From: Nitrospirota bacterium
Lineage (GTDB): Bacteria > Nitrospirota > JACRHJ01
Assembly (NCBI GenBank): GCA_963845245.1
Contig: CAWJRJ010000018.1
Coordinates: 1-64,000, forward strand
Direction: 5' to 3'
Length of the DNA stretch: 64,000 nt
Part shown: piece by piece, positions 1 to 64,000 of the stretch
Position numbering within the stretch: position 1 is the first letter of the stretch
How the letters are laid out: each line of letters begins with the position of its first letter
Notes under the pieces: model-generated
The model's input: the letters and a program-made list of their open reading frames with translations, nothing else
The model's database searches: none
What the model was told of the DNA's origin: nothing
Translations under genes and position numbers: made by a program

Positions 1-168
1 ATGTTTTGTAGCCACTGGTTCCGTTCTCGTATTGCTACTGTGAGTGTTCCAAGGTATATCTGTGTTACAGCGACAGAAGTAAGTGTCAGCGTGATTAATA
101 GTGCCAGGATATACAGGAATGTCCTGTAGGGGATTATATGATTTTTTTCATTCTCCATTTTTTTAACT

Positions 169-711
169 TTAAGTAATGAGATAGAAGAGGGGAAAGAGAA
201 AGATCCATATAAGGTCGACCAGGTGCCAGTACAATCCGCTATTCTCAAGTAAGACATAATTCTCAGTATTGATTTTTTCCCTGTAAACCTTGACTGTGAT
301 GACACTGATAAATACTAATCCGATGAACCTGAAGAGGCTGATCGAGGGGTGTTCCGCGCGATGCTGCAAGATGTTCTGCTGAACATTGATTCCACAACGA
401 ACGGCGGAGGCGGCCGAGTAGAAAACCGCCATGATGCCGTCTCCGGCGTGTTTGACTTCGCGTCCACTCGCCCCCGTCAGCGCAGCGCGCACGATGCGAT
501 CGTGTACGAGGAGCAGTGTGAGCGCCATTTCGTCTCCGAGGCGCCGCGTCATGTTGGTCGAGCCCACAATGTCCGTGAATAGAATCGTGCGCGTTCCGGG
601 GTCGTGTTGGGATTTTTCGGGAAGAAGCGCGCAGACTGTCGGTTTCGGCGGCGCCCATGAAGGCCTCGGCCACTTCGCCGCCGTCACTTCCATGATCCGC
701 GCGGCGGTCAA
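169..711 (-). pseudogene. Degenerate composite ORF: class III nucleotidyl-cyclase-like fragment (about 366-594) followed by a COX3-like C-terminal helix (169-330)
   Basis: Translation carries FTDIVGST...GDGIMAVF cyclase-type motifs, then ...NSGLYWHLVDLIWIFLFPLFYLIT, which mirrors the C-terminus ([22 protein letters not shown]) of the coxIII ORF at 43715-44317. Bases 1-330 are AT-rich, unlike the rest of the window. It overlaps the N-terminus of the OmpA-like ORF on the other strand. Confidence 0.3.
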
Positions 712-1570
712 GGACCGTGGGCATCGCGGTGCACGGCGTCGGCGGCTTCAGCGCTCGGCGCACCCGGCCAAGGGCCCTGGGGACTCGACCGGGTTCTTCG
801 ACTACGGCGCAGGTGTCCAGTACTTCCTGAGCGAGAACCTTGCAGTCCGCACCGACGTCCGCCACGTTTTAGCGTTCAACGAGGGCGAGAACAACCTCAT
901 GTACACCGCAGGCCTTACCTATTATATGGGCGGTGGCAAACCCGCCCCGGCGCCTGTTGCCGTGACTCCTCCGCCTGCGCCCGCGCCGGAACCGGCACCC
1001 GCTCCCAAGGTTGAGGCCCCCGCGCCCGCGCCGGCCCCGGAGCGCAAGGTTGAAGAGACCCCCGCGCCAGCGCCGGAACCGGTAAAGCCGGCCCCGCTGA
1101 CGAAGGAACTCTGCATAAATGTAAAGGTCGAGTTCGATTTCGACAAGTGGAACATCAGGCCGCAGTATCACGATGAGCTTAAGAAAATAGCGGATTGCCT
1201 CAAGGACTACCCGGAAAACTACGCCGTCCTCGAAGGCCATACCGACAGCAAGGGCACAGTCAAGTACAACCAGAGGCTTTCCGAGAGGCGCGCCAATAGC
1301 GTCAGGGACTACCTTATAAAGAACTTCGGCACGGACGGCTCCAAGCTTTCCGCCGTAGGTTACGGCAAGCTCAGGCCGATAGCCACCAACGATACCGAAG
1401 AAGGCCGTCAGACGAACCGCAGGACGGAGCTTCACATCAAGCCGATAGCCGAGATGTCCAAGGACACCAAGGAGACAAAGCCCGAAGTGAAGAAGGCCAA
1501 GAAGGCAAAAAAGGCGAAGAAGGCCAAGAAGGCAGAGGCCGCTGCTCCTGCCGCAGAAGAGACGAAGTAA
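431..1570 (+). CDS. OmpA-family outer-membrane/peptidoglycan-binding protein with a Pro/Ala-rich linker and a (KKA)n C-terminal tail. The true start is uncertain; only about 780 onward is secure.
   Basis: The C-terminal OmpA_C motifs (NQRLSERRANSVRDYL, TDSKG, RRTELHI) are preceded by a PAPAPEPAPAP linker and barrel-like strands (GAGVQYFLSENLAVRTDVRHVLAF). The N-terminal 120 aa of the ORF are Arg-rich, look like a GC-shadow of the opposite strand, and overlap the minus-strand cyclase-like fragment. Confidence 0.65.
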   Translation: MMPSPACLTSRPLAPVSAARTMRSCTRSSVSAISSPRRRVMLVEPTMSVNRIVRVPGSCWDFSGRSAQTVGFGGAHEGLGHFAAVTSMIRAAVKDRGHRGARRRRLQRSAHPAKGPGDSTGFFDYGAGVQYFLSENLAVRTDVRHVLAFNEGENNLMYTAGLTYYMGGGKPAPAPVAVTPPPAPAPEPAPAPKVEAPAPAPAPERKVEETPAPAPEPVKPAPLTKELCINVKVEFDFDKWNIRPQYHDELKKIADCLKDYPENYAVLEGHTDSKGTVKYNQRLSERRANSVRDYLIKNFGTDGSKLSAVGYGKLRPIATNDTEEGRQTNRRTELHIKPIAEMSKDTKETKPEVKKAKKAKKAKKAKKAEAAAPAAEETK

Positions 1571-1601
1571 ATTACGGCTTCGGCCGTTATGGATAAGAGA
1601 A

Positions 1602-1636
1602 AGGGGCTGCGGAATATTCCGCAGCCCCTTTTTGTT
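1602..1636 (+). terminator. Intrinsic terminator downstream of the OmpA-family gene
   Basis: Perfect hairpin AGGGGCTGCGG-aatatt-CCGCAGCCCCT followed by TTTTTGTTT. Confidence 0.7.
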
Positions 1637-1757
1637 TACAGTTGGTCGTCGTCTTGACCCCGCTTAAAATATATCCCTTCAAAGCGTTAATTTTCTGATA
1701 AAATAATAAAAGAAACAAGAAATGCGGGATGTGCCCTTATCCCGGGCAGGTAGTAAT

Positions 1758-2009
1758 ATGGACGAGAAGGAAAAAGAATACGACCTTGTGGAAGAGGCTC
1801 GCAGGCTCCGGACCTTCCGGTTCCTTACCGACCTCACAGTCCAGAGGCTCTCTGTCGAACGCCTCACGCTTTCTGAAGCCTATGAACTGATAGACGAACT
1901 CAGGCGTGTGTCGGAGTCGTTCTTTCCAGGCAAGTCCAGTGTCTTTGACCTCGTAATTTCGCCACGCCTCAACAGGGTAATAGACGAGCGGTTCTTCAGG
2001 GTAAGCTGA
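1758..2009 (+). CDS. Hypothetical small protein
   Basis: ORF with a coding-like composition (MDEKEKEYDLVEEARRL...); no recognisable domain; weak SD. Confidence 0.3.
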   Translation: MDEKEKEYDLVEEARRLRTFRFLTDLTVQRLSVERLTLSEAYELIDELRRVSESFFPGKSSVFDLVISPRLNRVIDERFFRVS

Positions 2010-2037
2010 CCATGCATTCACACGTAAAGGAGGCACG

Positions 2038-2400
2038 ATGAAAAGGACGGCAATAGCGACTGTACTTTTTTCATTTGTACTTGCAGTACCGGCATTTGCA
2101 GCGGAGGGCGGCCAGCCCCCGCAAGGGCAGGGACAAACCTTTGAGCAGAGGAAGGCCGCTATCCTGAAGATGATCGACGAGCGGATAGCGAACATTCAGG
2201 AAGAGAGAGGTTGCGTGGAGGCCGCAAAGAACGACGACGACCTCAAGGTATGCAGGGATCAGAGCAGGGCCCGGATGGAGAAAGAACGGGAAGGCAGAAG
2301 GCCTTTGGGCGGACAGCGAGGACAGCGTGGGCCTGGAGGACAAGGACCTGGCGGCCAAGGACAGGGTATACAGGCGCCTCCTCCACATCAGGGCCAGTAA
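2038..2400 (+). CDS. Secreted Gly/Gln-rich small protein
   Basis: Strong SD (AAGGAGG) and signal peptide MKRTAIATVLFSFVLAVPAFAAEG; the C-terminus has collagen-like GQRGQRGPGGQGPGGQGQG repeats. Confidence 0.55.
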   Translation: MKRTAIATVLFSFVLAVPAFAAEGGQPPQGQGQTFEQRKAAILKMIDERIANIQEERGCVEAAKNDDDLKVCRDQSRARMEKEREGRRPLGGQRGQRGPGGQGPGGQGQGIQAPPPHQGQ

Positions 2401-2468
2401 AAGCTATCCGGAAAGTTTCTCAGTGTAAAAACATAGGGGCTGCGGCTGTTGCCGTGGCCCTTATTTTA

Positions 2469-3207
2469 TTACAGCTTTCTCACAAACCGTTCCCTGAACT
2501 CCTTCACTTCCTCCGGCGGTACGTTCTTTGAATCCCCGACACGTTTCAGCGCCGCTTCCGGGTCGTCGTGTATTGCCTGAACCACCTTGCTCACGGCCGT
2601 AGCAAAACGGTTTATACGCGCGTCAACCTTATTGGGGAAAAGGTACGCCGCCAGCCTGAAGGCAGCGCCCGCGACCGAGTTGTCCACCATCATGTAGCCC
2701 CTCGCATTGGCCTCGAGGTGGCAGTCCCTACCAGTCCCCGCCTCTTTGTACTCCACTATAAGCGCCATCCGCCCGTTGAGCCTCACGCCCGGCATCAGCT
2801 TCCAGAAGCCCGCGATGTAGTACATCCTCTTGCCCGGCTCGCTTATCACAATGTCCATGTCGCCTACGAGGTTCCCCTTGTCGTCAATGTGGTACGTCCC
2901 AGGTCTCGTCATCGTAATAGCGTATTTGTCGAGCGATTTGTGCAGCTTGCCGGCAAGCGCGACGGACGTGCGCGGCCTGTCCAGCAGGAAGTCGAAGTCC
3001 TCCGAACTGCACGGCATGCCCTTCAGCTCCGTCTTGCGGTAGAGCGTCGGCTTGTCCAGGAGCTCCCGTGGCGGCCGCGCCCTTCTTTTTGGCCAGCACG
3101 TCGAATTCCGGGTCGGCGGCATAAAGGTAACCCGCAAAGGCCGTAAGCATGACGGCCAGCAAAATAGCAAAAGATGCTACCTGCCTGAAACTTGTAACAG
3201 TACTCAT
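2469..3207 (-). CDS. Secreted hypothetical protein with an apparent frameshift near 3080
   Basis: Signal peptide MSTVTSFRQVASFAILLAVMLTAFAGYLYAADPEF in the 2884-3207 ORF continues in another frame (2469-3170) as a well-formed protein ...EEVKEFRERFVRKL. The junction is at a GC run. Confidence 0.5.
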
Positions 3208-3367
3208 TAAAGCCTCTCTTGATGTTGGGTATGACTATTATAAGACGAACGTGGCCTTTTTGCGACTACATTTTTAATGCAACGCCGTGGCATTTATTGG
3301 ACAGAAAACAAAACGGAGGCTATTATTAAGATAGTAAATAATGATTTTTTGATAAAAGGGGGAACGC

Positions 3368-6300
3368 ATGGTATTTAAACGGATACTGGCAATACTTTTG
3401 CGCTTCCAGAAATACATCGCCGCCCTGGCGATATTCCTTGCCGTGGTCTCCGTGGCCGCGGTTATCATACTCCCGCCCATACTCAAGGACGTGCTCACAA
3501 AGAAGCTTGGCGAGGAGCTTCACCGCCCGGTCTCGATCCGTCAGATAATCATGAACCCGTTCGCCCTCTCGGTGACCGTCAAGGGCGTTGAGATAAAGGA
3601 GAAGGGCTCGCCCAAGACCTTCGTCTCCTTCGACGAGCTTTATGTCAACCTGGAGAGCGTTTCCATAGTAAAAGGCGGCTTGGTACTCAGGGAGATAAGC
3701 CTCGTCCACCCGTATGTGAACGTCAAGCGAAACTCTGACCTGTCCTATAACTTTTCAGACCTTCTGGAGAAGAAAGGGCCGCCCAAGAAAGAGTCCAAGC
3801 CGTTCAAGTTCTCTTTCAACAACATAAGCATCAAAGACGGCTCTGCGGATTTCGACGACGGCCCCAAGAAGGTGAAACACAAGGTGACCGGCGTGAACCT
3901 GTCGGTCCCGTTCGTCTCCAACCTGGACTACTACACCGACACCTACGTAAAACCTTCATTCTCGGCAATGGTGAACGGCAGACCTGTGGAGCTTAAGGGA
4001 GAGACGAAGATATTCGCTGACTCCCGCGAGACCAAGTTCAACATAAACATAGAGAACTTCAGCATACCCTATTACCTTGCTTACGTGCCGGTAAAGATGG
4101 GTTTCTCGATACCGTCCGGGCTTGTCGACATTGCGACCAGTGTTTCGTACAAACAGTTCACCGGCGGGAAGAAGCCACAGGTCGTATTGTACGGAAACGT
4201 CGCGTTGAAAAATTTTGCGGTCAATATAAACAAAGACGAGCAGGTATTAAAGCTGCCGCGTGTCGATGTATCAATCATTTCCGTACAGCCCTTTGCCAAA
4301 AGAGTAAAACTCCAGTCGGTCGTTGTTAGTTCCCCGAGCCTGATCGTCATCAGGGACGCGTCAGGTAAGCTTAACCTGCTCTCCATGCTCGGAGAAGGCG
4401 CGCCTCCCGGCCAACCCAAACCTGCGGAAAACGCCGGCGATAAACTTTCGCTCGATATTGGCACTGTAAGGCTCAAGGACGGCAACGTCTCGTTCTCAGA
4501 CCACGCTGTGCCCGGATCTTTCAAGGCGGTGCTTCAGGCCATCGACCTTACGGTTGTGAACTTCAATAACGAAAAAGGCTGGAAGACCTCCATAGAGCTG
4601 GCGCTTGGCACCGATGCCGGTGAGACCGTGAAGTTCAGTGGTGGCGTGATACTCGACCCGCTGGCGTCGGAGGGCAAGGTGGACGTGGCCAATATCCCGC
4701 TGAACAGGTACGCGCCGTACTACAGGGACGCCGTGCTGCTCGACGTCAAGGACGGCATGGCTGGGCCTTAGCACCAGTTTCAGCTATGCCAAAGGCGAAA
4801 ATGGGCCGGATGCGCGGCTGACCGACCTTTCCGTCGGCATAAAGTCGCTTGTACTTAAAAAGAGGGGTGCGGGCAGGGAGTTTTTCAAGCTGCCGGAATT
4901 GAAGATCAGCGGGACCTCATGCGACCTCGCAAAAAAAGAGGTTGTACTCGGTGAGGTGACAAGCAGTGGACGGCTTGTTGGAGGCCTCACGCCTGAAGGA
5001 CGGCAGCATTGACCTGGCCTCGCTGGTAAAGCCTTCCGCCAAAGCCCCGGCAAAGGCTCCAGCGAAGATGGAAAAGCCCTGGGATATCACAGTCAAGAGC
5101 GTATCGATCGATTCGTGGGCCTTTAACTTCAAGGACCAGGTCCCCGCTGAGCCGGTAAACGTCTCTATAAGGAAGATAAAGTTTACAGGCGAGAACCTAT
5201 CGACCGTAAAGAACGCGAAGGGTTCTCAGTCGCTTTCACTGGCCATAAACAAGAAAGGGACTCTTTCCGAGAAAGGGACAGTCAGCATTAACCCGCTGAC
5301 GGCCAACCTGAGGGTCTCGGCGAAGGGCGTCGAGATCACGCCGTTCCAGCCTTATTTCACGGACAAGGTCAGGATCGTCGTTGCCGACGGGAGCATCTCG
5401 GCGGGCGGAAGCGTCTCGGTCGCGCAGAATGCGGGCAAGTTCCGGGCCGCATACAAAGGCGATGTGTCGCTCAACAGCCTCAAGACCTTCGACAAAGAAA
5501 ATGCCGGACGAGGTCCTCAGCTGGGACTCGCTCTTTATCAAAGGCATCGATGCAGGCTACAACCCAGGCTATGCGAGGATAAAAGAGGTAGCGCTTACGG
5601 ACTTCGTCTCGAAGCTTGTCATAAACCAGGACGGCTCCCTTAATGTGCAGTCGATAGTCGTTACGGAGGAAAAACCCAAGGAGGCCGAGACAGCGCAGCC
5701 ACAGGGCCAGGCGACTTCAATAAAGCCGGTAAAGGTGGCCGGCGTCCAGCACCGCCCCTGCACAGAAGGAGCCTTTCCCCGTCAGCATAGAGAAGGTTAC
5801 GGTGCAAGGCGGGCATGTAGACTTCACGGACATGAGCGTCAAGCCCAACTATACTGCGGACCTCTCGGCATTGGCGGGCAGGGTGACCGGCTTGTCCTCA
5901 GAGGCCACGAAGATGGCCGACCTGGACTTGAAATGCATGTTCAACAACTATGCGCCATTGGAGATAACCGGCAGGATAAACCCGCTAAGGGAAGACCTCT
6001 TCGTCGATATCAAGGCAAGGTTCACGGACGTCGACTTAAGCCCGCTCACGCCGTACTCCGGCAAGTACGCCGGGTACACCATCAAGAAGGGCAAGCTATC
6101 TCTCGACCTGAAATATCTCATAGACAAAAAGAAGCTGGACTCAAGCAACGTGGTATTCCTGGACCAGTTCACCTTTGGCGAGAGGGTGGAGAGCGACAAG
6201 GCCACCAAGCTGCCTGTCAGGCTTGCAGTGGCGCTCCTCAAGGACAGGAAGGGCGAGATACACCTCGACCTTCCTGTAACGGGGCGGACTGACGACCCGA

Positions 6301-6968
6301 AGTTCCGCATAGGCGGGCTTATCTTGCAGGTGATCCTGAATATCCTGTCGAAGGCCGCTACTTCTCCCTTCGCCCTTCTGGGCGCCATCTTCGGCGGCGG
6401 CGAGGAACTGGGCTACATGGAGTACGATTACGGCAGGGCGGATTTAGGCGAAGCGGGGATAAAGAAGCTCGACACCCTGGCAAAGGCGCTCTCCGACAGG
6501 CCCGCCCTTAAGCTGTCCATCGAGGGGCATGTCGATATAGAGAAAGACAAGGAAGCCCTGAGGCAGATCATCTTCAATAGGAAGGTCAAGGCGCAGAAGC
6601 TTAAGGACATGATAAGCGAAGGGGAGAAGGCGGTGCCTGTAGACGATGTAACAGTATCTCCGGCCGAGTACGAGAAGTATCTGAGGCTCGCATACAAGGC
6701 CGAGAAGTTCCCGAAACCCAGGAACATAATCGGCTTTGCCAAAAAACTGCCCGTCCCAGAGATGGAAAAGCTGATGTTGACCAATACAGAGGTGACGGAC
6801 AGCGACCTGCGTGCGCTTGCGTCGCAACGCGCGGAAAAGGTAAGGGCGTACATAATCGGTACCGGTAAAGTCGAGTCCGAAAGGGTGTTCATGGCAGAGC
6901 CAAAGACGCTTGCCCCGGAGAAAAAGGATAACCTTAAAGACTCCCGCGCCGTGTTCATACTCAGTTAA
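3368..6968 (+). CDS. Large AsmA-like/DUF748-family envelope protein with an OmpA-like C-terminal region; split by about 5 apparent frameshifts (near 4760, 4960, 5500, 5750)
   Basis: N-terminal TM anchor, then repeated beta-rich segments typical of the AsmA/DUF748 family. The C-terminus reads ...[32 protein letters not shown]. Consecutive ORFs in three frames read as one continuous protein. Confidence 0.6.
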
Positions 6969-6987
6969 ACATAAAGGAAGGGCAGCC

Positions 6988-7419
6988 ATGCTTAAAGAGT
7001 TCAAAGAGTTCGCGCTTCACGGCAACGTCATGGATATGGCCATAGGTATCATCATCGGTGCCGCGTTCGGCAAGCTTGTCACCCTATTTGTCAGCGACGT
7101 CCTCATGCCGCCCATAGGTCTGCTCCTGGGAAAAGTGGATTTCTCCAACCTCTACATAACACTTTCCGGTAACGAGTACGAGACGCTTGCCGCCGCAAAG
7201 GCGGCCGGTGCGGTCACTATAAACTACGGCATCTTCCTGAACGCCGTGATAGATTTTACCATCGTCGCTTTTACTGTATTCCTGCTGGTGCGCTATATAA
7301 ACCGGCTGAAGAGGCCGGAGCCGGCGCCTCAAGCACCGGAGACGAAGGAATGCCGCTTCTGCTTTTCTTCGGTGCCTGCAAAGGCCTCCCGATGCCCGCA
7401 CTGCACTTCCGAAATATAA
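6988..7419 (+). CDS. mscL: Large-conductance mechanosensitive channel MscL with an unusual C-terminal CxxC-x11-CxxC tail
   Basis: The MscL N-terminus ([30 protein letters not shown]...[12 protein letters not shown]) is preceded by SD AAGGAAGGG. The protein ends ...[24 protein letters not shown]. Confidence 0.85.
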
Positions 7420-7439
7420 AAAAACATCGGAGACACGTC

Positions 7440-8843
7440 ATGGAACTGAACGCCAAGACAAAAATATCCACGATACTTGCCGCATATCCGTTCATAAAAG
7501 ACTACCTTGCAGCCATAAACCCGAGCTTCAAGGCGCTCGACAACCCGGTGATGATGAACACGCTGGGCCGCATGGCGACGCTCAGCCAGGTTGCGCTGAT
7601 GGGCGGAGTCGAGCTCGACGTGCTCATTGCCGGTATTGCGGATGAGATTAAAACGAAGACGGGGGAGGAAACAGTTACGGAATCAGATATTGTGGTGCCC
7701 GAACGGCGCCAGGAGATACTGAAGGGTATAATAAGGGACCTTCACAAGGGCGTCGATATAGACATACTGAAGAAGCGGTTTCTCAAACTTATCAAGGACG
7801 TTTCTCCCGCCGAGATCGCATCCATGGAGCAGAAGCTTATGGATGAGGGAATGCCTGAGAGCGAGGTAAAGAGGCTCTGCTCGGTGCATGTGGAGGTCTT
7901 CAGGGAGTCTCTGGAGAAGACGAAGACTATACCAGGCCTGCCTTCCGGCCACCCTGTTCATACGCTGATGCTTGAGAACAGGCACGCGGAGGGTATCCTT
8001 GAAGAGCTGGGCGCTGCAAAGGGGAACAAGGACTTGGCCGCAGTCCTTGACAGGCTGTCCGAGATAGACAAACACTACCTCAGGAAGGAACACCAGCTAT
8101 TCCCCGTCCTCGAGGCGAAAGGGATATCGGGGCCTTCGAAGGTGATGTGGTCGTTGCACGACGATATAAGGTACTTCCTGAAGGATATAAAGGCGACGGC
8201 CAAAACGGCGATGCCGACCGACAACGAGCTGAAGACGCTTGCGTTCATGATAAACGACATGATCTACAAGGAGGAGCATATCCTCTTCCCCATGGCGCTT
8301 GAGACGCTTTCGGACGACGACTGGGCAAGGGTGAAAAAGGGCGAGGAGGAGATAGGGTTCGCATGGCTTGCGTCCGCCGAACCCTTGAAGCCCTCGGGAG
8401 GGGCGCCGCTTCCGCCGCTTCCGGCGGACAGGGTAGGCAGCCTGAACCTGGATACCGGCCAGGTGACGCCCGAGCAGGTCAATCTTATGCTCACACACCT
8501 GCCCGTGGACGTCTCTTTCGTGAACGAGAACGACGAGGTGATATATTACTCGCAGACAAAGGAGAGGATATTCCCGAGGAGCCCCGGCATAATAGGGCGC
8601 AAGGTCCAGAACTGCCACCCGCCCAAGAGCGTGCACGTCGTGGAGGCCATACTGGACGCCTTCAAGAAGGGCGAGAGGGACGTCGCCGAGTTCTGGCTCC
8701 AGATGAAGGGCCGGTTCATCCATATCAGGTATTTCGCCGTCCGGGACGAAGCAGGGACGTACAGAGGCACACTTGAAGTCAGCCAGGACGTGACGGAGAT
8801 ACGGGCCCTGAGCGGCGCCAGAAGATTGCTGGAATGGGATTAG
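7440..8843 (+). CDS. DUF1858/hemerythrin-like/DUF438 protein with a C-terminal PAS domain
   Basis: N-terminal DUF1858-like segment (ISTILAAYPFIKDYLAAINPSF), a central His/Glu-rich hemerythrin-like region, and a C-terminal PAS-like fold (VNENDEVIYYSQTKERIFPRSPGIIGRKVQNCHP...). Confidence 0.6.
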   Translation: MELNAKTKISTILAAYPFIKDYLAAINPSFKALDNPVMMNTLGRMATLSQVALMGGVELDVLIAGIADEIKTKTGEETVTESDIVVPERRQEILKGIIRDLHKGVDIDILKKRFLKLIKDVSPAEIASMEQKLMDEGMPESEVKRLCSVHVEVFRESLEKTKTIPGLPSGHPVHTLMLENRHAEGILEELGAAKGNKDLAAVLDRLSEIDKHYLRKEHQLFPVLEAKGISGPSKVMWSLHDDIRYFLKDIKATAKTAMPTDNELKTLAFMINDMIYKEEHILFPMALETLSDDDWARVKKGEEEIGFAWLASAEPLKPSGGAPLPPLPADRVGSLNLDTGQVTPEQVNLMLTHLPVDVSFVNENDEVIYYSQTKERIFPRSPGIIGRKVQNCHPPKSVHVVEAILDAFKKGERDVAEFWLQMKGRFIHIRYFAVRDEAGTYRGTLEVSQDVTEIRALSGARRLLEWD

Positions 8844-8861
8844 ATTCACCCAAGAAAAAAT

Positions 8862-8893
8862 CTTGACCGGGACTTATATAAAGTATAATCTTG
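8862..8893 (+). promoter_or_regulatory. Sigma70-like promoter candidate (TTGACC-15 nt-TATAAT)
   Basis: TTGACCgggacttatataaagTATAAT in the intergenic region upstream of the flotillin-like gene. Confidence 0.3.
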
Positions 8894-8904
8894 GTGCTTA
8901 TATT

Positions 8905-8960
8905 TTATGAGCACCTCGTAATGCGGCCCACCTCTGCAAACGGGGTGGGCTTTTTTATTA
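8905..8960 (+). ncRNA. Two-hairpin element ending in an intrinsic-terminator-like structure (leader or small-RNA candidate)
   Basis: GGTGCTtatattttatgAGCACC, then GCCCACCtctgcaaacGGGGTGGGC followed by TTTTTTATT. It lies 20 nt before the SD/ATG of the next gene. Confidence 0.3.
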
Positions 8961-8978
8961 ATCTTGGGGGAGGTACCT

Positions 8979-11072
8979 ATGGACGGCCTTATAGGGTTTT
9001 ATGCAGTTTATCTTTATGTTTTGGCAGTTGCTGTAATTATCTTCCTGATCTATAAATCCATAGTCATAGTAGGAGGCACGGAACTCGCTGTTCTGGAGAG
9101 GAAATATTTTGGAAGAAAGATGCCTCAGGGAAGGGTAATCGCCATGGGCGACGAGGTCGGCGTGCAGGCCGGTACCCTCGGGCCGGGCATGCATTTCCTC
9201 ATCCCGTTCCTCTATACCGCCAGGAAGCACCCTTTCACCAGTATAGGAGAGGACGAGATAGGCCTGATAGAGTCGATAGACGGGAATCCCGTGCCTCCGG
9301 GCAAGATATTCGCCAAGGTAGTGGAAGGCCACAACTCCTTCCAGGACGGGGAGGCGTTTCTTGCCAACAGCGGTGAGAAAGGCCCTCAAATACAGATACT
9401 GCCTCCGGGCTCATACAGGATAAACCCGGTCCTCTTTAACGTCATAATTGACGAGTCGGTGATAATAGACAAAGGCAAGGTAGGGCTGGTGACATCCATG
9501 GACGGCAAGCCCATCCCTTCGGGAAGGCTTCTGGCCAGCCATCTTGACGGCCACGCCAACTTCGAGGACGGGCAGGCCTTCCTGAACAACGGAGGACAGA
9601 AAGGCCCGCAGATAGACATACTCCTTCCGGGTACGTACAGGATAAACAAGTCGTTATTCAGGGTGGAGATAGTGGAGGCGACTGTTATCCCGGCGAACAA
9701 GGTCGGGCTTGTCACCGCGCTCGACGGTGCGGTTCTGCCGGAAGGCGAGTACGTCTCAACCTCTGTGACCGGCCACAACGACTACCAGAACGCATCTATG
9801 TTCCTCGACGCGGGTGGCCAGCGCGGCCCGCAGTTCGACGTCCTGCGCCCGGGCACGTACTACATAAACCCGATGATGTTCAAGGTGGAGCTGGACGACG
9901 TCGCCGTTATCGAGAGGGGCCAGGTCGGTGTTGTAGTGTCAAACGTCGGGCGTGAACCGTCGTCGGTCAGGGCGGCAGTGGAGGAGAAGGGCGAGACTGA
10001 GAAAGTGGCCGATGCCGCCGCAGCCAACATCGACGGGAGGCTGGACAAGGGGCTTGAAAGGTACGTCGTAACCAAGGGCTTCAGGGGCATACAGCAGGAG
10101 GTGGTCGGGCCGGGCAGGTATTACCTTAACAGGCGCGCATACATCGCCTACATCATAGACACCACCAATATAACGATAGATTGGGAGAATTCGAAAGAAA
10201 CCCGGTTCGACACCCTGAAGGTAATCTCGAAGGATGGCTTCCCAATCGATGTTTCTGTAAAGGTGGTGGTAAGGATAAGGCCCGATCAGGCGCCGTACAT
10301 GGTGGCAAAGATCGGCTCGATAGACAACCTCATCCTACATGTTATCCACCCGATGATCGATTCCAGTTTCAGGAACCAGGCGTCGTCCACCTCGGCCATG
10401 AATTTCATGCAGGACCGCCAGGAGGAGCAGAAGAAGGCCGAGGACAGGACGAAGATGGAACTCGACAAATACCACGTCGAATGCGTCTCGGTCCTGATAT
10501 GTCAGATAAACCTGCCGCAGGAGCTGATGGATACACAGACCAAGAAGATTATCGCGGAGCAGCAGCGCGCCATGTTCGAAGCCGAACAGCAGGCCGAGCA
10601 GACGAGGATCGCCACGGAGAAGACCCGAGCGGAGGCCAACCAGCAGTCCGCGCTCGTGGCCGCGGAGATCGGCGTGAAGGTCGCCGAGCAGAACAAGCAG
10701 CAGGCGATAAAATTTGCGGAAGGCGAGGGTGAGAGCCTCAGGCTGAAGGCGCAGGGCGAGGCAGCCGGCATAAAGGCGAAGGGCGATGCCGAGGCCTCAA
10801 GGATACTAGCGATAGGCAAGTCCACGGCCGAGGCATACGAGCTTCAGAACAAGGCCATAGGCCAGCAGGGCGTTACCGCAATAGAGATAGCCAAACAGAT
10901 AGCATCCGGCAAAGTCAAGATAACCCCGGACCTCCTCGTCCAGGGAGGCGACAACATGGGCGGGCTGATGTCGGCGTTCATGTCCCAACTTATAACGGGC
11001 GGTGTGTCGGCTCCGGTCAAAAAGCCCGCGCCCGCTGTCGTGCCGGGAGTAGAAAGCCCCGCCGTCAATTAA
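8979..11072 (+). CDS. Flotillin-like SPFH/band-7 membrane protein with three inserted tandem repeats of about 65 aa
   Basis: N-terminal TM, then the start of an SPFH domain, then 3 repeats sharing VG(L/V)V...DG...P.G...GH..(F/Y).(D/N)..(A/S)(F/M)L..GG.(K/R)GPQ...(I/V)L.PGTY.IN...F.V, then a canonical SPFH core. The tail is flotillin-type and Ala/Glu/Gln-rich (AEQQRAMFEAEQQAEQTRIATEKTRAEANQQ). Confidence 0.7.
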   Translation: MDGLIGFYAVYLYVLAVAVIIFLIYKSIVIVGGTELAVLERKYFGRKMPQGRVIAMGDEVGVQAGTLGPGMHFLIPFLYTARKHPFTSIGEDEIGLIESIDGNPVPPGKIFAKVVEGHNSFQDGEAFLANSGEKGPQIQILPPGSYRINPVLFNVIIDESVIIDKGKVGLVTSMDGKPIPSGRLLASHLDGHANFEDGQAFLNNGGQKGPQIDILLPGTYRINKSLFRVEIVEATVIPANKVGLVTALDGAVLPEGEYVSTSVTGHNDYQNASMFLDAGGQRGPQFDVLRPGTYYINPMMFKVELDDVAVIERGQVGVVVSNVGREPSSVRAAVEEKGETEKVADAAAANIDGRLDKGLERYVVTKGFRGIQQEVVGPGRYYLNRRAYIAYIIDTTNITIDWENSKETRFDTLKVISKDGFPIDVSVKVVVRIRPDQAPYMVAKIGSIDNLILHVIHPMIDSSFRNQASSTSAMNFMQDRQEEQKKAEDRTKMELDKYHVECVSVLICQINLPQELMDTQTKKIIAEQQRAMFEAEQQAEQTRIATEKTRAEANQQSALVAAEIGVKVAEQNKQQAIKFAEGEGESLRLKAQGEAAGIKAKGDAEASRILAIGKSTAEAYELQNKAIGQQGVTAIEIAKQIASGKVKITPDLLVQGGDNMGGLMSAFMSQLITGGVSAPVKKPAPAVVPGVESPAVN

Positions 11073-11103
11073 CACCCGAAGATACAAATGTGTCTTGATG
11101 GAA

Positions 11104-11137
11104 GGAACGGGGTTGCGGTATCCTGCAACCCCGTTCC
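11104..11137 (+). terminator. Terminator-like hairpin after the flotillin-like gene (13-bp stem, weak U-tract)
   Basis: GGAACGGGGTTGC-ggtatcct-GCAACCCCGTTCC. Confidence 0.35.
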
Positions 11138-11400
11138 TCCGTTCGAGCTCTTGAGTCAAGAAAATGGCTGATATCATTAAAAGATATTAATATTGCGGCC
11201 TCGAGCCGTTTTTTTTTTCGGCAGGCCATCTCCGGCTAATATTGCAATTAAATCAATAGCATAATCTGGCTATTAATATATCGGTTAATCAGTGATAGCC
11301 TATACCGTATGTTACCTAACCGATTCACTTTATTTAATAATTTGACATTAATATAAATGAGGTATATTTTTGCACATTATTTTATATACAGGAGATAACG

Positions 11401-11589
11401 ATGGCTAAGCCAAAATCTGAGATCGAGAGAAAGTTCTTTGGGTTCAGGCTGAATCCGGCCTTGGTCATAGGCATAAAAATCCTGGCCGCCAAGAGGGAAA
11501 AACCCGTTAATCAATCCCTTGAGGAGGCGATTTCGGAGTATCTGGCCAGAAATGGGGAAAAGTTACAAAACGAGTCAGCTCAACTTTAA
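11401..11589 (+). CDS. Small ribbon-helix-helix (Arc/CopG-like) DNA-binding protein candidate
   Basis: 62 aa: a beta-strand (KFFGFRLNP) followed by two helices (ALVIGIKILAAKREKP / SLEEAISEYLARN). It lies in a 680-bp AT-rich intergenic island with a TTGACA-N15-TATATT promoter upstream (about 11343-11370). Confidence 0.35.
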   Translation: MAKPKSEIERKFFGFRLNPALVIGIKILAAKREKPVNQSLEEAISEYLARNGEKLQNESAQL

Positions 11590-11782
11590 GTGATTAAAGG
11601 TTCGCGCAACTGCCTTTAGAAACCTGCATTCCTTTCAAAGCCAATACCTGAATCAATAAAATATCAAATAATAATGAGTTTTGTTCCGGTGCCGTTTCCA
11701 GGCAGTGGTCAAGGCTCAGTTATCTGTTGACAAACAAGGCATTATCCAATATCGTATCTTCATATTACAATAGAAGGTACCC

Positions 11783-12467
11783 ATGCCCGACTTATCCGTT
11801 TCCGAAAAACCGACCATCCTGATAATCGAAGATTCAATCGACCTGGTCGAGCTATTGAAGCGCCGCTTTGAGTCTGAACATAACCTTTATTACACCCAGG
11901 ACGGCAGCGAGGGCATAAGGCTGTCCAAGGAGCTCAAGCCGGACATAATCCTGCTGGATGTAAACCTGCCGCGCGTTAACGGATTCGATGTATTGAAGGA
12001 GATACGGGTCGCGGACTCGGCGCGGAAGATAGTGGTGCTGATGATAACCGGCCTTTCGGACCCGGACAACATAGTTAAGGCGCTCAGCCTGGGGGCCGAC
12101 GACTATATCATCAAGCCGTTCAACCTGATGGAGTTGTCCGCGCGCATAAAGTCCCACCTTACTATAAAACATCTCCAGAGACAGATTGTAGGCGTGGAGA
12201 GGCTGAATATCCTCCGGGAGGTGGCAGTCAGCTTCAACCACGAAATAAACAACCCGCTCATGTCCATCTCAACTTTTGCATCTTTCCTTAAAAGAGAACT
12301 CGAAGGTTCAAGCGATGAGGCGAAGGAGAGCGTCGAGGGAATACTGGAGGAAGTGGAGCAGGATCGCTGACATAGTAAAGAAGCTTTCCGCGGCGACAAG
12401 GGCCGCCTCTATTGAATATGGCCCCGGAATCAACATGATCGACTTCGAGCACTTGACGGATGATTGA
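11783..12467 (+). CDS. Response-regulator receiver fused to a HisKA (DHp) domain without an ATPase domain; apparent frameshift near 12360
   Basis: The REC domain (ILIIEDS...DIILLDVNLP...GADDYIIKPF) is followed by the H-box SFNHEINNPLMSISTFASFL. The ORF ends at 12467 with no HATPase_c region. Confidence 0.55.
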
Positions 12468-15149
12468 GAAACTGAAATATCCCGGCCGCATACTTATAGC
12501 GGAAGACGAAGACTCTTTAAGAGAGGCACTTGTAGTATTCCTGAAGTCCAGGGGATATGTCACAGCCGAGGCTGCAGACGGTATCACCGCCTTTGAGATG
12601 GCAGGCCTCTCCAGCTATGACCTCCTCATCACTGACCTGAACATGCCGGGGATGTCCGGTGAAGAACTCTTGGACAAGATGGACGAACTTGAATTTGAAC
12701 GGCGTCCTGCGGTAGTGGTGATGACGGGACATAGCACTCTGGACTCCGCGATCAAAGGCATTAATGCCGGGATTAGCGCCTATATCAGGAAGCCGCTTAA
12801 CCTTGTCGAGATAGAAACTTCGATAAAGACGGCCATCGAGAGGCGGAGGCTGGAGAAGGAACTCAGGGGCTATTACAGGGATCTCGACCGCAAGGTGGAG
12901 GAACGCACGCGGGAGCTCTCCCTGATAAACAAGTTCTCGGCCCTGATAAACAGCTCTTTCTCCCTTGAGAAAATACTCGAAGATGCCGTCGAAGACCTTG
13001 TAAAGTCAATGGAAGCCGATGCTGCATGGATATACCTCTCTGAAGGCAAGCCTCCGCTTTACAGGTTGAAGGCGAGCAGGGGTCTTTCAAAAAGTTTCAT
13101 CGGGGCTGCATCATCGATAGACCCAAAGGCCTTTGCCTCCGTTTCCGGCAGGATGGACGGCCCGGCTTCGATGCTTTGCAACGGCCCGCTTCCTCCCGGT
13201 GCCCCTATTTCCGAAGCAGTGCAAGCGGCGGGTTTCACTTCGGCCGTGCATGCCTCCATCCAGTCCGGCAGGCTCCGCATCGGAAGCATGGGAGTGGCGT
13301 CGAAGACCGGTAAACAATTCCAGGAATCCCACCTGCAGCTCATAGCATCCTTCGGAAACCACATCGGCATCGCGATAGAGAAAATAAGGCTTTACCAGAA
13401 AGAGAAGGCAATATCCAAGGACCTTGAGAAGAAGGTCAACCAGCTCCTTGTCATGAACTGGATGGGAAACAGGGCGAGGGTGTCAAAGGGTCTTGAAGAG
13501 ACCGGGAAGATGCTCGTGTCGTCGATAGCCGAAGCGCTCGGCTTTGACAGGGTCTGTCTCTGGGTATTCGACAAGGATGGGCGCACGCTTTACCTCAAGG
13601 CATGCCACGGTTTGGATGCGAGTTTGTATCGCGACTCATGCCGCGTGGACAGTTCTAAAATAACCTCTTTCAGCCTGGACAGGGGAGAGGCTGTGCTGGT
13701 GACAAGCTCGTTCTGTTCCTTCTCGGACGCAAAGGAGATCTTTGGGAGCATCAGGGAGACTGTCGTCGCGCCCCTTGTCGTGCGTAGCGACAAAGGGGGC
13801 GGAACTCAACTGCTGGGAGCATTTCAACTGCGGGCAGAGTTCCTGCAGCGCATACATGAACAGCGGACTCGCCTGCTGGACTCTTACAGAAAGCTGTATG
13901 AAGACGTCCGAAAGGATGAACCTCCTTGACAAGATGGAGGTCTGCAAAAAGTGCGATGTGTACCAGACGAATACGAGCGGCAAGGGGATCGGGCTGATAT
14001 GCGCAGACAACAGCATCGGTGGCAAAGAGATAACCGGCGATGACGTAAAAGTACTGAACGTATTTGCAAACTCTGCCGCGGCCATAATAGAAAACATGAT
14101 GCTGATGGAGAAGCTCCTTGATGACGAGCACTTCATCGACGGCATGATAACCAACATGTCATCCGGCCTGCTTGTGACGGACATTGACGGAAGGGTCAGG
14201 ATCCTGAACAATGCGGGCGCAGAGATATTGAGGACCGAAAGGGAGTCGCTTGAGGGGCAGTTGCTGGCGGACGTCTACCCGGAGGCCGAGGCAATGCTGA
14301 ACATAGTCGGCTCAAAACTCGGCCGCGAAATGGATATTGATGACTCCGGACGGCATGGTGCCTGTCGGTTTTACCAATTCATACCTTGTGGAAAAGGACG
14401 GGACTGACGGCGGCGTCATAGTCGTATTCAAGGACTTGAGCGATATAAGAAAACTTCACGAACAGCTCAGGGAAAGGGAACACTTCTCGGCTATCGGCAA
14501 GGTGGCCGCGGGCGTCGCCCACGAGATACGCAACCCGCTGTTCGGGATAACCTCGGTAGCCCAGATACTCGGGAGGGAGATAAAGGACGATACGCCGCAG
14601 AAGGCGCTTATCGACGCCATGCTCTCAGAGACTTCCAGGCTCAACACCCTTGTAGAGGACATGCTGCTCTACGGCCGTTCAACGAAACTGTCGCCTCAAC
14701 CGGTTGACCTCAACGAACTGATTGAGGGCGTTGTTCGCTTCCACCAGGGCGGTATAACCGAGAAGGGCTTGAAGATACTGAATAATTTTGACAAGGAGCT
14801 GCCCCAGCTAATGCTGGACCAGGGACAGATGAAACAGGTCTTCCTTAACCTTCTTGTCAACGCGGTCGATGCGTCCGTAACGGGCGGCGAAATAATAGTG
14901 AGGACAGGCGTCAAGGGAGAGTCCGCAGTTATAGAGATCGCCGACAACGGGGTGGGTATCCCCGTAGACGACGTCCCTAAGGTGTTCGACCTGTTTTATA
15001 CCACCAAGGAAAAGGGCACCGGGCTCGGGCTCGCCATATGCAGAAAGATTGTCGAGGACCACGGCGGTACCGTTACCATTTCGAGCATGCCCGGGAAGGG
15101 CACATCGATCCGGATAAGACCTACCGTTACAGGCGGCCAGGGTCAGCGG
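12460..15149 (+). CDS. Hybrid sensor histidine kinase: REC-GAF-GAF(with Cys-rich insert)-PAS-HisKA-HATPase; frameshifts near 13797 and 14340; no in-frame stop before the downstream activator
   Basis: N-terminal REC (RILIAEDEDS...DLLITDLNMPGMSG) and two GAF-like regions. The second GAF contains CWEHFNCGQSSCSAYMNSGLACWTLTESCMKTSERMNLLDKMEVCKKCDVYQ. A PAS domain follows, then HisKA (AGVAHEIRNPLFGI) and HATPase (DNGVGIP...GTGLGLAICRKIVEDHGG). Confidence 0.7.
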
Positions 15150-16498
15150 TTGAACAGGACGCTGCTTATCATAGACGACGAAAAGTCTGTCCGCCAGTCT
15201 CTCCGGTATATGTTCAAGAACAAGGGCTACGATATCCATGAGGCCGGCAATGCGGCCGAAGGGGTCGCGGCCGCAAAAGCCGTCCAGCCTGACCTCGCCA
15301 TACTTGACTACAGGCTTCCCGACAAGACAGGCCTCGACGCGCTGGCCGAGTATAAAGGACGCCGCCCCCGACTGCCTTGTCATCATGCTGACCGCTTACG
15401 GGAGCATCCCGGACGCGGTTGTAGCGATGAAAAAAGGCGCCTTCGACTACCTGACCAAACCCGTAGACATCGACATGCTTGAGATAGCCGTGGAAAGGGC
15501 CGCCGGGGTCAGGCTTCTAAAACAGGAAAACGACAACCTGAAAAGCCTGAGCAGGCATGGCCCCGGAAGGGATCATCGGCGAATCGATGGAGGTCCACAA
15601 GCTGCTGCTCATAATAGGGATACTGGCCGAGAACAAGGACACCACCGTCCTCATCGAAGGCGAGTCCGGCACCGGCAAGGAACTGGTCGCAAAGAACATC
15701 CACAATATGAGCGCGCGCAGGGGAAGCCCTTTCGTGGACATCAACTGCGCGTCCCTTTCCGAGAACCTCCTGGAGTCCGAGCTGTTCGGGCACGAAAAAG
15801 GCTCGTTCACGGATGCAAAAGAGGCGAAGAAGGGGCTGGTCGAGATAGCGAACGGCGGCACGCTTTTCCTTGATGAGATAGGCGAGCTTTCGCCTTCCCT
15901 CCAGCCGAAGCTTCTTGAGGGTGCTTGAGACAAAGACGTTCCGCCGGGTAGGGGGGGTCAAGGATATAAAGGTCGACGTCAGGTTCGTGGCTGCCACGAA
16001 CCGCGACCTCGCTGAAGCGGTGGCTGCGAAGCAGTTCAGGGAGGACCTGTACTACCGTCTGCGCGTCATGCCCATCACGATACCCCCGCTGCGCGAAAGG
16101 GGAAAGGATGTACTGGTGCTTGCAAGGCATTTCGTGTCGCTTTTCTCCCGCGGCCTCAAGAAAGATGATCGAGGGGATCTCGCCGGAGTGTGAACCGTTG
16201 CTCCTTTCATATGGCTGGCCGGGCAACATCAGGGAGTTGAAGAACGTCATGGAACGTGCCGTGATCCTTGCCTCCGGCCCGTATATAATGCCTGAACACC
16301 TTGCCCGTGAGCTTACCGACCTCGCGTCTTCCGGCCCGAAGAGCAGGACTGCCGTCCCAAGCCTTGATAGAGATGGAAGCAAAACACATAACAGCGGTAC
16401 TCACAAGCGCCGGCAATAACCACTCTGAGGCCGCAAGGGCGCTAGGCATAAGCCGCACGACCCTCCTGGCAAAGATCAAAAAATTCCGCCTCGACTGA
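15150..16498 (+). CDS. Sigma54-dependent transcriptional activator (NtrC family: REC-AAA+-Fis HTH); about 4 apparent frameshifts; a TTG start is assumed
   Basis: REC ([14 protein letters not shown]...[14 protein letters not shown]), then the AAA+ sigma54-interaction domain ([34 protein letters not shown]), then a C-terminal HTH ([22 protein letters not shown]). It is in the same frame as the upstream kinase, with no stop between them. Confidence 0.7.
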
Positions 16499-16608
16499 CC
16501 CGTTCAATGTAGTGTTTCTGAACAGCCTGCCTGTCCAATTTTTGTACACACAGACACACCGATAATGATCTAAGTATGCATATTGTTGATATATATGTAT
16601 TTTATTTG

Positions 16609-16624
16609 TGGCACGGGACTTGCT
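16609..16624 (+). promoter_or_regulatory. Sigma54 (-24/-12) promoter upstream of the chemotaxis operon
   Basis: TGGCACgggacTTGCT matches TGGCAC-N5-TTGCW exactly. It lies 53 nt upstream of the first che-operon gene and about 110 nt downstream of a sigma54 activator gene. Confidence 0.65.
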
Positions 16625-16676
16625 TTTTCGATAGCCAGTGCAACCGTAGGTGCGTGTTCAAATGCTGGAGGATTAA

Positions 16677-17078
16677 ATGGAGATGACAAAAAGGATATTG
16701 ATTGTCGACGACGAGCCGACCATCCTGCTGAGCCTCTCATACTGCCTGAAGAACGAGCATGTTGAGGTGATAACCTCTTCGAGGATCGAGGCGGCGGAGG
16801 AAGCGCTTTCCAGGTACCCATTCGACCTGGTAATCGCGGACATAAGGATGAGCGGGATGTACGGCATCGAGGGGCTTGAGCTTCTAAGCTATGTGAAAAA
16901 GATCAGGCCGGAGACTGCGGTTATAATAATGACCGCATACGGTTCGGACGAGATAAAGGCGGAGGCTCTTAGACGCGGCGCGTTCTGGTATTACGACAAG
17001 CCGCTGAACATAGAGCACCTGTTGGGAAAGGTAAGCGAACTTGGTATCCCCATCTCAGGCATGGCGTCCTTGAGCTGA
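16677..17078 (+). CDS. Single-domain response regulator (CheY-like)
   Basis: REC domain: ILIVDDEPT...DLVIADIRMSGMYG...GAFWYYDKP. Confidence 0.85.
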   Translation: MEMTKRILIVDDEPTILLSLSYCLKNEHVEVITSSRIEAAEEALSRYPFDLVIADIRMSGMYGIEGLELLSYVKKIRPETAVIIMTAYGSDEIKAEALRRGAFWYYDKPLNIEHLLGKVSELGIPISGMASLS

Positions 17079-17107
17079 TTATCAGCTGGCAAATAACAGG
17101 GGGAAAT

Positions 17108-17497
17108 ATGCTAAAGAAGATTCTTATAGTCGACGACTCATCCCTTTTGCACCAGATGTACAAGCTGGTATTCATGCGCTACAAGGGTTGCAAGGTGATC
17201 TCGGCTATGAACGGGCTGGAAGCGCTCGACAAGCTCTCGCAGGAAGACGGTATAGAGCTTGTGCTGCTGGACATAAACATGCCTGTGATGAACGGGCTTC
17301 AGTTCTTGCAGAACATCCAGGAAGACGGCAATTACAAGGGGCTGCCCATCATAATAGTCAGCACCGAGGGGAAGGAAGAGGATACGCTCAGGGGCCTGTC
17401 CATGGGGGCCAGGGGCTACATCAAAAAGCCGTTCCAGCCCGCCGAGCTGCACACGATGATAGAGAAGATCTTTTCCGGCAGCGCCGTCACCGCATAA
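17108..17497 (+). CDS. cheY: Chemotaxis response regulator CheY
   Basis: REC domain of 129 aa (ILIVDDSS...LVLLDINMPVMNG...GARGYIKKPF), immediately upstream of cheA. Confidence 0.85.
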   Translation: MLKKILIVDDSSLLHQMYKLVFMRYKGCKVISAMNGLEALDKLSQEDGIELVLLDINMPVMNGLQFLQNIQEDGNYKGLPIIIVSTEGKEEDTLRGLSMGARGYIKKPFQPAELHTMIEKIFSGSAVTA

Positions 17498-17506
17498 GAG
17501 GCTAAA

Positions 17507-19186
17507 TTGGAAGAATTCGATACTTCCGGTCTTATACAAGAATACATCGACGACGCCAGGGGGCATCTTGAAAAGCTGGACTCTACGCTCCTTGAGATCG
17601 AGAAAGAGTCGGGCCAGGGGTTAGATGTTGAACTTGTCTCAGACCTGTTGGGCGCGCTTCACACCCTGAAGGGAAATTCGGGGATGATGGGTTTTGAGTC
17701 CCTCCAGAAATACGTCCATGAGCTGGAGAGCGTATTCAAATCACTCCTCGAAGGGAAAAACGGGCTGGATGAGGCGTTCCTGCAGACTCTTTTCGAGGCT
17801 GCCGGTTCTATCCGCGAGACCCTTGAACAGATCGAACGAGACCCGAAGTCCCAACCGGACCTCACCGCGCAAAAGCGCGTCCTTGAAGGACTTGCGGCCA
17901 ACGGCACCACGGGCCAGGCAAAGGCCCCAGCCTCGCCGCAGAAGGTAGACAGCTTTAAATACATAGCAGAAAAATCCAACATATTAAAAGTCGACTTCGA
18001 GCGGCTCGACCACCTTCTGAACCTTGCAGGCGAACTCGTGATACACAGGACGAAGCTTTCGCAGGTCGAGAAAAAGTTCAAGGAGCTGAAGGCCGAAAAG
18101 GAACTTGCCGCAGAGCTGACCGAAGCCAACTTCCTTATACAGAAGGCGGTAACAGAACTCCAGGAAGCGATAATGAAGGTCAGGATGCTTCCTGTACGCC
18201 ATGTATTCCAGCGTTTCCCCAGGATGGTCCGGGACCTCGCAAGGGAACGCGGCAAGGAAATCGAGATAATCTTCAAGGGCGAATCCACCGAACTCGACAA
18301 GACGGTCATCGACGAGATAGGCGAACCACTCCTCCACCTTATCAGAAACTCGGTGGACCACGGGATAGAGATGCCCGATGAACGTGTCAGGAAGAACAAG
18401 TCGCCGGTAGGCGAGATCGTGCTTTCCGCGGCCCAGGAAGGAAACAACATAATCATAACGGCGTCCGATAATGGCGCCGGCATCGACGTGGAGTCGGTCA
18501 GGGCCAAGGCCGCCCACATGTATACCGAGGAATCCCTCGAAGGCATGGCGGAGGATAACGTCCTCGACCTGATATTCGAGCCGGGTTTTACCACCGCAAG
18601 CGAAGTTACCCAGATATCCGGACGCGGCGTCGGGCTCGACGTCGTACGAAAGAGCGTATCGAACCTCGGCGGGATCGTGGAGGTTGCAAGCCAGCGTGGC
18701 ACAGGCACTACTTTCACCATCAAGCTTCCGCTCACCCTGGCGATCATATCGGCACTGCTGGTAAAAGGCGGAGACGAACTGTATGCGCTTCCGCTCTCCT
18801 CTGTTATCGAAAGCCTGAGGTTGGAGCCGTCCGAGTTGCAGACCGTGAACAACCGGGAGGTCATAATGCTCAGGGACAGGGTTCTCCCGCTCGTGCGCCT
18901 TTCTGAACTCTTCCACATTGAAAAGGCGCATGACCTGGGCCGCCTTTATGTCGTTGTCGTTGGCAGGGCCGAAAAAAAGGTCGGGCTTGTCGTGGACTCG
19001 CTCATGGGAAGACAGGAGATAGTCATAAAGACGCTTGGCGATTATGTCGGGGAGAACGCCGGGATTGCCGGCGCCACCATACTCGGAGACGGAAGCGTAG
19101 TGCTTATACTTGATGTCGCGGGCCTTATCGAGAAAAACATGCTCAAGGCCGACAGGAGAAGTTCGATATACAAGGAGGTGACGTAG
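17507..19186 (+). CDS. cheA: Chemotaxis histidine kinase CheA (TTG start)
   Basis: Hpt domain (HTLKGNSGMMGF), dimerisation region, HATPase (DNGAGID, GRGVGLDVV), and a C-terminal CheW-like domain. Confidence 0.9.
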   Translation: MEEFDTSGLIQEYIDDARGHLEKLDSTLLEIEKESGQGLDVELVSDLLGALHTLKGNSGMMGFESLQKYVHELESVFKSLLEGKNGLDEAFLQTLFEAAGSIRETLEQIERDPKSQPDLTAQKRVLEGLAANGTTGQAKAPASPQKVDSFKYIAEKSNILKVDFERLDHLLNLAGELVIHRTKLSQVEKKFKELKAEKELAAELTEANFLIQKAVTELQEAIMKVRMLPVRHVFQRFPRMVRDLARERGKEIEIIFKGESTELDKTVIDEIGEPLLHLIRNSVDHGIEMPDERVRKNKSPVGEIVLSAAQEGNNIIITASDNGAGIDVESVRAKAAHMYTEESLEGMAEDNVLDLIFEPGFTTASEVTQISGRGVGLDVVRKSVSNLGGIVEVASQRGTGTTFTIKLPLTLAIISALLVKGGDELYALPLSSVIESLRLEPSELQTVNNREVIMLRDRVLPLVRLSELFHIEKAHDLGRLYVVVVGRAEKKVGLVVDSLMGRQEIVIKTLGDYVGENAGIAGATILGDGSVVLILDVAGLIEKNMLKADRRSSIYKEVT

Positions 19187-19347
19187 TTGCAGACCCCCGA
19201 CCAGACCCAAAAAGATAGTCCTGCCCTCGTCCGGGCTTGCGGAAGACATACTTGCATCGGTTGCAGGGGTCCAGGGTCTGGCCGAGGCGCAGGCCGCAGC
19301 CATGAAAATTACCCGGACGGCCAAGGAAGAAGCCGACGTGGACGATC

Positions 19348-19779
19348 TTGCACCTTGTAAGCTTCTTGTTGAACAGCGAAGAGTACGCCCTCGATATCTC
19401 GCTGGTCCAGGAGATCATCAAGCTCAGCGGATGGACCAGGGTGCCGAATGCCCCGCGCCACGTAAAGGGCGTCATAAACCTACGCGGGAGAATAATCCCA
19501 GTAGTCGACCCGAAGCTGAAGATGGGGCTCCACGAGTCGCCGCTTGACGGCCGGAATGCCAGGATAATAATAGTCGAGACCGGCGGCCGGGTGATCGGTA
19601 TGGCCGTCGATTCGGTCAACCAGGTACTGAAGCTCCCTGCTGACGTCATAGAGCCCCCGCCGGATACGGTAACAGGGGTGGACGACGGATATATCAAAGG
19701 CGTCGGAAAGCTGTCCGGCAGGATAATAATACTCTTAAACGTTGATAAGGTTTTGGGGAAAGACGAAAAGGCGGCCTGA
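19348..19779 (+). CDS. cheW: Chemotaxis coupling protein CheW (TTG start; the N-terminus may extend upstream via a frameshift)
   Basis: CheW fold motifs: EEYALDISLVQEI, VINLRGRIIPVVD, RIIIV, GMAVDSVNQV. Confidence 0.8.
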   Translation: MHLVSFLLNSEEYALDISLVQEIIKLSGWTRVPNAPRHVKGVINLRGRIIPVVDPKLKMGLHESPLDGRNARIIIVETGGRVIGMAVDSVNQVLKLPADVIEPPPDTVTGVDDGYIKGVGKLSGRIIILLNVDKVLGKDEKAA

Positions 19780-19817
19780 CGAAGGTCTGGTAACGCGTTC
19801 AAAAAAGGAGAAACCCG

Positions 19818-22364
19818 ATGTTCAGAAATCTCAAGATAGGCATACGGCTGGCGATGGCTTTCGGCGTTGTTTTGTTGCTCCTGGCGCTGGTGTCCTGGGA
19901 GGGCCTGCACAGCATGGGCATCATGGACACTGCTGCCATGCACATAGTAAAGAAAAATTACGCCAGGGGAGTGGTTCTCGAACATGCAAATGAGAACCTG
20001 AACGAAATGTACCAGTCTCTTTCGGTTATCATGTCAAGCCGCGACAAGGGCGAGCAGCTAAAAAAGGTCAAGGACCTTGAAACGTCCAGGAAAAACTTTA
20101 ATGACGCGATGGACATTTACGAGAAGACCCAGGACCATCAAGAAGGCCTCGATATGCTCGCAAAGTTTAAAGCGGTTTTAAGTGAATCAATAAAGCCCAT
20201 GGACGAAGTGATAAAACTGTCCCTTGCCAACAAGCCTGAAGATGCAAGGCTTCTTTATCTGAATAAAGTCGAGCCGCAGCAGCACGAAGTACGCAATGTG
20301 TTCGACCCGATGGTGGTATTTGAAGAGCAGAGGATAGACTTCCGCTACAAGCAGACGGTAGACGAATACAGAAGCAGTATCAAGATGATGCTGTTGGTCG
20401 GCGGGATAGCCATAGTCCTTGTAGTTATAATGAGCTTCTTCCTGACCAGGGGTATAACCAAACCGCTCGAAGCTGCGCTCAAGGTGGCCAACAAGGTGTC
20501 TGACGGCGACCTCACCGCCTCGATTGCGGTAAGGTCAAAGGACGAGGTCGGGCAGCTGGGCGATGCCATCAACCGTATGGTGGCGGGACTAAAGGAGATG
20601 GTCGGCACCGTCAACCAGAGCGCTGCCCAGGTGGCTGCCGCCGCCGACCAGGTCAACGCAAGCTCCCACCAGATACAGAAGGGCGCTCAGACTCAGGCGA
20701 GCGCGGCTGACGAGACGTCTTCTAGCATGGAAGAGATGGCGGCCTCCATACAGATGGTCGCCCAGAACGCCGGCGACCTCGCCTCGAACGTGGACGAGAC
20801 CTCGGCTTCGATAAACCAGATGGTCGCATCCATCGAGCAGGTCGCCAGGAACTCCGGCGCAATGGCCTCGTCCGTATCCGAGACCTCCGCGACTGTCGAG
20901 CAGATGGCCGCGTCGATAGACCAGGTTGCAAACGATACGGAAAACCTTTCGGCATCCGTGCAGGAGACATCCGCCACCATCGACCAGATGATGGCATCAA
21001 TCGAACAGGTCGCCAGAAACTCAGACATGCTCTCCGGTACCGTGGCCGAGACGTCCTCGACCGTAGAGGAGATGGCCGCGTCTATCAAACAGGTGGCGGG
21101 CAACGTAGCCGAAGCCGGCCGTATATCCCAGAAGGCAGCCGAGGATGCGGTCGCGGGCGGCGAGGCTGTCGAGCTTACCATCGAGGGCATAAACCGCATA
21201 GCCGATACCATGAAGGTGACCTCGGAAGTGATAGGCAGCCTTGGTAGACGCTCTGAAGAGATAGGCAAGATCATAGGCGTGATTGAGGATATAGCAGACC
21301 AGACCAACCTCCTCGCGCTGAACGCGGCGATAGAGGCTGCCAGGGCTGGTGATGCGGGGCGCGGCTTTGCCGTGGTCGCCGATGAGGTGCGGAAACTGGC
21401 TGAGAGGTCTGTCGTAGCCACCAAGGAGATTGGTGAGGTGATAGAGCAGGTGCAGCTTGAGACCTCGAAAGCCGTTAAAACAGCCGAGGTGGGCGCTGCC
21501 GAAACGCTGGAAGGCAAGAAGCTGGCGGACAAGGCTGGGGCGTCCCTGAAGCGTATCCTCGACAGCGTTGGGGCCACGAACCAGATAATGGCGGAGATAA
21601 ACGATGCGGCCGCCGAGCAGTCATCCGCCGCAAACATGGTGCTCAAGTCCGTGGAGAACATGAACCAGGTCACCGACCAGGTTATAACCGCAGTCAAAGA
21701 GCAGGCGATGGGCTCGAACCAGATAAGGAAGGCCGTAGAGACTATGAACCGCACCACCCAGCAGGTAGCAGGCGCCATGAAGGAGCAGGCTATGGGCGGA
21801 AAGCAGATAAGGGTCGCGGTCGAGGACATGAACAGGGTGACGAACGAGGTGAACATAGCCGCCAAGGAACAGGCGCAGGGCACCGTGCAGATAATGAAGG
21901 CGGTCGAGAATATGAACTCGATGACCCAGCAGGTCGCGAACGCCACCTCTGAGCAGAAGCGCGGCGGAGAACTTGTAGTCAAGGCCGTCGAGAACATCTC
22001 GGACATAGCCCGCGAGAACCTCGCTGCCGTGAAGCAGATGACCGCCGCCTCTGAGAACATCACCTTCCAGGCCGAGTCGCTCCAGCGCGCCATAAGCATG
22101 TTCAAGGTGAGTGACTTGAGCTCGGTCCAGGCCTGCTGGGATATCCTGAACTGCGACATGGCAAACCGGATGAAATGCCCGGCCTACAAGAGCCCCGAGA
22201 AGAGGTGCTGGCTGATAGAGGGCACATGGTGCAAGGGCGTCTTGCAGGGCGACGCGAGGAGCAAGCTGGCGAACTGCATGCACTGCAATGCGTTCAAGGT
22301 CATGCAGGGTGTGAGCTCCCTGCCTGCGGCGAACGTCCGCTCGATAGGCAGCGACAGGTCTTAA
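19818..22364 (+). CDS. Methyl-accepting chemotaxis protein with an extended signalling domain and a C-terminal 7-Cys module
   Basis: TM1, a periplasmic 4-helix-bundle-like region, TM2, and HAMP. The MA domain is very long, with tandem 21-aa repeats ([21 protein letters not shown] x4; AxKEQAxGxxQIxKAVExMN x4) and the [14 protein letters not shown] core. The C-terminus reads [54 protein letters not shown]. Confidence 0.9.
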
Positions 22365-22374
22365 GGAGAGCCGG

Positions 22375-23287
22375 ATGACATTAGTGCTGAGCCCCGAGCT
22401 TTTCGGCAAGTTCCAGGAGATCGTGTACGACAGGAGCGACCTGCATTTCGCCCCCTCAAAAAGGGTGTTCTTCGAACGCCGGCTCCGTGAGAACCTCCTG
22501 ACGGACGGGTTTGAGGATTTCGAGTCGTACTACGCGTCCCTTAAAAGCGATACCGACAAACTCGATGTGCTCGTGCAGGACCTGACCACGAACCAGACGT
22601 TTTTCTTCAGGAACCAGGCACAGTTCGAGGCGTTGCGGGACAAGGTATTTCCGGAACTCATCGAGTCGAAGAACCGCGAGGCCATGAGGTCATGGTCGGC
22701 GCCCACCCAGAACCAGAGTCGGGCCATGGGCCTGAAAATATGGAGCGCGGGCTGCTCGACCGGAGAAGAGGCCTACTCGGTCGCGTTCACTCTCCTCGAA
22801 GTGCTCAAATACCCGAGGGCATGGGACGTCAGGATAATCGGCACCGACATAAAGCGCAGCGCCCTGGCTGCCGCCCAGAGAGGGATTTATGAAGGGCCTT
22901 CACTGAAAGAAACCGACCCCGCCCTGGTGGAGAAGTATATGGAAAAGGTCGACGGCGGTTGGGCAGTAAAAGAGCTTCCCAGGAGCCTCGTACGTTTCGG
23001 AGAGGCAAACCTCAAGGCCCTGTCTCTCTGATAGCGGGCCGCTGCCGCATACGGACGGTGCCGGCGGGAAGGACTATTTCGATATAATCTTCTGCCGGAA
23101 CGTCATGATCTATTTCGACCGCGAAGGCCAGCAGAGGCTTGTGGACAACCTGTATGAACGGCTCGCCCCCGGAGGGTATCTTTTTACGGGCGATTCAGAG
23201 CCGCTCCACCTCTTCCGTCACAGCTTTGTCAAGACGGAAGGTACCGATGCGCTCTATTACAGAAAACCGGATCAGGGAGCCATCTAA
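22375..23287 (+). CDS. cheR: Chemotaxis methyltransferase CheR (apparent frameshift near 23035)
   Basis: CheR N-terminal region (FEDFESYYASLKS, TNQTFFFRN) and SAM-binding site (IWSAGCSTGEEAYS). It continues after a frameshift as FCRNVMIYFDREGQQRLVDNLYERLAPGGYLF. Confidence 0.75.
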
Positions 23288-24936
23288 TGGCCGAGGCTTC
23301 TATGGATTTATTCGAACTGATTGGGTCTTCCGACGACTATGTGCGCCTGAAGGCTATAGAACAGGCGGCGCTTGAGCCGGAGGAAAGGTCGGTCCCGCTT
23401 CTTCTCAGGGCGATGCGTGACGGCGACATAAGGTTGCGGAACATGGCACGCGACCTGACGCTCAAGAAGGAACCGGAGACGCTGCTGCCGTACCTTGAGG
23501 CGGCAATGCGTGACGGCAACGACGCGGACCTGAGAAATGCGGCTATGGACATATACGCAGCCCTCTCGTCCCTGGCCGTGCCGGATTTGAACCGCCTTGT
23601 TACGGACGCCGACCCGGAAATAAGGAACTTCGCCTGCGTCCTCCTGGGGAACATCAGGGACATACAGAGCGTGCCAGCCCTGCTTGGCGCATTAAAAGAC
23701 GAAGAAACCAACGTCAAGCACGCGGCTGCGGAGGCCCTCGGCAAAACCGGGGACCCGTCGGCCGTGCCGGGCCTGCTGGAGGCGCTCGCGAGCGAGGCCG
23801 ACTGGTGGAGCGCATTCCCGATCGTTGCGGCATTGGGGGAACTGAAGGACGAAAGGGCGGTCTACCCGCTGTTGAAGCGCCTTGACGACGAACCGCTGAG
23901 GGTCAGCATCGCCATGGCGCTGGGTGACATAGCAAGCCCGTCCGCCCTTGAGACGATGCTGCCGCTTCTGGACGACGAAGATGACGGCGTGAAGACCCAG
24001 GCCCTCCTTGCAGTGGTCAAGATACAGGAACGCACACTTCGCGAGAACCCCTCAGAAGAATCAGAAACGGCACACTGCAGGTTTCTTGAGAAGATCAACA
24101 CATCCTGGTTAAGGCAGCATCTTCTGGACCTTTTGCCGGCATCCGACCCAGAGATCAAAAGGGCCGCACTGGTCGCGCTCGGCTGGTTGAGGGAGAGCAG
24201 GGCGGTCCCGAGGATGATAGACGCCTTGAAGGATGAGCCGCTTTCGGAGTCGGCCCTCGATGCCCTTGTTTCGATAGGCCTGCCTGCATTGAACGACGTG
24301 GAACTAAGCCTGGAGCACCCGGTCGGGATGGTCCGGCAGGCGCTGGTGAGGTACCTCGGCAGCATACGGCTTCCGTTCAGCGGACCGCCGCTCAGGCAGA
24401 TGCTAAAGGACGAACTCAGCATAGTCAGGGCCCAGGCGGCGCTCGCGCTGGGAAACCTCGGGGACATCGACGCCGCGGACGGGCTCATAGAGGCGCTTGG
24501 AGACGTGAACCCGGAGGTGCAGGAGTCCGCGGTCGCGGCGCTCGCAAACCTGAACCCGCAGATAATATGCGGCAAGCTCCTCCCGTACCTTAACGACAAC
24601 AACCAGCGCTATATCTTCCTGGCGGCCGAGGCCCTCGGCCAGCTCGGGCTCGACGAGGCCATAAACCCGCTGTCAACGTTGCTGATGGACGAACGCGACA
24701 TTATCAGGGAGATGGCGGTAAAGTCGATCGGGCTTATAGGCGGGGCCAACTCGGTCGGCCCGCTCTTCACCGGCCTCGGCGACAAAAGCCCCAGGGTGAG
24801 GCAGCAGGCGATCCAATCGCTTGGAAGGGTCAAAGAAAAGCTTGTGCTCAAGAAGCTGATACTTTTGCTGGAGGAACCGGACGACACCGTAAAATATTTC
24901 GCAATCAGGTCCTTGAAACAGTATGGCTCACGCTGA
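23287..24936 (+). CDS. HEAT-repeat (PBS-lyase type) protein
   Basis: At least 12 repeats of the form AxxALGxxGDxxAVPxLxxxLxDExxxVRxxAAxAL. Confidence 0.7.
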   Translation: MAEASMDLFELIGSSDDYVRLKAIEQAALEPEERSVPLLLRAMRDGDIRLRNMARDLTLKKEPETLLPYLEAAMRDGNDADLRNAAMDIYAALSSLAVPDLNRLVTDADPEIRNFACVLLGNIRDIQSVPALLGALKDEETNVKHAAAEALGKTGDPSAVPGLLEALASEADWWSAFPIVAALGELKDERAVYPLLKRLDDEPLRVSIAMALGDIASPSALETMLPLLDDEDDGVKTQALLAVVKIQERTLRENPSEESETAHCRFLEKINTSWLRQHLLDLLPASDPEIKRAALVALGWLRESRAVPRMIDALKDEPLSESALDALVSIGLPALNDVELSLEHPVGMVRQALVRYLGSIRLPFSGPPLRQMLKDELSIVRAQAALALGNLGDIDAADGLIEALGDVNPEVQESAVAALANLNPQIICGKLLPYLNDNNQRYIFLAAEALGQLGLDEAINPLSTLLMDERDIIREMAVKSIGLIGGANSVGPLFTGLGDKSPRVRQQAIQSLGRVKEKLVLKKLILLLEEPDDTVKYFAIRSLKQYGSR

Positions 24937-24939
24937 AGC

Positions 24940-25697
24940 GGCCCGCCCTCTGATAAAGCTCCTGGACGGGGACTCGCCAAAAAACATCAAAGTATGCCGT
25001 CATAGATGCGCTGGGTGTGATCGGAGACAGGGACGCATGCGGGCGGCTTCTGGAGCTGTCCCACTCTAACGACGCCGACCTGGCCATGGTGGCTATCAAG
25101 TCTCTCGGTGAGCTGGGATGTGCCGATGTAAAAGACGACCTCCTGGGCTTTCTGGCCCACGATGACTGGAGCATAAAGGCTGTCGCGGCCGCATCTCTGG
25201 GACGCGTCGGAGGAGAAGGGGTACTGGATGCTCTGGCCTGCCAGCTCAGCTCGCGTGACAGGGTCATCTGCTCAGGAGCTATAAAGGCGTTGGGCGAGCT
25301 GGGAGACCCTGCAGCCTCAAGGTTCCTTGTGCCGCTGCTTGCGGACGCACAGTTTCAGAAACAGGTGCTGGACTCACTTGCATTGCTGGGGCCAGGTTCA
25401 CTGAAAGGGACCATAGAGGCGCTGCGCGACGCACCGCCTGCTCTGCTCCTGAAGGGTATACGCCTGGTGGGCAAGATGAGAGACCCTGAAGGGGTCGATT
25501 ATCTCGCCGGGCTTCTGCGCCACCCAGACCCATCAATAAGAAAAGCCGCTGCTGCTGCCCTCGGCGACTCATGCCTGCGTGAGGCACTGGATGTCCTGGA
25601 CGAAACCGTCATGAACGACGAGGAACCTATAGTAAGGGACGCAGCCGCGTCAGCGGCATCGATCATAAGGAACCAGGAATTTTTAAATGCTAATTAG
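24940..25697 (+). CDS. Second HEAT-repeat protein; frameshifted at the N-terminus and possibly continuous with the previous gene
   Basis: ARPLIKLLDGDSPK...YAVIDALGVIGDRDACGRLLELSHSNDADLAMVAIKSLGELG, then further HEAT repeats up to 25697. Confidence 0.5.
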
Positions 25698-26589
25698 AAC
25701 TTACTCGGACGAACTAAGCGCAAGGGCGGCAGTGCAGCTGCAGCAGGCGGCGCAGGCGCCCCAACTACAGGATTATGAATTCAGGCTTCTGCGTGACTAT
25801 ATCCACCAGTACTGCGGGATATTTTACGACGACGCAAAGTCCTCCACCCTGGCATCCAGGCTGTCCTTCAGGCTGAAGCTGCTGGGAATCAGTTCTTATT
25901 CGGAATATTACAATTATCTCAAATTCAACCCGCGCTCCGAGGAAGAGATAGAGGACCTGATTCCTCACCTGACGAACAACGAAACGTATTTTTTCAGGGA
26001 GATGAACCAGATATCCTTTCTCATAGATGAACTCGCCGGGAAACTGAAGGAAGGCGGACCGGGAAAAAAGACGTTGAAGGTCCTGTCGTGCGGGTGCTCT
26101 TCAGGCGAAGAGGCATTCACCCTCGCCATGCTCCTTGAGGAGGCGGGCGCGTATTCTGCAGGGCACAGCATAGAGATAACCGGCATAGACATTGACAGGA
26201 AGGTCATAGAAAAGGCCGTGAAAGGCGAATATACGAGCTATTCCCTGAGGGCCGCCGAAAAAGAGCGGATAGACCGCTATTTTAAAAGTGAAGGGGACAA
26301 ATACATCCTTGACAGGCGCATAAGGGACCGTGTGACATTCAAGCGGGGAAACCTCCTCGACCCCGCCACGTTCAATTCGTTCCGGGACGTGGACGCGATA
26401 CTTTGCAGAAACGTGTTCATCTATTTCTCGGACGGCGCAATACGGAGCATAGCAGGCTTTTTCCACGGGATAATATCCGGCAAGGGGCAGCTCTTGCTAG
26501 GGCATTCTGAATCGCTTTCGCGCATAACGGACATATTCAGGCCGGTACGTAACCCGAACGTCATAGTCTACACCAAAAAGGATTTTTAA
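25687..26589 (+). CDS. cheR: Second CheR-type chemotaxis methyltransferase
   Basis: NNETYFFRE, VLSCGCSSGEEAFTLAML, ILCRNVFIYF. Confidence 0.8.
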   Translation: MLIRTYSDELSARAAVQLQQAAQAPQLQDYEFRLLRDYIHQYCGIFYDDAKSSTLASRLSFRLKLLGISSYSEYYNYLKFNPRSEEEIEDLIPHLTNNETYFFREMNQISFLIDELAGKLKEGGPGKKTLKVLSCGCSSGEEAFTLAMLLEEAGAYSAGHSIEITGIDIDRKVIEKAVKGEYTSYSLRAAEKERIDRYFKSEGDKYILDRRIRDRVTFKRGNLLDPATFNSFRDVDAILCRNVFIYFSDGAIRSIAGFFHGIISGKGQLLLGHSESLSRITDIFRPVRNPNVIVYTKKDF

Positions 26590-26593
26590 CCTC

Positions 26594-27661
26594 ATGGCCA
26601 AAAAGATACGTGTCCTTGTCGTAGACGATTCCGCGTTTATGAGGAAGGCCCTGGTCAGGATGCTTTCATCAGACCCGTCGATAGAGGTGCTGGATACGGC
26701 ATCCGACGGCGAGGATGGATACCGGAAGACCATGAAACTGAGGCCGGACGTTGTCACGCTGGACGTGCGCATGCCAGGGATGGACGGGATAACCGCACTG
26801 AGAAAGATAATGTCCGACTGTCCCGTTCCGGTAATAATGCTCTCCTCATTGACCAGCGAGGGTGGCGAGGTCACACTCAGGGCCCTTGACATCGGCGCCG
26901 TGGACATCATCGACAAGTCCAAGGCGCATACCGCCATGGATATTCTGGAGATAGCTGGCGAACTGCTTGACAAGGTGAAGGCGGTCGCTGGTGTGGACGT
27001 GGCCAAGATAGCCCGCAGGGCCGTGTCTGTCCCTGAGGCGCACCAGGATCCTTATTCTCCTCCTCTTCACAGCGGGAAGGTCGACATGATAGTGGTGGGT
27101 GCGTCCACGGGCGGCCCGCCCGCGCTCCAGGATATCCTTACAAAGCTTCCTGCGGACCTCCCGGCCGCGATACTGATAGTGCAGCATATGCCGTTGGGGT
27201 TTACCGCATCGCTGGCTGAAAGGCTGAACAGGCTCGCGCCGATTGCGATCTCGGAAGCGTTCGACGGTAACAGGGTAAAGCCCGGCCGGTGCCTGATCGC
27301 GCCATCCGGCCTGCATATGACCATCAGGAAGGACGACGATGGTGTATTTGTGCGCCTGCTGGAGGAGCCAGTGAAGACCCTTCACCGTCCGTCCGTCGAT
27401 ATCCTGATGTCGTCTGCGGCGGAGGTAGTGGGCAGCAGGGCCCTTGGGGTACTGCTCACAGGCATGGGCGCCGACGGGGCCAAGGGGATGAAGGCGTTGC
27501 ATGATGCGGGTGGCAGGACTATAGCGCAGGACGAAGAGAGCTGCGTGGTATACGGGATGCCCAAGGTGGCGGTCGAACTGGGTGGAGTCGACAGGTCTCT
27601 ACCGCTGCGTCAGATACCCACCGCCATTTTGCAGGAGCTCGGCGCCGTGTCGCTCGGCTGA
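26594..27661 (+). CDS. cheB: Chemotaxis methylesterase CheB (REC plus CheB catalytic domain)
   Basis: REC (VLVVDDSAFMRKAL...DVVTLDVRMPGMDG) and methylesterase domain (VVGASTGGPPAL, HMPLGFT, GMGADGAKG, the S-H-D catalytic context). Confidence 0.9.
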   Translation: MAKKIRVLVVDDSAFMRKALVRMLSSDPSIEVLDTASDGEDGYRKTMKLRPDVVTLDVRMPGMDGITALRKIMSDCPVPVIMLSSLTSEGGEVTLRALDIGAVDIIDKSKAHTAMDILEIAGELLDKVKAVAGVDVAKIARRAVSVPEAHQDPYSPPLHSGKVDMIVVGASTGGPPALQDILTKLPADLPAAILIVQHMPLGFTASLAERLNRLAPIAISEAFDGNRVKPGRCLIAPSGLHMTIRKDDDGVFVRLLEEPVKTLHRPSVDILMSSAAEVVGSRALGVLLTGMGADGAKGMKALHDAGGRTIAQDEESCVVYGMPKVAVELGGVDRSLPLRQIPTAILQELGAVSLG

Positions 27662-27685
27662 CAGCCTGGCAAACCAAAAAGAAAA

Positions 27686-27707
27686 GGGCCGACACATGGG
27701 TCGGCCC
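27686..27707. terminator. Bidirectional hairpin between the convergent cheB and acs genes
   Basis: GGGCCGAC-acatgg-GTCGGCCC; on the minus strand it is followed by a TTTTCTTTTT tract. Confidence 0.55.
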
Positions 27708-27713
27708 CTACAG

Positions 27714-29700
27714 CTAAAGTCTTCCTTCCACCAGGTTGTCTACTACGGTCGGGTCTGCAAGGGTGGAGGTGTCTCCCAGGTTATCAAGCTCGTTTGCGGC
27801 TATCTTCCTGAGTATCCTCCGCATTATCTTGCCGCTTCTGGTCTTTGGCAGTCCGGGGGCGAACTGGAGCTTGTCCGGCGCGGCTATCGGACCGATGACG
27901 GTCCTGACGTGTCCTACGAGTATCTTCTTCAGCTCGTCAGAGGCCGTGAAGCCGTCCTTGAGGGTTACGTAGACGTAGATGCCTTCGCCCTTGATGTCGT
28001 GCGGGTAGCCTACGACCGCGGCCTCCGCGACCGCCTCGTGCGAGACGAGGGCGCTCTCCACCTCGGCGGTACCCAGCCTGTGGCCGGACACGTTGATGAC
28101 GTCGTCGATCCTGCCCATCAGCCAGAAGTCACCGTCCTCGTCAAACCTGGCGCCGTCACCGCTGAAGTAGACGCCCGGGAACCGGCTGAAGTATACTTCC
28201 TTCATGCGGGTATTCTCAGGGTCGCCGTAGGTGCCGCGCAGCATCCCGGGCCAGGGCCTCTCGATTACCAGGTATCCGCCCTCGTTGGCCCCGGCGGGCG
28301 AGCCGTCCTCTCTTATTATCTTTGGCAGTATGCCCGGGAATGGCCTGTTGGCCGAGCCGGGCTTCAGTGTCATTGCGCCGGGTATGGGTGTGATCATGAA
28401 GCCGCCGGTCTCGGTCTGCCACCACGTATCGACGATGGGGAGCTTCCTGCTGCCGATGTTCTTGTGGTACCACATCCAGGCCTCGGGGTTTATGGGTTCT
28501 CCGACCGTGCCGAGCACCCTCAGGGACGAGAGGTCGTAGTTCTGAACCCACTTCTCGCCCTCCTTCATGAGCGCGCGTATGGCGGTCGGTGCGGTGTAGA
28601 ATATGTTCACCCCGAACTTCTCCACTATGTCCCAGAACCTGCCCGGGTTCGGGTAGGTGGGTATGCCCTCGAACATGAGGCTCGTGGCCCCGTTTGAAAG
28701 GGGGCCGTAGACCACGTAGCTGTGGCCCGTTACCCAGCCTATGTCGGCGGTGCAGAAATGTATGTCCTCTTCCTTGTAGTCGAATGTCCACCTGAACGTG
28801 AGGTTCGTATAGAGCAGGTAGCCGCCGGTCGTGTGGAGCACGCCCTTCGGTTTGCCGGTCGAGCCGGACGTGTAGAGGATGAACAGGGGGTCCTCGGCGT
28901 CCATCCATTCCGGTTCGCAGTAGTTGCAGACATGTGCAGTCGTTCATTTCGTCGTGCCACCACGTGTCGCGGCCCGGCGCCATGTCAATGCCGTCCTTGC
29001 CGGTGCGGTTAACGACTATTACGCTTGTCACGGTCGGGCACTCGTTCAAAGACTCGTCCGCGTTGACCTTGAGAGGGACTATCCTGCCGCCCCTGATGCC
29101 AGCGTCGGCGGTGATGAGCATGCTCGACTTGCAGTCCTGGATCCTGTCCCTCAGCGCGCTTGCGGAGAAGCCGCCGAACACTATGCTGTGTATAGCGCCG
29201 ATCCTGGCGCATGCGAGCATCGATATCGCCAGTTCCGGGATCATGGGCAGATATATTGTAACCCGGTCGCCCTTCTTGACGCCCTTCCTCAGCATGACGT
29301 TGGCGAACCTGTTCACCTCGCGGTAGAGCTGCTGGTATGTATAGGTCTTGTACGTGCCGTCGTCGGCCTCCCATATTATGGCGGCCTTGTTCCTGAAGGT
29401 AGGGCTCTGGACGTACCTGTCAAGGCAGTTGTAGGATACGTTGAGCTTGCCGCCCTTGAACCAGTTTATCTCGGGTTTGTGAAAGTCGTATTCAAGGACG
29501 CTGTCCCATTTCTTGTACCACGTAAGGTTCTTTTCGGCCATCTCGGCCCAGAAGTCTTCCGGGTCCTCGATGGACCATTTGTAGAGCTTTTCGTACTCTT
29601 CCATGCTCTTTATATGGGCATTCTTTGAGAATTTCTCGCGTGGCGGGAATGTCCTTGATTCGCTGGAATGTACCTCTATACCCATGTCCGATTCCGACAT
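27714..29700 (-). CDS. acs: Acetyl-CoA synthetase (AMP-forming); apparent frameshift near 28905-28940
   Basis: N-terminal half ([33 protein letters not shown]) and C-terminal half ([48 protein letters not shown]) sit in two overlapping frames. Confidence 0.85.
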
Positions 29701-29799
29701 TGAATTACCTCCTGGTCAGCCGGTTTTATAACATCAAGGACGGCCCACAAGACAACCGGACCGTCCTCTTCTTTATCATTTTTTACTTAAGCTGTCAAA

Positions 29800-31281
29800 C
29801 TAAAACCATATCTGCAGGTGCGTCGTGAAAACCTGATGTCCCTTGAAGCCGTTGTCGTTCTGCTGAAGGGTGAATTTTCTGAGCGCTCCGTCGGCGTGCT
29901 CCATCTCGTAGTCGAACATCAGCCGTGCGTACTTGTTCAGCCAGTAGTTGACGCCCACCGTCGTCTTGGCGCGCGCATTGTCCGGGGTGGCTGTATCCTC
30001 GTCGAACTGCTCATAACGCACGAGCGGTTCAAAATCGTTCACGTACTTCATCATGCCGGTCAGGCCGTTGACCCTATATGCGCCCGTAACATACCAGCCT
30101 TGCGAGTGGACGAACCTCGGGGACTTCATGTCGATTGCGGTCGTGAGGCTGGACAGGGGGTCTATGCCTTGGGTGAAATACCTCCTCTGCCAGAGGTACT
30201 CGCCCCTTATGAAGAGACCCTTGGCGAACCTGGCCGGCTGGAAGTCAAGCTCCGCGCCCCAGCGGTCGTAGTCCGGGTTTAGCTCACTTGCAGTCTTGGT
30301 CTTGTCGAAGTGAGACTTGCCCAGGTACCAGGACCCACCCACGCTCAGGCCGTCCACAAGCGGGTTGACCCAGCCGCGGACCATCACGTCCTTCGCGTCG
30401 TTGTTATCGGCGAAGGACGTGCTCTCAAGGCCGTTTACAAGCGCGGCAGTCAACCCGCCGCCCAATGGGAGGCCCGCCACCTTCGTGGAATACTTGCTGG
30501 CGAGCATAAGGCCGTTAGAGCGCGCGGTCGGTATCTGGACGAACGTCGATGCTATAGCGTAGTTTATCGTCGGCACCTCGAACGGCGCGCGCCAGACCTC
30601 GTCGCCGTATGGGGTGAGGAAACGGCCCAGCGTTACGCGGGTATACGGGATATAGTCGGCCCATACATACGCGTCCCGGAGGATGTTGCCGCTTGTCGGG
30701 GCGGCGTCCACTGCTATCCTGAAGCCAAGCTTCTCCCCAACCGTGCCGTTAAAATAAAGTCTCGCATACCTTACATGAAAGTTGTTGCCGGCAGTCGGCG
30801 CCAGCGCGTTCGCCACACCGGGATAATATGTGGATGAGCCGGAGGAGTCGGTAAGCCAGCCGAGCTCCGTCCAGGTCCCGATCTTCAGTTTGACTGTGTC
30901 GCCGCCAAGCTTGGCGAAACCGTCCTCAACTGCGCTAAACGCCTTGTCGAGCGGCCTGTCCGCCGGGGCGGCAGATGCCGGGGACGCCTGCGGGGTTACC
31001 GCAACCACCGGGGACTTTGCCTGCTCGGCCAGCTTGCTGTATGTGGCATCGTCGAGGATGCCTTTGTTGTGGAGAACATCCACCAGCTTTGAATCGAGGG
31101 CCTGTTCGCCGCCCGTTGCCTGGACGTCCTTAAGGTCGTTGTACGTGATGTCGTCTATGACGCCCTTGCCGTGTAGCGCCTCGACCAGCGCCCCGGATAC
31201 CGACTGGCCGGCCGCCATGGCCGGGACGGACCAGCAGGCCAGTACCAGAAAAAAAGTGCATATTACTCTGATAAAACGCAT
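29800..31281 (-). CDS. OprO/OprP-family anion-selective porin, paralog 1
   Basis: Signal peptide MRFIRVICTFFLVLACWSVPAMAAG, a tandem N-terminal LHxKG(I/V)(I/L)DDxTY motif, a beta-barrel with a terminal aromatic (…HLQIWF), and similarity to the ORF at 53392-54936. Confidence 0.7.
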   Translation of the reverse strand: MRFIRVICTFFLVLACWSVPAMAAGQSVSGALVEALHGKGVIDDITYNDLKDVQATGGEQALDSKLVDVLHNKGILDDATYSKLAEQAKSPVVAVTPQASPASAAPADRPLDKAFSAVEDGFAKLGGDTVKLKIGTWTELGWLTDSSGSSTYYPGVANALAPTAGNNFHVRYARLYFNGTVGEKLGFRIAVDAAPTSGNILRDAYVWADYIPYTRVTLGRFLTPYGDEVWRAPFEVPTINYAIASTFVQIPTARSNGLMLASKYSTKVAGLPLGGGLTAALVNGLESTSFADNNDAKDVMVRGWVNPLVDGLSVGGSWYLGKSHFDKTKTASELNPDYDRWGAELDFQPARFAKGLFIRGEYLWQRRYFTQGIDPLSSLTTAIDMKSPRFVHSQGWYVTGAYRVNGLTGMMKYVNDFEPLVRYEQFDEDTATPDNARAKTTVGVNYWLNKYARLMFDYEMEHADGALRKFTLQQNDNGFKGHQVFTTHLQIWF

Positions 31282-31327
31282 TAGTTCTCTCCTTAAGCAT
31301 CCCGCGATGATTGACGCCACTTTGTTT

Positions 31328-31909
31328 CTAAATCCATGGCCTGCCCACCGGCAGCCTGATCCCCGATTCTGCATATACTGCTGCAGCCATGAGGTACCAC
31401 GCCAGCAGGGCGCATACGATGAGGTCCCATGCCGCGATAGTCCCGGCGACCTGGTTGCCGGCCAGTTCCTTGAGGTCAAGGCCGATAAAGCCGAGCAGCA
31501 GCGTAAGGAAAAGAAGGGCCAGTGCGCTGTGGTGCTTCATCGAGGCTATGAACAGGATAAACGTGAAAAAAGTCCACATGAGAAGGAAGATGCCGAGGCC
31601 GGCAGCGTCGAACTGAAGGACGGGGAAGGCTTTCGCCACTTCTGTATTCGTGCCGAATATCAGATAAAAACACAGTGCAATCCAGAAGGCCCCGTACCCA
31701 GTAAAGGCGCAGAAGCCGAAGTTGTTGCCCGTTTTAAACTCAAGCAGCCCTGCGACTATCTGGGCGCCGCCCCCGAACAGAAGGCCAATCCAGATAACCG
31801 GGCCGAGGCCGACCAGCCCAAGGTTGTGGAACTGCAATATCAGCGTTGTCATCCCGAACCCGCCGAGGCCAACAACCGCCGGGTTACCAAGTTTTAATTC
31901 CTGAGCCAT
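31328..31909 (-). CDS. satP: GPR1/FUN34/YaaH-family acetate/succinate channel (SatP-like)
   Basis: The NPAVVGLGGFGMTT signature and 6 TM helices. Confidence 0.8.
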   Translation of the reverse strand: MAQELKLGNPAVVGLGGFGMTTLILQFHNLGLVGLGPVIWIGLLFGGGAQIVAGLLEFKTGNNFGFCAFTGYGAFWIALCFYLIFGTNTEVAKAFPVLQFDAAGLGIFLLMWTFFTFILFIASMKHHSALALLFLTLLLGFIGLDLKELAGNQVAGTIAAWDLIVCALLAWYLMAAAVYAESGIRLPVGRPWI

Positions 31910-32034
31910 TTATACCTCCCGTACAATCAGATCTGTCGATTTGATGCCCAATACCTCGGGCGTTTTTTTTGAACGCCAAAAATGTAGCCAAAAGAACTTT
32001 TACGTCACCTCCTTCCGGATATATGACTATATTT

Positions 32035-32051
32035 AGCAACAAAGATGCCAG
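32035..32051 (-). promoter_or_regulatory. Sigma54 (-24/-12) promoter upstream of satP-porin-acs
   Basis: The minus strand reads TGGCATctttgTTGCT, about 125 nt upstream of the satP start. Confidence 0.55.
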
Positions 32052-32160
32052 AATATATAACGACGTTTGAGAATTATGTATCTAGTTGATAATAAAGGCG
32101 TAAATTGGGAGGTTTCGCCGTCTGGCGCGTACGGACGAGGCTTTCGGGTTCGGCGAGAGA

Positions 32161-32275
32161 TGTTACTTTAAGTAATGCAGAAATAATCTATTGTTAAATT
32201 CCTTTAAATAACAAGCGAATGCATATGTTACTTATGGTAACGCAGTGGGGTCGGAATAAGTTACTTTTTGTTACA
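32161..32275 (-). promoter_or_regulatory. Cluster of TGTTAC/GTAACA inverted and direct repeats (candidate enhancer sites for the adjacent sigma54 activator)
   Basis: TGTTACtttaaGTAAT (32161), TTGTTA-N12-TAACAA (32191-32214), TGTTACttatgGTAAC (32226-32241), GTTACtttttGTTACA (32260-32275), all between the activator gene and the sigma54 promoter. Confidence 0.4.
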
Positions 32276-33632
32276 AATGGTCGCTTCTTGGTATGCTCCA
32301 GCGCTTGCGTTTCTCCCAGAGGGATTTGCGGGTTATCCCCAGCATGTCCGCAATCTTCTGCTCGGTCATATTCTGCTGGTATTTCAGTATTATTGCTTTC
32401 GTGTACTCCTCTATTGAAAGGGCATCCAAATCAATAGCGGAACTGGTTGTGGCCAGCGGGCTGTTTCTGAGCTTGTCGGGCAGGTGTTCGGGCGTGATCG
32501 AGTTGATGTCGGTGATGAGGACGGCCCTCTCGATTATATTCTTCAGTTCGCGCACGTTTCCCGGCCATGAATATTCCATGAATATCGAGATTACCTCGTC
32601 CGATATGTCCTTTACCGGTTTCCCGAGTTCGGCCGCGTATTTGTCGAGGAAGTGTCGGGCAAGCAGCGGCACGTCTTCCTGCCTCTCCCTGAGCGGGGTC
32701 AGAGCAAGGTTGATCGTGTTTATGCGGTAGTAGAGGTCTTCCCTGAACGAGCCGTCCTTGGTGGCCTTCTGGAGGTCCTTGTTTGTCGCCGTTATGAACC
32801 GCAGGTTTACTTTCAGGCTCTGGTTCCCGCCGACCTGCCTTATCTCCTGGTCCTCTATCACCCGAAGCAGTTTTGACTGGAGCCCCGTGCTCATCTCGCC
32901 GATCTCGTCGAGAAATACGGTGCCGCTGTTCGCTTCTTCAAACAGCCCCTTCTTTGCGGCGACCGCGCCGGTGAAAGCACCCTTTGCATGTCCGAAAAGC
33001 TCTGACTCAAGCAGGTTTTCCGGTATCGCCGAGCAGTTTATGGGCACGAACGGCTTGTCCTTGCGCATGCTGCTGTAGTGTATGGCGCGCGCGATAAGCT
33101 CCTTGCCCGTCCCAGTCTCGCCCACAATCAGGACGTTGCTCTTCGCGTCGGCAATCTTTGTGACCTCGTCCAGTACCTTCCTTATCTTCGGGCAGACGCC
33201 TATTATATGGCTGAAGTCGTACTCCTTCTCTATCTGTTTCCGAAGGATAAGGTTTTCCGTCTGGAGCGAGCGCTGTTTGAGGGCGCTTCGTACCAGCAGT
33301 TTCACCTCTTCATGGATTATGGGCTTCATTATATAGTCGTATGCTCCGGCGCGCAGAGCCTCGACTGCCGTCTCGAGCGAGGCGAATGCGGTCATCAGCA
33401 CGATAAGCTGGTCGGGTTGTCTCTCCCGCACCTTACGGAGCACCTCTATCCCGTCTATCCCGGGCAGGAAGATGTCGCTGATTATCAGGTCGTAGATGGC
33501 CGACCCGGTCAGTTCCAGGGCATCCTCCCCGGTGCCAGTGGTTGTCACGTCGTAACCTTCACGCGTCAGGAGCCGCCCGAGCGACTCGCGGAGCGTCTCC
33601 TCATCGTCTATTATCAGTATCCTCTCAGACAT
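32271..33632 (-). CDS. Sigma54-dependent response regulator (NtrC/CbrB-like)
   Basis: REC (ILIIDDEETLRESL...DLIISDIFLPGIDG), AAA+ ([42 protein letters not shown]), and a C-terminal HTH. Confidence 0.85.
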   Translation of the reverse strand: MSERILIIDDEETLRESLGRLLTREGYDVTTTGTGEDALELTGSAIYDLIISDIFLPGIDGIEVLRKVRERQPDQLIVLMTAFASLETAVEALRAGAYDYIMKPIIHEEVKLLVRSALKQRSLQTENLILRKQIEKEYDFSHIIGVCPKIRKVLDEVTKIADAKSNVLIVGETGTGKELIARAIHYSSMRKDKPFVPINCSAIPENLLESELFGHAKGAFTGAVAAKKGLFEEANSGTVFLDEIGEMSTGLQSKLLRVIEDQEIRQVGGNQSLKVNLRFITATNKDLQKATKDGSFREDLYYRINTINLALTPLRERQEDVPLLARHFLDKYAAELGKPVKDISDEVISIFMEYSWPGNVRELKNIIERAVLITDINSITPEHLPDKLRNSPLATTSSAIDLDALSIEEYTKAIILKYQQNMTEQKIADMLGITRKSLWEKRKRWSIPRSDHL

Positions 33633-36564
33633 CTTTCGCCCCCATCGGCAGACTTATTATGAATGTGGTGCCCTTGCCCTTTTCGCTGTCCACCAGTATC
33701 TTCCCTCCGTGTTCTTTTATTATCCCGTAGCAGATGCTCATCCCAAGACCAGTACCCTTGCCGGGTGACTTGGTCGTGAAGAACGGGTCGAAAACCTTCT
33801 CCGCCGTGTCCTTGTCCATGCCAAGGCCGGTGTCCTTGAATATGATGTCGACATTGTCCTTTGACTGTTTCACCTTTATGGCAAGCCTACCGCCCTCCGG
33901 CATGGCGTCCAGCGCATTCAGCAGCAGGTTCAAGAATACCTGCTGTATCTGGTCTGGGTTTATATTAACGTCCGGGACGGTCTCGATGTCCTGGGTTATC
34001 TCGATCTTCTTGAACTTTTTGTCGTAGCGGGTGAGGTTGAGGGTGCTGTCAAGAACGTCTATTATGTTTGTGCTTACCTTCTCCGGTGTGTAAAGCCTTG
34101 CAAAATCGCCCAGGCTTCGCACTATCCTGACTATCCTCCCGATGTGGTGGTTTATTATATCGAGGGCTTCTTTATGGAACTCCGGGGAGCTTACCTCCTG
34201 TATCTCCTGCACGAGCGAGGATATGGAGGCCAGCGGGTTCCCGATCTCGTGGGATATGCCTGCGGTCAGTTTGCCGATGCTCGCGTATTTCGACGCCTGA
34301 AGGAGTTCTTCCTCCCTCCTCTTGGTCTCGGTGATGTCGTCTATCATCAAGACGAAGCCGCCCTGCGGGTCCTTGAACTGGCTTACGGACACCTTAAGCA
34401 GCGCGGGCGACAGCGATTTCCGGTCGCAGGTGTACTCCCCGCCGGCGATGCCGCCGGAGAAGATGTCCGGCTTTATGCAGTTGAGGAGTTCCTCAATTGG
34501 CCTGCTATGGGCATTGTCTCTTTTGATGTTTGATATAGACTCCATCGCTTTATTCCAGTAAGTGACCCTGTGCTCACGGTCGAGTGTTGCAATGCCCTGA
34601 GGCACGCTCTCGATGATGTTCTGGCTGAACTCCTTCAGGAACGAAAGCTCGACATTTGCCTCCTCAAGCTTCTCCCTCGAAAGCCTGAGCCGGTCGGTTA
34701 TCTGCCTTATCGAGGACGAAAGCTCGTCTGTAAGCACCAGCCTTTTCCTGAGGATCAGGGTGGAGATGGCCGAGCCGAGCGCGCCTGAGAGTATCTTTTC
34801 GGCCTCGTCCCGAAGCTCGACAAGCTGTTCAGGTTTTATCTCCGCCGCGTTTATCTTCCGGCGTTCCATGAACTGCGCTATAGCGGCCCTGGCCTCGTCC
34901 ATCCCTATATAACTTCCCAACAGCCGTTCTACTTCCTCCACACTGTGCAACCCCGGGAAGGATGCGCCGCCGACAGGGTCGTACGACTCCACGAACACGA
35001 AGGCCTGCCTCTCCTCCTCGGCAGACTGTTTAGTGAATATGGAAACGCTTAAATAGAGGCCGAGGTTTATAAGCAGGCTCCAGAACAGCGAGTGGGTCCA
35101 TTTGTCCAGGCCGCCTACACCGAAGAGCGCGTTCGGGTTAAGGGCGGATGAGCTGAAAAGCTGTTGCAGGTACGCGTTCGATATGACGCCCGCCTTCACC
35201 AGCGCAGGTATGAAGAGCGTATACAGCCACACGATAAAGCCCGCGACCAGGCCGGCCATCGCGCCCCTTCTGTTCCCGCCCTTCCAGTAAAGCCCGATGA
35301 GAAGCGACGGCGCAAAGAGCGTCACCGCCTCGAACGACTTCAGCCCCATGTCAACAAGGGAATAGAACTCGCCGACCGAGACCGCGAAGAAATAGCCCAG
35401 GAACACGCAGAACAGTATGACGAGCCTTTTCACATTCAAGACCAGCGCGGGAAAACCCTTGGTCTTGTTGAAGCGGATAAGCACCGGCATGACAAGGCTG
35501 TTCATCACCATCGTGGAAAGCGCGAGCGACTCCACGATTATCATCCCGGTCGCGGCCGAGAAGCCGCCGAGGAATACGAGCAGTGCAAGTGCTGGTTTGC
35601 TCTGTCCCAGCGGGATGGTAAGGAGGAAGCTGTCCGCCTGCGACACCTGTCCGCCCAGCAGCAGCCCGCCGAAGGCGACCGGCAGCACGAATATATTTAT
35701 CAGGAGCATATAGAGCGGGAAGAGCCACATCGCCTTCAGGATGTGCTTAGGGTCGGAGTTCTCCACGACGGCCATGTGGAACTGCCTCGGCAGGAACATT
35801 ATGGCCATCATCGAAAGGAACGTCAGCGAGCCCCACTCGAAATACGAGGTTGGGCTCTCGGTGCCCAAGCTGAAAAGCCTGCCCGAGCCGGTCTCGGCCA
35901 CCCTCTGAAATATGTCGCCGAAGCCGTTGAATATTCCGTATGTAACGAATGCCCCGGCAATCAGGAACGCGAACAGCTTCAGTATGGACTCGAACGCTAT
36001 CGCGAACACCAAGCCCTCGTGCCGCTCCGAGGAGTCCAGCTTCCTCGCTCCGAAAATGATCGCAAATATCCCAAGGAACAGGGCGATGAACCAGCCAGCC
36101 GCCAGGCTTCCCTCCGTATGGCCGGTCATTATTTCGTACGTGGATATTATGGATTTTATCTGGAGGCCGAGGTACGGCGTTATGCCTACGAGCGCCACGA
36201 CCGCTACCAATGCGGAGAGCGAGAGTGACCGGCCATAGCGCGCGCCGATGAAGTCGGCGATGTTCGTTATCCTGTTCTCCTTCGCCACCACAACCATCTT
36301 GCGCAGGATAATCCACCACAGACAGGCCATCAGCGTCGGGCCCAGGTATGTCGTCAGGAAAGAAAGCCCGGATGTGGCGGCCTTGCCGATGCTGCCGTAG
36401 AACGTCCATGAGGTGCAGTATACCGCGAGCGATAGCGAATATATGTAGGGGTTTGAGACAATGCTCCTGCCCGCCTTCTCACGCGCCTCGGCGTAGTATG
36501 CCAGCGCGAACAGCAGGAACAGGTATGCGAGGACGATAATAAATAGTGTGCCGGGGTTGAACAC
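33625..36564 (-). CDS. Sensor histidine kinase with an N-terminal sodium:solute-symporter (SSS) domain (CbrA/CrbS-like)
   Basis: About 13 TM helices (SSS family), coiled coil, PAS, HisKA ([14 protein letters not shown]), HATPase (DTGLGMD...[18 protein letters not shown]). Confidence 0.85.
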
Positions 36565-36744
36565 CTATCCGCCGTCCTCCTCTTTTGATGCCCTGCGGAT
36601 GAAGAGGTAGATGAGCGCGATGAGGAGCAGCCAGGTGGTGTAGAGGTATGCGGGCAGGTGCGAGCCGAAGATGGCCAGGAGTGGCCAGTTCAACGCCAAA
36701 GTACCTATAAAGAAAAGAAAAACCCAGACTTCCTTCGTCTTCAT
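36565..36744 (-). CDS. Small 2-TM membrane peptide translationally coupled to the SSS-kinase (cbrX-like)
   Basis: 59 aa (MKTKEVWVFLFFIGTLALNWPLLAIFGSHLPAYLYTTWLLLIALIYLFIRR...). Its stop abuts the kinase start codon. Confidence 0.4.
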   Translation of the reverse strand: MKTKEVWVFLFFIGTLALNWPLLAIFGSHLPAYLYTTWLLLIALIYLFIRRASKEEDGG

Positions 36745-36794
36745 GTTACCTAATGTAACATTACTAAAAACCTTTGTCAACGGGGAACACGAGC

Positions 36795-37142
36795 CTATGC
36801 CCCGGCCACCCCGCCCCGGAACATGAAATACGCCGCACCTGCCAGACATATCCCAGCCCAGAGGTAATCGAGCCTCAGGGGCTGCTTCATATATAGGTAC
36901 GCGAACCCCGCGAACACCGTCATCGTGATAATCTCCTGAATCACCTTCAACTGCCCCAGGTCGTAATATTTGTATCCAATCCGGTTCGCCGGGACCTGTA
37001 GTGTATACTCAAAGAAGGCGATTCCCCAGCTAACGAGTATCACGAGGATGAGCGGCTTGGTGCTCATCGTCTTTAAATGCCCGTACCAGGCGAAGGTCAT
37101 GAACATGTTGGAAAAGGTTAGAAGGACGATGGTCTTTAACAT
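36795..37142 (-). CDS. Small DMT-superfamily-like 4-TM membrane protein
   Basis: MLKTIVLLTFSNMFMTFAWYGHLK...; hydrophobic; DUF486/EamA-like pattern. Confidence 0.45.
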   Translation of the reverse strand: MLKTIVLLTFSNMFMTFAWYGHLKTMSTKPLILVILVSWGIAFFEYTLQVPANRIGYKYYDLGQLKVIQEIITMTVFAGFAYLYMKQPLRLDYLWAGICLAGAAYFMFRGGVAGA

Positions 37143-37290
37143 GGCTTCCTCAAAAAACTGGTTAATAACATGACGCAATAGGTTATTTTACGCCAAAACC
37201 AGACTAACTGCAAGATATTGCTGACAAAAACATGACACGAAAATGTCGCTTGACATCGAAAAAAAATAGGCATATCTTTATCCCGATTTC

Positions 37291-37467
37291 TGATTGCAGC
37301 CGAGATCCAGTTAACAATGGATGCGGGGGACCCAGATTCCGGGGCGGATTCCTTCTTTTTGAGGATAAGGCACTCCCAAGCCTGAGCCCGACAGCTAACC
37401 TCGTAGGCGTTTGGTGAGCAATGAGCAGTGCGTGAGCCGCTGGTCTTGCCAGTGGTTTTCTTTTTTT
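37291..37467 (+). ncRNA. c-di-AMP (ydaO-type) riboswitch candidate with a terminator expression platform
   Basis: Contains GCGGGGGACCCA, GGGGCGGAUUCC, and GAGCCCGACAGCUAACCUCGUAGGCGUUUGGUGAGC, which resemble the conserved blocks of the ydaO motif. It is followed by the hairpin CCGCTGGtcttgCCAGTGG plus TTTTCTTTTTTT. It is preceded by TTGACA at 37249 and lies about 50 nt upstream of a KimA-like transporter gene. Confidence 0.6.
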
Positions 37468-37514
37468 AAAAAGGGTCTATTGGGTAAGGCCTTCATGAGG
37501 GGGAATTGGTTTAA

Positions 37515-39515
37515 ATGAATGCGCCATCCAATGAACGAAAGACACTTAAAAAGAGGCTTAAAAACCTTGTTATAGGCGGCGGGCGCGACATATTCGACCC
37601 GCAAGTGTTCCACAACATCTCGCTGATAGCCTTCTTTGCCTGGGTAGGTCTTGGCGCCGACGGGCTGTCGTCGTCTTGCTACGGTCCGGAGGAGGCCTTC
37701 CTCGCGCTTCAGGGCCACACGCACCTGGCTGTTTTCATAGCCCTGGCCTCGGGCATCACCGTCTTCGTCATAAGCACCAGCTACTCGCAGATAATCGAGC
37801 TTTTCCCCACCGGCGGCGGCGGATACCTTGTGGCAAGCAAGCTCCTCTCGCCCACCGCTGGCATGGTCTCCGGCTGCGCGCTGCTCATAGACTACGTCCT
37901 CACGATCACGATATCCGTCGCATCTGCTGCGGACGCCATCTTCAGCTTCCTGCCGCCGCACTGGCTTGCTTACAAGCTCGGGTTTGCGGTGATTGCGGTA
38001 CTTGTGCTTACCGTTATGAACCTGCGGGGCGTGAAAGAGTCCGTGCTGCCGCTTGTGCCAATATTCCTCACCTTCATCGCCACGCACGCATTCTTCATCA
38101 TCTATGCGCTTGTGTCGCATGCCGGAAACTTCCCGGAGCTCATCCATTCCACCGGGACCGAGATACAGCGCACGCACACGGAACTCGGGTTTTTCGGGAT
38201 GTTCTTCCTTATAATGCGCGCGTACAGCCTGGGCGCCGGTACCTATACCGGCATCGAGGCGGTCAGCAACGGGCTGCCCATACTTCGTGAGCCGAGGGTA
38301 AAGACCGGCAAAAAGACTATGCATTACATGGCCTTCTCATTGGCCTTCACCGTCATGGGCCTTATGTTCGCCTACCTGCTCTACGGCGTCTCGCACGTGC
38401 CGGGCAAGACCCTCAACGCGGTCCTCTTTGAGAACATAACCAAAGGCTGGGGAGGTTCCGCCTACATTTTAGTGCTGGTCACGCTGATCTCAGAAGGAGT
38501 GCTGCTCCTGGTCGCGGCCCAGGCAGGCTTTTTGGACGGGCCAAGGGTGCTCTCGAACATGGCGCTAGACCGCTGGTTCCCCACGAAGTTCGCGTCATTC
38601 TCGGACCGCCTCGTCACGCAGAAAGGCATACTGATAATGGGTGGCGCCGGGTTGGTAATGATGGTGCTCTCGAAAGGCTCAGTCGGCTTGCTCGTCGTCC
38701 TGTATTCCATCAACGTCTTCATCACATTCTCGATGTCGCAGCTCGGCATGGTGCGCCACTGGTGGCAGGAGCGGGGCAAGGCGGACCACTGGAAGAAGAA
38801 GCTCTTCATCAATGGGCTTGGTCTTTCCATGACCACTTTCATACTCATCTCGGTCGTCATATTGAAGTTCGGGGAGGGCGGATGGATAACGCTTGTAATA
38901 ACCGGCGCTCTCATCGGGCTTTCGCTCCTGATCAAGAGGCACTACCTGAACACCCAGAAGATGCTGGGCAGGCTTGACACCCTTGTCGAGGCGGCAGGGT
39001 ATGACCTCCACACCAAAACAGAACTTGAGGGCGAAGGGTACAAGGTTCAGTACGACCCGAAGTCCAAGACGGCAGTCCTGCTGGTAAACGGATACAACGG
39101 GCTGGGGCTGCATACCCTCCTGAACGTCATACGGCTTTTCGGGGGGATGTTCAGGAACTTTGTGTTCATAGAAGTGGGCATAGTGGACGCAGGCACCTTC
39201 AAGGGCGCGGAAGAGCTTGAGCACCTGAAGAAGAAGGTCAACGGAGACCTGGAGATGTACGTCAATTTCGTCAAGAGCAAGGGCTTCTATGCGGAAGGGT
39301 TTGCAATGATCGGCACGGACGTTGTCGAGGAGGTATCCAAGGTGACGCCCGAGATCATGGATAAATTCGGCAACACGGTATTCTTTGGCGGCCAGCTCGT
39401 ATTCCCGAACCCGTCGATCTTTACGGGCTTCCTGCACAACTACACCATCTTCGCCGTGCAGAGGTATTACTACAACCAGGGCATACCCATAATGATGATG
39501 CCGATACGGGTCTGA
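37515..39515 (+). CDS. APC-superfamily transporter with a C-terminal cytoplasmic domain of about 220 aa (KimA-like K+ importer candidate)
   Basis: 12 TM helices of the APC fold (GGGYLVASKLL, LLIDYVLTITISVA) plus a soluble C-terminal domain; context of a c-di-AMP riboswitch. Confidence 0.65.
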   Translation: MNAPSNERKTLKKRLKNLVIGGGRDIFDPQVFHNISLIAFFAWVGLGADGLSSSCYGPEEAFLALQGHTHLAVFIALASGITVFVISTSYSQIIELFPTGGGGYLVASKLLSPTAGMVSGCALLIDYVLTITISVASAADAIFSFLPPHWLAYKLGFAVIAVLVLTVMNLRGVKESVLPLVPIFLTFIATHAFFIIYALVSHAGNFPELIHSTGTEIQRTHTELGFFGMFFLIMRAYSLGAGTYTGIEAVSNGLPILREPRVKTGKKTMHYMAFSLAFTVMGLMFAYLLYGVSHVPGKTLNAVLFENITKGWGGSAYILVLVTLISEGVLLLVAAQAGFLDGPRVLSNMALDRWFPTKFASFSDRLVTQKGILIMGGAGLVMMVLSKGSVGLLVVLYSINVFITFSMSQLGMVRHWWQERGKADHWKKKLFINGLGLSMTTFILISVVILKFGEGGWITLVITGALIGLSLLIKRHYLNTQKMLGRLDTLVEAAGYDLHTKTELEGEGYKVQYDPKSKTAVLLVNGYNGLGLHTLLNVIRLFGGMFRNFVFIEVGIVDAGTFKGAEELEHLKKKVNGDLEMYVNFVKSKGFYAEGFAMIGTDVVEEVSKVTPEIMDKFGNTVFFGGQLVFPNPSIFTGFLHNYTIFAVQRYYYNQGIPIMMMPIRV

Positions 39516-39554
39516 TAGCCCTGGCCTTTTCTGGTATAATTCAGTGAAGGAGGC

Positions 39555-40007
39555 TTGAACATGTGGCAATGCAGCCGGTACCTCGTAGCGTTACTTTTTA
39601 TCTGCATCCTGCTTTTAGCGCCCGCATCCACGCGTGCAGCCCAGGAAAAAGAGATATGTGTGGCTCAGGGCGAAGTCACGGTCCTGGTGTCGCTTGAACT
39701 GCCGGAAGGCTACGCCATAAGTGATGATGCCCCGTCGAGCGTCAAAACCACGTCTTCAAGCGTCAAGGCCATAAGCTTTGACGGCAAGCCGTCAACAACC
39801 GTAACAAACCCATCCTTCCCCCTGAAACTAAAGGCCAGGGCAAACGGAGGCAAAGCCGACCTGACGCTTGAGTTTAACGTATACTACTGCGGCCACAAGG
39901 ACACCTCTGTGTGCAAGGCCTACCGGAATAAAGTCACGGTCCCGATATCGGTTGCCAAAGGTTCAGGCACCAAAAGCATAAAAATCCACCAGAAAGTCGC
40001 CCTCTAA
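39555..40007 (+). CDS. Secreted hypothetical protein
   Basis: Signal peptide (LVALLFICILLLAPASTRAAQ), SD GAAGGAGG, Ser/Thr-rich. Confidence 0.5.
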   Translation: MNMWQCSRYLVALLFICILLLAPASTRAAQEKEICVAQGEVTVLVSLELPEGYAISDDAPSSVKTTSSSVKAISFDGKPSTTVTNPSFPLKLKARANGGKADLTLEFNVYYCGHKDTSVCKAYRNKVTVPISVAKGSGTKSIKIHQKVAL

Positions 40008-40106
40008 AAACCTGTACCCCGAGTGTCCTGCATCCCTTTGTTAGGGTTGGACATTGATGTTGATTTGTGGTATAAACAAAAAAGGTTTTTTTAGGGGTGC
40101 GTCTTG

Positions 40107-41723
40107 ATGGACCAGACGGAAAAAGAGATGTCAGGTGTGCAGCAGTTCGGCAGCTATGTGTTCTTGCAGAAGTTTGCCGTAGGCGGCATGGCCGAGCTTT
40201 ACAAGGCCAGGAAGAGCGGCGCGAAGGGGTTCCAGAAGCTGTTCGTCGCCAAGAAGATACTGCCTCACCTTGCTATGAACGACGACTTCATCGGCATGCT
40301 TATCGACGAGGCCAAGGTCGCAGCCCTCCTCGACCATCCCAACATAGTCCGCATTTACGACCTGGGCAAGGTCGAAGACTCCTACTGCATAGTAATGGAA
40401 TACGTCCGCGGCCGCGACCTCAGGAAGGTTCTGAACCGGTCGGCAAAGCTGAATACTCCTATCCCGATCGCCGAGGCCTGCCTCATAGCGGCTTCGGTGC
40501 TTGCAGGCCTTTCCAGCGCGCACACAAAAAAATTCAAGGGCAAAGAGCTCGACATAGTACACCGCGACATAAGCCCCCAGAACATCCTGGTCTCTTTTGA
40601 GGGTGAGGTGAAGATCGCCGACTTCGGCATTGCAAAGGCGGCAAACCAGAGTACCGAGACCAAGGCGGGCGTCCTCAAGGGCAAGGTCTCGTACATGTCC
40701 CCCGAACAGGCAAGCGGCCGGCCGCTCGACTGCCGTTCCGACATATTCTCGGCTGGCGTGATACTCTACGAGATGCTCACCGGGAGGAAACTTTTCCACG
40801 GCGAGTCGGATATGGTGACCATCAACAAGGTGCGGATGGCAAAGGTTGACCCGCTGCCGTCGTCGGTCAACCCCTCCGTACCAAAAGAACTTGACGGCAT
40901 CCTCATGAAGGCCCTAGCCAGGGACCCCTCAAAAAGATACCAGACCGCAGCCGAGATGGAGAAGGAAATCTACTGGCTGATGAGGGCCGAAGGGTATACC
41001 GCAGACTCCTATTCTCTCGGGGAGTATGTCTCGGGGATATTCAAGGAAGAACGCGAAGCGGAAATAACCGAGGACGAGGAGTTGTTCGAGGCCGGTGCCA
41101 CTGCCACTGAAGAGAAGATTTTCCAAACCACTATAGATAACGGACCGCTCCATCCCGAGCCCACACAGGAAACACTAAATGCGGCTGTGGAGGTTAAGCC
41201 GCCCGCACAGCCTGTCCGTAACACCCCAAAATGGCACTACGCCGCTGTTGTCGCGGTTGCAGCGTTGGCAATACCCGCCACATTCTTTGTTGCACGTCTT
41301 ACCTACACTGCAAAATCTGTCGCCCAAAAACCGACAGAAGCGCCATTGGCCGTGCCTGCCGTGCAAGCGTCAGTGGCAAAGCTGAAGAAGGCAGTTCAGA
41401 AAAAAACTCCTGCCGTCACAGAGTCGACTGAAGGTCAAGCAGTAGCAAAAGCGTCGATCAGCTCGGAACCAACAGGTGCTGCGGTTTTTGTAGACGGGGG
41501 TTTTGCAGGGAACTCGCCGATCTCGGTGCTCAACCTTAAAGACAGGCATACATACACGGTAAAGGTTGTGAAGGATGGTTATGAGGACTGGTCTGGTACT
41601 CTTGTGACAGACGCAAACGGCTCCGGCGTCTTGAAAGCAGACCTGAAACTAAAGCCTCCCGTGCAGAAAAAGGAAGACATCTGGTCCGACCCGTTCCCGA
41701 AAAGCCCACGCAAACCTAGTTAA
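40107..41723 (+). CDS. Ser/Thr protein kinase with a C-terminal TM helix and extracytoplasmic PEGA domain
   Basis: Kinase subdomains (VAKKIL, HRDISPQNILV, DFGIAKA, SYMSPEQ), TM helix (YAAVVAVAALAIPATFFVA), and PEGA (ISSEPTGAAVFVDGGFAGNSP...YTVKVVKDGYEDW). Confidence 0.85.
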   Translation: MDQTEKEMSGVQQFGSYVFLQKFAVGGMAELYKARKSGAKGFQKLFVAKKILPHLAMNDDFIGMLIDEAKVAALLDHPNIVRIYDLGKVEDSYCIVMEYVRGRDLRKVLNRSAKLNTPIPIAEACLIAASVLAGLSSAHTKKFKGKELDIVHRDISPQNILVSFEGEVKIADFGIAKAANQSTETKAGVLKGKVSYMSPEQASGRPLDCRSDIFSAGVILYEMLTGRKLFHGESDMVTINKVRMAKVDPLPSSVNPSVPKELDGILMKALARDPSKRYQTAAEMEKEIYWLMRAEGYTADSYSLGEYVSGIFKEEREAEITEDEELFEAGATATEEKIFQTTIDNGPLHPEPTQETLNAAVEVKPPAQPVRNTPKWHYAAVVAVAALAIPATFFVARLTYTAKSVAQKPTEAPLAVPAVQASVAKLKKAVQKKTPAVTESTEGQAVAKASISSEPTGAAVFVDGGFAGNSPISVLNLKDRHTYTVKVVKDGYEDWSGTLVTDANGSGVLKADLKLKPPVQKKEDIWSDPFPKSPRKPS

Positions 41724-42570
41724 GCCCCAGCCCCAGGTCCGCAACCACCGCAGCTAGCACAGCGATTATGTAGAATATGGATGCGCCGAAGGCCCGACCG
41801 TACGCACTCTTCTTTACAAGCTGAATGTAATAGAGCGCCAGCAGGGAAATCCCGAGTGAAACCGAAACTACCGCGAAATATACCGAGCAGTAACCAAGGA
41901 GGAAGAGGGATAGCGATAAGGGCAGAAGGGCTGTGGCGTATATGAATATGAAGGTCTTGGTGTATGGCTCGCCCAGCGCTACAGGCATGACGGGTATACC
42001 GGCCGCCGCATACTGCCCGCGGTATTTCAGCGCGAGGGCCAGGAAATGCGGAGGCTGCCAGAGAAGCATCACGAAAAAAAGTATGAACCCGTCCAGCCCT
42101 ATATGCGGTGATACGGCGGAGTAGCCGATGAGCACGGGGAGTGCGCCGGGGATGCCGCCGGTTACTGTGCCATATGGGGATGATTTCTTCAGGTACAACG
42201 TGTAGATAAATACATAGCTCAATACTGCTGCAACTATCAGGATGGCAGTGGCCTTGTTTAAAATAAAATAAGATGCGATAACGGAAGAAACTATAAGTAT
42301 TGCTGCAAGATAGGCCGCCCGTCTCACGCCGATACAAGCAAGTGCCTCAGTCCTTTTGGACACTCTGGGCATGAGGGCGTCAGTATTATATTCAAAGACG
42401 ACGTTTAGGATCGCCGAGCCTGCGGCGGCCAGGACGATGCATATTGTGCATACAAGAAGCGTCCAGCGGTCAGGCAGACCTCTGGCGGCCAGGGCCATGC
42501 CGGCCAACCCGGAAAGTGCGACCCCGCCTGCTATGCCGGGTTTTGTGATTGTCAGGAGTCCGGACCTCAT
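41716..42570 (-). CDS. ctaB: Protoheme IX farnesyltransferase (heme O synthase)
   Basis: UbiA-family TM protein: TKPGIAGG, NVVFEYNTD, QPPHFLALAL. Confidence 0.85.
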   Translation of the reverse strand: MRSGLLTITKPGIAGGVALSGLAGMALAARGLPDRWTLLVCTICIVLAAAGSAILNVVFEYNTDALMPRVSKRTEALACIGVRRAAYLAAILIVSSVIASYFILNKATAILIVAAVLSYVFIYTLYLKKSSPYGTVTGGIPGALPVLIGYSAVSPHIGLDGFILFFVMLLWQPPHFLALALKYRGQYAAAGIPVMPVALGEPYTKTFIFIYATALLPLSLSLFLLGYCSVYFAVVSVSLGISLLALYYIQLVKKSAYGRAFGASIFYIIAVLAAVVADLGLGLN

Positions 42571-43430
42571 TATGAAACTGCCCCTTCTGCTTTGACCTCT
42601 CCAGCCCACATGTTCCCTATCACATAAAGCATCGCCAGTGCGACCGCCAGGTGAAGCGCTGTGGTCATGTAATAAAGCCCCGTCAAGACAACAAGCGCGC
42701 CCACCGAAATCTGGCTGGCGACGAGCAGGAAGAGATAAAAGATTGCGCGCCTGTTCGCCTTTAACCGCTCATCCAGCATGGATGCCGTATAAAGCACCGC
42801 CACTGTAAGCGCTATGAGGTAGGCGAGCGCCCTGTGCGAGAAATGTGCCAGGACATGCGTGTCGAGGTTCGGCGGTATGACCCTGCCAAGGCAGGTGGGG
42901 AAGTCCGGGCAGGCGAGCCCGGAGCCCGAATGCCGCACGTAAGACCCGAGCGCCGCCTGGAAGAAGACGACCGCGCCGAACGCAAGGAAAAGCCCCGCGT
43001 TACCCTTTAGCGGATGGCCGGCCGGACTCGTTTTCCCGTCGAACTCCGCCATCAGGTATACGAGCATGAACACGGAGAGCCCGACCATGAAATGTATGGT
43101 TGTCAGCTGTACCGGCAGCTCGAAAAGCACGACAAAACCGCCCAGAAGGATCGCTGCGGCTACAAGCGCTACAGCCATGAGCGGGATGGCCTTCATCTTG
43201 CCTTTGTAAGCCCTGAACCGTACGTGCGTGAGTATCAGCAGGAGCACGGTGGAAACGGCGGCTATCACCCTGTGCCCGAACTCCATGTAGATGTCCCACC
43301 TGTATGGCGGGAGCACCCTGCCGTGGCAGAGCGGCCAGTCAGGACACCCAAGCCCCGCCTTCATTCCGGCCACAAGGTTGCCCCATACAAGGAGCAGGAA
43401 AAAGAAGCCAAGGGTCAGCCTACCAAGCAT
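42570..43430 (-). CDS. ctaA: Heme A synthase (CtaA/COX15)
   Basis: CPDWPLC motif repeated (GLGCPDWPLCHG; GLACPDFPTCLG); 8 TM helices. Confidence 0.8.
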   Translation of the reverse strand: MLGRLTLGFFFLLLVWGNLVAGMKAGLGCPDWPLCHGRVLPPYRWDIYMEFGHRVIAAVSTVLLLILTHVRFRAYKGKMKAIPLMAVALVAAAILLGGFVVLFELPVQLTTIHFMVGLSVFMLVYLMAEFDGKTSPAGHPLKGNAGLFLAFGAVVFFQAALGSYVRHSGSGLACPDFPTCLGRVIPPNLDTHVLAHFSHRALAYLIALTVAVLYTASMLDERLKANRRAIFYLFLLVASQISVGALVVLTGLYYMTTALHLAVALAMLYVIGNMWAGEVKAEGAVS

Positions 43431-43440
43431 GTTTCCTCCT

Positions 43441-43704
43441 TCAACGGAAAAGGGTGTCGGTCAGAGTACCGGCGATTATAAGGGCCAGAAAAGCCAACGG
43501 GAAAAGTGCGAACGCCCACACGAGCTCCTTTTCATACCGCAGGTGCATGAAGTATAGGGCGACGAGCGAGGCCTTCGCGGACGCGATAAGGAGCGCCACC
43601 ACGGCATTGAATACGCCCAGATGCAGGAAGGATACAGACACCGTGGCCGCCGTGAGCACAAGCAGTGTGAGCCAGACTATAATGTACGTCCTGTATGCCC
43701 GCAT
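43441..43704 (-). CDS. Cytochrome c oxidase subunit IV (prokaryotic caa3-type small subunit)
   Basis: 87 aa, 3 TM helices, LVALYFMHLRYE motif; directly downstream of coxIII. Confidence 0.55.
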   Translation of the reverse strand: MRAYRTYIIVWLTLLVLTAATVSVSFLHLGVFNAVVALLIASAKASLVALYFMHLRYEKELVWAFALFPLAFLALIIAGTLTDTLFR

Positions 43705-43714
43705 AGAAGACTCC

Positions 43715-44317
43715 TCAGCCTATAAGGTAAAGCAACGGGAACAGATAAATCCATACCAGGTCGACGAAATGCCAGTAGATGCCGGTTATCTCGACCGGGG
43801 TCGAATACTCCTCGGAGAATGCGCCCCGGTTCGCCATTATCAGCATGATGGTCAGCGCGGTCATGCCGGCGATGACATGTATCGCATGAAGCCCTGTCAT
43901 CATGTAGTAGAGCGAGAAGAACAGGTTCGTGGAAGGGAGGTCGCCCTGCCCTATATGCTCGGAGTATTCCAGGTACTTGATGAACAAAAATAAAGCCGCC
44001 AGTACGAGGGTTATGACAAGACAGAGCTTCAGTACTGCCTGTTTGCCCGCCTTTATGGCCGCTATGCCTATAGCGACGCTCAGGCTGCTGCATATCAGTA
44101 CGACGGTATTCACCGTGCCGAACGTGCGGTTCAAGTGCAGGTGCTGCTGATAGAACAGGTCAGGATACCTTACCCGGTAGACAGTATATGTGGTGAACAG
44201 GCCGCCGAACAATAGGAGTTCCGTTGCCAGGAAGGCCCATATCCCAAGCTTCGCCTTATCGATAGCCGCGGTCGTGCTTTCCGCAACCTCGTTATTTTCC
44301 GTTGGCATGTCAGCCAT
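43715..44317 (-). CDS. coxC: Cytochrome c oxidase subunit III
   Basis: COX3 fold; C-terminal [22 protein letters not shown]. Confidence 0.85.
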
Positions 44318-45921
44318 TCTCGTCCTTCCGTTTCCCGTAGCTGTACGGCCAGTCCGTCACCACCGGTATCTCTTTGAAGTTGTCCGTGGGAGGCGGAGAG
44401 GGCGTTGTCCACTCAAGCGTCAGCCCGCGCCACGGGTTGGCCGGGGCCATCTCGCCCTTATAGATGCACCTGATGAAGTTATAGAACATAATCAGGATGC
44501 CGGCCGCGAGGATCCATGAACCTACGGTGGAGATTATGTGCTGCGACTGGAATTTTTCAGGGTATGTCGCGTACCGCCTCGGCATCCCCCTGAAACCCAG
44601 GATGAACATGTTGAAGAAGGTGATGTTGAACCCGACGATTATGAAGGCCCAGGCACGCTTCGCCGTCTTCTCGTTCAGCATCCGCCCGGTCATCTTGGGA
44701 AACCAGTAATGCAGCCCTGCAAAAAGCCCCATCACCGTCCCTCCCATTATCGTGTAGTGGAAGTGCGCTACGAGGAAATAGGTCTCGTGCAGGTGCACGT
44801 CCGTGGCAAGCGAGCCCAGGAACGGCCCGGTAAGCCCGCCTATTATAAAAAGGAAAATGAAGGTGAGTGCGTATATCATCGGGGAATCGAGGTTTATCGA
44901 GCCCCTGTACATGGTGGCTATCCAGTTGAACACCTTTATGCCGGTGGGTATGGCGACCGAGAAGGTGAGGAACGAGAATATTATCGTGGCAATGCTCGAC
45001 ATCCCGGCGACAAACATGTGGTGGCCCCATACGAGGAACCCGGCCCCGGCGATTGCAAGGGACGAGTATGCGATGGCCTTGTATCCGAATATCGGTTTTC
45101 GGGTGAATACCGGTATTATCTCGCTTATTATGCCCATCGCGGGGAGTATCATCACGTAGACCACCGGATGCGAATAGAACCAGAAGAAATGCTGGAATAG
45201 CAGCGGGTCTCCCCCCTTGGCCGGGTCAAAGAACCCGAAACCCAGCAGGCGCTCGGACAGTAACATCAGGAACGTCACACCCACCACCGGTGTCGCAAGC
45301 ACGTTTATGATGCTGGTGGCATATATCCCCCAGATAAAAAGCGGCAGCCTGTGCCAGGTCATGCCCGGTGCACGAAGCTTGTGGATCGTCACGATGAAAT
45401 TAAGGCCGGTGAGTATCGACGACATGCCGATAAGGAAAATGCCTAAGGCGACTATGGTAACGCTCGTCGCCGTCCTTGCAGAGTATGGCGTGTAGAACGT
45501 CCAGCCGGTATCTATCGGGTGCACCATCGAGATCATGATGACAAACACGCCCATAACGATAGATCCAGAAGCTGGCAATATTCAGGCGCGGGAAGGCAAC
45601 GTCCCGGGCCCCTATCAGTAGCGGGATTATGAAGTTCCCGAGCGCCGACGGTATGACCGGGATGACGAAAATAAAGATCATGATAACGCCGTGGAGCGTG
45701 AACAGTTCGTTGTAGGTCTGGTTCGATACGAGCCAGTTGCTCGGTTCAAGGAGCTCAAGGCGCACAAGCAGACCCAGCACGCCGCCCACCAGGAAGAAGA
45801 ACAGGATCGTAAGAAGGTACATCACCCCGATCCGCTTATGGTCAAGCGTATATGCCCAGGACCGGAAGCCGGTGGTCTCGTTCAGGTAGTTTTTTTCTAT
45901 GGAAGTCTGTTGTCCGTTCAT
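44310..45921 (-). CDS. coxA: Cytochrome c oxidase subunit I (apparent frameshift near 45570)
   Basis: Heme-copper oxidase motifs: [40 protein letters not shown]. The N-terminal 173-aa ORF (45400-45921) continues in the 44310-45578 frame. Confidence 0.85.
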
Positions 45922-47211
45922 CTATTTCAGGCTCTTTATGTATAAAATAATCGACTGCAGCTCTTCCTCGTTCACCGTCCCCTCGTAAGAGGGCATCACG
46001 GGGCCGAACCCCTTTACCACCTTTGCGCCCGGCTCGTATATGGACTCTCTTATGTACGCATCGTCCGCGGTCACGGTCTTTCCGTCGGAAAGTGTCACCA
46101 CACTACCGTACAGGCCCTTGAACGTCGGGCCAACCTTTATGCTTCCGTCTATGGAATGGCAGCCGATGCAGCCCTTGCCCTCGAACGCGGCCTTCCCCTT
46201 CTGGACGGTCGGCTGGATGGCCTGTTTTGCTGGTGCGGCAGCCGTCGATGGTGCCCCGCCCCTGGTGCTCAGTGTCTGCAGATATGCGATTATCGCCGTG
46301 ATGTCGTCGTCCTTCAGGATGCCCTTGAATGTGGGCATCAGGTTCCTGAACCCAGCCACTATCTTCGCGCCAGGGTCGAGTATAGATTCGTGTATGTAAT
46401 CCGCGTCGGCCGTCACAGTCTTTCCGTCGGCGAGCCTGACAGTGCTTCCGAAGAGGTCCTTGAAGCTGGGTCCCACCTTTATCGTCCCGTCGGTGGAATG
46501 GCAGGCGAGGCAACCGGACTGCTCGACCAGGTTCTTGCCCTTCTGGGCCAGTGGCATCGATTTTTCCGCTTCTTCAACCTGCTTTGCCGCCCATTCCTGG
46601 TACTCGTGCGGCTCCATCACGTAAAGAGTAGCCCGCATCTGTGAATGGCCTACCCCGCAGTACTGCGTGCAATAAATCGTATAAGTTCCGACCCGCTCCG
46701 GTTTCAGCCACAAGTAGGTATAACGTCCGGGCAGTATATCCATCTTTTCGCGCAGTTCCGGCACGAAGAAGGCGTGTATAACGTCCTCGGAGGTCATGGT
46801 GAGCTTTACCGCCTGACCGGCAGGTATACGCAGGTCGTTTACCGTCTCCCTGCCGTCGGGGTACGTGAACTTGAACAGCCACTGGCGCGCCGTAACATGT
46901 ATCTCTTCGGCGTCCGGCATCGGTGTGCGCATATCGTCCCAAACCTTGTATCCGTAAATGAAGATGGACATGACAAGGATGGTGGGTATCGCCACCCATA
47001 CGCCTTCAAGGACCTTGTTGCCCGTTATATACGGCGTCTCGGAATCTTCCTCACCTTTTTTCCTCCTGTACCTGAAGGCGAAGTAGATGAGGGCGCCCTG
47101 GGTTACTATGAAGAAAAAAAGCGCGATCCCGGTTATGAATATATAGACCGAGTCCACCTCGGAGGCTATCTTGGATGCCGCGCCCAATGGACCGTAAGTA
47201 TCAGGCATCAT
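45922..47211 (-). CDS. coxB: Cytochrome c oxidase subunit II fused to two c-type cytochrome domains (caa3-type)
   Basis: CuA site (H...CTQYCGVGHSQM) and two CxxCH motifs (CLACHSTDG, CIGCHSIDG). Confidence 0.85.
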   Translation of the reverse strand: MMPDTYGPLGAASKIASEVDSVYIFITGIALFFFIVTQGALIYFAFRYRRKKGEEDSETPYITGNKVLEGVWVAIPTILVMSIFIYGYKVWDDMRTPMPDAEEIHVTARQWLFKFTYPDGRETVNDLRIPAGQAVKLTMTSEDVIHAFFVPELREKMDILPGRYTYLWLKPERVGTYTIYCTQYCGVGHSQMRATLYVMEPHEYQEWAAKQVEEAEKSMPLAQKGKNLVEQSGCLACHSTDGTIKVGPSFKDLFGSTVRLADGKTVTADADYIHESILDPGAKIVAGFRNLMPTFKGILKDDDITAIIAYLQTLSTRGGAPSTAAAPAKQAIQPTVQKGKAAFEGKGCIGCHSIDGSIKVGPTFKGLYGSVVTLSDGKTVTADDAYIRESIYEPGAKVVKGFGPVMPSYEGTVNEEELQSIILYIKSLK

Positions 47212-48068
47212 GCCTTGCCCCTCTCCTGCTTCCTGAGCGCTATTATCAACACTACAAGCATGACCAGCACCACTGCCCCAACGCCCTTCATGATGTTTAT
47301 CGCGGTTATGGCGTATTTTTTCCCGACCGGGTCGTAGTGGTAGCAGTACAGGATTATTTTGTTGAGCGCGGTCGAGGCGCCTATCTTGCCGTCGGATGCC
47401 TCCAGCAGGGCAAGCCGCAGGTCGTTAGGTTCCTGCTTTATCCCGTACAGGTACCTTGACACCTTCCCGTCGGGGGTCAGGATGATCAAAGCCGAGGGGT
47501 GCGCGAAGTTGGTCTCATCGAGCCTTTTATAACGGAAACCGACCGTACCGGCCAGAGCCTCTATCTCTTTTTCGCCCCCATACAGGAAAGGCCACCAGCC
47601 GGACGGGTTATTGAAGCCCTTGAGCATGGCGTAGGTCTCAGTTGCTTTTTCAGAGGCATCCTTTGCGGTCTCGTCCGGGTTGATGCTGACGGTCAGGATG
47701 CTGAAGTCCTTTCCGGGCTTGAGCCCCTTCATGTCCTCTAGCGTCTTCGCAAGGTTTGCAAATGTGATGGGGCACAGCATCGGGCATTCGTAGTAGTTGA
47801 GCGTGAGGATTACAGGCTTGCCATTGAAGTAGTCCCGCAGCCTGACAGTTCTGCCGCTCTGGTCGGTAAACTTCAGGTCGAGTGGTACGACCGCGCCCGG
47901 CTTTTCGTCCACCCGTATCTCCTTCATGAAGGCGTCCTGTTCGGCCTGGGTCGTGAAGCTGATGGCCAGGGCGTTTGCCGGAAGACATATAAATATTGCC
48001 GCGTAAACTATTGCCACGGCAGTTATTACATGACTTCCGATGTATTTCAATGGGTTAATGGCTCGCAT
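47208..48068 (-). CDS. SCO1/SenC copper chaperone with an extra C-terminal TM segment
   Basis: Thioredoxin-like fold with YECPMLCP (CxxxC) and a downstream His; the start overlaps the coxII stop (ATGA). Confidence 0.7.
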   Translation of the reverse strand: MRAINPLKYIGSHVITAVAIVYAAIFICLPANALAISFTTQAEQDAFMKEIRVDEKPGAVVPLDLKFTDQSGRTVRLRDYFNGKPVILTLNYYECPMLCPITFANLAKTLEDMKGLKPGKDFSILTVSINPDETAKDASEKATETYAMLKGFNNPSGWWPFLYGGEKEIEALAGTVGFRYKRLDETNFAHPSALIILTPDGKVSRYLYGIKQEPNDLRLALLEASDGKIGASTALNKIILYCYHYDPVGKKYAITAINIMKGVGAVVLVMLVVLIIALRKQERGKA

Positions 48069-48187
48069 ATCGCTAAATTATAACATATAAGTTTATAGTC
48101 TGAAGGAGATTTATTAAAAACTGGGTCCAGGCCACCGTCCGATATTGAGCCGTTGACTCGTAAACCTAAAAGACATATAATTTTCGG

Positions 48188-49082
48188 ATGCTTCCAAAAG
48201 AGATTCTAAAGAAGATAAAACGCCTTGAGATAAAGACCTCGAGGCTCGTTGAAGGCCAGCTTGCCGGGAGCTACCTCTCGACGTTCCGGGGCCGGGGCAT
48301 CGAGTTCTCCGAGGTGCGCGAGTACCTGGAAGGCGACGACGTGCGGAGCATAGACTGGAACGTCACCGCCCGGATGAACGCGCCGTTCGTCAAGACGTTC
48401 ATGGAGGAGCGCGACCTCACCGTCATGCTCGCGGTCGATTTTTCCGGCTCGATGGAGTTCGGGACGCTCGCGCAGACGAAGAGGGAGCTTGCGATAGACT
48501 TCTGCGCCGCCGCCGCACTGCTTGCCGCAGGCAACAACGACCGGGTAGGGCTCATCGCGTACGCCGAGGGCATCGAGCTTTTCATACCGCCCAGGAAGGG
48601 CCGCCGGCATGTGCTTAAGCTTCTGGCGGAGCTGTCGGCCCTCAAGCCACGTGGGACGCGGCAGCGGTCATGCTGTCGCGGCAAGCATGCTCATGAGGGT
48701 GCTGAAGACCCGCGCCACGCTGTTCTGGGTGTCTGACTACATGGGTGCCAATGGGGCAAATGGGGGCGCGAAGGGGTTGAAGGCGCTTTCCAGACGCCAC
48801 GAACTTGTGCCGGTGCTGCTAAAGGACGGGCGCGAGACCGTGATGCCGCCCGTGGGCCTTGTTGAGCTTTCAGACCCCGAGACCGGCGACAAGACGCTGG
48901 TGGACACCTCGTCAAAGGAGTTCATGGCCGCATTCGCTGCGTGGATAACGGAGACAGACACATCGCGCGAAGCCCTGTTTAAGTCCCTGAGGGCGGAGCA
49001 CATAGAGATTACAACCGGAGGCTCCCCTGTAACCCCGCTTACCCGCTATTTCCGCCGCAAGGCGAGGCTCGGGAGGCATTAG
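48188..49082 (+). CDS. DUF58-family protein (MoxR-associated vWA-like); frameshift near 48655
   Basis: SYLSTFRGRGIEFSEVREYLEGDDVRSIDWNVTAR...LAVDFSGSM is the DUF58 signature. Confidence 0.7.
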
Positions 49083-49086
49083 TACC

Positions 49087-50071
49087 ATGGAGTTCCTGCA
49101 CCCCGCGCTTTTGTGGTCATGCCTTGCAGTACCGGTCCTCCTTTACTTCAGGCTTACAAAAAAGAAAAAGGCCGTCCCGTTACCCAGGACTGTCCTCATT
49201 CATAAAACTCCCGAAGGCGCGCTTCTCGTCCCTTCCCGTCTCGCTCCTTGCCGTGGCATGCCTTCTCTTTATCATCTCCGCATCCGGCCCGCGCGTCTCC
49301 ATAGGCGAGGAGGAGAAGAAGATCCTGGGCGTGGATGTCGCGCTCGCGATAGATGTGTCCGGGAGCATGCGCGCCGAGGACTTCAAGCCGAACCGTATGG
49401 AGGCCGCAAAGCAGCGCATCAAGGAGTTCGTCAAGGAGTTCAAGCAGGGCCGCATGGCGCTTGTCGCCTTTGCGGGGAGGTCATTCACGCAGTGCCCGCT
49501 CACTACTGACGGCGGCATACTCGACGGCCTTCTCGACCAGCTCGAGGTCGGCTCGGTCGCGATAGACGGCACAGCAATAGGGGATGCGATAATAAACTGC
49601 ATGAACAAGTTCAAGGAAAGCGCGGTCAGCCGGGTGATAATCCTGCTCACGGACGGGGAGAACAACGCGGGCACGGTGGACCCGATAAGCGCGGCGCGCG
49701 CGGCGAAGGACAAGGGCATAAAGATATATACCATAGGCGTCGGCACGCCGGAAGGCGCACGCGTCCCGGTACTTAATGCCGCAGGCGAGAAGTTCTACTT
49801 GAAAGACGAGGCGGGCAACTATGTGCTTGCGAAGGTGGACGAGGCAACGCTCAAGCAGATTGCGGACATAACAGGCGGTACATACTTCAGGGCGAAGGAC
49901 GAGAACGCGCTGAAGGACGTATACACGAAGATCGCTGCGATGGAGAAAAAAGAGATAACGGTGAAGCATATCAAGGGATACAGGGAGCTGTTCCCGTGGT
50001 TCGCGGGCGCGGGCCTGCTGGTGCTCCTTCTGGCGGTGTTCGCCTCGGCAAGGTACAGGGTGCTCGAATGA
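49087..50071 (+). CDS. batA: BatA-type vWA-domain membrane protein; frameshift in the poly-A run near 49180
   Basis: N-terminal TM pair, vWA MIDAS (DVSGSMRAEDFKPNR, LLTDGENNAG), C-terminal TM. Confidence 0.75.
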
Positions 50072-51048
50072 GTCTGGGATACCCGTTGTTCCTGCTCCTT
50101 CTGGCTGTCGTCCCCGCGCTGGCGCTTGTCTACCGCTGGCTGACAATGCGGGACGAGAAGGCCCGTGCCGCGTTCGCGGATGCGGGCATGTCCGCAAGGC
50201 TGGGCTTGGGGAACAAAGGCTGGAGGAAGAAGGTCGCTCCGGTGCTTATTATGCTGGCAGCCGCTCTCGCGGCGATCGCCATCGCGCGCCCGCTCGGCCC
50301 GCCGTCCGGCGACGAGGAGAGGACGGCTGCGATGGACGTTATCGTGGCGCTCGACATCTCGGACAGCATGGGCGTGGCCGACGTGAAACCAAACCGTCTT
50401 ACCGAGGCAAAAGAGTTTGTAAAGAAGCTGGTGCTGGCTGCGCCGAACAACCGCTACGGGCTGGTGTTGTTTTCCGGCGACGCCATAATCACCTGCCCGC
50501 CCACGCTCGACCACGACGCCTTCCTGACATTCGTGGACGACGCCGACTTCCCACGGGCGAACCTGCCCGGCACGGCGATAGGCGAGGCCATACTCACCGC
50601 CGCGACGACGGTTCAAGAAGGACGAGCTTCCGCGCGTGGTGCTGGTTGTGACGGACGGGGAGAACACATATGGCGCGGACCCTGTAAAGGCGGCGGAGAC
50701 CGCGAAGCAGGCCGGGCTGAAGGTCTATGCCGCCGGGGTAGGCACGGCAGAGGGCGGCAGGATACCGGGCTCGTATCGATTTCTACGGGAATATACAGTA
50801 CAAGAAGGACAAGCAAGGCAACATCGTGGTATCCAAACTTGACGAGGACGCCCTGAACAAGATCACTGAGGCGGGCGGCGGCAGGTACTTCGCGGCCTCG
50901 GACGGCTCGTCCGTAAGGGCGCTCGCGAAAGAGCTTACCTCGAAGTCCAAAAAGGCGATAAAGGACCCGTTCCAGGGGGCCAAGGAGTACGGGCCGTGGT
51001 TCGCGCTTGCGGCGGCTGTGCTTGTGGCAATGGCGATAATTAATTTGA
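50068..51048 (+). CDS. batB: BatB-type vWA-domain membrane protein; 2 frameshifts; exact 3' end uncertain
   Basis: ALDISDSMGVADVKPNRL, LVVTDGENTYG, C-terminal TM (WFALAAAVLVAMAII); the start overlaps the batA stop (ATGA). Confidence 0.65.
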
Positions 51049-51829
51049 ATGAATACAAAAACATTAATCGCAATATTATTGATGGTGCCTTTCCTCCTCG
51101 GCGCGACGCCTTTCGCGAGCCCCACCGAGAGAGGTACGCAGGCCTATACCGCCGGGAAGTTCGACGACGCGCTGGAGAACTACCAGAAGGCGGCGGAAGA
51201 CAACCCGGACAAGGCGGAGGCGCACTACAACCTCGGCGGCGCGTACTACAAGAAGGGCGAGTACGACCGCGCGCTCAAGGAGTACGACGAGGCGGTGAAG
51301 CTCGACCCGAAGATGTCGGACGCGTATTACAACTCCGGCGACGCGCTCTACCGCATGGGCATGTACGACAAGGCGCTGGACGCATACAAGAAGGCGGACG
51401 GCCTCAAGAAGGGTGACGCCGACACGCAGCACAATATAAATGTGGTAATGATGAAGGTCAAGCAGGAGAAGGAGAAACAGAAGCAGCAGCAGAACCAGCC
51501 CCAGGGCAAGCAGAAACAGGGCCAGGGCAAGGACGACAAAGGCAAGGGCAGCGGCAAGGACAAGGAGAACGGCGGACAGGGGAGTGCCGGGCAGGGACAG
51601 CAGGGCGGCCAGGACAAAGGGCCGTCCGATGTCCAACGAGGAGATCCAGGCGATGATGGAGCGGCAGAAGAAGGAGGAAAAACAGCTTCGGAACTACTTC
51701 CGCCCCGGCCAGAAGGAGCAGAAGGACGACCGCGAGGCCCAGATACAGCAGATCCTTCGTGCAGCGGGTATGCAGGTTCCCGCGCGCGCGGCCAGGCCCG
51801 GCGCGCCGTACATAGAGAAGGACTGGTAA
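51049..51829 (+). CDS. batC: BatC-type secreted TPR protein with a Gln/Lys/Gly-rich low-complexity tail (frameshift near 51590)
   Basis: Signal peptide, 3 TPR units (AEAHYNLGGAYYKKGEYDRALKEYDEAVKLDPK...), then a KQEKEKQKQQQNQPQGKQKQGQGKDDKGKG tract. Confidence 0.65.
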
Positions 51830-51855
51830 TTTTCCGGGATTCCCTTGACTTAACG

Positions 51856-51884
51856 GCTAATGTTAATTAAAATAAACAGGTTAG
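51856..51884 (+). promoter_or_regulatory. Sigma70-like promoter candidate for tatA (TTGACT-17-TAAAAT)
   Basis: cccTTGACTtaacggctaatgttaatTAAAAT; a 7-bp-stem hairpin (AAACAGG...CCTGTTT) lies in the leader. Confidence 0.3.
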
Positions 51885-51931
51885 GTGGTGATATGGCCTG
51901 TTTGTGTGTTTACATAAATAAGAGGTGAAGT

Positions 51932-52264
51932 TTGTTTGATATCGGGATGTCGGAACTGATACTTATCTTTGTAATAGCCCTCATAGTATTCGGGCCCAAG
52001 AAGCTGCCGGAGATCGGGAAGTCTCTTGGACGCGCGATGCACGAGTTCAAACGCGCCACGAACGAGTTCAAGAACAACTTCGAAAACGAGGTCGGGACCG
52101 CCAATATAAAGGAAGAGCTCCTCAAACAGCAGAAGGATATGCAGGCCACACTCACGGCGGCCACCACCCTGGAAGAGAAGCCCAAGGCGGAAGACCCTTA
52201 CGCGAATGCCGCCGAAGCGGCAAAACCCGCCACCAGACAAAGAAGAGCCAAAGACCAGCCATGA
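51932..52264 (+). CDS. tatA: Twin-arginine translocase TatA/TatB-family protein (TTG start)
   Basis: [36 protein letters not shown]; SD AAGAGGTGA. Confidence 0.8.
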
Positions 52265-53056
52265 GGGATAGAGAAGGCCGGATGCCTATAATGGCCCACC
52301 TTGAGGAGCTCAGAAAGCGCCTGCTCTGGTCGGCCGCCGCCCTGTTCTTAACATTTCTGTTCTGCTTCCAGTACTCCGAGTACCTGCTCAAGTGGCTCCA
52401 GATACCGCTTACGCAGACGCTTAACTTCAAGCTGACGTCGCCTTATGTCTACATGACCTACGTAAAGAACCCGGTCAAGCTTGTTTTCCTTGCCCCCGCC
52501 GAGGCATTCTGGATGTACATGAAGATAGGCTTTATCGCGGGCATCTTCCTGGCCCTGCCGTTTCTTCTTATGCAGGTCTGGCTTTTCATATCGCCGGGGC
52601 TGAAGCCCAGGGAGCGGAGGTACGCGCTGCCCTTCATCATTTCCGGAACTGGCATGTTCGTGCTCGGGGCGCTTTTCTGCCAGTACGTCATACTTCCCTT
52701 TCGCCATGCAGTTCCTGCTGACATACCAGACGTCGCAGCTCACCCCGATGATATCCGTGGGACACTATGTGGACTTCTGCTCCAAGTTCCTGCTTTCGTT
52801 CGGCCTTGTCTTTGAGCTTCCCCTTGTCATAACGCTCCTCTCGAAGCTTGGACTGGTAACGCCGCAGTTCCTTGCCCGCAACCGCAAGTATGCGGTGCTT
52901 ATAGCCTTCATAGTTGCGGCCATCCTCACCCCCACTCCGGACATGTTCAACCAGACACTTATGGCAGCGCCGATACTCGTCCTCTACGAGATCGGCATCA
53001 TAATGGCCAGGCTGGTGGGCGGCAAGAAGGAAGTCCCCGCAGCCGATGAGGCATAA
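52261..53056 (+). CDS. tatC: Twin-arginine translocase subunit TatC (apparent frameshift near 52700)
   Basis: [19 protein letters not shown]...; 6 TM helices; continues in the 52706-53056 frame ([37 protein letters not shown]). Confidence 0.8.
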
Positions 53057-53115
53057 AAGACTAATGATTACAATGACCTGTTGAATTTTATTTGTAAATT
53101 CAAGGCTTTTTTCTG

Positions 53116-53144
53116 TTGACAAGCCATACCGCCTGTTTTATACT
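53116..53144 (+). promoter_or_regulatory. Sigma70-like promoter (TTGACA-17-TATACT) upstream of a long leader
   Basis: TTGACAagccataccgcctgtttTATACT. Confidence 0.4.
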
Positions 53145-53150
53145 CCGGAA

Positions 53151-53391
53151 CAATTTAATATCCTCTGAAGCCGGTACTCCCTAAAGCCTTTCGCAAAGCC
53201 ATGGGGGCCGGCCGACAGGGTCATGCCTGAAAGGACATGGTCTCCCGTTATTTTGGAAAGGAGGTGTGAGCGACCGCAGATACCCGTGTCTTGTCTTGCT
53301 GGAAGAGTATTCTTCTTCCTCTTCTTCGTTTATTTCGTACTATTTTAGCCATTTTCCAGTATATTTATTATCCGTAAAGGGGGATTTTGTA
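53151..53391 (+). other. 240-nt structured 5' leader of the porin/ABC-transporter operon (riboswitch candidate, possibly Moco/Wco-class)
   Basis: GC-rich stems (GCCGG...CCGGC; GGGTCATGCCtgaaaGGACATGGTCTCCC), GAAAGG/GGAAAGGAGG elements, and a polypyrimidine tract before the SD AAGGGGGA. Confidence 0.3.
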
Positions 53392-54936
53392 ATGCGTTTC
53401 ATAGTTACACTGGCTGGTTCTTTATTATTGTCCCTTGCCTTCAGTTTCCAGGCAATGGCGGCGGATTCTGCGGCTCTCCTTGAAGTGTTGCACAACAAAG
53501 GGATCATAGACGACGCGTCCTACTCCGACATAAAGGGCGCCGGGAAGGGGCAGGCAGCCGATAAAAAGCTACTCGATGTCCTACATACCAAGGGCATACT
53601 CGACGACTCGGACTATAACCGTCTAACTGAACATGCTGGCAAGGAGGCCGCGGCGTCAGTAGCGGCATTGCCGCAGTCTTCTCCGGCCCCCGCAGCGCCC
53701 TCCGACGGCTCCAGGCCGTTCGACAAGGCCTTCTCCTCGGTGGAGGAAGGTTTCGCAAGGCTCGGCGGCGACACCATCAAGCTGAAGATCGGTGCGCTCC
53801 TCCAGACGGGCTTTCTTAACGACGACGCGGGTTTTTCGGTGACTTCACCTCCTACTACCAACTTTTCGGCAACTTCCGGCAACCAGTTTTTTGCCAGGCG
53901 CGCGAGGCTGTTCTTTGATGGCATGGTGATGGACAAGGCCGGGTTCAGGATTTCAATCGAGACCTCGGACACCACCGGCAAGATACTCAGGGACGCCTAC
54001 TTCTTCGCGGACTACATACCATATGCGAGGGTTACGGTAGGGCAGTTCAAAGTGCCGTTCGGCGTCGAAGGCGTCGAGTCCATAGGCGCCAACCCGACGG
54101 TAAACCGCTCTTTGGCGACCAATTTTATTCATTACCCGACGCTTCGCGACCTCGGTGTGATGCTCTCAGGCCAGTACCAGAATAAGTTAGGGACTCTCCC
54201 CATCGGAGCGGGTTATGCGGTCGCGGTCGTGGACGGCAATGGCATGAACACAACCGACAACAACGACAACAAGGATGTGTCGGGTCGCGTATGGATTAAC
54301 CCGCTGGTGCCGGGCTTTACGGTTGGTGGCTCGTTTTATAACGGCAAGACGAATACCCTTACATTTGATAAGGGCGACCCCACAAAGATCCCCCCCGTCC
54401 TCCCAGACCCGACCAAGGACAAAGTTAACGACAAGATAAAGAAGGACTGGGACCGCTGGGCTGCTGACGTAGAGTACAGGCCCGCATATATGAAGGGTCT
54501 CCTGCTCCGGGGCGAATTCCTCTGGGCGAGAAAATATTATGCAAAGTACGCATCAGTGGATGTTATCAGCACTACGGATACGTCAAAAAGCCCGCTCCCG
54601 CACGTCAACCGTCAGGCGCACTCATATGGCTGGTACGCACTCGCCGCATACAAGGTGGACGGGCTGCCGGGCTACTGGCGCTATCTGAATGGCTTTGAGC
54701 CTTTGGCGCGGTATGACTACTTTGATGAGGATACCAGCACCCTTACCGCCATCTCACGGCAGGATTCACGCAACCGGGTTACGCTCGGCCTCAACTACTA
54801 CCTGAACAAATACACTATGCTGAAGACCAACTACGAGATAATCCATGCGGATGGTGGGCTTAAGACCGAATCGCTTGAGACGATAGACAATATTGGTCAC
54901 CACCTGTTCACCACACTGGTCCAGGTAAAATTCTAG
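53392..54936 (+). CDS. OprO/OprP-family anion-selective porin, paralog 2
   Basis: Signal peptide MRFIVTLAGSLLLSLAFSFQAMAA, the same tandem LHNKGI(I/L)DD motif, barrel ending LVQVKF; similar to the 29800-31281 ORF. Confidence 0.7.
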   Translation: MRFIVTLAGSLLLSLAFSFQAMAADSAALLEVLHNKGIIDDASYSDIKGAGKGQAADKKLLDVLHTKGILDDSDYNRLTEHAGKEAAASVAALPQSSPAPAAPSDGSRPFDKAFSSVEEGFARLGGDTIKLKIGALLQTGFLNDDAGFSVTSPPTTNFSATSGNQFFARRARLFFDGMVMDKAGFRISIETSDTTGKILRDAYFFADYIPYARVTVGQFKVPFGVEGVESIGANPTVNRSLATNFIHYPTLRDLGVMLSGQYQNKLGTLPIGAGYAVAVVDGNGMNTTDNNDNKDVSGRVWINPLVPGFTVGGSFYNGKTNTLTFDKGDPTKIPPVLPDPTKDKVNDKIKKDWDRWAADVEYRPAYMKGLLLRGEFLWARKYYAKYASVDVISTTDTSKSPLPHVNRQAHSYGWYALAAYKVDGLPGYWRYLNGFEPLARYDYFDEDTSTLTAISRQDSRNRVTLGLNYYLNKYTMLKTNYEIIHADGGLKTESLETIDNIGHHLFTTLVQVKF

Positions 54937-54953
54937 AAACATCCGGGCAGGGA

Positions 54954-54986
54954 AGAAGCCCCACTCGCTGAGTGGGGCTTCTTTAT
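54954..54986 (+). terminator. Intrinsic terminator after porin paralog 2
   Basis: GAAGCCCCACTcgctgAGTGGGGCTTC followed by TTTATT. Confidence 0.6.
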
Positions 54987-55038
54987 TAATGATGCGGACA
55001 AACCCCTTCATGATATCCAACTTAAATCCCGAGTTTAC

Positions 55039-55734
55039 GTGGAAACGATTGCAAATGGATTCGTAAAGGCGTTAAGCCTGATAGCCTCCCTTGACCCGGA
55101 GCTTTATTCCATAATCCTGCTCTCGCTCAAGGTGTCTGGCGGGGCCGTCCTGATAGCCTCCCTTGCCGGTATCCCGCTCGGCGCGGCTTGTGCGCTCAGG
55201 CGATTCCCGGGACGGCGCTCCGTTGTGCTCATCCTGAATACTTTCATGGGTTTCCCTCCTGTAGTTGCGGGTCTCTTGATTTATCTGGTGCTTTCCAGAA
55301 GCGGCCCACTGGGCTTCATGGGCCTGCTTTACTCACCAACCGCTATGGTCATCGCACAGTCAGCCATAGTATTCCCGATAGTTGCAGGGCTGTCCTGGTC
55401 GGCTGCCGCGTCTATCAGCCCACGCATAAGGGAAACCGCGCTGACGCTTGGAGCGTCCGGTTTCGCGGTCGACTGGCGGGTGATTTCAGAGGCCAGGATG
55501 CAGATATTGTCCGCCGTGATTGCCGGCTTTGGAAGGGCCATAGCAGAGGTGGGGGCAGTACTGATAGTCGGAGGTAATATAGCAGGATACACCAGGATGA
55601 TGACGACAGCTATAGCCATGGAGACCGGCAAAGGCACATTCGAGCTTGCGATAGCGCTTGGCATAGTCCTTTTGCTGGTTGCCTTTCTTGTAAATATTCT
55701 GCTGAAGATAGCGCAGGGGGGATTCGGCAGATGA
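55039..55734 (+). CDS. ABC transporter permease, ModB/TupB-type (molybdate/tungstate family)
   Basis: DPELYSIILLSLKVSGGAVLIASLAGIPLG resembles the ModB N-terminus; IVGGNIAGYTRMMTTAIAMETG is a TupB/WtpB-like motif; 5 TM helices. Confidence 0.75.
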   Translation: METIANGFVKALSLIASLDPELYSIILLSLKVSGGAVLIASLAGIPLGAACALRRFPGRRSVVLILNTFMGFPPVVAGLLIYLVLSRSGPLGFMGLLYSPTAMVIAQSAIVFPIVAGLSWSAAASISPRIRETALTLGASGFAVDWRVISEARMQILSAVIAGFGRAIAEVGAVLIVGGNIAGYTRMMTTAIAMETGKGTFELAIALGIVLLLVAFLVNILLKIAQGGFGR

Positions 55735-56460
55735 GCCTCACGGTCGAGTCTCCACGATATAATAAAGGTATACGGCAAAAGGGAGGCACTTGCCGGGACA
55801 TCCTGCCGGTTTCTTCCGGGCAGGATAAACGTCCTCTTGGGTCCGAACGGGAGCGGTAAGACGACGCTCCTGAGGCTCGCCGCGCTTCTTGAGACCCCTG
55901 ACGACGGCACGGTGGTTTTTTCGGAAGGTGACCTGCCCATAGCGCCTGGTACGGCATTGATGCGGAGAATGACGCTCGTGTCCCAGACTCCGGTCCTGTT
56001 CAATACAACCGTCTTTAAGAACATGGCGTACGGCCTGCAACTGAGGGGGTGCGAAGAAGGGGAGGTCAAACACCGGGTCCTCGATGCGCTGGAACTTGTG
56101 GGGATGGGCAATTTCGCCGGCGCCAGGGCCGCATCGCTCTCCGGTGGTGAGGCCCAGCGAGTGGCTATTGCCCGGGCGTATGCGCTTAGGCCGGAATTGC
56201 TTCTCCTTGACGAGCCTTCGTCGAACCTCGACCCTGACGGGGGCGCTGTTTTCGAAGAAATACTCAGAAAAATGAATACGGAACAAGGCACGACAGTAGT
56301 GATTGTGACTCACAACCTGTTTCAGGCAAGGCGGCTTGCGCACGCGGCCTTTTTAATGTACGGTGGAAAGGTGGTGGAGGGCGGAGATGCCGCCGGTTTT
56401 TTCAGCCACCCCCAAAGTGCAGTGACAGCAAAGTTCATCTCGGGCGAAATGGTATTTTAG
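55731..56460 (+). CDS. ABC transporter ATP-binding protein (short TupC/ModC-like); N-terminal frameshift near 55800
   Basis: Walker A (LLGPNGSGKTTLL), signature (LSGGEAQRVAIARA), Walker B (LLLLDEPSSNLD). Confidence 0.75.
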
Positions 56461-56497
56461 TTGACATGGGCTTTTCAATAGGGTTAACCTAATAACT

Positions 56498-56743
56498 ATG
56501 GCTTTACCTATCCGCATTATTATACTCGTTGCCTCCGCGTTCATAATGAATCTCCCGCTCGGCTACCTGAGGAAGGTGACGCGCAAGTTTTCCTTCAAGT
56601 GGTTTCTTTATATCCACCTTTCCATACCGTTTATAATCCTGATAAGGCTCGGTTTGAAGATATCATACTGGTTTATACCGTTTTCCATCGGTTCCGCGGT
56701 TGCGGGTCAGATTATAGGCGCGCGCCTCAGGAAAGTGGATTAA
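56498..56743 (+). CDS. Small hydrophobic membrane protein
   Basis: 81 aa, 2-3 TM helices. Confidence 0.35.
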   Translation: MALPIRIIILVASAFIMNLPLGYLRKVTRKFSFKWFLYIHLSIPFIILIRLGLKISYWFIPFSIGSAVAGQIIGARLRKVD

Positions 56744-56761
56744 CGAGAGGGGGACTAAAGG

Positions 56762-57043
56762 GTGGGAGAGGATTTCCTTCAGGGGAAGAACCTTGATTCG
56801 GTGGCAAAGGATATAGCGGAAGGCTATGTATTCGTGAGCCCGATGTTCCTTAAAAAGTTCAGCCATGACATCCTGAAGAAGCTGCTTGTGTCCGTTAACA
56901 AGACGATGCATCTTATAAGGAACGAAAAATTTCCGACAGGCGATATCGAGGGTATCAAGAGGCGCAATATTCGGCTTTCAAGGCTTAACAATGCCAGCAT
57001 GGTAATAAAATACTTTGCCAAGGAGCGGCGCTGGGTACTATAG
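56762..57043 (+). CDS. Hypothetical protein
   Basis: 93-aa ORF with coding-like composition; no recognisable domain. Confidence 0.3.
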   Translation: MGEDFLQGKNLDSVAKDIAEGYVFVSPMFLKKFSHDILKKLLVSVNKTMHLIRNEKFPTGDIEGIKRRNIRLSRLNNASMVIKYFAKERRWVL

Positions 57044-57173
57044 CGGTACACAGCAGTGCCCCGCCCGGTGCCATCCCTTTTTCCTTGACAAGGAGGGGGG
57101 CATTGGGATATCTATTGTAGTCACTTTAAAAGTACGGTATATAAAACTCTCCGGATGTCGTAAGGAGGTATTC

Positions 57174-57971
57174 ATGCGGTTTTCGTCCCTTGGGAGGAGG
57201 CTGTTTCTGGCTTCTGGTCTGGCTTTTACAGTACTTCTGTCGGGTTGTTTCGCTACAAAGCAGGATCTCGACCCGATAAAAAGTGATATATCGGTGCTTG
57301 AGAAGCAGTTCATGGAGGTACAACGCGATTACGCCAGGGCGAAGGTTGCAGCGGATGATGCAGGGACCTCCGGGGATGGCGCTACAGAAAAACTGGCGTC
57401 CATGGATAAAAGAATCGGCGCGTTGGAGAAAAGGCTGGACACTCTGGATTCCAGGCTGGCCGAGATAAAACAGCCGCAACAACCGATCTTGTCTGAGACG
57501 ATGGCGCCCGAACCGGTCGCTGTCGAGTCCGACCTGGGCACGGCGGGAGGCAAGTCCGAGTCTGAGCCCAAGGCGCCGGCGCCTACTAAAGGCATGGTTG
57601 CCGCTGAGACGAAGTTTAATGAGGCAAAAAACAGCTACACCTCAGGCGACGCGGACAAGGCGGAGGCCGGTTTTAAGGAATTTCTTTCGAGTTACCCCAA
57701 TGACAGGCTTGCGGATGACGCCCGGTATTACCTTGGAGAAATCTATTTTGACCGTAAGGAATATTCCAAGGCATTAACAGAGTATGAAGGAGTCGTAAAC
57801 GGTTACCCGCTTGCTGACAGGGTGCCAGACGCGCTATATAAGGCAGGAGTTGTCAACATCCAGTTGAAGGATAATGCCAAGGCACGCGATTTATTCATGC
57901 GGGTCATGGACAACTATCCTTACAGCGAAGCGGCAAAAAAGGCGAGACAGTCTCTGGATAACCTGAAGTAG
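57174..57971 (+). CDS. cpoB: Tol-Pal-associated periplasmic lipoprotein CpoB/YbgF (coiled coil plus TPR)
   Basis: Lipobox LLSGCF, coiled coil (LEKQFMEVQRDYARAKV...IGALEKRLDTLDSRLAEI), C-terminal TPR (ARYYLGEIYFDRKEYSKALTEYEGVV); SD TAAGGAGGT. Confidence 0.7.
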   Translation: MRFSSLGRRLFLASGLAFTVLLSGCFATKQDLDPIKSDISVLEKQFMEVQRDYARAKVAADDAGTSGDGATEKLASMDKRIGALEKRLDTLDSRLAEIKQPQQPILSETMAPEPVAVESDLGTAGGKSESEPKAPAPTKGMVAAETKFNEAKNSYTSGDADKAEAGFKEFLSSYPNDRLADDARYYLGEIYFDRKEYSKALTEYEGVVNGYPLADRVPDALYKAGVVNIQLKDNAKARDLFMRVMDNYPYSEAAKKARQSLDNLK

Positions 57972-57991
57972 CACTATAAGGGGGGGTAGGT

Positions 57992-59122
57992 ATGAAAATC
58001 GAGGTCAGGCACTTTTCATTGCTCCTGTTCATATCCATTGCGCTTTCGACAGCTCAACCGGCTCTTGCCCAGGATGAGGTGGCGGGAGGCGAGTCGTATA
58101 CCGTAAGAAAAGGCGATACGCTCTGGGATATATCGGCAACAAAGCTTGAGAACCCGTTCAGCTGGTCCCTGATATGGAAACAGAACCCGTCAATAAAGGA
58201 CCCGGACCTCATCTACCCTGGCGAGAAGATAGCGTTGCCTCCCGGTGCAGTTTTGAAGAAGACAGAAGGCGCGCCTGGAGCTGCAGCTGCCGGTGGAGAT
58301 TCAGCTTCAAGGCACGGCTCAGATTCTGAACCGTTTGTGGAGAGCGGCAAGACCATACTTAAGGGCCATGCGGACGGCGGTAAGGTAATAACCATTGATA
58401 CGACGCGTCCGAAAATGCCGATTGCGACGCTTACCGAGATAATGTCCGCCGGGTTTATATCTCCCGAGCTTAAAGGCGCAAGGAAGATTTCCGATGGTTT
58501 GCTGGGCGGGCGTGAAATCTATTCCTTTGGGGACAAGTTATACACGGATGTTGACGGCGTTTCTATAGGGGACGTTTTCCTGATAGCTAGAGAAACCGAC
58601 AAGGTATGCGACCCGGCCAGCGGGGATAAACTAGGGAAGATTGTATTCCCTACAGGTTCTTTTAAAATAACAGAAAAAGTGGACGGCAAGATGGCAGGTG
58701 TCGTAGAGAAATCCTTTACCGAGATAAAGCCTGATGACCTCCTTATCCCGTACACGCAGCCCCAGTTGGTGTACGAGCCGGTACCGCCAAATGACAAGCT
58801 AAACGGCAAGTTCGGCTATGTGGCCGCCGTCAAGGAGGAGAAAGCCACCAGCACCCAGATTGACACGGTGTACCTTGACATGGGCTCGGACATGGGGGTC
58901 AAGCCGGGTGACCGTTTCGTCATCAGGCGCTCGGGCGGTAAGGGCAGGCTCATGGAAGGCATAGATCAAAACGGCTATGCATCGCCCTCTGATTACGTCG
59001 TCCCTGACAAGGCCATCGGCGAGGTGGTTGTGATCTCGGTCCAGCCGAAAAACTCGACCGCGAAGGTTGCTTCGTTCAATGAGGTAATACGGCCGGGCTA
59101 CAGGGCTGTGTATAAAGACTAA
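57992..59122 (+). CDS. LysM-domain secreted protein
   Basis: Signal peptide plus a LysM motif (YTVRKGDTLWDISATKL...LIWKQNP...IYPGEKIALP). Confidence 0.6.
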   Translation: MKIEVRHFSLLLFISIALSTAQPALAQDEVAGGESYTVRKGDTLWDISATKLENPFSWSLIWKQNPSIKDPDLIYPGEKIALPPGAVLKKTEGAPGAAAAGGDSASRHGSDSEPFVESGKTILKGHADGGKVITIDTTRPKMPIATLTEIMSAGFISPELKGARKISDGLLGGREIYSFGDKLYTDVDGVSIGDVFLIARETDKVCDPASGDKLGKIVFPTGSFKITEKVDGKMAGVVEKSFTEIKPDDLLIPYTQPQLVYEPVPPNDKLNGKFGYVAAVKEEKATSTQIDTVYLDMGSDMGVKPGDRFVIRRSGGKGRLMEGIDQNGYASPSDYVVPDKAIGEVVVISVQPKNSTAKVASFNEVIRPGYRAVYKD

Positions 59123-59135
59123 GTCGGGGGGACAG

Positions 59136-60237
59136 ATGGACCCAGTGCCCTGGATAGCGCTGAATTCTATTTCCGGGGTAGGGCGTGTCCTTTATAAAAG
59201 GCTCATACTTCGCTTTGGTTCTCCCGAAGAGGTCTTCAGGGCCCCGGAGGTCGAGCTTTTCAGGGTTGAAGGAGCGAAGCCTGCCTCTGTAAAGGCCATA
59301 AAGGATTTCGGCGGCTGGAGCCTGGCCCGGCGGGAGGCTGATAAGGCCCTTGAAAAGGGGTCCGACATAGTGACCTTCTCCGACCCGCGCTACCCTGCAA
59401 ACCTCCGAGAGACGCATGACCCTCCTCCTTACCTATATGTAAAGGGAAGGCTGGTAGAAGGCGATAAGGTGTCAGTTGCAGTAGTCGGTTCAAGGAAGGC
59501 GACCCAGTACGGGCGGCAGCTGACTAAAAAGATTTCTGGAGACATTGCCGCGAAAGGCATAACCGTAGTCTCCGGAGGTGCAAGGGGGATCGATACCGAG
59601 GCACACAAGGGCGCCATTGCGGCTGGCGGCAGGACGATAGCCGTGCTTGGATGCGGCATAGACGTGGTGTACCCCCCCGAGAATGAGAGCCTTTTTAAAG
59701 CGGTTGCCGAGTCTGGCGCGGTTGTCACAGAGTTCCCCATGGGGACGCCTCCGGATGCCGCGAACTTCCCCCAGAGGAACCGCATAATCAGCGGGATCTC
59801 GATGGGTGTTGTCGTCATGGAGGCGGCGGACGACAGCGGGTCGCTTATCACCGCATCATGTTCGCTCGACCAGGGACGCGAAGTGTATGCAGTGCCTGGC
59901 AGCGTGGACTCCCCGACCAGTCGGGGGACGAACAGCCTGATTAAAAAAGGGGCGAAGCTAGTTGAGGGGCCCGAGGACATACTGGTAGACCTTTTCCCCT
60001 ATATGAAAGGTTATTTGAGGGAACTCGACCTATACAGGAAACCGGAAAGAGAGTTATGGATTTGGGCCGAACGAGAAAGCCCTTTTTGAACTGATAAGTC
60101 TGGAGCCGGCGCATATCGATGCGCTGGCGGAGAAGACGGGGGTCCCGGTCTCAAAGGCGCTTTCCCTGCTTCTCGGCATGGAACTCAAAGGCGCCGTGAG
60201 GCAGGTTGCGGGTATGAACTTCATCCGTGAGGCATGA
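59136..60237 (+). CDS. dprA: DNA-processing protein DprA/Smf (C-terminal frameshift near 60085)
   Basis: Rossmann-like core (VAVVGSRKATQYG, VVSGGARGID, FPQRNRIISG) and a C-terminal DML-type winged-helix region in another frame (LISLEPAHIDALAEKTGVPVSKALSLLLGMELKG). Confidence 0.8.
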
Positions 60238-60745
60238 AGGGACGGATTTGATAAAGGAGCAGGTTTTGAAGGAAGATTTTCTTGATATTGTCGCTGAGAT
60301 TGTAAGACATATGTCCGAGGATGAAGGCGCGACGCCACGGGACAGGAACATCATAGAAGGCCTGTTGGAGGATGGCTATGACCTGCTGGACATCGATGAC
60401 GCACTATCGTGGTTTGAGAGCCTCGGGGGTGGCAGCGAAGAGCTGGACACGTTCGAGTTCTGGCCCGGATTCAGGGGCGTAAGGGTGCAGTCGCGCCACG
60501 AGAAGGAGGCTATGTCTCCGGCCGCGTACTCTTACCTGATGAAGCTGAACGCCGCAGGCTTCCTGAACGACTCCTTCCGTGAGGAGATAATGGACAAGGT
60601 AGTAGACTTGTCTATCGAGGACTTCGGCTTGGACCAGATGAAGGCACTGCTTGGGCTGGTGCTCTATTCGCAGGGCAAGCTGGTGCCGGAGCTGACGCTT
60701 GGCCGCCTGGGTTACCGCGGGCCGGACGACCAGATATTGAACTAA
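60227..60745 (+). CDS. smg: Smg protein (DUF494)
   Basis: Conserved position between dprA and topA; acidic 172-aa protein. Confidence 0.75.
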   Translation: MRHEGTDLIKEQVLKEDFLDIVAEIVRHMSEDEGATPRDRNIIEGLLEDGYDLLDIDDALSWFESLGGGSEELDTFEFWPGFRGVRVQSRHEKEAMSPAAYSYLMKLNAAGFLNDSFREEIMDKVVDLSIEDFGLDQMKALLGLVLYSQGKLVPELTLGRLGYRGPDDQILN

Positions 60746-60851
60746 AAGCCTGTAAACGCAATGGAATAAGCCCGGGGGCGTACTAAGCGCCCCCTGTGGT
60801 TTTTTTGGGGCAATATGGCCCAGTATTTAACAAAGAGGCATCTTAAATAAT

Positions 60852-63127
60852 ATGGGAAAAGATCTGGTTATAGTCGAATCGCCCGCGAAGGCGAAGACGA
60901 TAAACAAATACCTGGGCGACAAATTTGTCGTGAAGGCCTCGATTGGCCATGTGCGCGACCTGCCGAAACAGCGGCTAGCGGTTGACATCGAACATGGGTT
61001 TGCGCCGGAATACGAGGTGATCAAGGGCAAGGCCAAGGTGATTGCCGAGATAAAGAAGGCGGCGAAGTCTGCGGACAAAATATACCTTGCCCCTGACCCG
61101 GACCGCGAAGGAGAAGCGATCGCATGGCACGTGGCCGAGGAACTCGGCGTGTCCGAGGACAAGCTGTTCCGCGTGCTCTTCAATGAAATAACCAAACGGG
61201 GCATTCTTGAAGCCATGGAGCGCCCCGGCAAGATTGACATCAACAAGGTCGACGCACAGCAGGCCAGGCGTGTCCTTGACAGGCTTGTCGGCTATCAAGT
61301 CAGCCCTCTTCTTTGGAACAAGGTGAGGCGCGGCCTCTCCGCGGGGCGCGTGCAGTCAGTGGCTGTCAGGCTTGTCTGCGAGAGGGAGGCCGAGATTCAG
61401 GCCTTCGTCCCGAAGGAGTTCTGGAGCATAACGGCGCACCTGAAGGCAGATGCCCCTCCCCCGTTTATCGCGAAGCTTACAAAAGAGTCCGGTAAAAAAC
61501 TGGAGATAGGTAACGAGGAAGAGTCAAAAAGATATTCCAGTACGTGAAGGACAAGCCCTTCATCGTCTCGAAGGTCGACCGGAAGGAAAAGAAACAGAAC
61601 CCCGTCCCGCCGTTCACCACCAGCAAGCTTCAGCAGGAGGCGGCCCGCAAGCTCCGGTTCACGGCGAAAAAGACGATGGTCGTCGCCCAGCAGCTCTATG
61701 AAGGTCTGGAGATAGGCAAAGAGGGCGCGGTCGGCCTTATAACCTACATGCGTACCGATTCGAACAGGGTCGCACCCGAGGCGGTTCAGGAGGCGCGGGA
61801 ATACATTACCGCAAAATACGGCAAGGAGTCTCTTCCGGCCAAGCCGCCTGTATACGCCGCTCAGAAGAAGGCCCAGGAGGCTCACGAGGCGATACGGCCC
61901 ACGTCTCTCACCCACGAGCCGGACAGCCTCAAGGAATACCTTGAGAAGGACCAGCTCTCCCTCTACAGGCTGATATGGAACCGCTTTATCGCCAGCCAGA
62001 TGTCACCCGCGATACTCGACATGACCGGCGTTGACATCTCCGCCGAAATATACACGTTCCGTGCCACCGGCACTATTGTCAAGTTCCAGGGCTTCATGGC
62101 GGTATACACCGAAGGCAAGGACGAGGAGAAGGCCGAGGACGACTCGGGAGAAGGCGTCAACCTACCAGCTCTCAAGGTGGGGGACCTGCTCAAGGTAGAC
62201 AAGCTCGTACCCAAGCAGCACTTCACCCAGCCGCCGGCGCGCTTTACCGAAGCGAGCCTCGTCAAGGAGCTTGAAGAAAAGGGCATAGGCCGCCCGAGTA
62301 CCTACGCCGCGATCATGTCCACCATAGTCGACCGGGAGTACGTCGAGAAAAAGCAGATATCCTTTTTCCCGACGGAACTCGGCATAATAGTGAACGACCT
62401 GCTCGTGCAGAGCTTTCCCGATATCTTCGACGTCGCGTTCACCGCAAAGATGGAGGACGAGCTCGACGGCATAGAAGAAGGCAAGATGAAGTGGGCGGAT
62501 ACGGTCAAGGAGTTCTACGAGCCGTTCGAGAAGGCGCTCCTCACCGCCCAGAAGGGCATGCGCAACGTGAAGCGCGAGGAGACCCCGACCGACATCGTCT
62601 GCGACAAGTGCGGCAAGATGATGGTCATAAAGTGGGGCAGGAACGGTAAGTTCCTCGCATGCCCCGGCTACCCGGAATGCAAGAACACGCGCGAGCTGCC
62701 GGAGAAAGAGGGCGAAGAGCGCGCCGCGCCGCCCCCGGCAGAGGTGACGGACGAGAAATGCCCGAAATGCGGTAGCCCCATGGTCATAAAGTCCGGACGT
62801 TTCGGCAAGTTCCTGGCCTGCAGCGCATACCCGCAGTGCAAGACGACCAAGCCCATATCGCTTGGCGTGGACTGCCCGAAATGCGGGAAAGGCTTCCTTA
62901 GCGAGAGGCGCACCAAAGGAGGCAAATCCTTCTTCGGTTGCAGCACCTATCCCGCGTGCGACTTCGCATCGTGGGACAGGCCGGTGCCCCGCAAATGCCC
63001 GGACTGCGGTAGCCCCTACCTTGTCGAGAAGTACTCCAAGAAGGACGGCATGAGGGTCATCTGCCCGAACAAGGAGTGCGGGTACAAGGAAGCCCCGGAG
63101 CAGGAGCCTGCCGCGGGCGGGGAATAA
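60852..63127 (+). CDS. topA: DNA topoisomerase I (type IA) with four C-terminal zinc ribbons; frameshift near 61535
   Basis: Toprim N-terminus ([13 protein letters not shown]), catalytic region ([10 protein letters not shown]), C4 zinc ribbons ([11 protein letters not shown]...CPGYPECKN; [11 protein letters not shown]...; CPKCGKG...; [12 protein letters not shown]). Confidence 0.9.
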
Positions 63128-63193
63128 GAAAGCCGCTATTTAACTAACTAAATTTCTTGGGCCGCCTTCTTTTAAAGAAGGCGAGGACTATAA

Positions 63194-63216
63194 AAGGGCT
63201 TACGGCCCTTTTTTGT
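63194..63216 (+). terminator. Intrinsic terminator after topA
   Basis: AAGGGCttacGGCCCTT followed by TTTTTGTT; a second hairpin (CGCCTTCTTT-taa-AGAAGGCG) lies just upstream. Confidence 0.6.
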
Positions 63217-63278
63217 TAGGTTGACTATTGACCGGAAAGCAAATAAAATCAGGTCCGTGTGTTATTTGAAACATAGAA

Positions 63279-63713
63279 GTGAATTTGCACGATAGTGTTT
63301 TCTTTCAGATGGAGACTGGTGTAGTGGACCAGCTTAAGGTGGTTGTGGTCGATGACGACGAGGGCTCACGCGAGATACTGCGCCTTATAATCACAAAAAA
63401 ACTCGGCCATACAGTATTCACGGCCTCTGACGGAAAAGAGGCCCTCGATATTATAAAAAAAGAAAAGCCCGACCTCGTGATCACCGATTTCATGATGGCA
63501 AGGATGAACGGGGTGGAGCTTATAGAAAAGATAAAGGGCCTGGGCGGGCCACACGAGAAGATCGAGGTGATCCTTATTTCCGCCCACGGCAGCATGGAGA
63601 CATACCTCGATGCGATGGCACTCGGGGCCTATGAGATGATCAACAAGCCGTTCCATTCTTCCGAGATCGAACGAGTCATCAGGAAACTGACAGAGAACAA
63701 AGGTAACAAATAA
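63279..63713 (+). CDS. Single-domain response regulator (CheY-like); alternative start at 63309
   Basis: REC domain: [14 protein letters not shown]...[14 protein letters not shown]...[10 protein letters not shown]. Confidence 0.8.
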
Positions 63714-63715
63714 TA

Positions 63716-64000
63716 ATGCAGTCTGAAAATAAATCTTTAACGGTGATCGGCGGTGGGCTTGCGGGTTCCGAGGCCGCGTGGCAGGCGGCGAAGCGTGGCA
63801 TCAAGGTGCGGCTGTACGAGATGCGCCCCGTGAAGAACACCCCCGCGCACCATACCGGGCTTCTGGCCGAGCTTGTTTGTTCAAACTCGCTTCGCTCCGC
63901 CGACGTACACAACGCGGTCGGCCTTTTGAAGGAAGAGATGCGCCGGATGGGTTCGCTCGTTATGGATGCGGCGGACGCGACGAAGGTCCCGGCCGGGAGC
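63716..64000 (+). CDS. trmFO: tRNA (uracil54-C5)-methyltransferase TrmFO/Gid; 5' part, runs off the window end
   Basis: [31 protein letters not shown]...[13 protein letters not shown]. Confidence 0.8.

Follow-up and report, generated by a model that had tools for sequence, protein, structure and literature searches.

In the window analyzed here, the whole 64,000-nucleotide stretch of DNA from a Nitrospirota bacterium, probably of the Thermodesulfovibrionia, a two-component system of the CbrX/CbrA/CbrB type is probably wired to acetate scavenging. The adjoining acetate operon, which combines an inner-membrane channel, an outer-membrane porin, and acetate activation, is very probably under sigma-54 control by this sensor system, as judged from sequence comparisons. 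On the minus strand, the order is a 59-aa two-helix membrane peptide, an SLC5/STAC-PAS histidine kinase, a REC-AAA+-HTH sigma-54 activator, a 360-bp spacer, satP, a porin of the Porin_O_P family, and acs. The original prediction, made from the letters of the DNA, had given this gene order with its coordinates, and ORF calls and profile matches bore it out. Its CbrA/CbrB-like label is backed by alignments of the kinase, the regulator, and the DNA-binding domain. It also proposed direct sigma-54 control of the acetate genes, for which phylogenetic footprinting over 31 loci provides support.

The peptide, the sensor kinase, and the regulator

The sensory and regulatory genes are as follows.
36565..36744, minus strand: CbrX-like 59-aa membrane peptide with two hydrophobic helices; the start is M36 of a 94-codon ORF
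33625..36564, minus strand: CbrA-homolog histidine kinase, 979 aa; SLC5 (13-TM-type)-STAC-coiled coil-PAS-HisKA (H772)-HATPase
32271..33632, minus strand: response regulator/sigma-54 activator, 453 aa; REC (D53), AAA+ (GETGTGKE, GAFTGA, FLDEIG), CbrB-type HTH (LGITRKSLWEKRKRW)

The N-terminal part of the kinase matched Pfam SSF (26.8 bits; cut-off, 22.8), and the transmitter part consists of PAS (residues 648–744), HisKA (764–824), and HATPase_c (869–974) by Pfam, with the H-box SHEIGNPL. The protein aligned end to end with Pseudomonas putida CbrA (31% identity, E 1e-142), and its residues 7–601 resembled the solved SLC5-STAC chain of CbrA (10ed_A; 34% identity, E 8e-81). The latter alignment spans chain residues 10–584, including the STAC four-helix bundle described for CbrA (PMC13022988). 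The SSS-domain kinase of the original prediction is thus confirmed by the Pfam match and the CbrA alignment. No receiver domain was found in the kinase: its C terminus, residue 979, follows directly on HATPase_c, and Pfam gave no Response_reg match. The SLC5 domain of CbrA binds and transports histidine (PMC13022988). The SLC5 domain encoded here is 42–46% identical to those of SLC5 kinases located beside acs in proteobacterial loci, whereas its identity to that of CbrA is merely 34%, and its ligand is therefore probably different.

The TAG stop codon of the peptide gene abuts the GTG start codon of the kinase gene, which suggests translational coupling. A gene for it precedes the kinase gene in nearly all fetched SLC5/STAC kinase loci, in more than one phylum, and in two of them (L081 and L082) gene callers also predicted a 59-aa gene. 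Its profile aligned with CbrX in hhalign (probability 70%, E 4e-5); in an hmmsearch with the same profile, CbrX ranked 2 of 177,635 PDB sequences, but with an E value of 9.5. Synteny and this weak profile similarity point to homology with CbrX, and the cbrX-like peptide named originally stands on the same basis.

The regulator gene overlaps the kinase gene by 8 nt. Its product matched the Pfam profiles REC, Sigma54_activat, and AAA_lid and showed 43% identity to CbrB over residues 5–449 (E 1e-125), in agreement with the NtrC-type sigma54 activator predicted at first. The 52-aa C-terminal DNA-binding region is 49% identical to that of CbrB (E 1.5e-11), whereas the other sigma-54 activators in about 1.5 Mb of fetched loci scored 26 bits or less against it (best non-ortholog, 25.8 bits, E 0.06). 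The recognition helices are nearly identical (TRKSLWEKRKR in the regulator and SRKCLWERRQR in CbrB), and this CbrB-type helix explains the GTAAC half-sites common to both systems.

Palindromes and promoters

The following elements were located by palindrome scanning, cross-locus alignment, and promoter scanning.
32260..32274, no strand: putative upstream activator site 1, GTAACAAAAAGTAAC on the minus strand, one mismatch; overlaps the TAA stop codon of the regulator
32227..32241, no strand: putative upstream activator site 2, GTTACCATAAGTAAC, perfect palindrome (palindrome scan, cross-locus alignment)
32162..32176, no strand: putative upstream activator site 3, ATTACTTAAAGTAAC, one mismatch (palindrome scan, cross-locus alignment)
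32035..32050, minus strand: sigma-54 (-24/-12) promoter TGGCATctttgTTGCT, exact TGGCAY-N5-TTGCW, about 127 bp downstream of site 3
36752..36780, minus strand: sigma-70-like promoter of the sensor operon, TTGACA-17-TACATT with TG extension
36745..36759, no strand: fourth palindrome GTTACATTAGGTAAC, perfect match; overlaps the -10 element and start site of the sensor operon

The spacer between the regulator gene and satP contains three 15-bp palindromes of the form GTTAC-N5-GTAAC, whose centers are 33 and 65 bp apart. Four TGTTAC/GTAACA-type repeats had originally been reported there; the repeats are real, but they resolve into these three palindromes. The accompanying statement that the half-sites are CbrB hexamers with short spacers agrees with the TGTTAC/GTAACA half-sites in the literature (PMC6296734, PMC8871633) and with the N5 spacer. 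With up to one mismatch, the 64-kb window yielded four palindromes where 0.8 were expected, a number not attained in any of 100 shuffles; exact palindromes numbered two (0.01 expected). The sigma54 promoter predicted in front of satP is an exact match to TGGCAY-N5-TTGCW, a pattern that occurs twice in the window (0.09 expected), each time just downstream of a sigma-54 activator gene. The spacer thus carries the GG-N10-GC consensus together with remote upstream sites, and the activator has a GAFTGA loop. The promoter scan gave no good sigma-70 site in this spacer. No RpoN box was found within the 64-kb window, and the presence of at least two sigma-54 activator genes in it implies that rpoN lies elsewhere in the genome.

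The same arrangement was found in relatives. The 11.5 kb directly downstream of the orthologous regulators contained 39 palindromes, against 13 in 572 kb elsewhere, which is an approximately 150-fold enrichment over 31 orthologous Nitrospirota loci; several of the 13 precede displaced DUF294 target genes. In the cross-locus alignment (A3), the flanks diverge around invariant half-sites and -24/-12 boxes. An equivalent of the -24/-12 element was found in most orthologous loci; in eight of the 31, the region immediately after the regulator gene lacks both the palindrome and the -24/-12 element. In at least one of these eight (L084), the sites precede a displaced DUF294 operon.

The promoter of the sensor operon was the top site of the promoter scan (10/12 matches) and is kept in L081 and L082. 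Since the ATG of the small ORF follows 7 nt after the end of its -10 element, the mRNA would be leaderless; in about half of the relatives, a comparable -10 element stands 5–8 nt ahead of the ATG and no Shine–Dalgarno sequence is present. The fourth palindrome is a putative autoregulatory operator of the sensor operon. Its half-sites are kept in L081 and L082 with a changed spacer, and it is confined to the closest relatives (kinases about 93% identical), being absent from more distant loci. It had been overlooked in the original prediction.

The acetate operon and alternative readings

The genes and elements downstream of the promoter are as follows.
31328..31909, minus strand: satP, AceTr/GPR1-FUN34-YaaH acetate channel, 193 aa (NCBIfam AceTr_1, 133.5 bits against a cut-off of 50)
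29800..31281, minus strand: outer-membrane porin, Porin_O_P family, 493 aa; signal peptide, N-terminal helical region, 16-stranded barrel
29736..29768, minus strand: hairpin between the porin gene and acs, 12-bp stem (fold -29 kcal/mol, z -2.7)
27714..29700, minus strand: acs (acetate-CoA ligase); +1-nt frameshift near 28932, with the N- and C-terminal parts in different frames
27684..27709, minus strand: intrinsic terminator after acs, 10-bp stem and T-run

satP, the porin gene, and acs are tightly spaced, and the promoter/terminator scan placed the first terminator only after acs. In the relatives, the genes downstream of the regulator are always acetate genes: the target cassette consists of DUF294, RNase_T, DUF485 or DUF4212, an SSS/ActP transporter, with or without a porin, and then acs. 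One relative with a 93% identical kinase has a DUF294-exonuclease-DUF485-ActP cassette in the position of satP. The DUF294-exonuclease pair recurs alongside acetate systems. The original prediction had called a porin inside the operon unusual, but in this clade the porin gene is a conserved neighbor of acs: the porin homologs of at least 47% identity whose context was examined adjoin acs, not pst/pho genes. The hairpin between the porin gene and acs is present in L087, L088, and L001 with compensatory changes and is possibly a partial terminator or an mRNA-stabilizing element; in L083, the gap between the two genes is 9 nt. With this conserved hairpin and a weak TTGACA box in the same gap, transcription may partly terminate there, or acs may have a promoter of its own.

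acs is present as two overlapping ORFs, whose products match model positions 5–244 and 254–644 (TIGR02188/NF001208). Compared with L087 and L088, whose acs genes are intact (659 aa), the sequence has a single inserted base, so that this copy of the last step of the pathway is either broken or misassembled. The split had gone unnoticed in the original prediction.

Three other readings of the locus were weighed against an acetate-responsive system that controls its neighboring operon. The system could be a global regulator of carbon or energy status, like CbrAB of Pseudomonas, that responds to a nonacetate signal, such as an amino acid or carbon limitation, with the acetate operon as a mere neighboring target. 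CbrAB is indeed global, with at least 61 direct targets and an SLC5 domain that binds histidine (PMC6296734, PMC13022988), and crcZ, the target directly downstream of cbrB, is one among many; in L010, a second palindrome pair precedes a separate CBS-DUF294 gene. We regard this reading as rather unlikely, because the adjoining target is an acetate-utilization operon in every relative inspected, despite varying gene content, the SLC5 domain is nearer to the acs-linked proteobacterial kinases than to CbrA, and no palindromes beyond the four were found within 64 kb. That the palindromes and the GG-N10-GC box are coincidental or belong to another factor, with satP, the porin gene, and acs transcribed from an ordinary sigma-70 promoter, is highly improbable. 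In its favor, the sigma-54 pattern by itself shows no enrichment in the window once one mismatch is tolerated (three found, 3.7 expected). Against it stand the concentration of palindromes at the orthologous position over 31 loci, the invariant footprints, a DNA-binding helix shared with CbrB, which recognizes the same half-site, and a spacer without a good sigma-70 site.

The frameshift bears on a further reading, according to which the circuit of this genome is a decaying remnant without acetate assimilation and acs a genuine pseudogene. The inserted base lies outside any homopolymer in a gene whose intact orthologs have 91% DNA identity, and a second sigma-54 activator (15150–16498) is broken into at least five frames, which means that gene decay or errors do occur in the window. 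On the other hand, the kinase, the regulator, satP, the porin, and the small ORF are intact with their catalytic motifs, acs has just one indel in 2 kb and is intact in the close relatives L087 and L088, and the source may be an error-prone assembly. Decay of the circuit appears improbable, and an acetate-scavenging system remains the preferred reading.

Proposed mechanism and relation to known systems

For this acetate-scavenging system we propose a mechanism whose steps all derive from homology and genome comparisons. In the membrane, the SLC5/STAC kinase would combine with the 59-aa peptide into a "transceptor" for acetate or for a short monocarboxylate closely related to it. The kinase would autophosphorylate on H772 and pass the phosphate to D53 of the regulator, dimers of which would occupy the three GTTAC-N5-GTAAC palindromes, approximately three and six helical turns apart. 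With this spacing, three dimers could supply one AAA+ hexamer. The GAFTGA-bearing ring would then hydrolyze ATP and open the sigma-54 holoenzyme complex at the -24/-12 promoter, leading to transcription of satP, the porin gene, and, by read-through past the hairpin, acs. Binding to the fourth palindrome over the -10/start region of the sensor operon may provide negative autoregulation.

CbrXAB of Pseudomonas and Azotobacter has the same order of a small 2-TM peptide, kinase, regulator, and a sigma-54 promoter directly downstream (L090; PMC8871633). The peptide gene likewise abuts or overlaps the kinase gene, and GTTAC/GTAAC(A) half-sites occur at multiple sites 100–250 bp upstream of the promoter. 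The half-site spacing differs: it is N5 here, whereas CbrB sites are given as TGTTAC-N12-14-GTAACA in the literature (PMC8871633) and are N15 in the CbrXAB locus L090. cbrB has its own promoter, whereas the kinase and regulator genes overlap here. The targets of CbrAB are the crcZ/crcY sRNAs of Crc/Hfq catabolite repression, in contrast to the acetate uptake and activation genes of this locus; Rfam gave no match of any kind in the regulator-satP spacer, and neither CrcZ nor CrcY is among the gathering-threshold matches of the window. The host phylum here is Nitrospirota, whereas reviews describe CbrAB as exclusive to the Pseudomonadaceae, a view that the present locus challenges.

CrbS/CrbR (MxtR/ErdR) of Vibrio and Pseudomonas likewise places an SLC5/STAC kinase over acs and acetate permease genes, with a presumed role in acetate scavenging, and its regulon was defined experimentally (PMC5715377). 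By synteny and site conservation, satP-porin-acs and the cassettes of the relatives appear to match this regulon type (acs plus an acetate permease). However, CrbS is of the hybrid type, carrying a C-terminal receiver domain that the kinase here lacks, and CrbR is a LuxR-type protein acting at RpoD promoters through an ACTU inverted repeat at -52 to -36, whereas the present regulator is an AAA+ sigma-54 activator with remote upstream sites. The locus would thus link the two characterized SLC5/STAC systems, with the wiring of CbrAB and the regulon of CrbSR. AtoS/AtoC of Escherichia coli, which also exerts sigma-54 control over short-chain carboxylate metabolism, scored best among the NCBIfam models against the kinase's transmitter half and the regulator. 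Identity with AtoS/AtoC was rejected, as the scores (258.6 and 488.8) fall far below the equivalog cut-offs (646 and 714); moreover, AtoS has no SLC5/STAC domain, and the DNA-binding domain of the regulator is CbrB-type.

Tentatively, CbrXAB may be one branch of an ancient family, spread over at least two phyla, of peptide, SLC5/STAC kinase, and sigma-54 activator. Only the spacing would have changed (N5 here and N15 in L090, a difference of one helical turn), with the DNA-binding helix and the GTTAC/GTAAC half-site being kept. Acetate scavenging would be the ancestral job of this family, and in Nitrospirota the phosphate-type porins would have given rise to a dedicated outer-membrane channel for acetate or small carboxylates that belongs to the regulon. 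With one recognition helix and half-site in use at two spacings, the two systems could show how an enhancer-binding protein tolerates changes in half-site spacing. The operator, GTTAC-N5-GTAAC in twos or threes with a -24/-12 box, offers a means of predicting the acetate-assimilation regulon in Thermodesulfovibrionia-type Nitrospirota, which are mostly uncultured and for which acetate is a key carbon source.

If this reading holds, the porin would be the first regulated "acetate porin", and its Porin_O_P subfamily a candidate acetate- or carboxylate-specific outer-membrane channel. The protein matched Pfam Porin_O_P with 53.6 bits (cut-off 20.9), and its AF2 model (pLDDT 76.6) has 16 strands. 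The top PDB folds for this model were OprP (2o4v) and OprO (4rjw), with E values of about 7e-16, and DcaP (6eus) was among the matches; at the sequence level, no PDB match was found, and identity to OprP/OprO is 16–17%. The porin thus shares its Pfam family and, in the model, a predicted 16-strand barrel with these phosphate and polyphosphate porins, whereas its N-terminal helical extension recalls the DcaP-type carboxylate channels. Many Arg and Lys residues are invariant across the porin family. Distant paralogs (39–43% identity) adjoin a PBP_like_2 ABC transporter, and one such locus also contains PhoU and PHO4.

Gene organization of the module

Sequence comparisons show the locus to be a CbrXAB homolog in Nitrospirota, and it most probably uses sigma-54 to switch on an operon for the uptake and activation of acetate. 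The gene order of the original prediction (small peptide, kinase, regulator, spacer, satP, porin, and acs) was confirmed by ORF and domain annotation.

Features of the module
36565–36744, minus: small ORF, start taken at M36 of a 94-codon ORF
33625–36564, minus: kinase, 979 aa; SSF match in the N-terminal half weak but above threshold; PAS, HisKA, and HATPase_c
32271–33632, minus: regulator, 453 aa; REC, Sigma54_activat, and AAA_lid; 8-nt overlap with the kinase gene
360 bp, minus: spacer between regulator and satP
31328–31909, minus: satP; AceTr_1 match at 133.5 bits (cut-off, 50)
29800–31281, minus: Porin_O_P protein
29736–29768, minus: GC-rich hairpin between porin and acs, −29 kcal/mol, z −2.7
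27714–29700, minus: acetate–CoA ligase (acs)
27684–27709, minus: strong intrinsic terminator 3′ of acs

The catalytic motifs of the regulator (D53, GETGTGKE, GAFTGA, and FLDEIG) and of the kinase (H772 in SHEIGNPL, plus the N and G boxes) are all present. A terminator scan found no terminator-like site between any of the three genes satP, porin, and acs. No rpoN was found within the 64-kb window, and no DUF294, RNase_T, DUF485, or ActP genes were found elsewhere in it. A gene for a DMT_6 (PF04342) membrane protein of 115 aa (36795–37142, minus) lies directly upstream of the sensor operon (peptide, kinase, and regulator), and its position is kept in L081 and L082, two homologous loci.

Palindromes and promoters

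The spacer was predicted to contain four TGTTAC/GTAACA-type repeats and a sigma-54 promoter. The repeats are present but resolve into three 15-bp GTTAC-N5-GTAAC palindromes, and the promoter is an exact match to the consensus TGGCAY-N5-TTGCW. In the minus-strand reading, the palindromes are tTGTAACaaaaaGTAACt, cGTTACcataaGTAACa, and cATTACttaaaGTAACa, followed by the promoter TGGCATctttgTTGCT.

Palindromes in the window
32260–32274: site 1, in the spacer
32227–32241: site 2, in the spacer
32162–32176: site 3, in the spacer
36745–36759: fourth site, a perfect match, overlapping the −10 element and the start of a sigma-70-like promoter

With one mismatch allowed, the palindrome occurs four times in the window against 0.8 expected, a number reached in none of 100 shuffles, and three of these copies are located in the spacer. 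Exact copies number two against 0.01 expected. The spacer palindromes are separated, centre to centre, by 33 and 65 bp, and the centre of the promoter element is 126.5 bp from the last one. The exact promoter sequence is found only twice in the window (0.09 expected), and the second copy is likewise directly behind a sigma-54 activator gene. By eye, no convincing IHF consensus was seen in the stretch that leads from the upstream sites to the promoter. Rfam gave no match in the spacer even at permissive thresholds.

Phylogenetic footprinting was performed on 31 loci with an orthologous regulator, scoring the palindrome at up to one mismatch. The homologs with 60–93% identity to the kinase all come from Nitrospirota or Thermodesulfovibrionia metagenome bins. 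The 11.5 kb directly 3′ of the regulator contains 39 palindromes, whereas the other 572 kb contains 13, corresponding to an approximately 150-fold enrichment. Some of these 13 precede displaced target genes: palindromes are located upstream of the DUF294 operon in L084 and of a CBS-DUF294 gene in L010. A −24/−12 element follows 85–190 bp past the last palindrome in most of the loci. In an alignment of the five loci with satP after the regulator, the half-sites and TGGCA...TTGTTGCTA are invariant amid diverged flanks. This invariance and the enrichment are strong comparative evidence that the palindrome serves as the upstream activating sequence of the regulator and that the promoter is real, and they support the predicted sigma-54 control of the acetate genes. 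Literature searches returned no relevant account of acs being controlled by sigma-54 or by an SLC5 kinase in bacteria other than Proteobacteria.

The promoter overlapped by the fourth palindrome scored best among the sigma-70-like promoters of the region; it reads TTGACA-17-TACATT, has a TG extension, and precedes the peptide gene (minus). Because only 7 nt separate the end of the −10 element from the ATG and a Shine–Dalgarno sequence is absent, the peptide mRNA is probably leaderless (36742–36780, minus). A similar −10 element is found 5–8 nt from the ATG in about half of the relatives (the leaderless-type arrangement is seen in L002, L003, L010, L011, L013, L017, and L028–L030), and the rest have Shine–Dalgarno sequences. 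Both promoter and palindrome are kept in L081 and L082, with unchanged half-sites and an altered spacer base, but more distant loci do not conserve them. We therefore suggest, with moderate confidence, negative autoregulation through the fourth palindrome in this subclade only.

Relation to CbrAB and CrbSR

The structurally solved CbrA SLC5-STAC chain (10ed_A) matches kinase residues 7–601 with 34% identity (E 8e-81). The other components were compared with the fetched Pseudomonas cbrX-cbrA-cbrB-crcZ locus (L090). Along its full length of 979 residues, the kinase is collinear with CbrA (31% identity, E 1e-142), and the regulator is 43% identical to CbrB in an alignment reaching the last residues. 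When the C-terminal 52 residues of the regulator (…MTEQKIADMLGITRKSLWEKRKRWSIPR) were used as a query, every Nitrospirota ortholog was retrieved, and CbrB came next, its DNA-binding domain (…MTETELARKLGVSRKCLWERRQRLGIPR) showing 49% identity (E 1.5e-11). None of the remaining sigma-54 activators in the fetched DNA, those of the window among them, scored above 26 bits. These values bear out the CbrA/CbrB-like label. The half-sites of CbrB have been published as TGTTAC and GTAACA (PMC6296734, PMC8871633), so the stated identity of the hexamers holds. The crcZ promoter of L090 reads TGTTAC-N15-GTAACA-N16-GTAACG, then TGGCAC-N5-CTGCT. The half-site is thus common to both systems, because the DNA-binding helix is common to both, but the spacing is N12–15 in the CbrB sites and N5 here, as the claim of short spacers had it.

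The small peptide is kept upstream of essentially all fetched SLC5/STAC kinases, across phyla. Its profile matched CbrX weakly in hhalign (70% probability, E 4e-5), and CbrX was the second-best, also weak, match of the profile in the whole PDB; a single-sequence search of the PDB with the peptide did not find CbrX. CbrX binds the SLC5 domain of CbrA (PMC13022988). In Desulfuromonadales/Geobacteraceae loci (L032, L033, L039, L041–L043, and others), proteins match only kinase residues 1 to ~610–660 (SLC5-STAC), each preceded by a longer small peptide (~80 aa).

CbrAB has been called exclusive to Pseudomonadaceae in reviews. On the present comparisons, a clear CbrAB homolog exists outside this family with a different regulon. 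In architecture and DNA recognition it resembles CbrAB, and its predicted regulon resembles that of CrbSR. Membership in CrbS/CrbR was rejected, as the kinase has no receiver domain, and neither is the regulator of the LuxR type nor the promoter of the RpoD type. AtoS/AtoC were the best NCBIfam names, yet the scores fell far below the equivalog cut-offs. The SLC5 domain of the kinase is 42–46% identical to those of SLC5 kinases beside acs in the fetched proteobacterial loci versus 34% to CbrA. This closer relationship fits, but does not prove, an SLC5 ligand of the acetate type.

Predicted target operon and neighboring elements

In most relatives, the operon behind the promoter encodes cNMP/CBS-DUF294, an RNase_T exonuclease, DUF485 or DUF4212, an SSS (ActP-like) transporter, and acs, with a porin between the transporter and acs in some loci only. 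In P. fluorescens, the combination of acs, DUF485/ActP, and a DUF294 protein has been defined by experiment as the acetate regulon of CrbS/CrbR (PMC5715377). From this matching gene set, the output of the system is predicted to be acetate uptake and activation. The window, L001, L082, L087, and L088 have satP-porin-acs in place of the DUF294 cassette. L081 and L082 both have kinases 93% identical to that of the window; the former carries DUF294-RNase_T-DUF485-SSS and the latter satP. The promoter regions of these close relatives are alike up to a Shine–Dalgarno-like AAGGAGG (L081:6750–7070, window 31990–32060, and L082), which in the window (~32008–32012) is an orphan at the position where the DUF294 gene would begin. 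Since the gene content differs beyond this point, a recent cassette replacement directly behind the promoter is suggested. In two phyla, the DUF294–exonuclease pair was found alongside acs and SLC5 kinases. An Azonexus hydrophilus locus (L072:7490–16400) has, in this order, acs, an SLC5 kinase that lacks PAS, a receiver encoded on its own, an RNase_T fusion protein, and a DUF294 protein. The Rhodocyclales loci L059, L074, and L075 resemble it, and a small ORF precedes the kinase in L059 and L075.

Only 31 homologs of the porin were found, and those named by source are labelled Nitrospirota. The six closer homologs for which the neighborhood was covered, five fetched at 47–92% identity (P0121, P0122, P0126, P0128, and P0137) and one placed by tblastn (L001), are all directly upstream of acs, in satP-type and DUF294-type operons alike. 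Both homologs examined at 39–43% identity (L085:9001–15330 and L086:9001–13007) lie beside a PBP_like_2 ABC transporter, with additional PhoU and PHO4 in L085. The neighborhoods of these distant paralogs suggest that the porins linked to acs have their origin in porins for oxyanion uptake. A sequence search of the PDB gave no meaningful match, and structure prediction with a fold search was therefore used. The AF2 model (pLDDT 76.6) has 16 strands and N-terminal helices, and its best fold matches were OprP and OprO, above general porins. Many Arg and Lys residues are invariant across the family. It is reasonable to hypothesize that the porin is a channel for carboxylates or acetate and that it arose from oxyanion porins.

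The porin–acs hairpin, preceded by a conserved CTTGACAGC box, is kept with compensatory substitutions at equivalent positions in L087, L088, and L001. It may modulate read-through; possible roles are partial termination, RNA processing or stability, and a contribution to a secondary promoter region for acs. Two different frames of acs match the family model, one at positions 5–244 and the other at 254–644. Compared with the intact 659-aa genes of L087 (91% DNA identity) and L088, the gene has one extra base near 28932 (28925–28940), outside any homopolymer, and this +1-nt insertion splits it into ORFs 28216–29700 and 27714–28904. Either the gene is a true pseudogene or the frameshift stems from an error in the assembly. 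The other module genes are intact.

The second sigma-54 activator gene of the window (15150–16498, plus) is fragmented, its sequence being spread over five or more reading frames. A perfect TGGCAC-N5-TTGCT promoter (16609–16624, plus) follows it, and behind this promoter (16677–19186, plus) are two single-domain receiver genes and CheA, with genes for MCP, HEAT-repeat, CheR, and CheB proteins coming next. The arrangement resembles a chemotaxis-like cluster that sigma-54 would control, with an activator that is either broken or wrongly assembled.

Across the whole window, Rfam detected only two riboswitches, both unrelated to the module. A c-di-AMP (ydaO-type) riboswitch (RF00379, 83.8 bits; 37288–37423, plus) is followed by a terminator-like hairpin (37434–37458, plus) and an amino-acid permease gene (37515–39515, plus), divergent from the sensor operon. 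A molybdenum/tungsten cofactor riboswitch (RF01055, 51.5 bits; 53151–53279, plus) overlaps the GTG codon (53266) listed as the start of a 556-aa ORF (53266–54936).

What the first reader, a model, noticed from the sequence alone, without database searches (positions are those of the whole stretch)
37291..37467. ydaO-type c-di-AMP riboswitch candidate controlling a KimA-like potassium transporter
The leader contains three blocks that match my recollection of the ydaO motif: CGGGGGACCCA, GGGGCGGAUUCC, and CCCGACAGCUAACCUCGUAGGCGUUUGGUGAGC. A Rho-independent terminator follows (CCGCTGG/CCAGTGG plus U-tract), which would make it an OFF-switch. The downstream gene is an APC transporter with a large cytoplasmic C-terminal domain, the architecture of the c-di-AMP-regulated K+ importer KimA (ydaO). 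This would indicate c-di-AMP signalling and K+ homeostasis in this Gram-negative lineage.
Basis: partly seen in the sequence, partly recalled or inferred. Interest (0 to 1): 0.6.

Follow-up and report, generated by a model that had tools for sequence, protein, structure and literature searches.

The report
c-di-AMP riboswitch controlling KimA-like transporter
The leader is a textbook c-di-AMP-sensing riboswitch followed by a transcription terminator, in front of a homologue of the potassium importer KimA; this is the classic arrangement known from Bacillus, here in an uncultured Nitrospirota bacterium, so it is real but ordinary.

Summary
Rfam's c-di-AMP model (RF00379) matches window 37288-37423 (+) over its full length at 83.8 bits (gathering score 38, E 5e-18). 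A stable hairpin with a U-run (37434-37467) follows, then a Shine-Dalgarno-like site and a 666-aa APC-type permease (37515-39515). The only solved relative of that protein by sequence is B. subtilis KimA (E 9e-56; profile 2e-84). All ten K+-site, gate and coupling residues examined are conserved, and the predicted fold matches KimA over both domains.

The same riboswitch-gene pairing recurs in all 5 closer metagenomic relatives that have upstream DNA. It also recurs in 16 of 59 more distant loci (Nitrospirota, Desulfovibrionales, Verrucomicrobiota), with compensatory changes in the helices. All seven Nitrospirota-type leaders keep the terminator.

The likely function is an OFF switch: high c-di-AMP terminates transcription of a K+ importer.

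Three things were not shown. No antiterminator better than chance was found. No diadenylate cyclase lies in the 64-kb window, and the rest of the genome could not be read. Ligand binding and K+ transport are inferred. This is a new member of a well-known kind, and interest is low.

The parts
37250..37278 (+). Sigma-70-like promoter candidate: TTGACA (37250-37255), 17-nt spacer, TATCTT (37273-37278). It would start transcription about 37285, just before the aptamer.
   Evidence: 10 of 12 consensus matches. This is a pattern match only: 1 site was found against 0.9 expected in shuffles, so it is not significant on its own.
37288..37423 (+). c-di-AMP riboswitch aptamer (RF00379, ydaO/yuaA type). 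P1 is 37298-37301 / 37406-37409. The hairpin is 37305-37307 / 37320-37322. The long-range helix is 37323-37328 / 37399-37404. The inner helices are 37342-37344 / 37387-37389, 37350-37353 / 37362-37365 and 37368-37371 / 37380-37383.
   Evidence: 83.8 bits, E 5e-18, full-length model. (pair map: 24 of 26 pairs standard). (48 of 56 conserved positions). (compensatory changes in relatives).
37434..37467 (+). Intrinsic terminator: hairpin GAGCCGCTGGT-CTT-GCCAGTGGTTT (37434-37458) running into the U-run TTTTCTTTTTTT (37456-37467).
   Evidence: about -15 to -16 kcal/mol. An equivalent hairpin plus U-run is present in all 7 Nitrospirota-type leaders.
37497..37503 (+). Shine-Dalgarno-like GAGGGGG, 11 nt before the ATG.
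   Evidence: Read directly from the sequence. Inference only.
37515..39515 (+). kimA-like gene: a 666-aa APC/KUP-type permease with a C-terminal cytoplasmic domain of about 180 aa. It is the regulated gene.
   Evidence: ORF. (AA_permease_2). (KimA 6s3k, E 9e-56; profile 2e-84). (D49, Y56, D126, Y127, T130, S134, T245, E248, N252 and Y397 correspond to KimA D36, Y43, D117, Y118, T121, S125, T230, E233, N237 and Y377). (model pLDDT 71.5; best PDB fold match is KimA 8b70, E 2e-23, 642 columns).
39555..40007 (+). Small ORF (150 aa, signal-peptide-like N-terminus, no Pfam family) 40 nt downstream of the kimA-like gene. It may be co-transcribed.
   Evidence: It is conserved at the same position in the closest relative L067 (82% identity). 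Co-transcription is inferred, not shown.

Best explanation
Window 37288-37467 (+) is a complete c-di-AMP riboswitch in the 5' leader of a kimA-type K+/H+ symporter gene of an uncultured Nitrospirota bacterium. It consists of an RF00379 aptamer followed by an intrinsic terminator. The proposed mechanism is this. When c-di-AMP is abundant, which in studied bacteria signals K+ sufficiency, the ligand locks the pseudo-symmetric aptamer. The downstream hairpin and U-run then stop RNA polymerase before the gene, so less importer is made (OFF switch). When c-di-AMP falls, the unliganded leader allows read-through and the transporter is expressed. Shown here: aptamer identity, the terminator, their conservation in relatives, and the KimA homology of the gene. 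Inferred: ligand binding, the direction of the switch, how aptamer folding is coupled to the terminator, K+ as the substrate, and the existence of a c-di-AMP synthase in this genome.
For: Aptamer: the RF00379 match covers the full model at 83.8 bits against a gathering score of 38, E 5e-18. 24 of 26 model pairs are standard, and 48 of 56 conserved positions match.

Conservation: the same aptamer lies directly upstream of the orthologous gene in 5 of 5 closer relatives (81.8-92.1 bits). It is also there in 16 of 59 more distant loci from Nitrospirota, Desulfovibrionales/Fundidesulfovibrio and Verrucomicrobiota.

Covariation: in the long-range helix, one position shows GC 7 / AU 6 / GU 5 and another GC 13 / AU 5. 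In the Nitrospirota set 12 of 39 predicted pairs have double changes, including four of the eight pairs of the first hairpin.

Terminator: the hairpin has 11 pairs, about -15 kcal/mol, plus a U-run. It starts 25 nt after P1, so it is compatible with a folded aptamer. An equivalent terminator is present in all 7 Nitrospirota-type leaders.

Gene: KimA is the only PDB relative by sequence. All ten K+-binding, gating and H+-coupling residues defined for KimA in PMC6994465 and PMC10284832 are conserved. Foldseek's top hits are the three KimA structures, aligned over 632-651 columns.

[quoted passage not shown] The B. thuringiensis kdp riboswitch works the same way (PMC6488665).
Against: No antiterminator could be established. 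The local hairpin 37423-37430 / 37438-37445 that RNAalifold proposes is no more stable than hairpins obtained with shuffled upstream sequence in 6 of 7 leaders. The pairing between the aptamer core and the terminator 5' strand (-14.1 kcal/mol) is unverified. In plain thermodynamic folds the terminator always forms.

No diadenylate cyclase domain is present in the 64-kb window (motif scan, tblastn, Pfam scans).

Eight conserved consensus positions differ from the Rfam consensus, for example GGGGCG instead of GGGGUG. At least the GGGGCG and GAGCCCG changes are shared by all related diderm examples.

Confidence: 0.87

Rival explanations
1. The aptamer is genuine, but regulation is not (or not only) ligand-promoted intrinsic termination. 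It could be an ON switch, or it could act on translation or through Rho, with the hairpin and U-run acting as a constitutive attenuator.
For: No antiterminator above chance was found. The terminator forms in every thermodynamic fold. Riboswitch-bearing relatives in Verrucomicrobiota and Desulfovibrionales have no terminator-like site between the aptamer and the gene (L034 has only a weak 6-pair site), so other expression platforms exist for the same aptamer-gene pair.
Against: The terminator is kept immediately after the aptamer in all 7 Nitrospirota-type leaders. It does not overlap the aptamer, which is the usual OFF geometry. Characterised c-di-AMP riboswitches on K+ importers are termination OFF switches. 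Repressing a K+ importer when c-di-AMP is high fits the known physiology.
Confidence: 0.07
2. The RNA is a variant or decayed ydaO-like aptamer that no longer senses c-di-AMP. It would have a different ligand or no function, for instance because the organism makes no c-di-AMP.
For: Eight of 56 highly conserved consensus positions differ. No DAC gene lies in the window (and the Pfam scans).
Against: The score is 46 bits above the family threshold. The same substitutions are shared by 23 related aptamers from three phyla, and helices are maintained by compensatory changes. That indicates purifying selection rather than decay. DACs are reported in most bacteria (PMC12448109). A 64-kb window is far too small to expect the cyclase gene.
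Confidence: 0.03
3. The riboswitch is as described, but the regulated permease is not a K+ importer. Public annotations call the family 'amino acid transporter' or 'APC family permease'.
For: Pfam sees only AA_permease and AA_permease_2. No NCBIfam model matches. Source names for homologues are 'amino acid transporter' or 'APC family permease'. Identity to KimA is only about 32% in the membrane domain.
Against: KimA itself is an APC-fold protein that carried the same annotation. Every residue of the KimA K+ site, the gates and the proton-coupling glutamate is conserved. KimA is the only sequence relative in the PDB and the top structural hit, ahead of amino-acid transporters.
Confidence: 0.06

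Closest known systems
B. subtilis ydaO (kimA) leader c-di-AMP riboswitch (Rfam RF00379)
   Same: Same aptamer family with a full-length model match. Same position in the 5' leader of a kimA-type gene on the same strand. An intrinsic terminator follows the aptamer. The expected logic is the same: high c-di-AMP represses a K+ importer.
   Different: The host is a diderm, an uncultured Nitrospirota bacterium, not a Firmicute. There are lineage-typical substitutions in conserved blocks, for example GGGGCG for GGGGUG and GAGCCCG for GAACCCG. The coupling element (antiterminator) was not identified here. Ligand binding was not tested.
B. thuringiensis kdpFABC c-di-AMP riboswitch (PMC6488665)
   Same: A c-di-AMP aptamer plus a canonical hairpin and U-tract terminator in the 5' UTR of a K+ uptake system. 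It has been shown experimentally to be a transcriptional OFF switch.
   Different: It regulates the Kdp ATPase operon, not a KimA-type symporter. Its leader is longer, with the terminator 143 bp before the start codon against about 50 nt here.
KimA, the K+/H+ symporter of the KUP family (PDB 6S3K, 8B70, 8B71)
   Same: LeuT/APC-fold membrane domain plus a C-terminal cytoplasmic domain. D36, Y43, D117, Y118, T121, S125, T230, E233, N237 and Y377 are all conserved. The H579-N580 motif of the c-di-AMP pocket is conserved as H641-N642, and S582 is T644, as in S. aureus KimA.
   Different: Identity is about 32% in the membrane domain. The protein is longer (666 aa against 607 aa) with a larger cytoplasmic domain that shows no significant sequence match to KimA. 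R337 is T357 and Q581 is Y643, so direct inhibition of the protein by c-di-AMP is uncertain.

Membership tests
c-di-AMP riboswitch (Rfam RF00379, ydaO/yuaA) | Covariance-model score above the curated gathering threshold over the whole model | tested here: met
   83.8 bits against 38, E 5e-18, model positions 1-134 of 134, not truncated.
c-di-AMP riboswitch (Rfam RF00379, ydaO/yuaA) | The set of nested helices, including the two long-range helices that close the pseudo-symmetric fold | tested here: met
   24 of 26 model pairs are standard. The exceptions are A37298-G37409 and A37334-C37340. RNAalifold on 7 relatives recovers the same helices.
c-di-AMP riboswitch (Rfam RF00379, ydaO/yuaA) | Highly conserved core nucleotides (the GGGGGACCC, GGGG.G.AU and CCCG.CAGCUAACCUCG blocks) | tested here: met
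   48 of 56 upper-case consensus positions are identical. At least the GGGGCG and GAGCCCG differences are shared by all 18 related aptamers. Which of these nucleotides contact the ligand was not mapped here.
c-di-AMP riboswitch (Rfam RF00379, ydaO/yuaA) | Structure maintained by compensatory changes in homologous leaders | tested here: met
   5 of 18 pairs have double changes across 18 sequences; 12 of 39 pairs across 7 sequences. The sequences are related, so these counts are not independent events.
c-di-AMP riboswitch (Rfam RF00379, ydaO/yuaA) | Located in the 5' leader, on the same strand, of a gene for K+/osmolyte transport or cell-wall metabolism | tested here: met
   The aptamer ends 92 nt before the ATG of the KimA homologue. 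The pairing recurs in 21 related loci.
c-di-AMP riboswitch (Rfam RF00379, ydaO/yuaA) | An expression platform that converts ligand binding into a genetic decision | tested here: inconclusive
   A terminator is present and conserved. No alternative (antiterminator) pairing better than shuffled controls was found.
c-di-AMP riboswitch (Rfam RF00379, ydaO/yuaA) | Selective, high-affinity binding of two c-di-AMP molecules | not testable with these tools
   This needs in-line probing, ITC or a structure.
KimA subfamily of KUP/APC K+ transporters | Sequence homology of the membrane domain to KimA | tested here: met
   E 9e-56 over residues 41-487; profile E 2e-84 over 9-490. KimA is the only PDB sequence hit.
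KimA subfamily of KUP/APC K+ transporters | K+-binding, gating and H+-coupling residues (D36, Y43, T121, S125, T230, Y377, D117, E233; also Y118 and N237) | tested here: met
   all ten are conserved (D49, Y56, T130, S134, T245, Y397, D126, E248, Y127, N252). The residue roles come from PMC6994465 and PMC10284832. Eight of the ten are invariant and two (S134, N252) nearly so in 30 close homologues. In the set of 22 homologues that reaches 45% identity, nine are invariant and Y397 is not.
KimA subfamily of KUP/APC K+ transporters | C-terminal cytoplasmic alpha/beta domain following the 12-TM core | tested here: met
   The AlphaFold model (pLDDT 71.5) has an alternating strand/helix domain at 518-665. 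Foldseek aligns 632-651 columns to the KimA chains, E 2e-23, TM 0.57-0.67. The high rmsd (15 A) reflects domain placement, and the model quality is moderate.
KimA subfamily of KUP/APC K+ transporters | c-di-AMP pocket residues in the protein (R337, H579, N580, Q581, S582) | tested here: inconclusive
   H641 and N642 are conserved and T644 replaces S582. R337 is T357 and Q581 is Y643. The C-terminal alignment is weak, with a domain score of 1.0 bit.
c-di-AMP signalling organism | A diadenylate cyclase (DisA_N/DAC domain) encoded in the genome | not testable with these tools
   None is present in the 64-kb window (motif scan, tblastn with a recalled CdaA domain, Pfam on about 55 ORFs). The 217,876-bp source contig and the rest of the MAG could not be retrieved.

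The most novel reading that the evidence does not exclude
All 24 aptamers seen here upstream of KimA-type genes in diderm phyla (Nitrospirota, Desulfobacterota, Verrucomicrobiota) share substitutions at positions that are near-invariant in the Rfam consensus: GGGGCG for GGGGUG and GAGCCCG for GAACCCG. They could form a sub-class with altered affinity or ligand preference. Separately, in the Nitrospirota leaders the terminator may be coupled to the aptamer by something other than a classical antiterminator, since none above chance was found.
Probability: 0.05. Interest if true: 0.55.

Novelty: new member of a known kind. Interest (0 to 1): 0.15.

Why it matters
The finding gives a confident functional annotation: the 'APC family permease / amino acid transporter' at 37515-39515 is a KimA-type K+ importer under c-di-AMP control. 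It is indirect evidence that this uncultured Nitrospirota lineage uses c-di-AMP to manage potassium and turgor, as Firmicutes do. The comparative data show that the riboswitch-kimA module is shared by several diderm phyla. The expression platforms differ: terminators in Nitrospirota, none detectable in Verrucomicrobiota or Desulfovibrionales. None of this changes current understanding. c-di-AMP riboswitches on K+ transporter genes have already been predicted in Proteobacteria and Verrucomicrobia (PMC6488665).

Tried and rejected
1. Antiterminator search. Duplex predictions between the aptamer and the terminator 5' strand gave -14.1 kcal/mol with the G-rich core 37328-37351 and -9.3 kcal/mol with 37423-37430. 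RNAalifold on 7 leaders truncated before the terminator 3' strand proposed a local hairpin. A shuffle control showed that hairpin is no better than chance (fraction of shuffles at or below the observed energy 0.42-0.74 in 6 of 7 leaders). I therefore do not claim an antiterminator.

2. Whole-leader MFE folding does not reproduce the aptamer (z-score -0.78). This is expected for a ligand-stabilised fold with long-range helices, so it is not used as evidence either way.

3. Finding the source genome and a diadenylate cyclase. The exact-protein contig look-up failed for the window protein and for its 100% identical database entry P0001. The cluster look-up gave no name or accession. Motif, tblastn and Pfam scans found no DAC in the window or in about 0.5 Mb of related loci.

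4. The C-terminal domain alone against PDB sequences gave no hit. Only the fold comparison and a weak profile stretch link it to KimA.

5. NCBIfam has no model for the transporter.

6. The primary riboswitch papers (Nelson 2013, Gao & Serganov 2014, Jones & Ferre-D'Amare 2014) and Galperin 2023 on DACs are not held in the library. Ligand-contact nucleotides and the phyletic spread of DACs are therefore not cited from them.

Full report
**Observation.** The inverted repeat CCGCTGG / CCAGTGG lies at 37437-37443 / 37449-37455 and is followed by TTTTCTTTTTTT at 37456-37467.

A covariance-model scan of the whole 64-kb window against all 4227 Rfam families returns RF00379, the c-di-AMP riboswitch (ydaO/yuaA leader), at 37288-37423 on the + strand. 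The score is 83.8 bits against a gathering score of 38, with E 5e-18, and it covers model positions 1-134 of 134. The only other hit in the window is a Moco riboswitch at 53151-53279. When the model's structure is mapped onto the window, 24 of 26 pairs are standard and 48 of 56 highly conserved consensus positions are identical.

**Anatomy of the leader.**
- A sigma-70-like promoter candidate, TTGACA-17-TATCTT, lies at 37250-37278. It is a pattern match only.
- The aptamer occupies 37288-37423, and its P1 3' strand ends at 37409.
- Twenty-five nucleotides later an 11-pair hairpin (37434-37458, about -15 to -16 kcal/mol) runs into a U-run ending at 37467.
- A GAGGGGG Shine-Dalgarno-like site at 37497-37503 precedes the ATG at 37515.
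- The terminator does not overlap the aptamer. A folded, liganded aptamer is therefore compatible with termination, which is the geometry of an OFF switch.

**The regulated gene.** ORF 37515-39515 encodes 666 aa. Pfam sees only the generic AA_permease and AA_permease_2 domains, and NCBIfam sees nothing. Against all PDB sequences the only relative is B. subtilis KimA (6S3K, 8B70, 8B71). The single-sequence E-value is 9e-56 over residues 41-487, and a 22-sequence profile gives 2e-84.

The KimA papers define several functional residues (PMC6994465 and PMC10284832). The occluded K+ site and gates are D36, Y43, T121, S125, T230 and Y377. The tunnel or trans-inhibition site is D117. The proton-coupling residue is E233. 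The Y118/N237 contact is used in c-di-AMP inhibition. All ten are conserved here as D49, Y56, T130, S134, T245, Y397, D126, E248, Y127 and N252. Eight of the ten are invariant and two (S134, N252) nearly so among 30 close homologues. In the set of 22 homologues that reaches down to 45% identity, nine are invariant and Y397 is not.

An AlphaFold model (mean pLDDT 71.5) has the helical core followed by an alpha/beta domain at 518-665. Foldseek's three best PDB matches are the KimA structures, aligned over 632-651 columns (E 2e-23 to 9e-20, TM 0.56-0.67), ahead of NKCC/KCC and amino-acid transporters.

The C-terminal domain has no significant sequence match to KimA. A weak profile stretch aligns H641-N642-Y643-T644 with KimA's c-di-AMP pocket motif H579-N580-Q581-S582. 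R337 corresponds to T357. Direct protein-level inhibition by c-di-AMP is therefore plausible but open.

**Relatives.** The transporter's closest named homologues are Nitrospirota MAG proteins. The same holds for the window's topoisomerase I (77-81% identity). Porin, OmpA, AsmA/DUF748 and YfiO-like genes in the window show a diderm envelope.

I scanned 59 genome loci encoding relatives (42-73% identity) with Rfam. RF00379 lies directly upstream of the gene in 16 of them:
- a Nitrospirae MAG, 92 bits;
- Desulfovibrionales and Fundidesulfovibrio agrisoli, 99-101 bits;
- a 'delta proteobacterium' MAG, 89.5 bits;
- twelve Verrucomicrobiota, Opitutaceae or Methylacidimicrobium loci, 49-66 bits.

One more hit, in L035, lies 2.6 kb upstream of the gene. 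Chlorobiaceae, Spirochaetota, Omnitrophota and other loci have none. In five closer metagenomic relatives (76-82% protein identity) with upstream DNA available, all five carry the aptamer at 82-92 bits.

Alignments show compensatory changes. In the long-range helix, one position has GC 7 / AU 6 / GU 5 and another GC 13 / AU 5. In the Nitrospirota set 12 of 39 predicted pairs have double changes, concentrated in the first hairpin. All seven Nitrospirota-type leaders have a hairpin plus U-run immediately after the aptamer, mostly GCCGCUG...CAGCGGC followed by U5-7. The Verrucomicrobial and Desulfovibrionales leaders have no terminator-like site, apart from a weak 6-pair one in L034. They presumably use another platform.

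**Mechanism.** The best-supported reading is a transcriptional OFF switch: c-di-AMP-bound aptamer, then termination, then less KimA-type importer. This is what has been shown for the B. subtilis ydaO/kimA leader (PMC5575661) and the B. thuringiensis kdp leader (PMC6488665). It also fits the physiology, in which c-di-AMP rises with K+.

The step I could not establish is the coupling. Thermodynamic folds always form the terminator. The candidate alternative pairings are the aptamer G-rich core with the terminator 5' strand, and a local hairpin 37423-37430 / 37438-37445. The local hairpin is no better than shuffled controls. Ligand binding, switch polarity and K+ transport are inferred, not shown.

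**c-di-AMP synthesis.** No DAC domain is encoded in the window, by motif scan, by tblastn with a recalled CdaA catalytic domain, or by Pfam scans of about 55 ORFs. This says little, because 64 kb is a small part of a genome. The source contig (217,876 bp, NCBI/ENA) could not be retrieved. DACs are reported in most bacteria (PMC12448109).

**Comparison and novelty.** This is the founding arrangement of the family: ydaO is kimA. [quoted passage not shown] Nitrospirota is not in that list, so the instance is a new member of a known kind, found by a standard Rfam scan. The lineage-typical substitutions in conserved blocks and the missing antiterminator are the only loose ends.

Noticed in passing
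window 53151-53279 (+), with ORFs 53266-54936 and 55039-55734: A second riboswitch: Rfam RF01055, the Moco (molybdenum/tungsten cofactor) aptamer, at 51.5 bits against a gathering score of 36. It lies directly in front of a Porin_O_P-type outer-membrane porin gene, followed by an ABC-transporter permease. This is probably a molybdate/tungstate uptake locus.
   Followed up: partly
window 3368-6968; 27714-29700; 44310-45921; 48188-49082; 60852-63127; also 22375-23031 and 52261-52815: Many genes are split into adjacent or overlapping ORFs: DUF748/AsmA-like in three pieces, acetyl-CoA synthetase, cytochrome oxidase subunit I, DUF58 and topoisomerase I in two pieces each, and truncated CheR and TatC. 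The public protein P0121 is the same 527-aa TopA fragment, so the frameshifts are in the deposited assembly. They look like indel errors rather than biology. The kimA-like gene is intact.
   Followed up: partly
L066 886-2985 and 3001-5004; L064 10001-12010 and 13755-15767: Close relatives carry two KimA-like paralogues. In L066 they are in tandem, with the riboswitch (747-887) only before the first. In L064 the second copy, 1.7 kb away, has no riboswitch.
   Followed up: partly
window 39555-40007 (+); L067 2063-2509: A 150-aa ORF with a signal-peptide-like N-terminus and no Pfam family sits 40 nt after the kimA-like gene. It is conserved at the same position in the closest relative (82% identity). 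It may be co-transcribed. Its function is unknown.
   Followed up: partly
L012 2725-2893, L018 2725-2894, L008 2719-2893 and other Verrucomicrobial loci: The Verrucomicrobial aptamers are 25-40 nt longer, with an extra hairpin insertion. The loop of their first hairpin (CCTTCC) is complementary to the 3' tail (GGAAGG), which suggests a pseudoknot (read by eye from the alignment). No terminator follows, apart from a weak site in L034, so a different expression platform is likely.
   Followed up: no
L035 240-402: In this Verrucomicrobiota locus the RF00379 hit lies 2.6 kb upstream of the KimA-like gene, presumably in front of another gene or a longer operon.
   Followed up: no
window 32271-36849 (-): Divergent from the riboswitch lies a DMT_6/DUF486 membrane protein (36795-37178). 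Next comes a 979-aa sensor kinase whose N-terminal multi-pass membrane region of about 560 aa has no Pfam hit (33625-36564). A sigma-54-dependent response regulator follows (32271-33632). No link to the riboswitch is apparent.
   Followed up: no
window 16677-27661 (+): A large chemotaxis cluster: response regulators, CheA, an MCP, two CheR genes and CheB, interleaved with two HEAT-repeat proteins.
   Followed up: no
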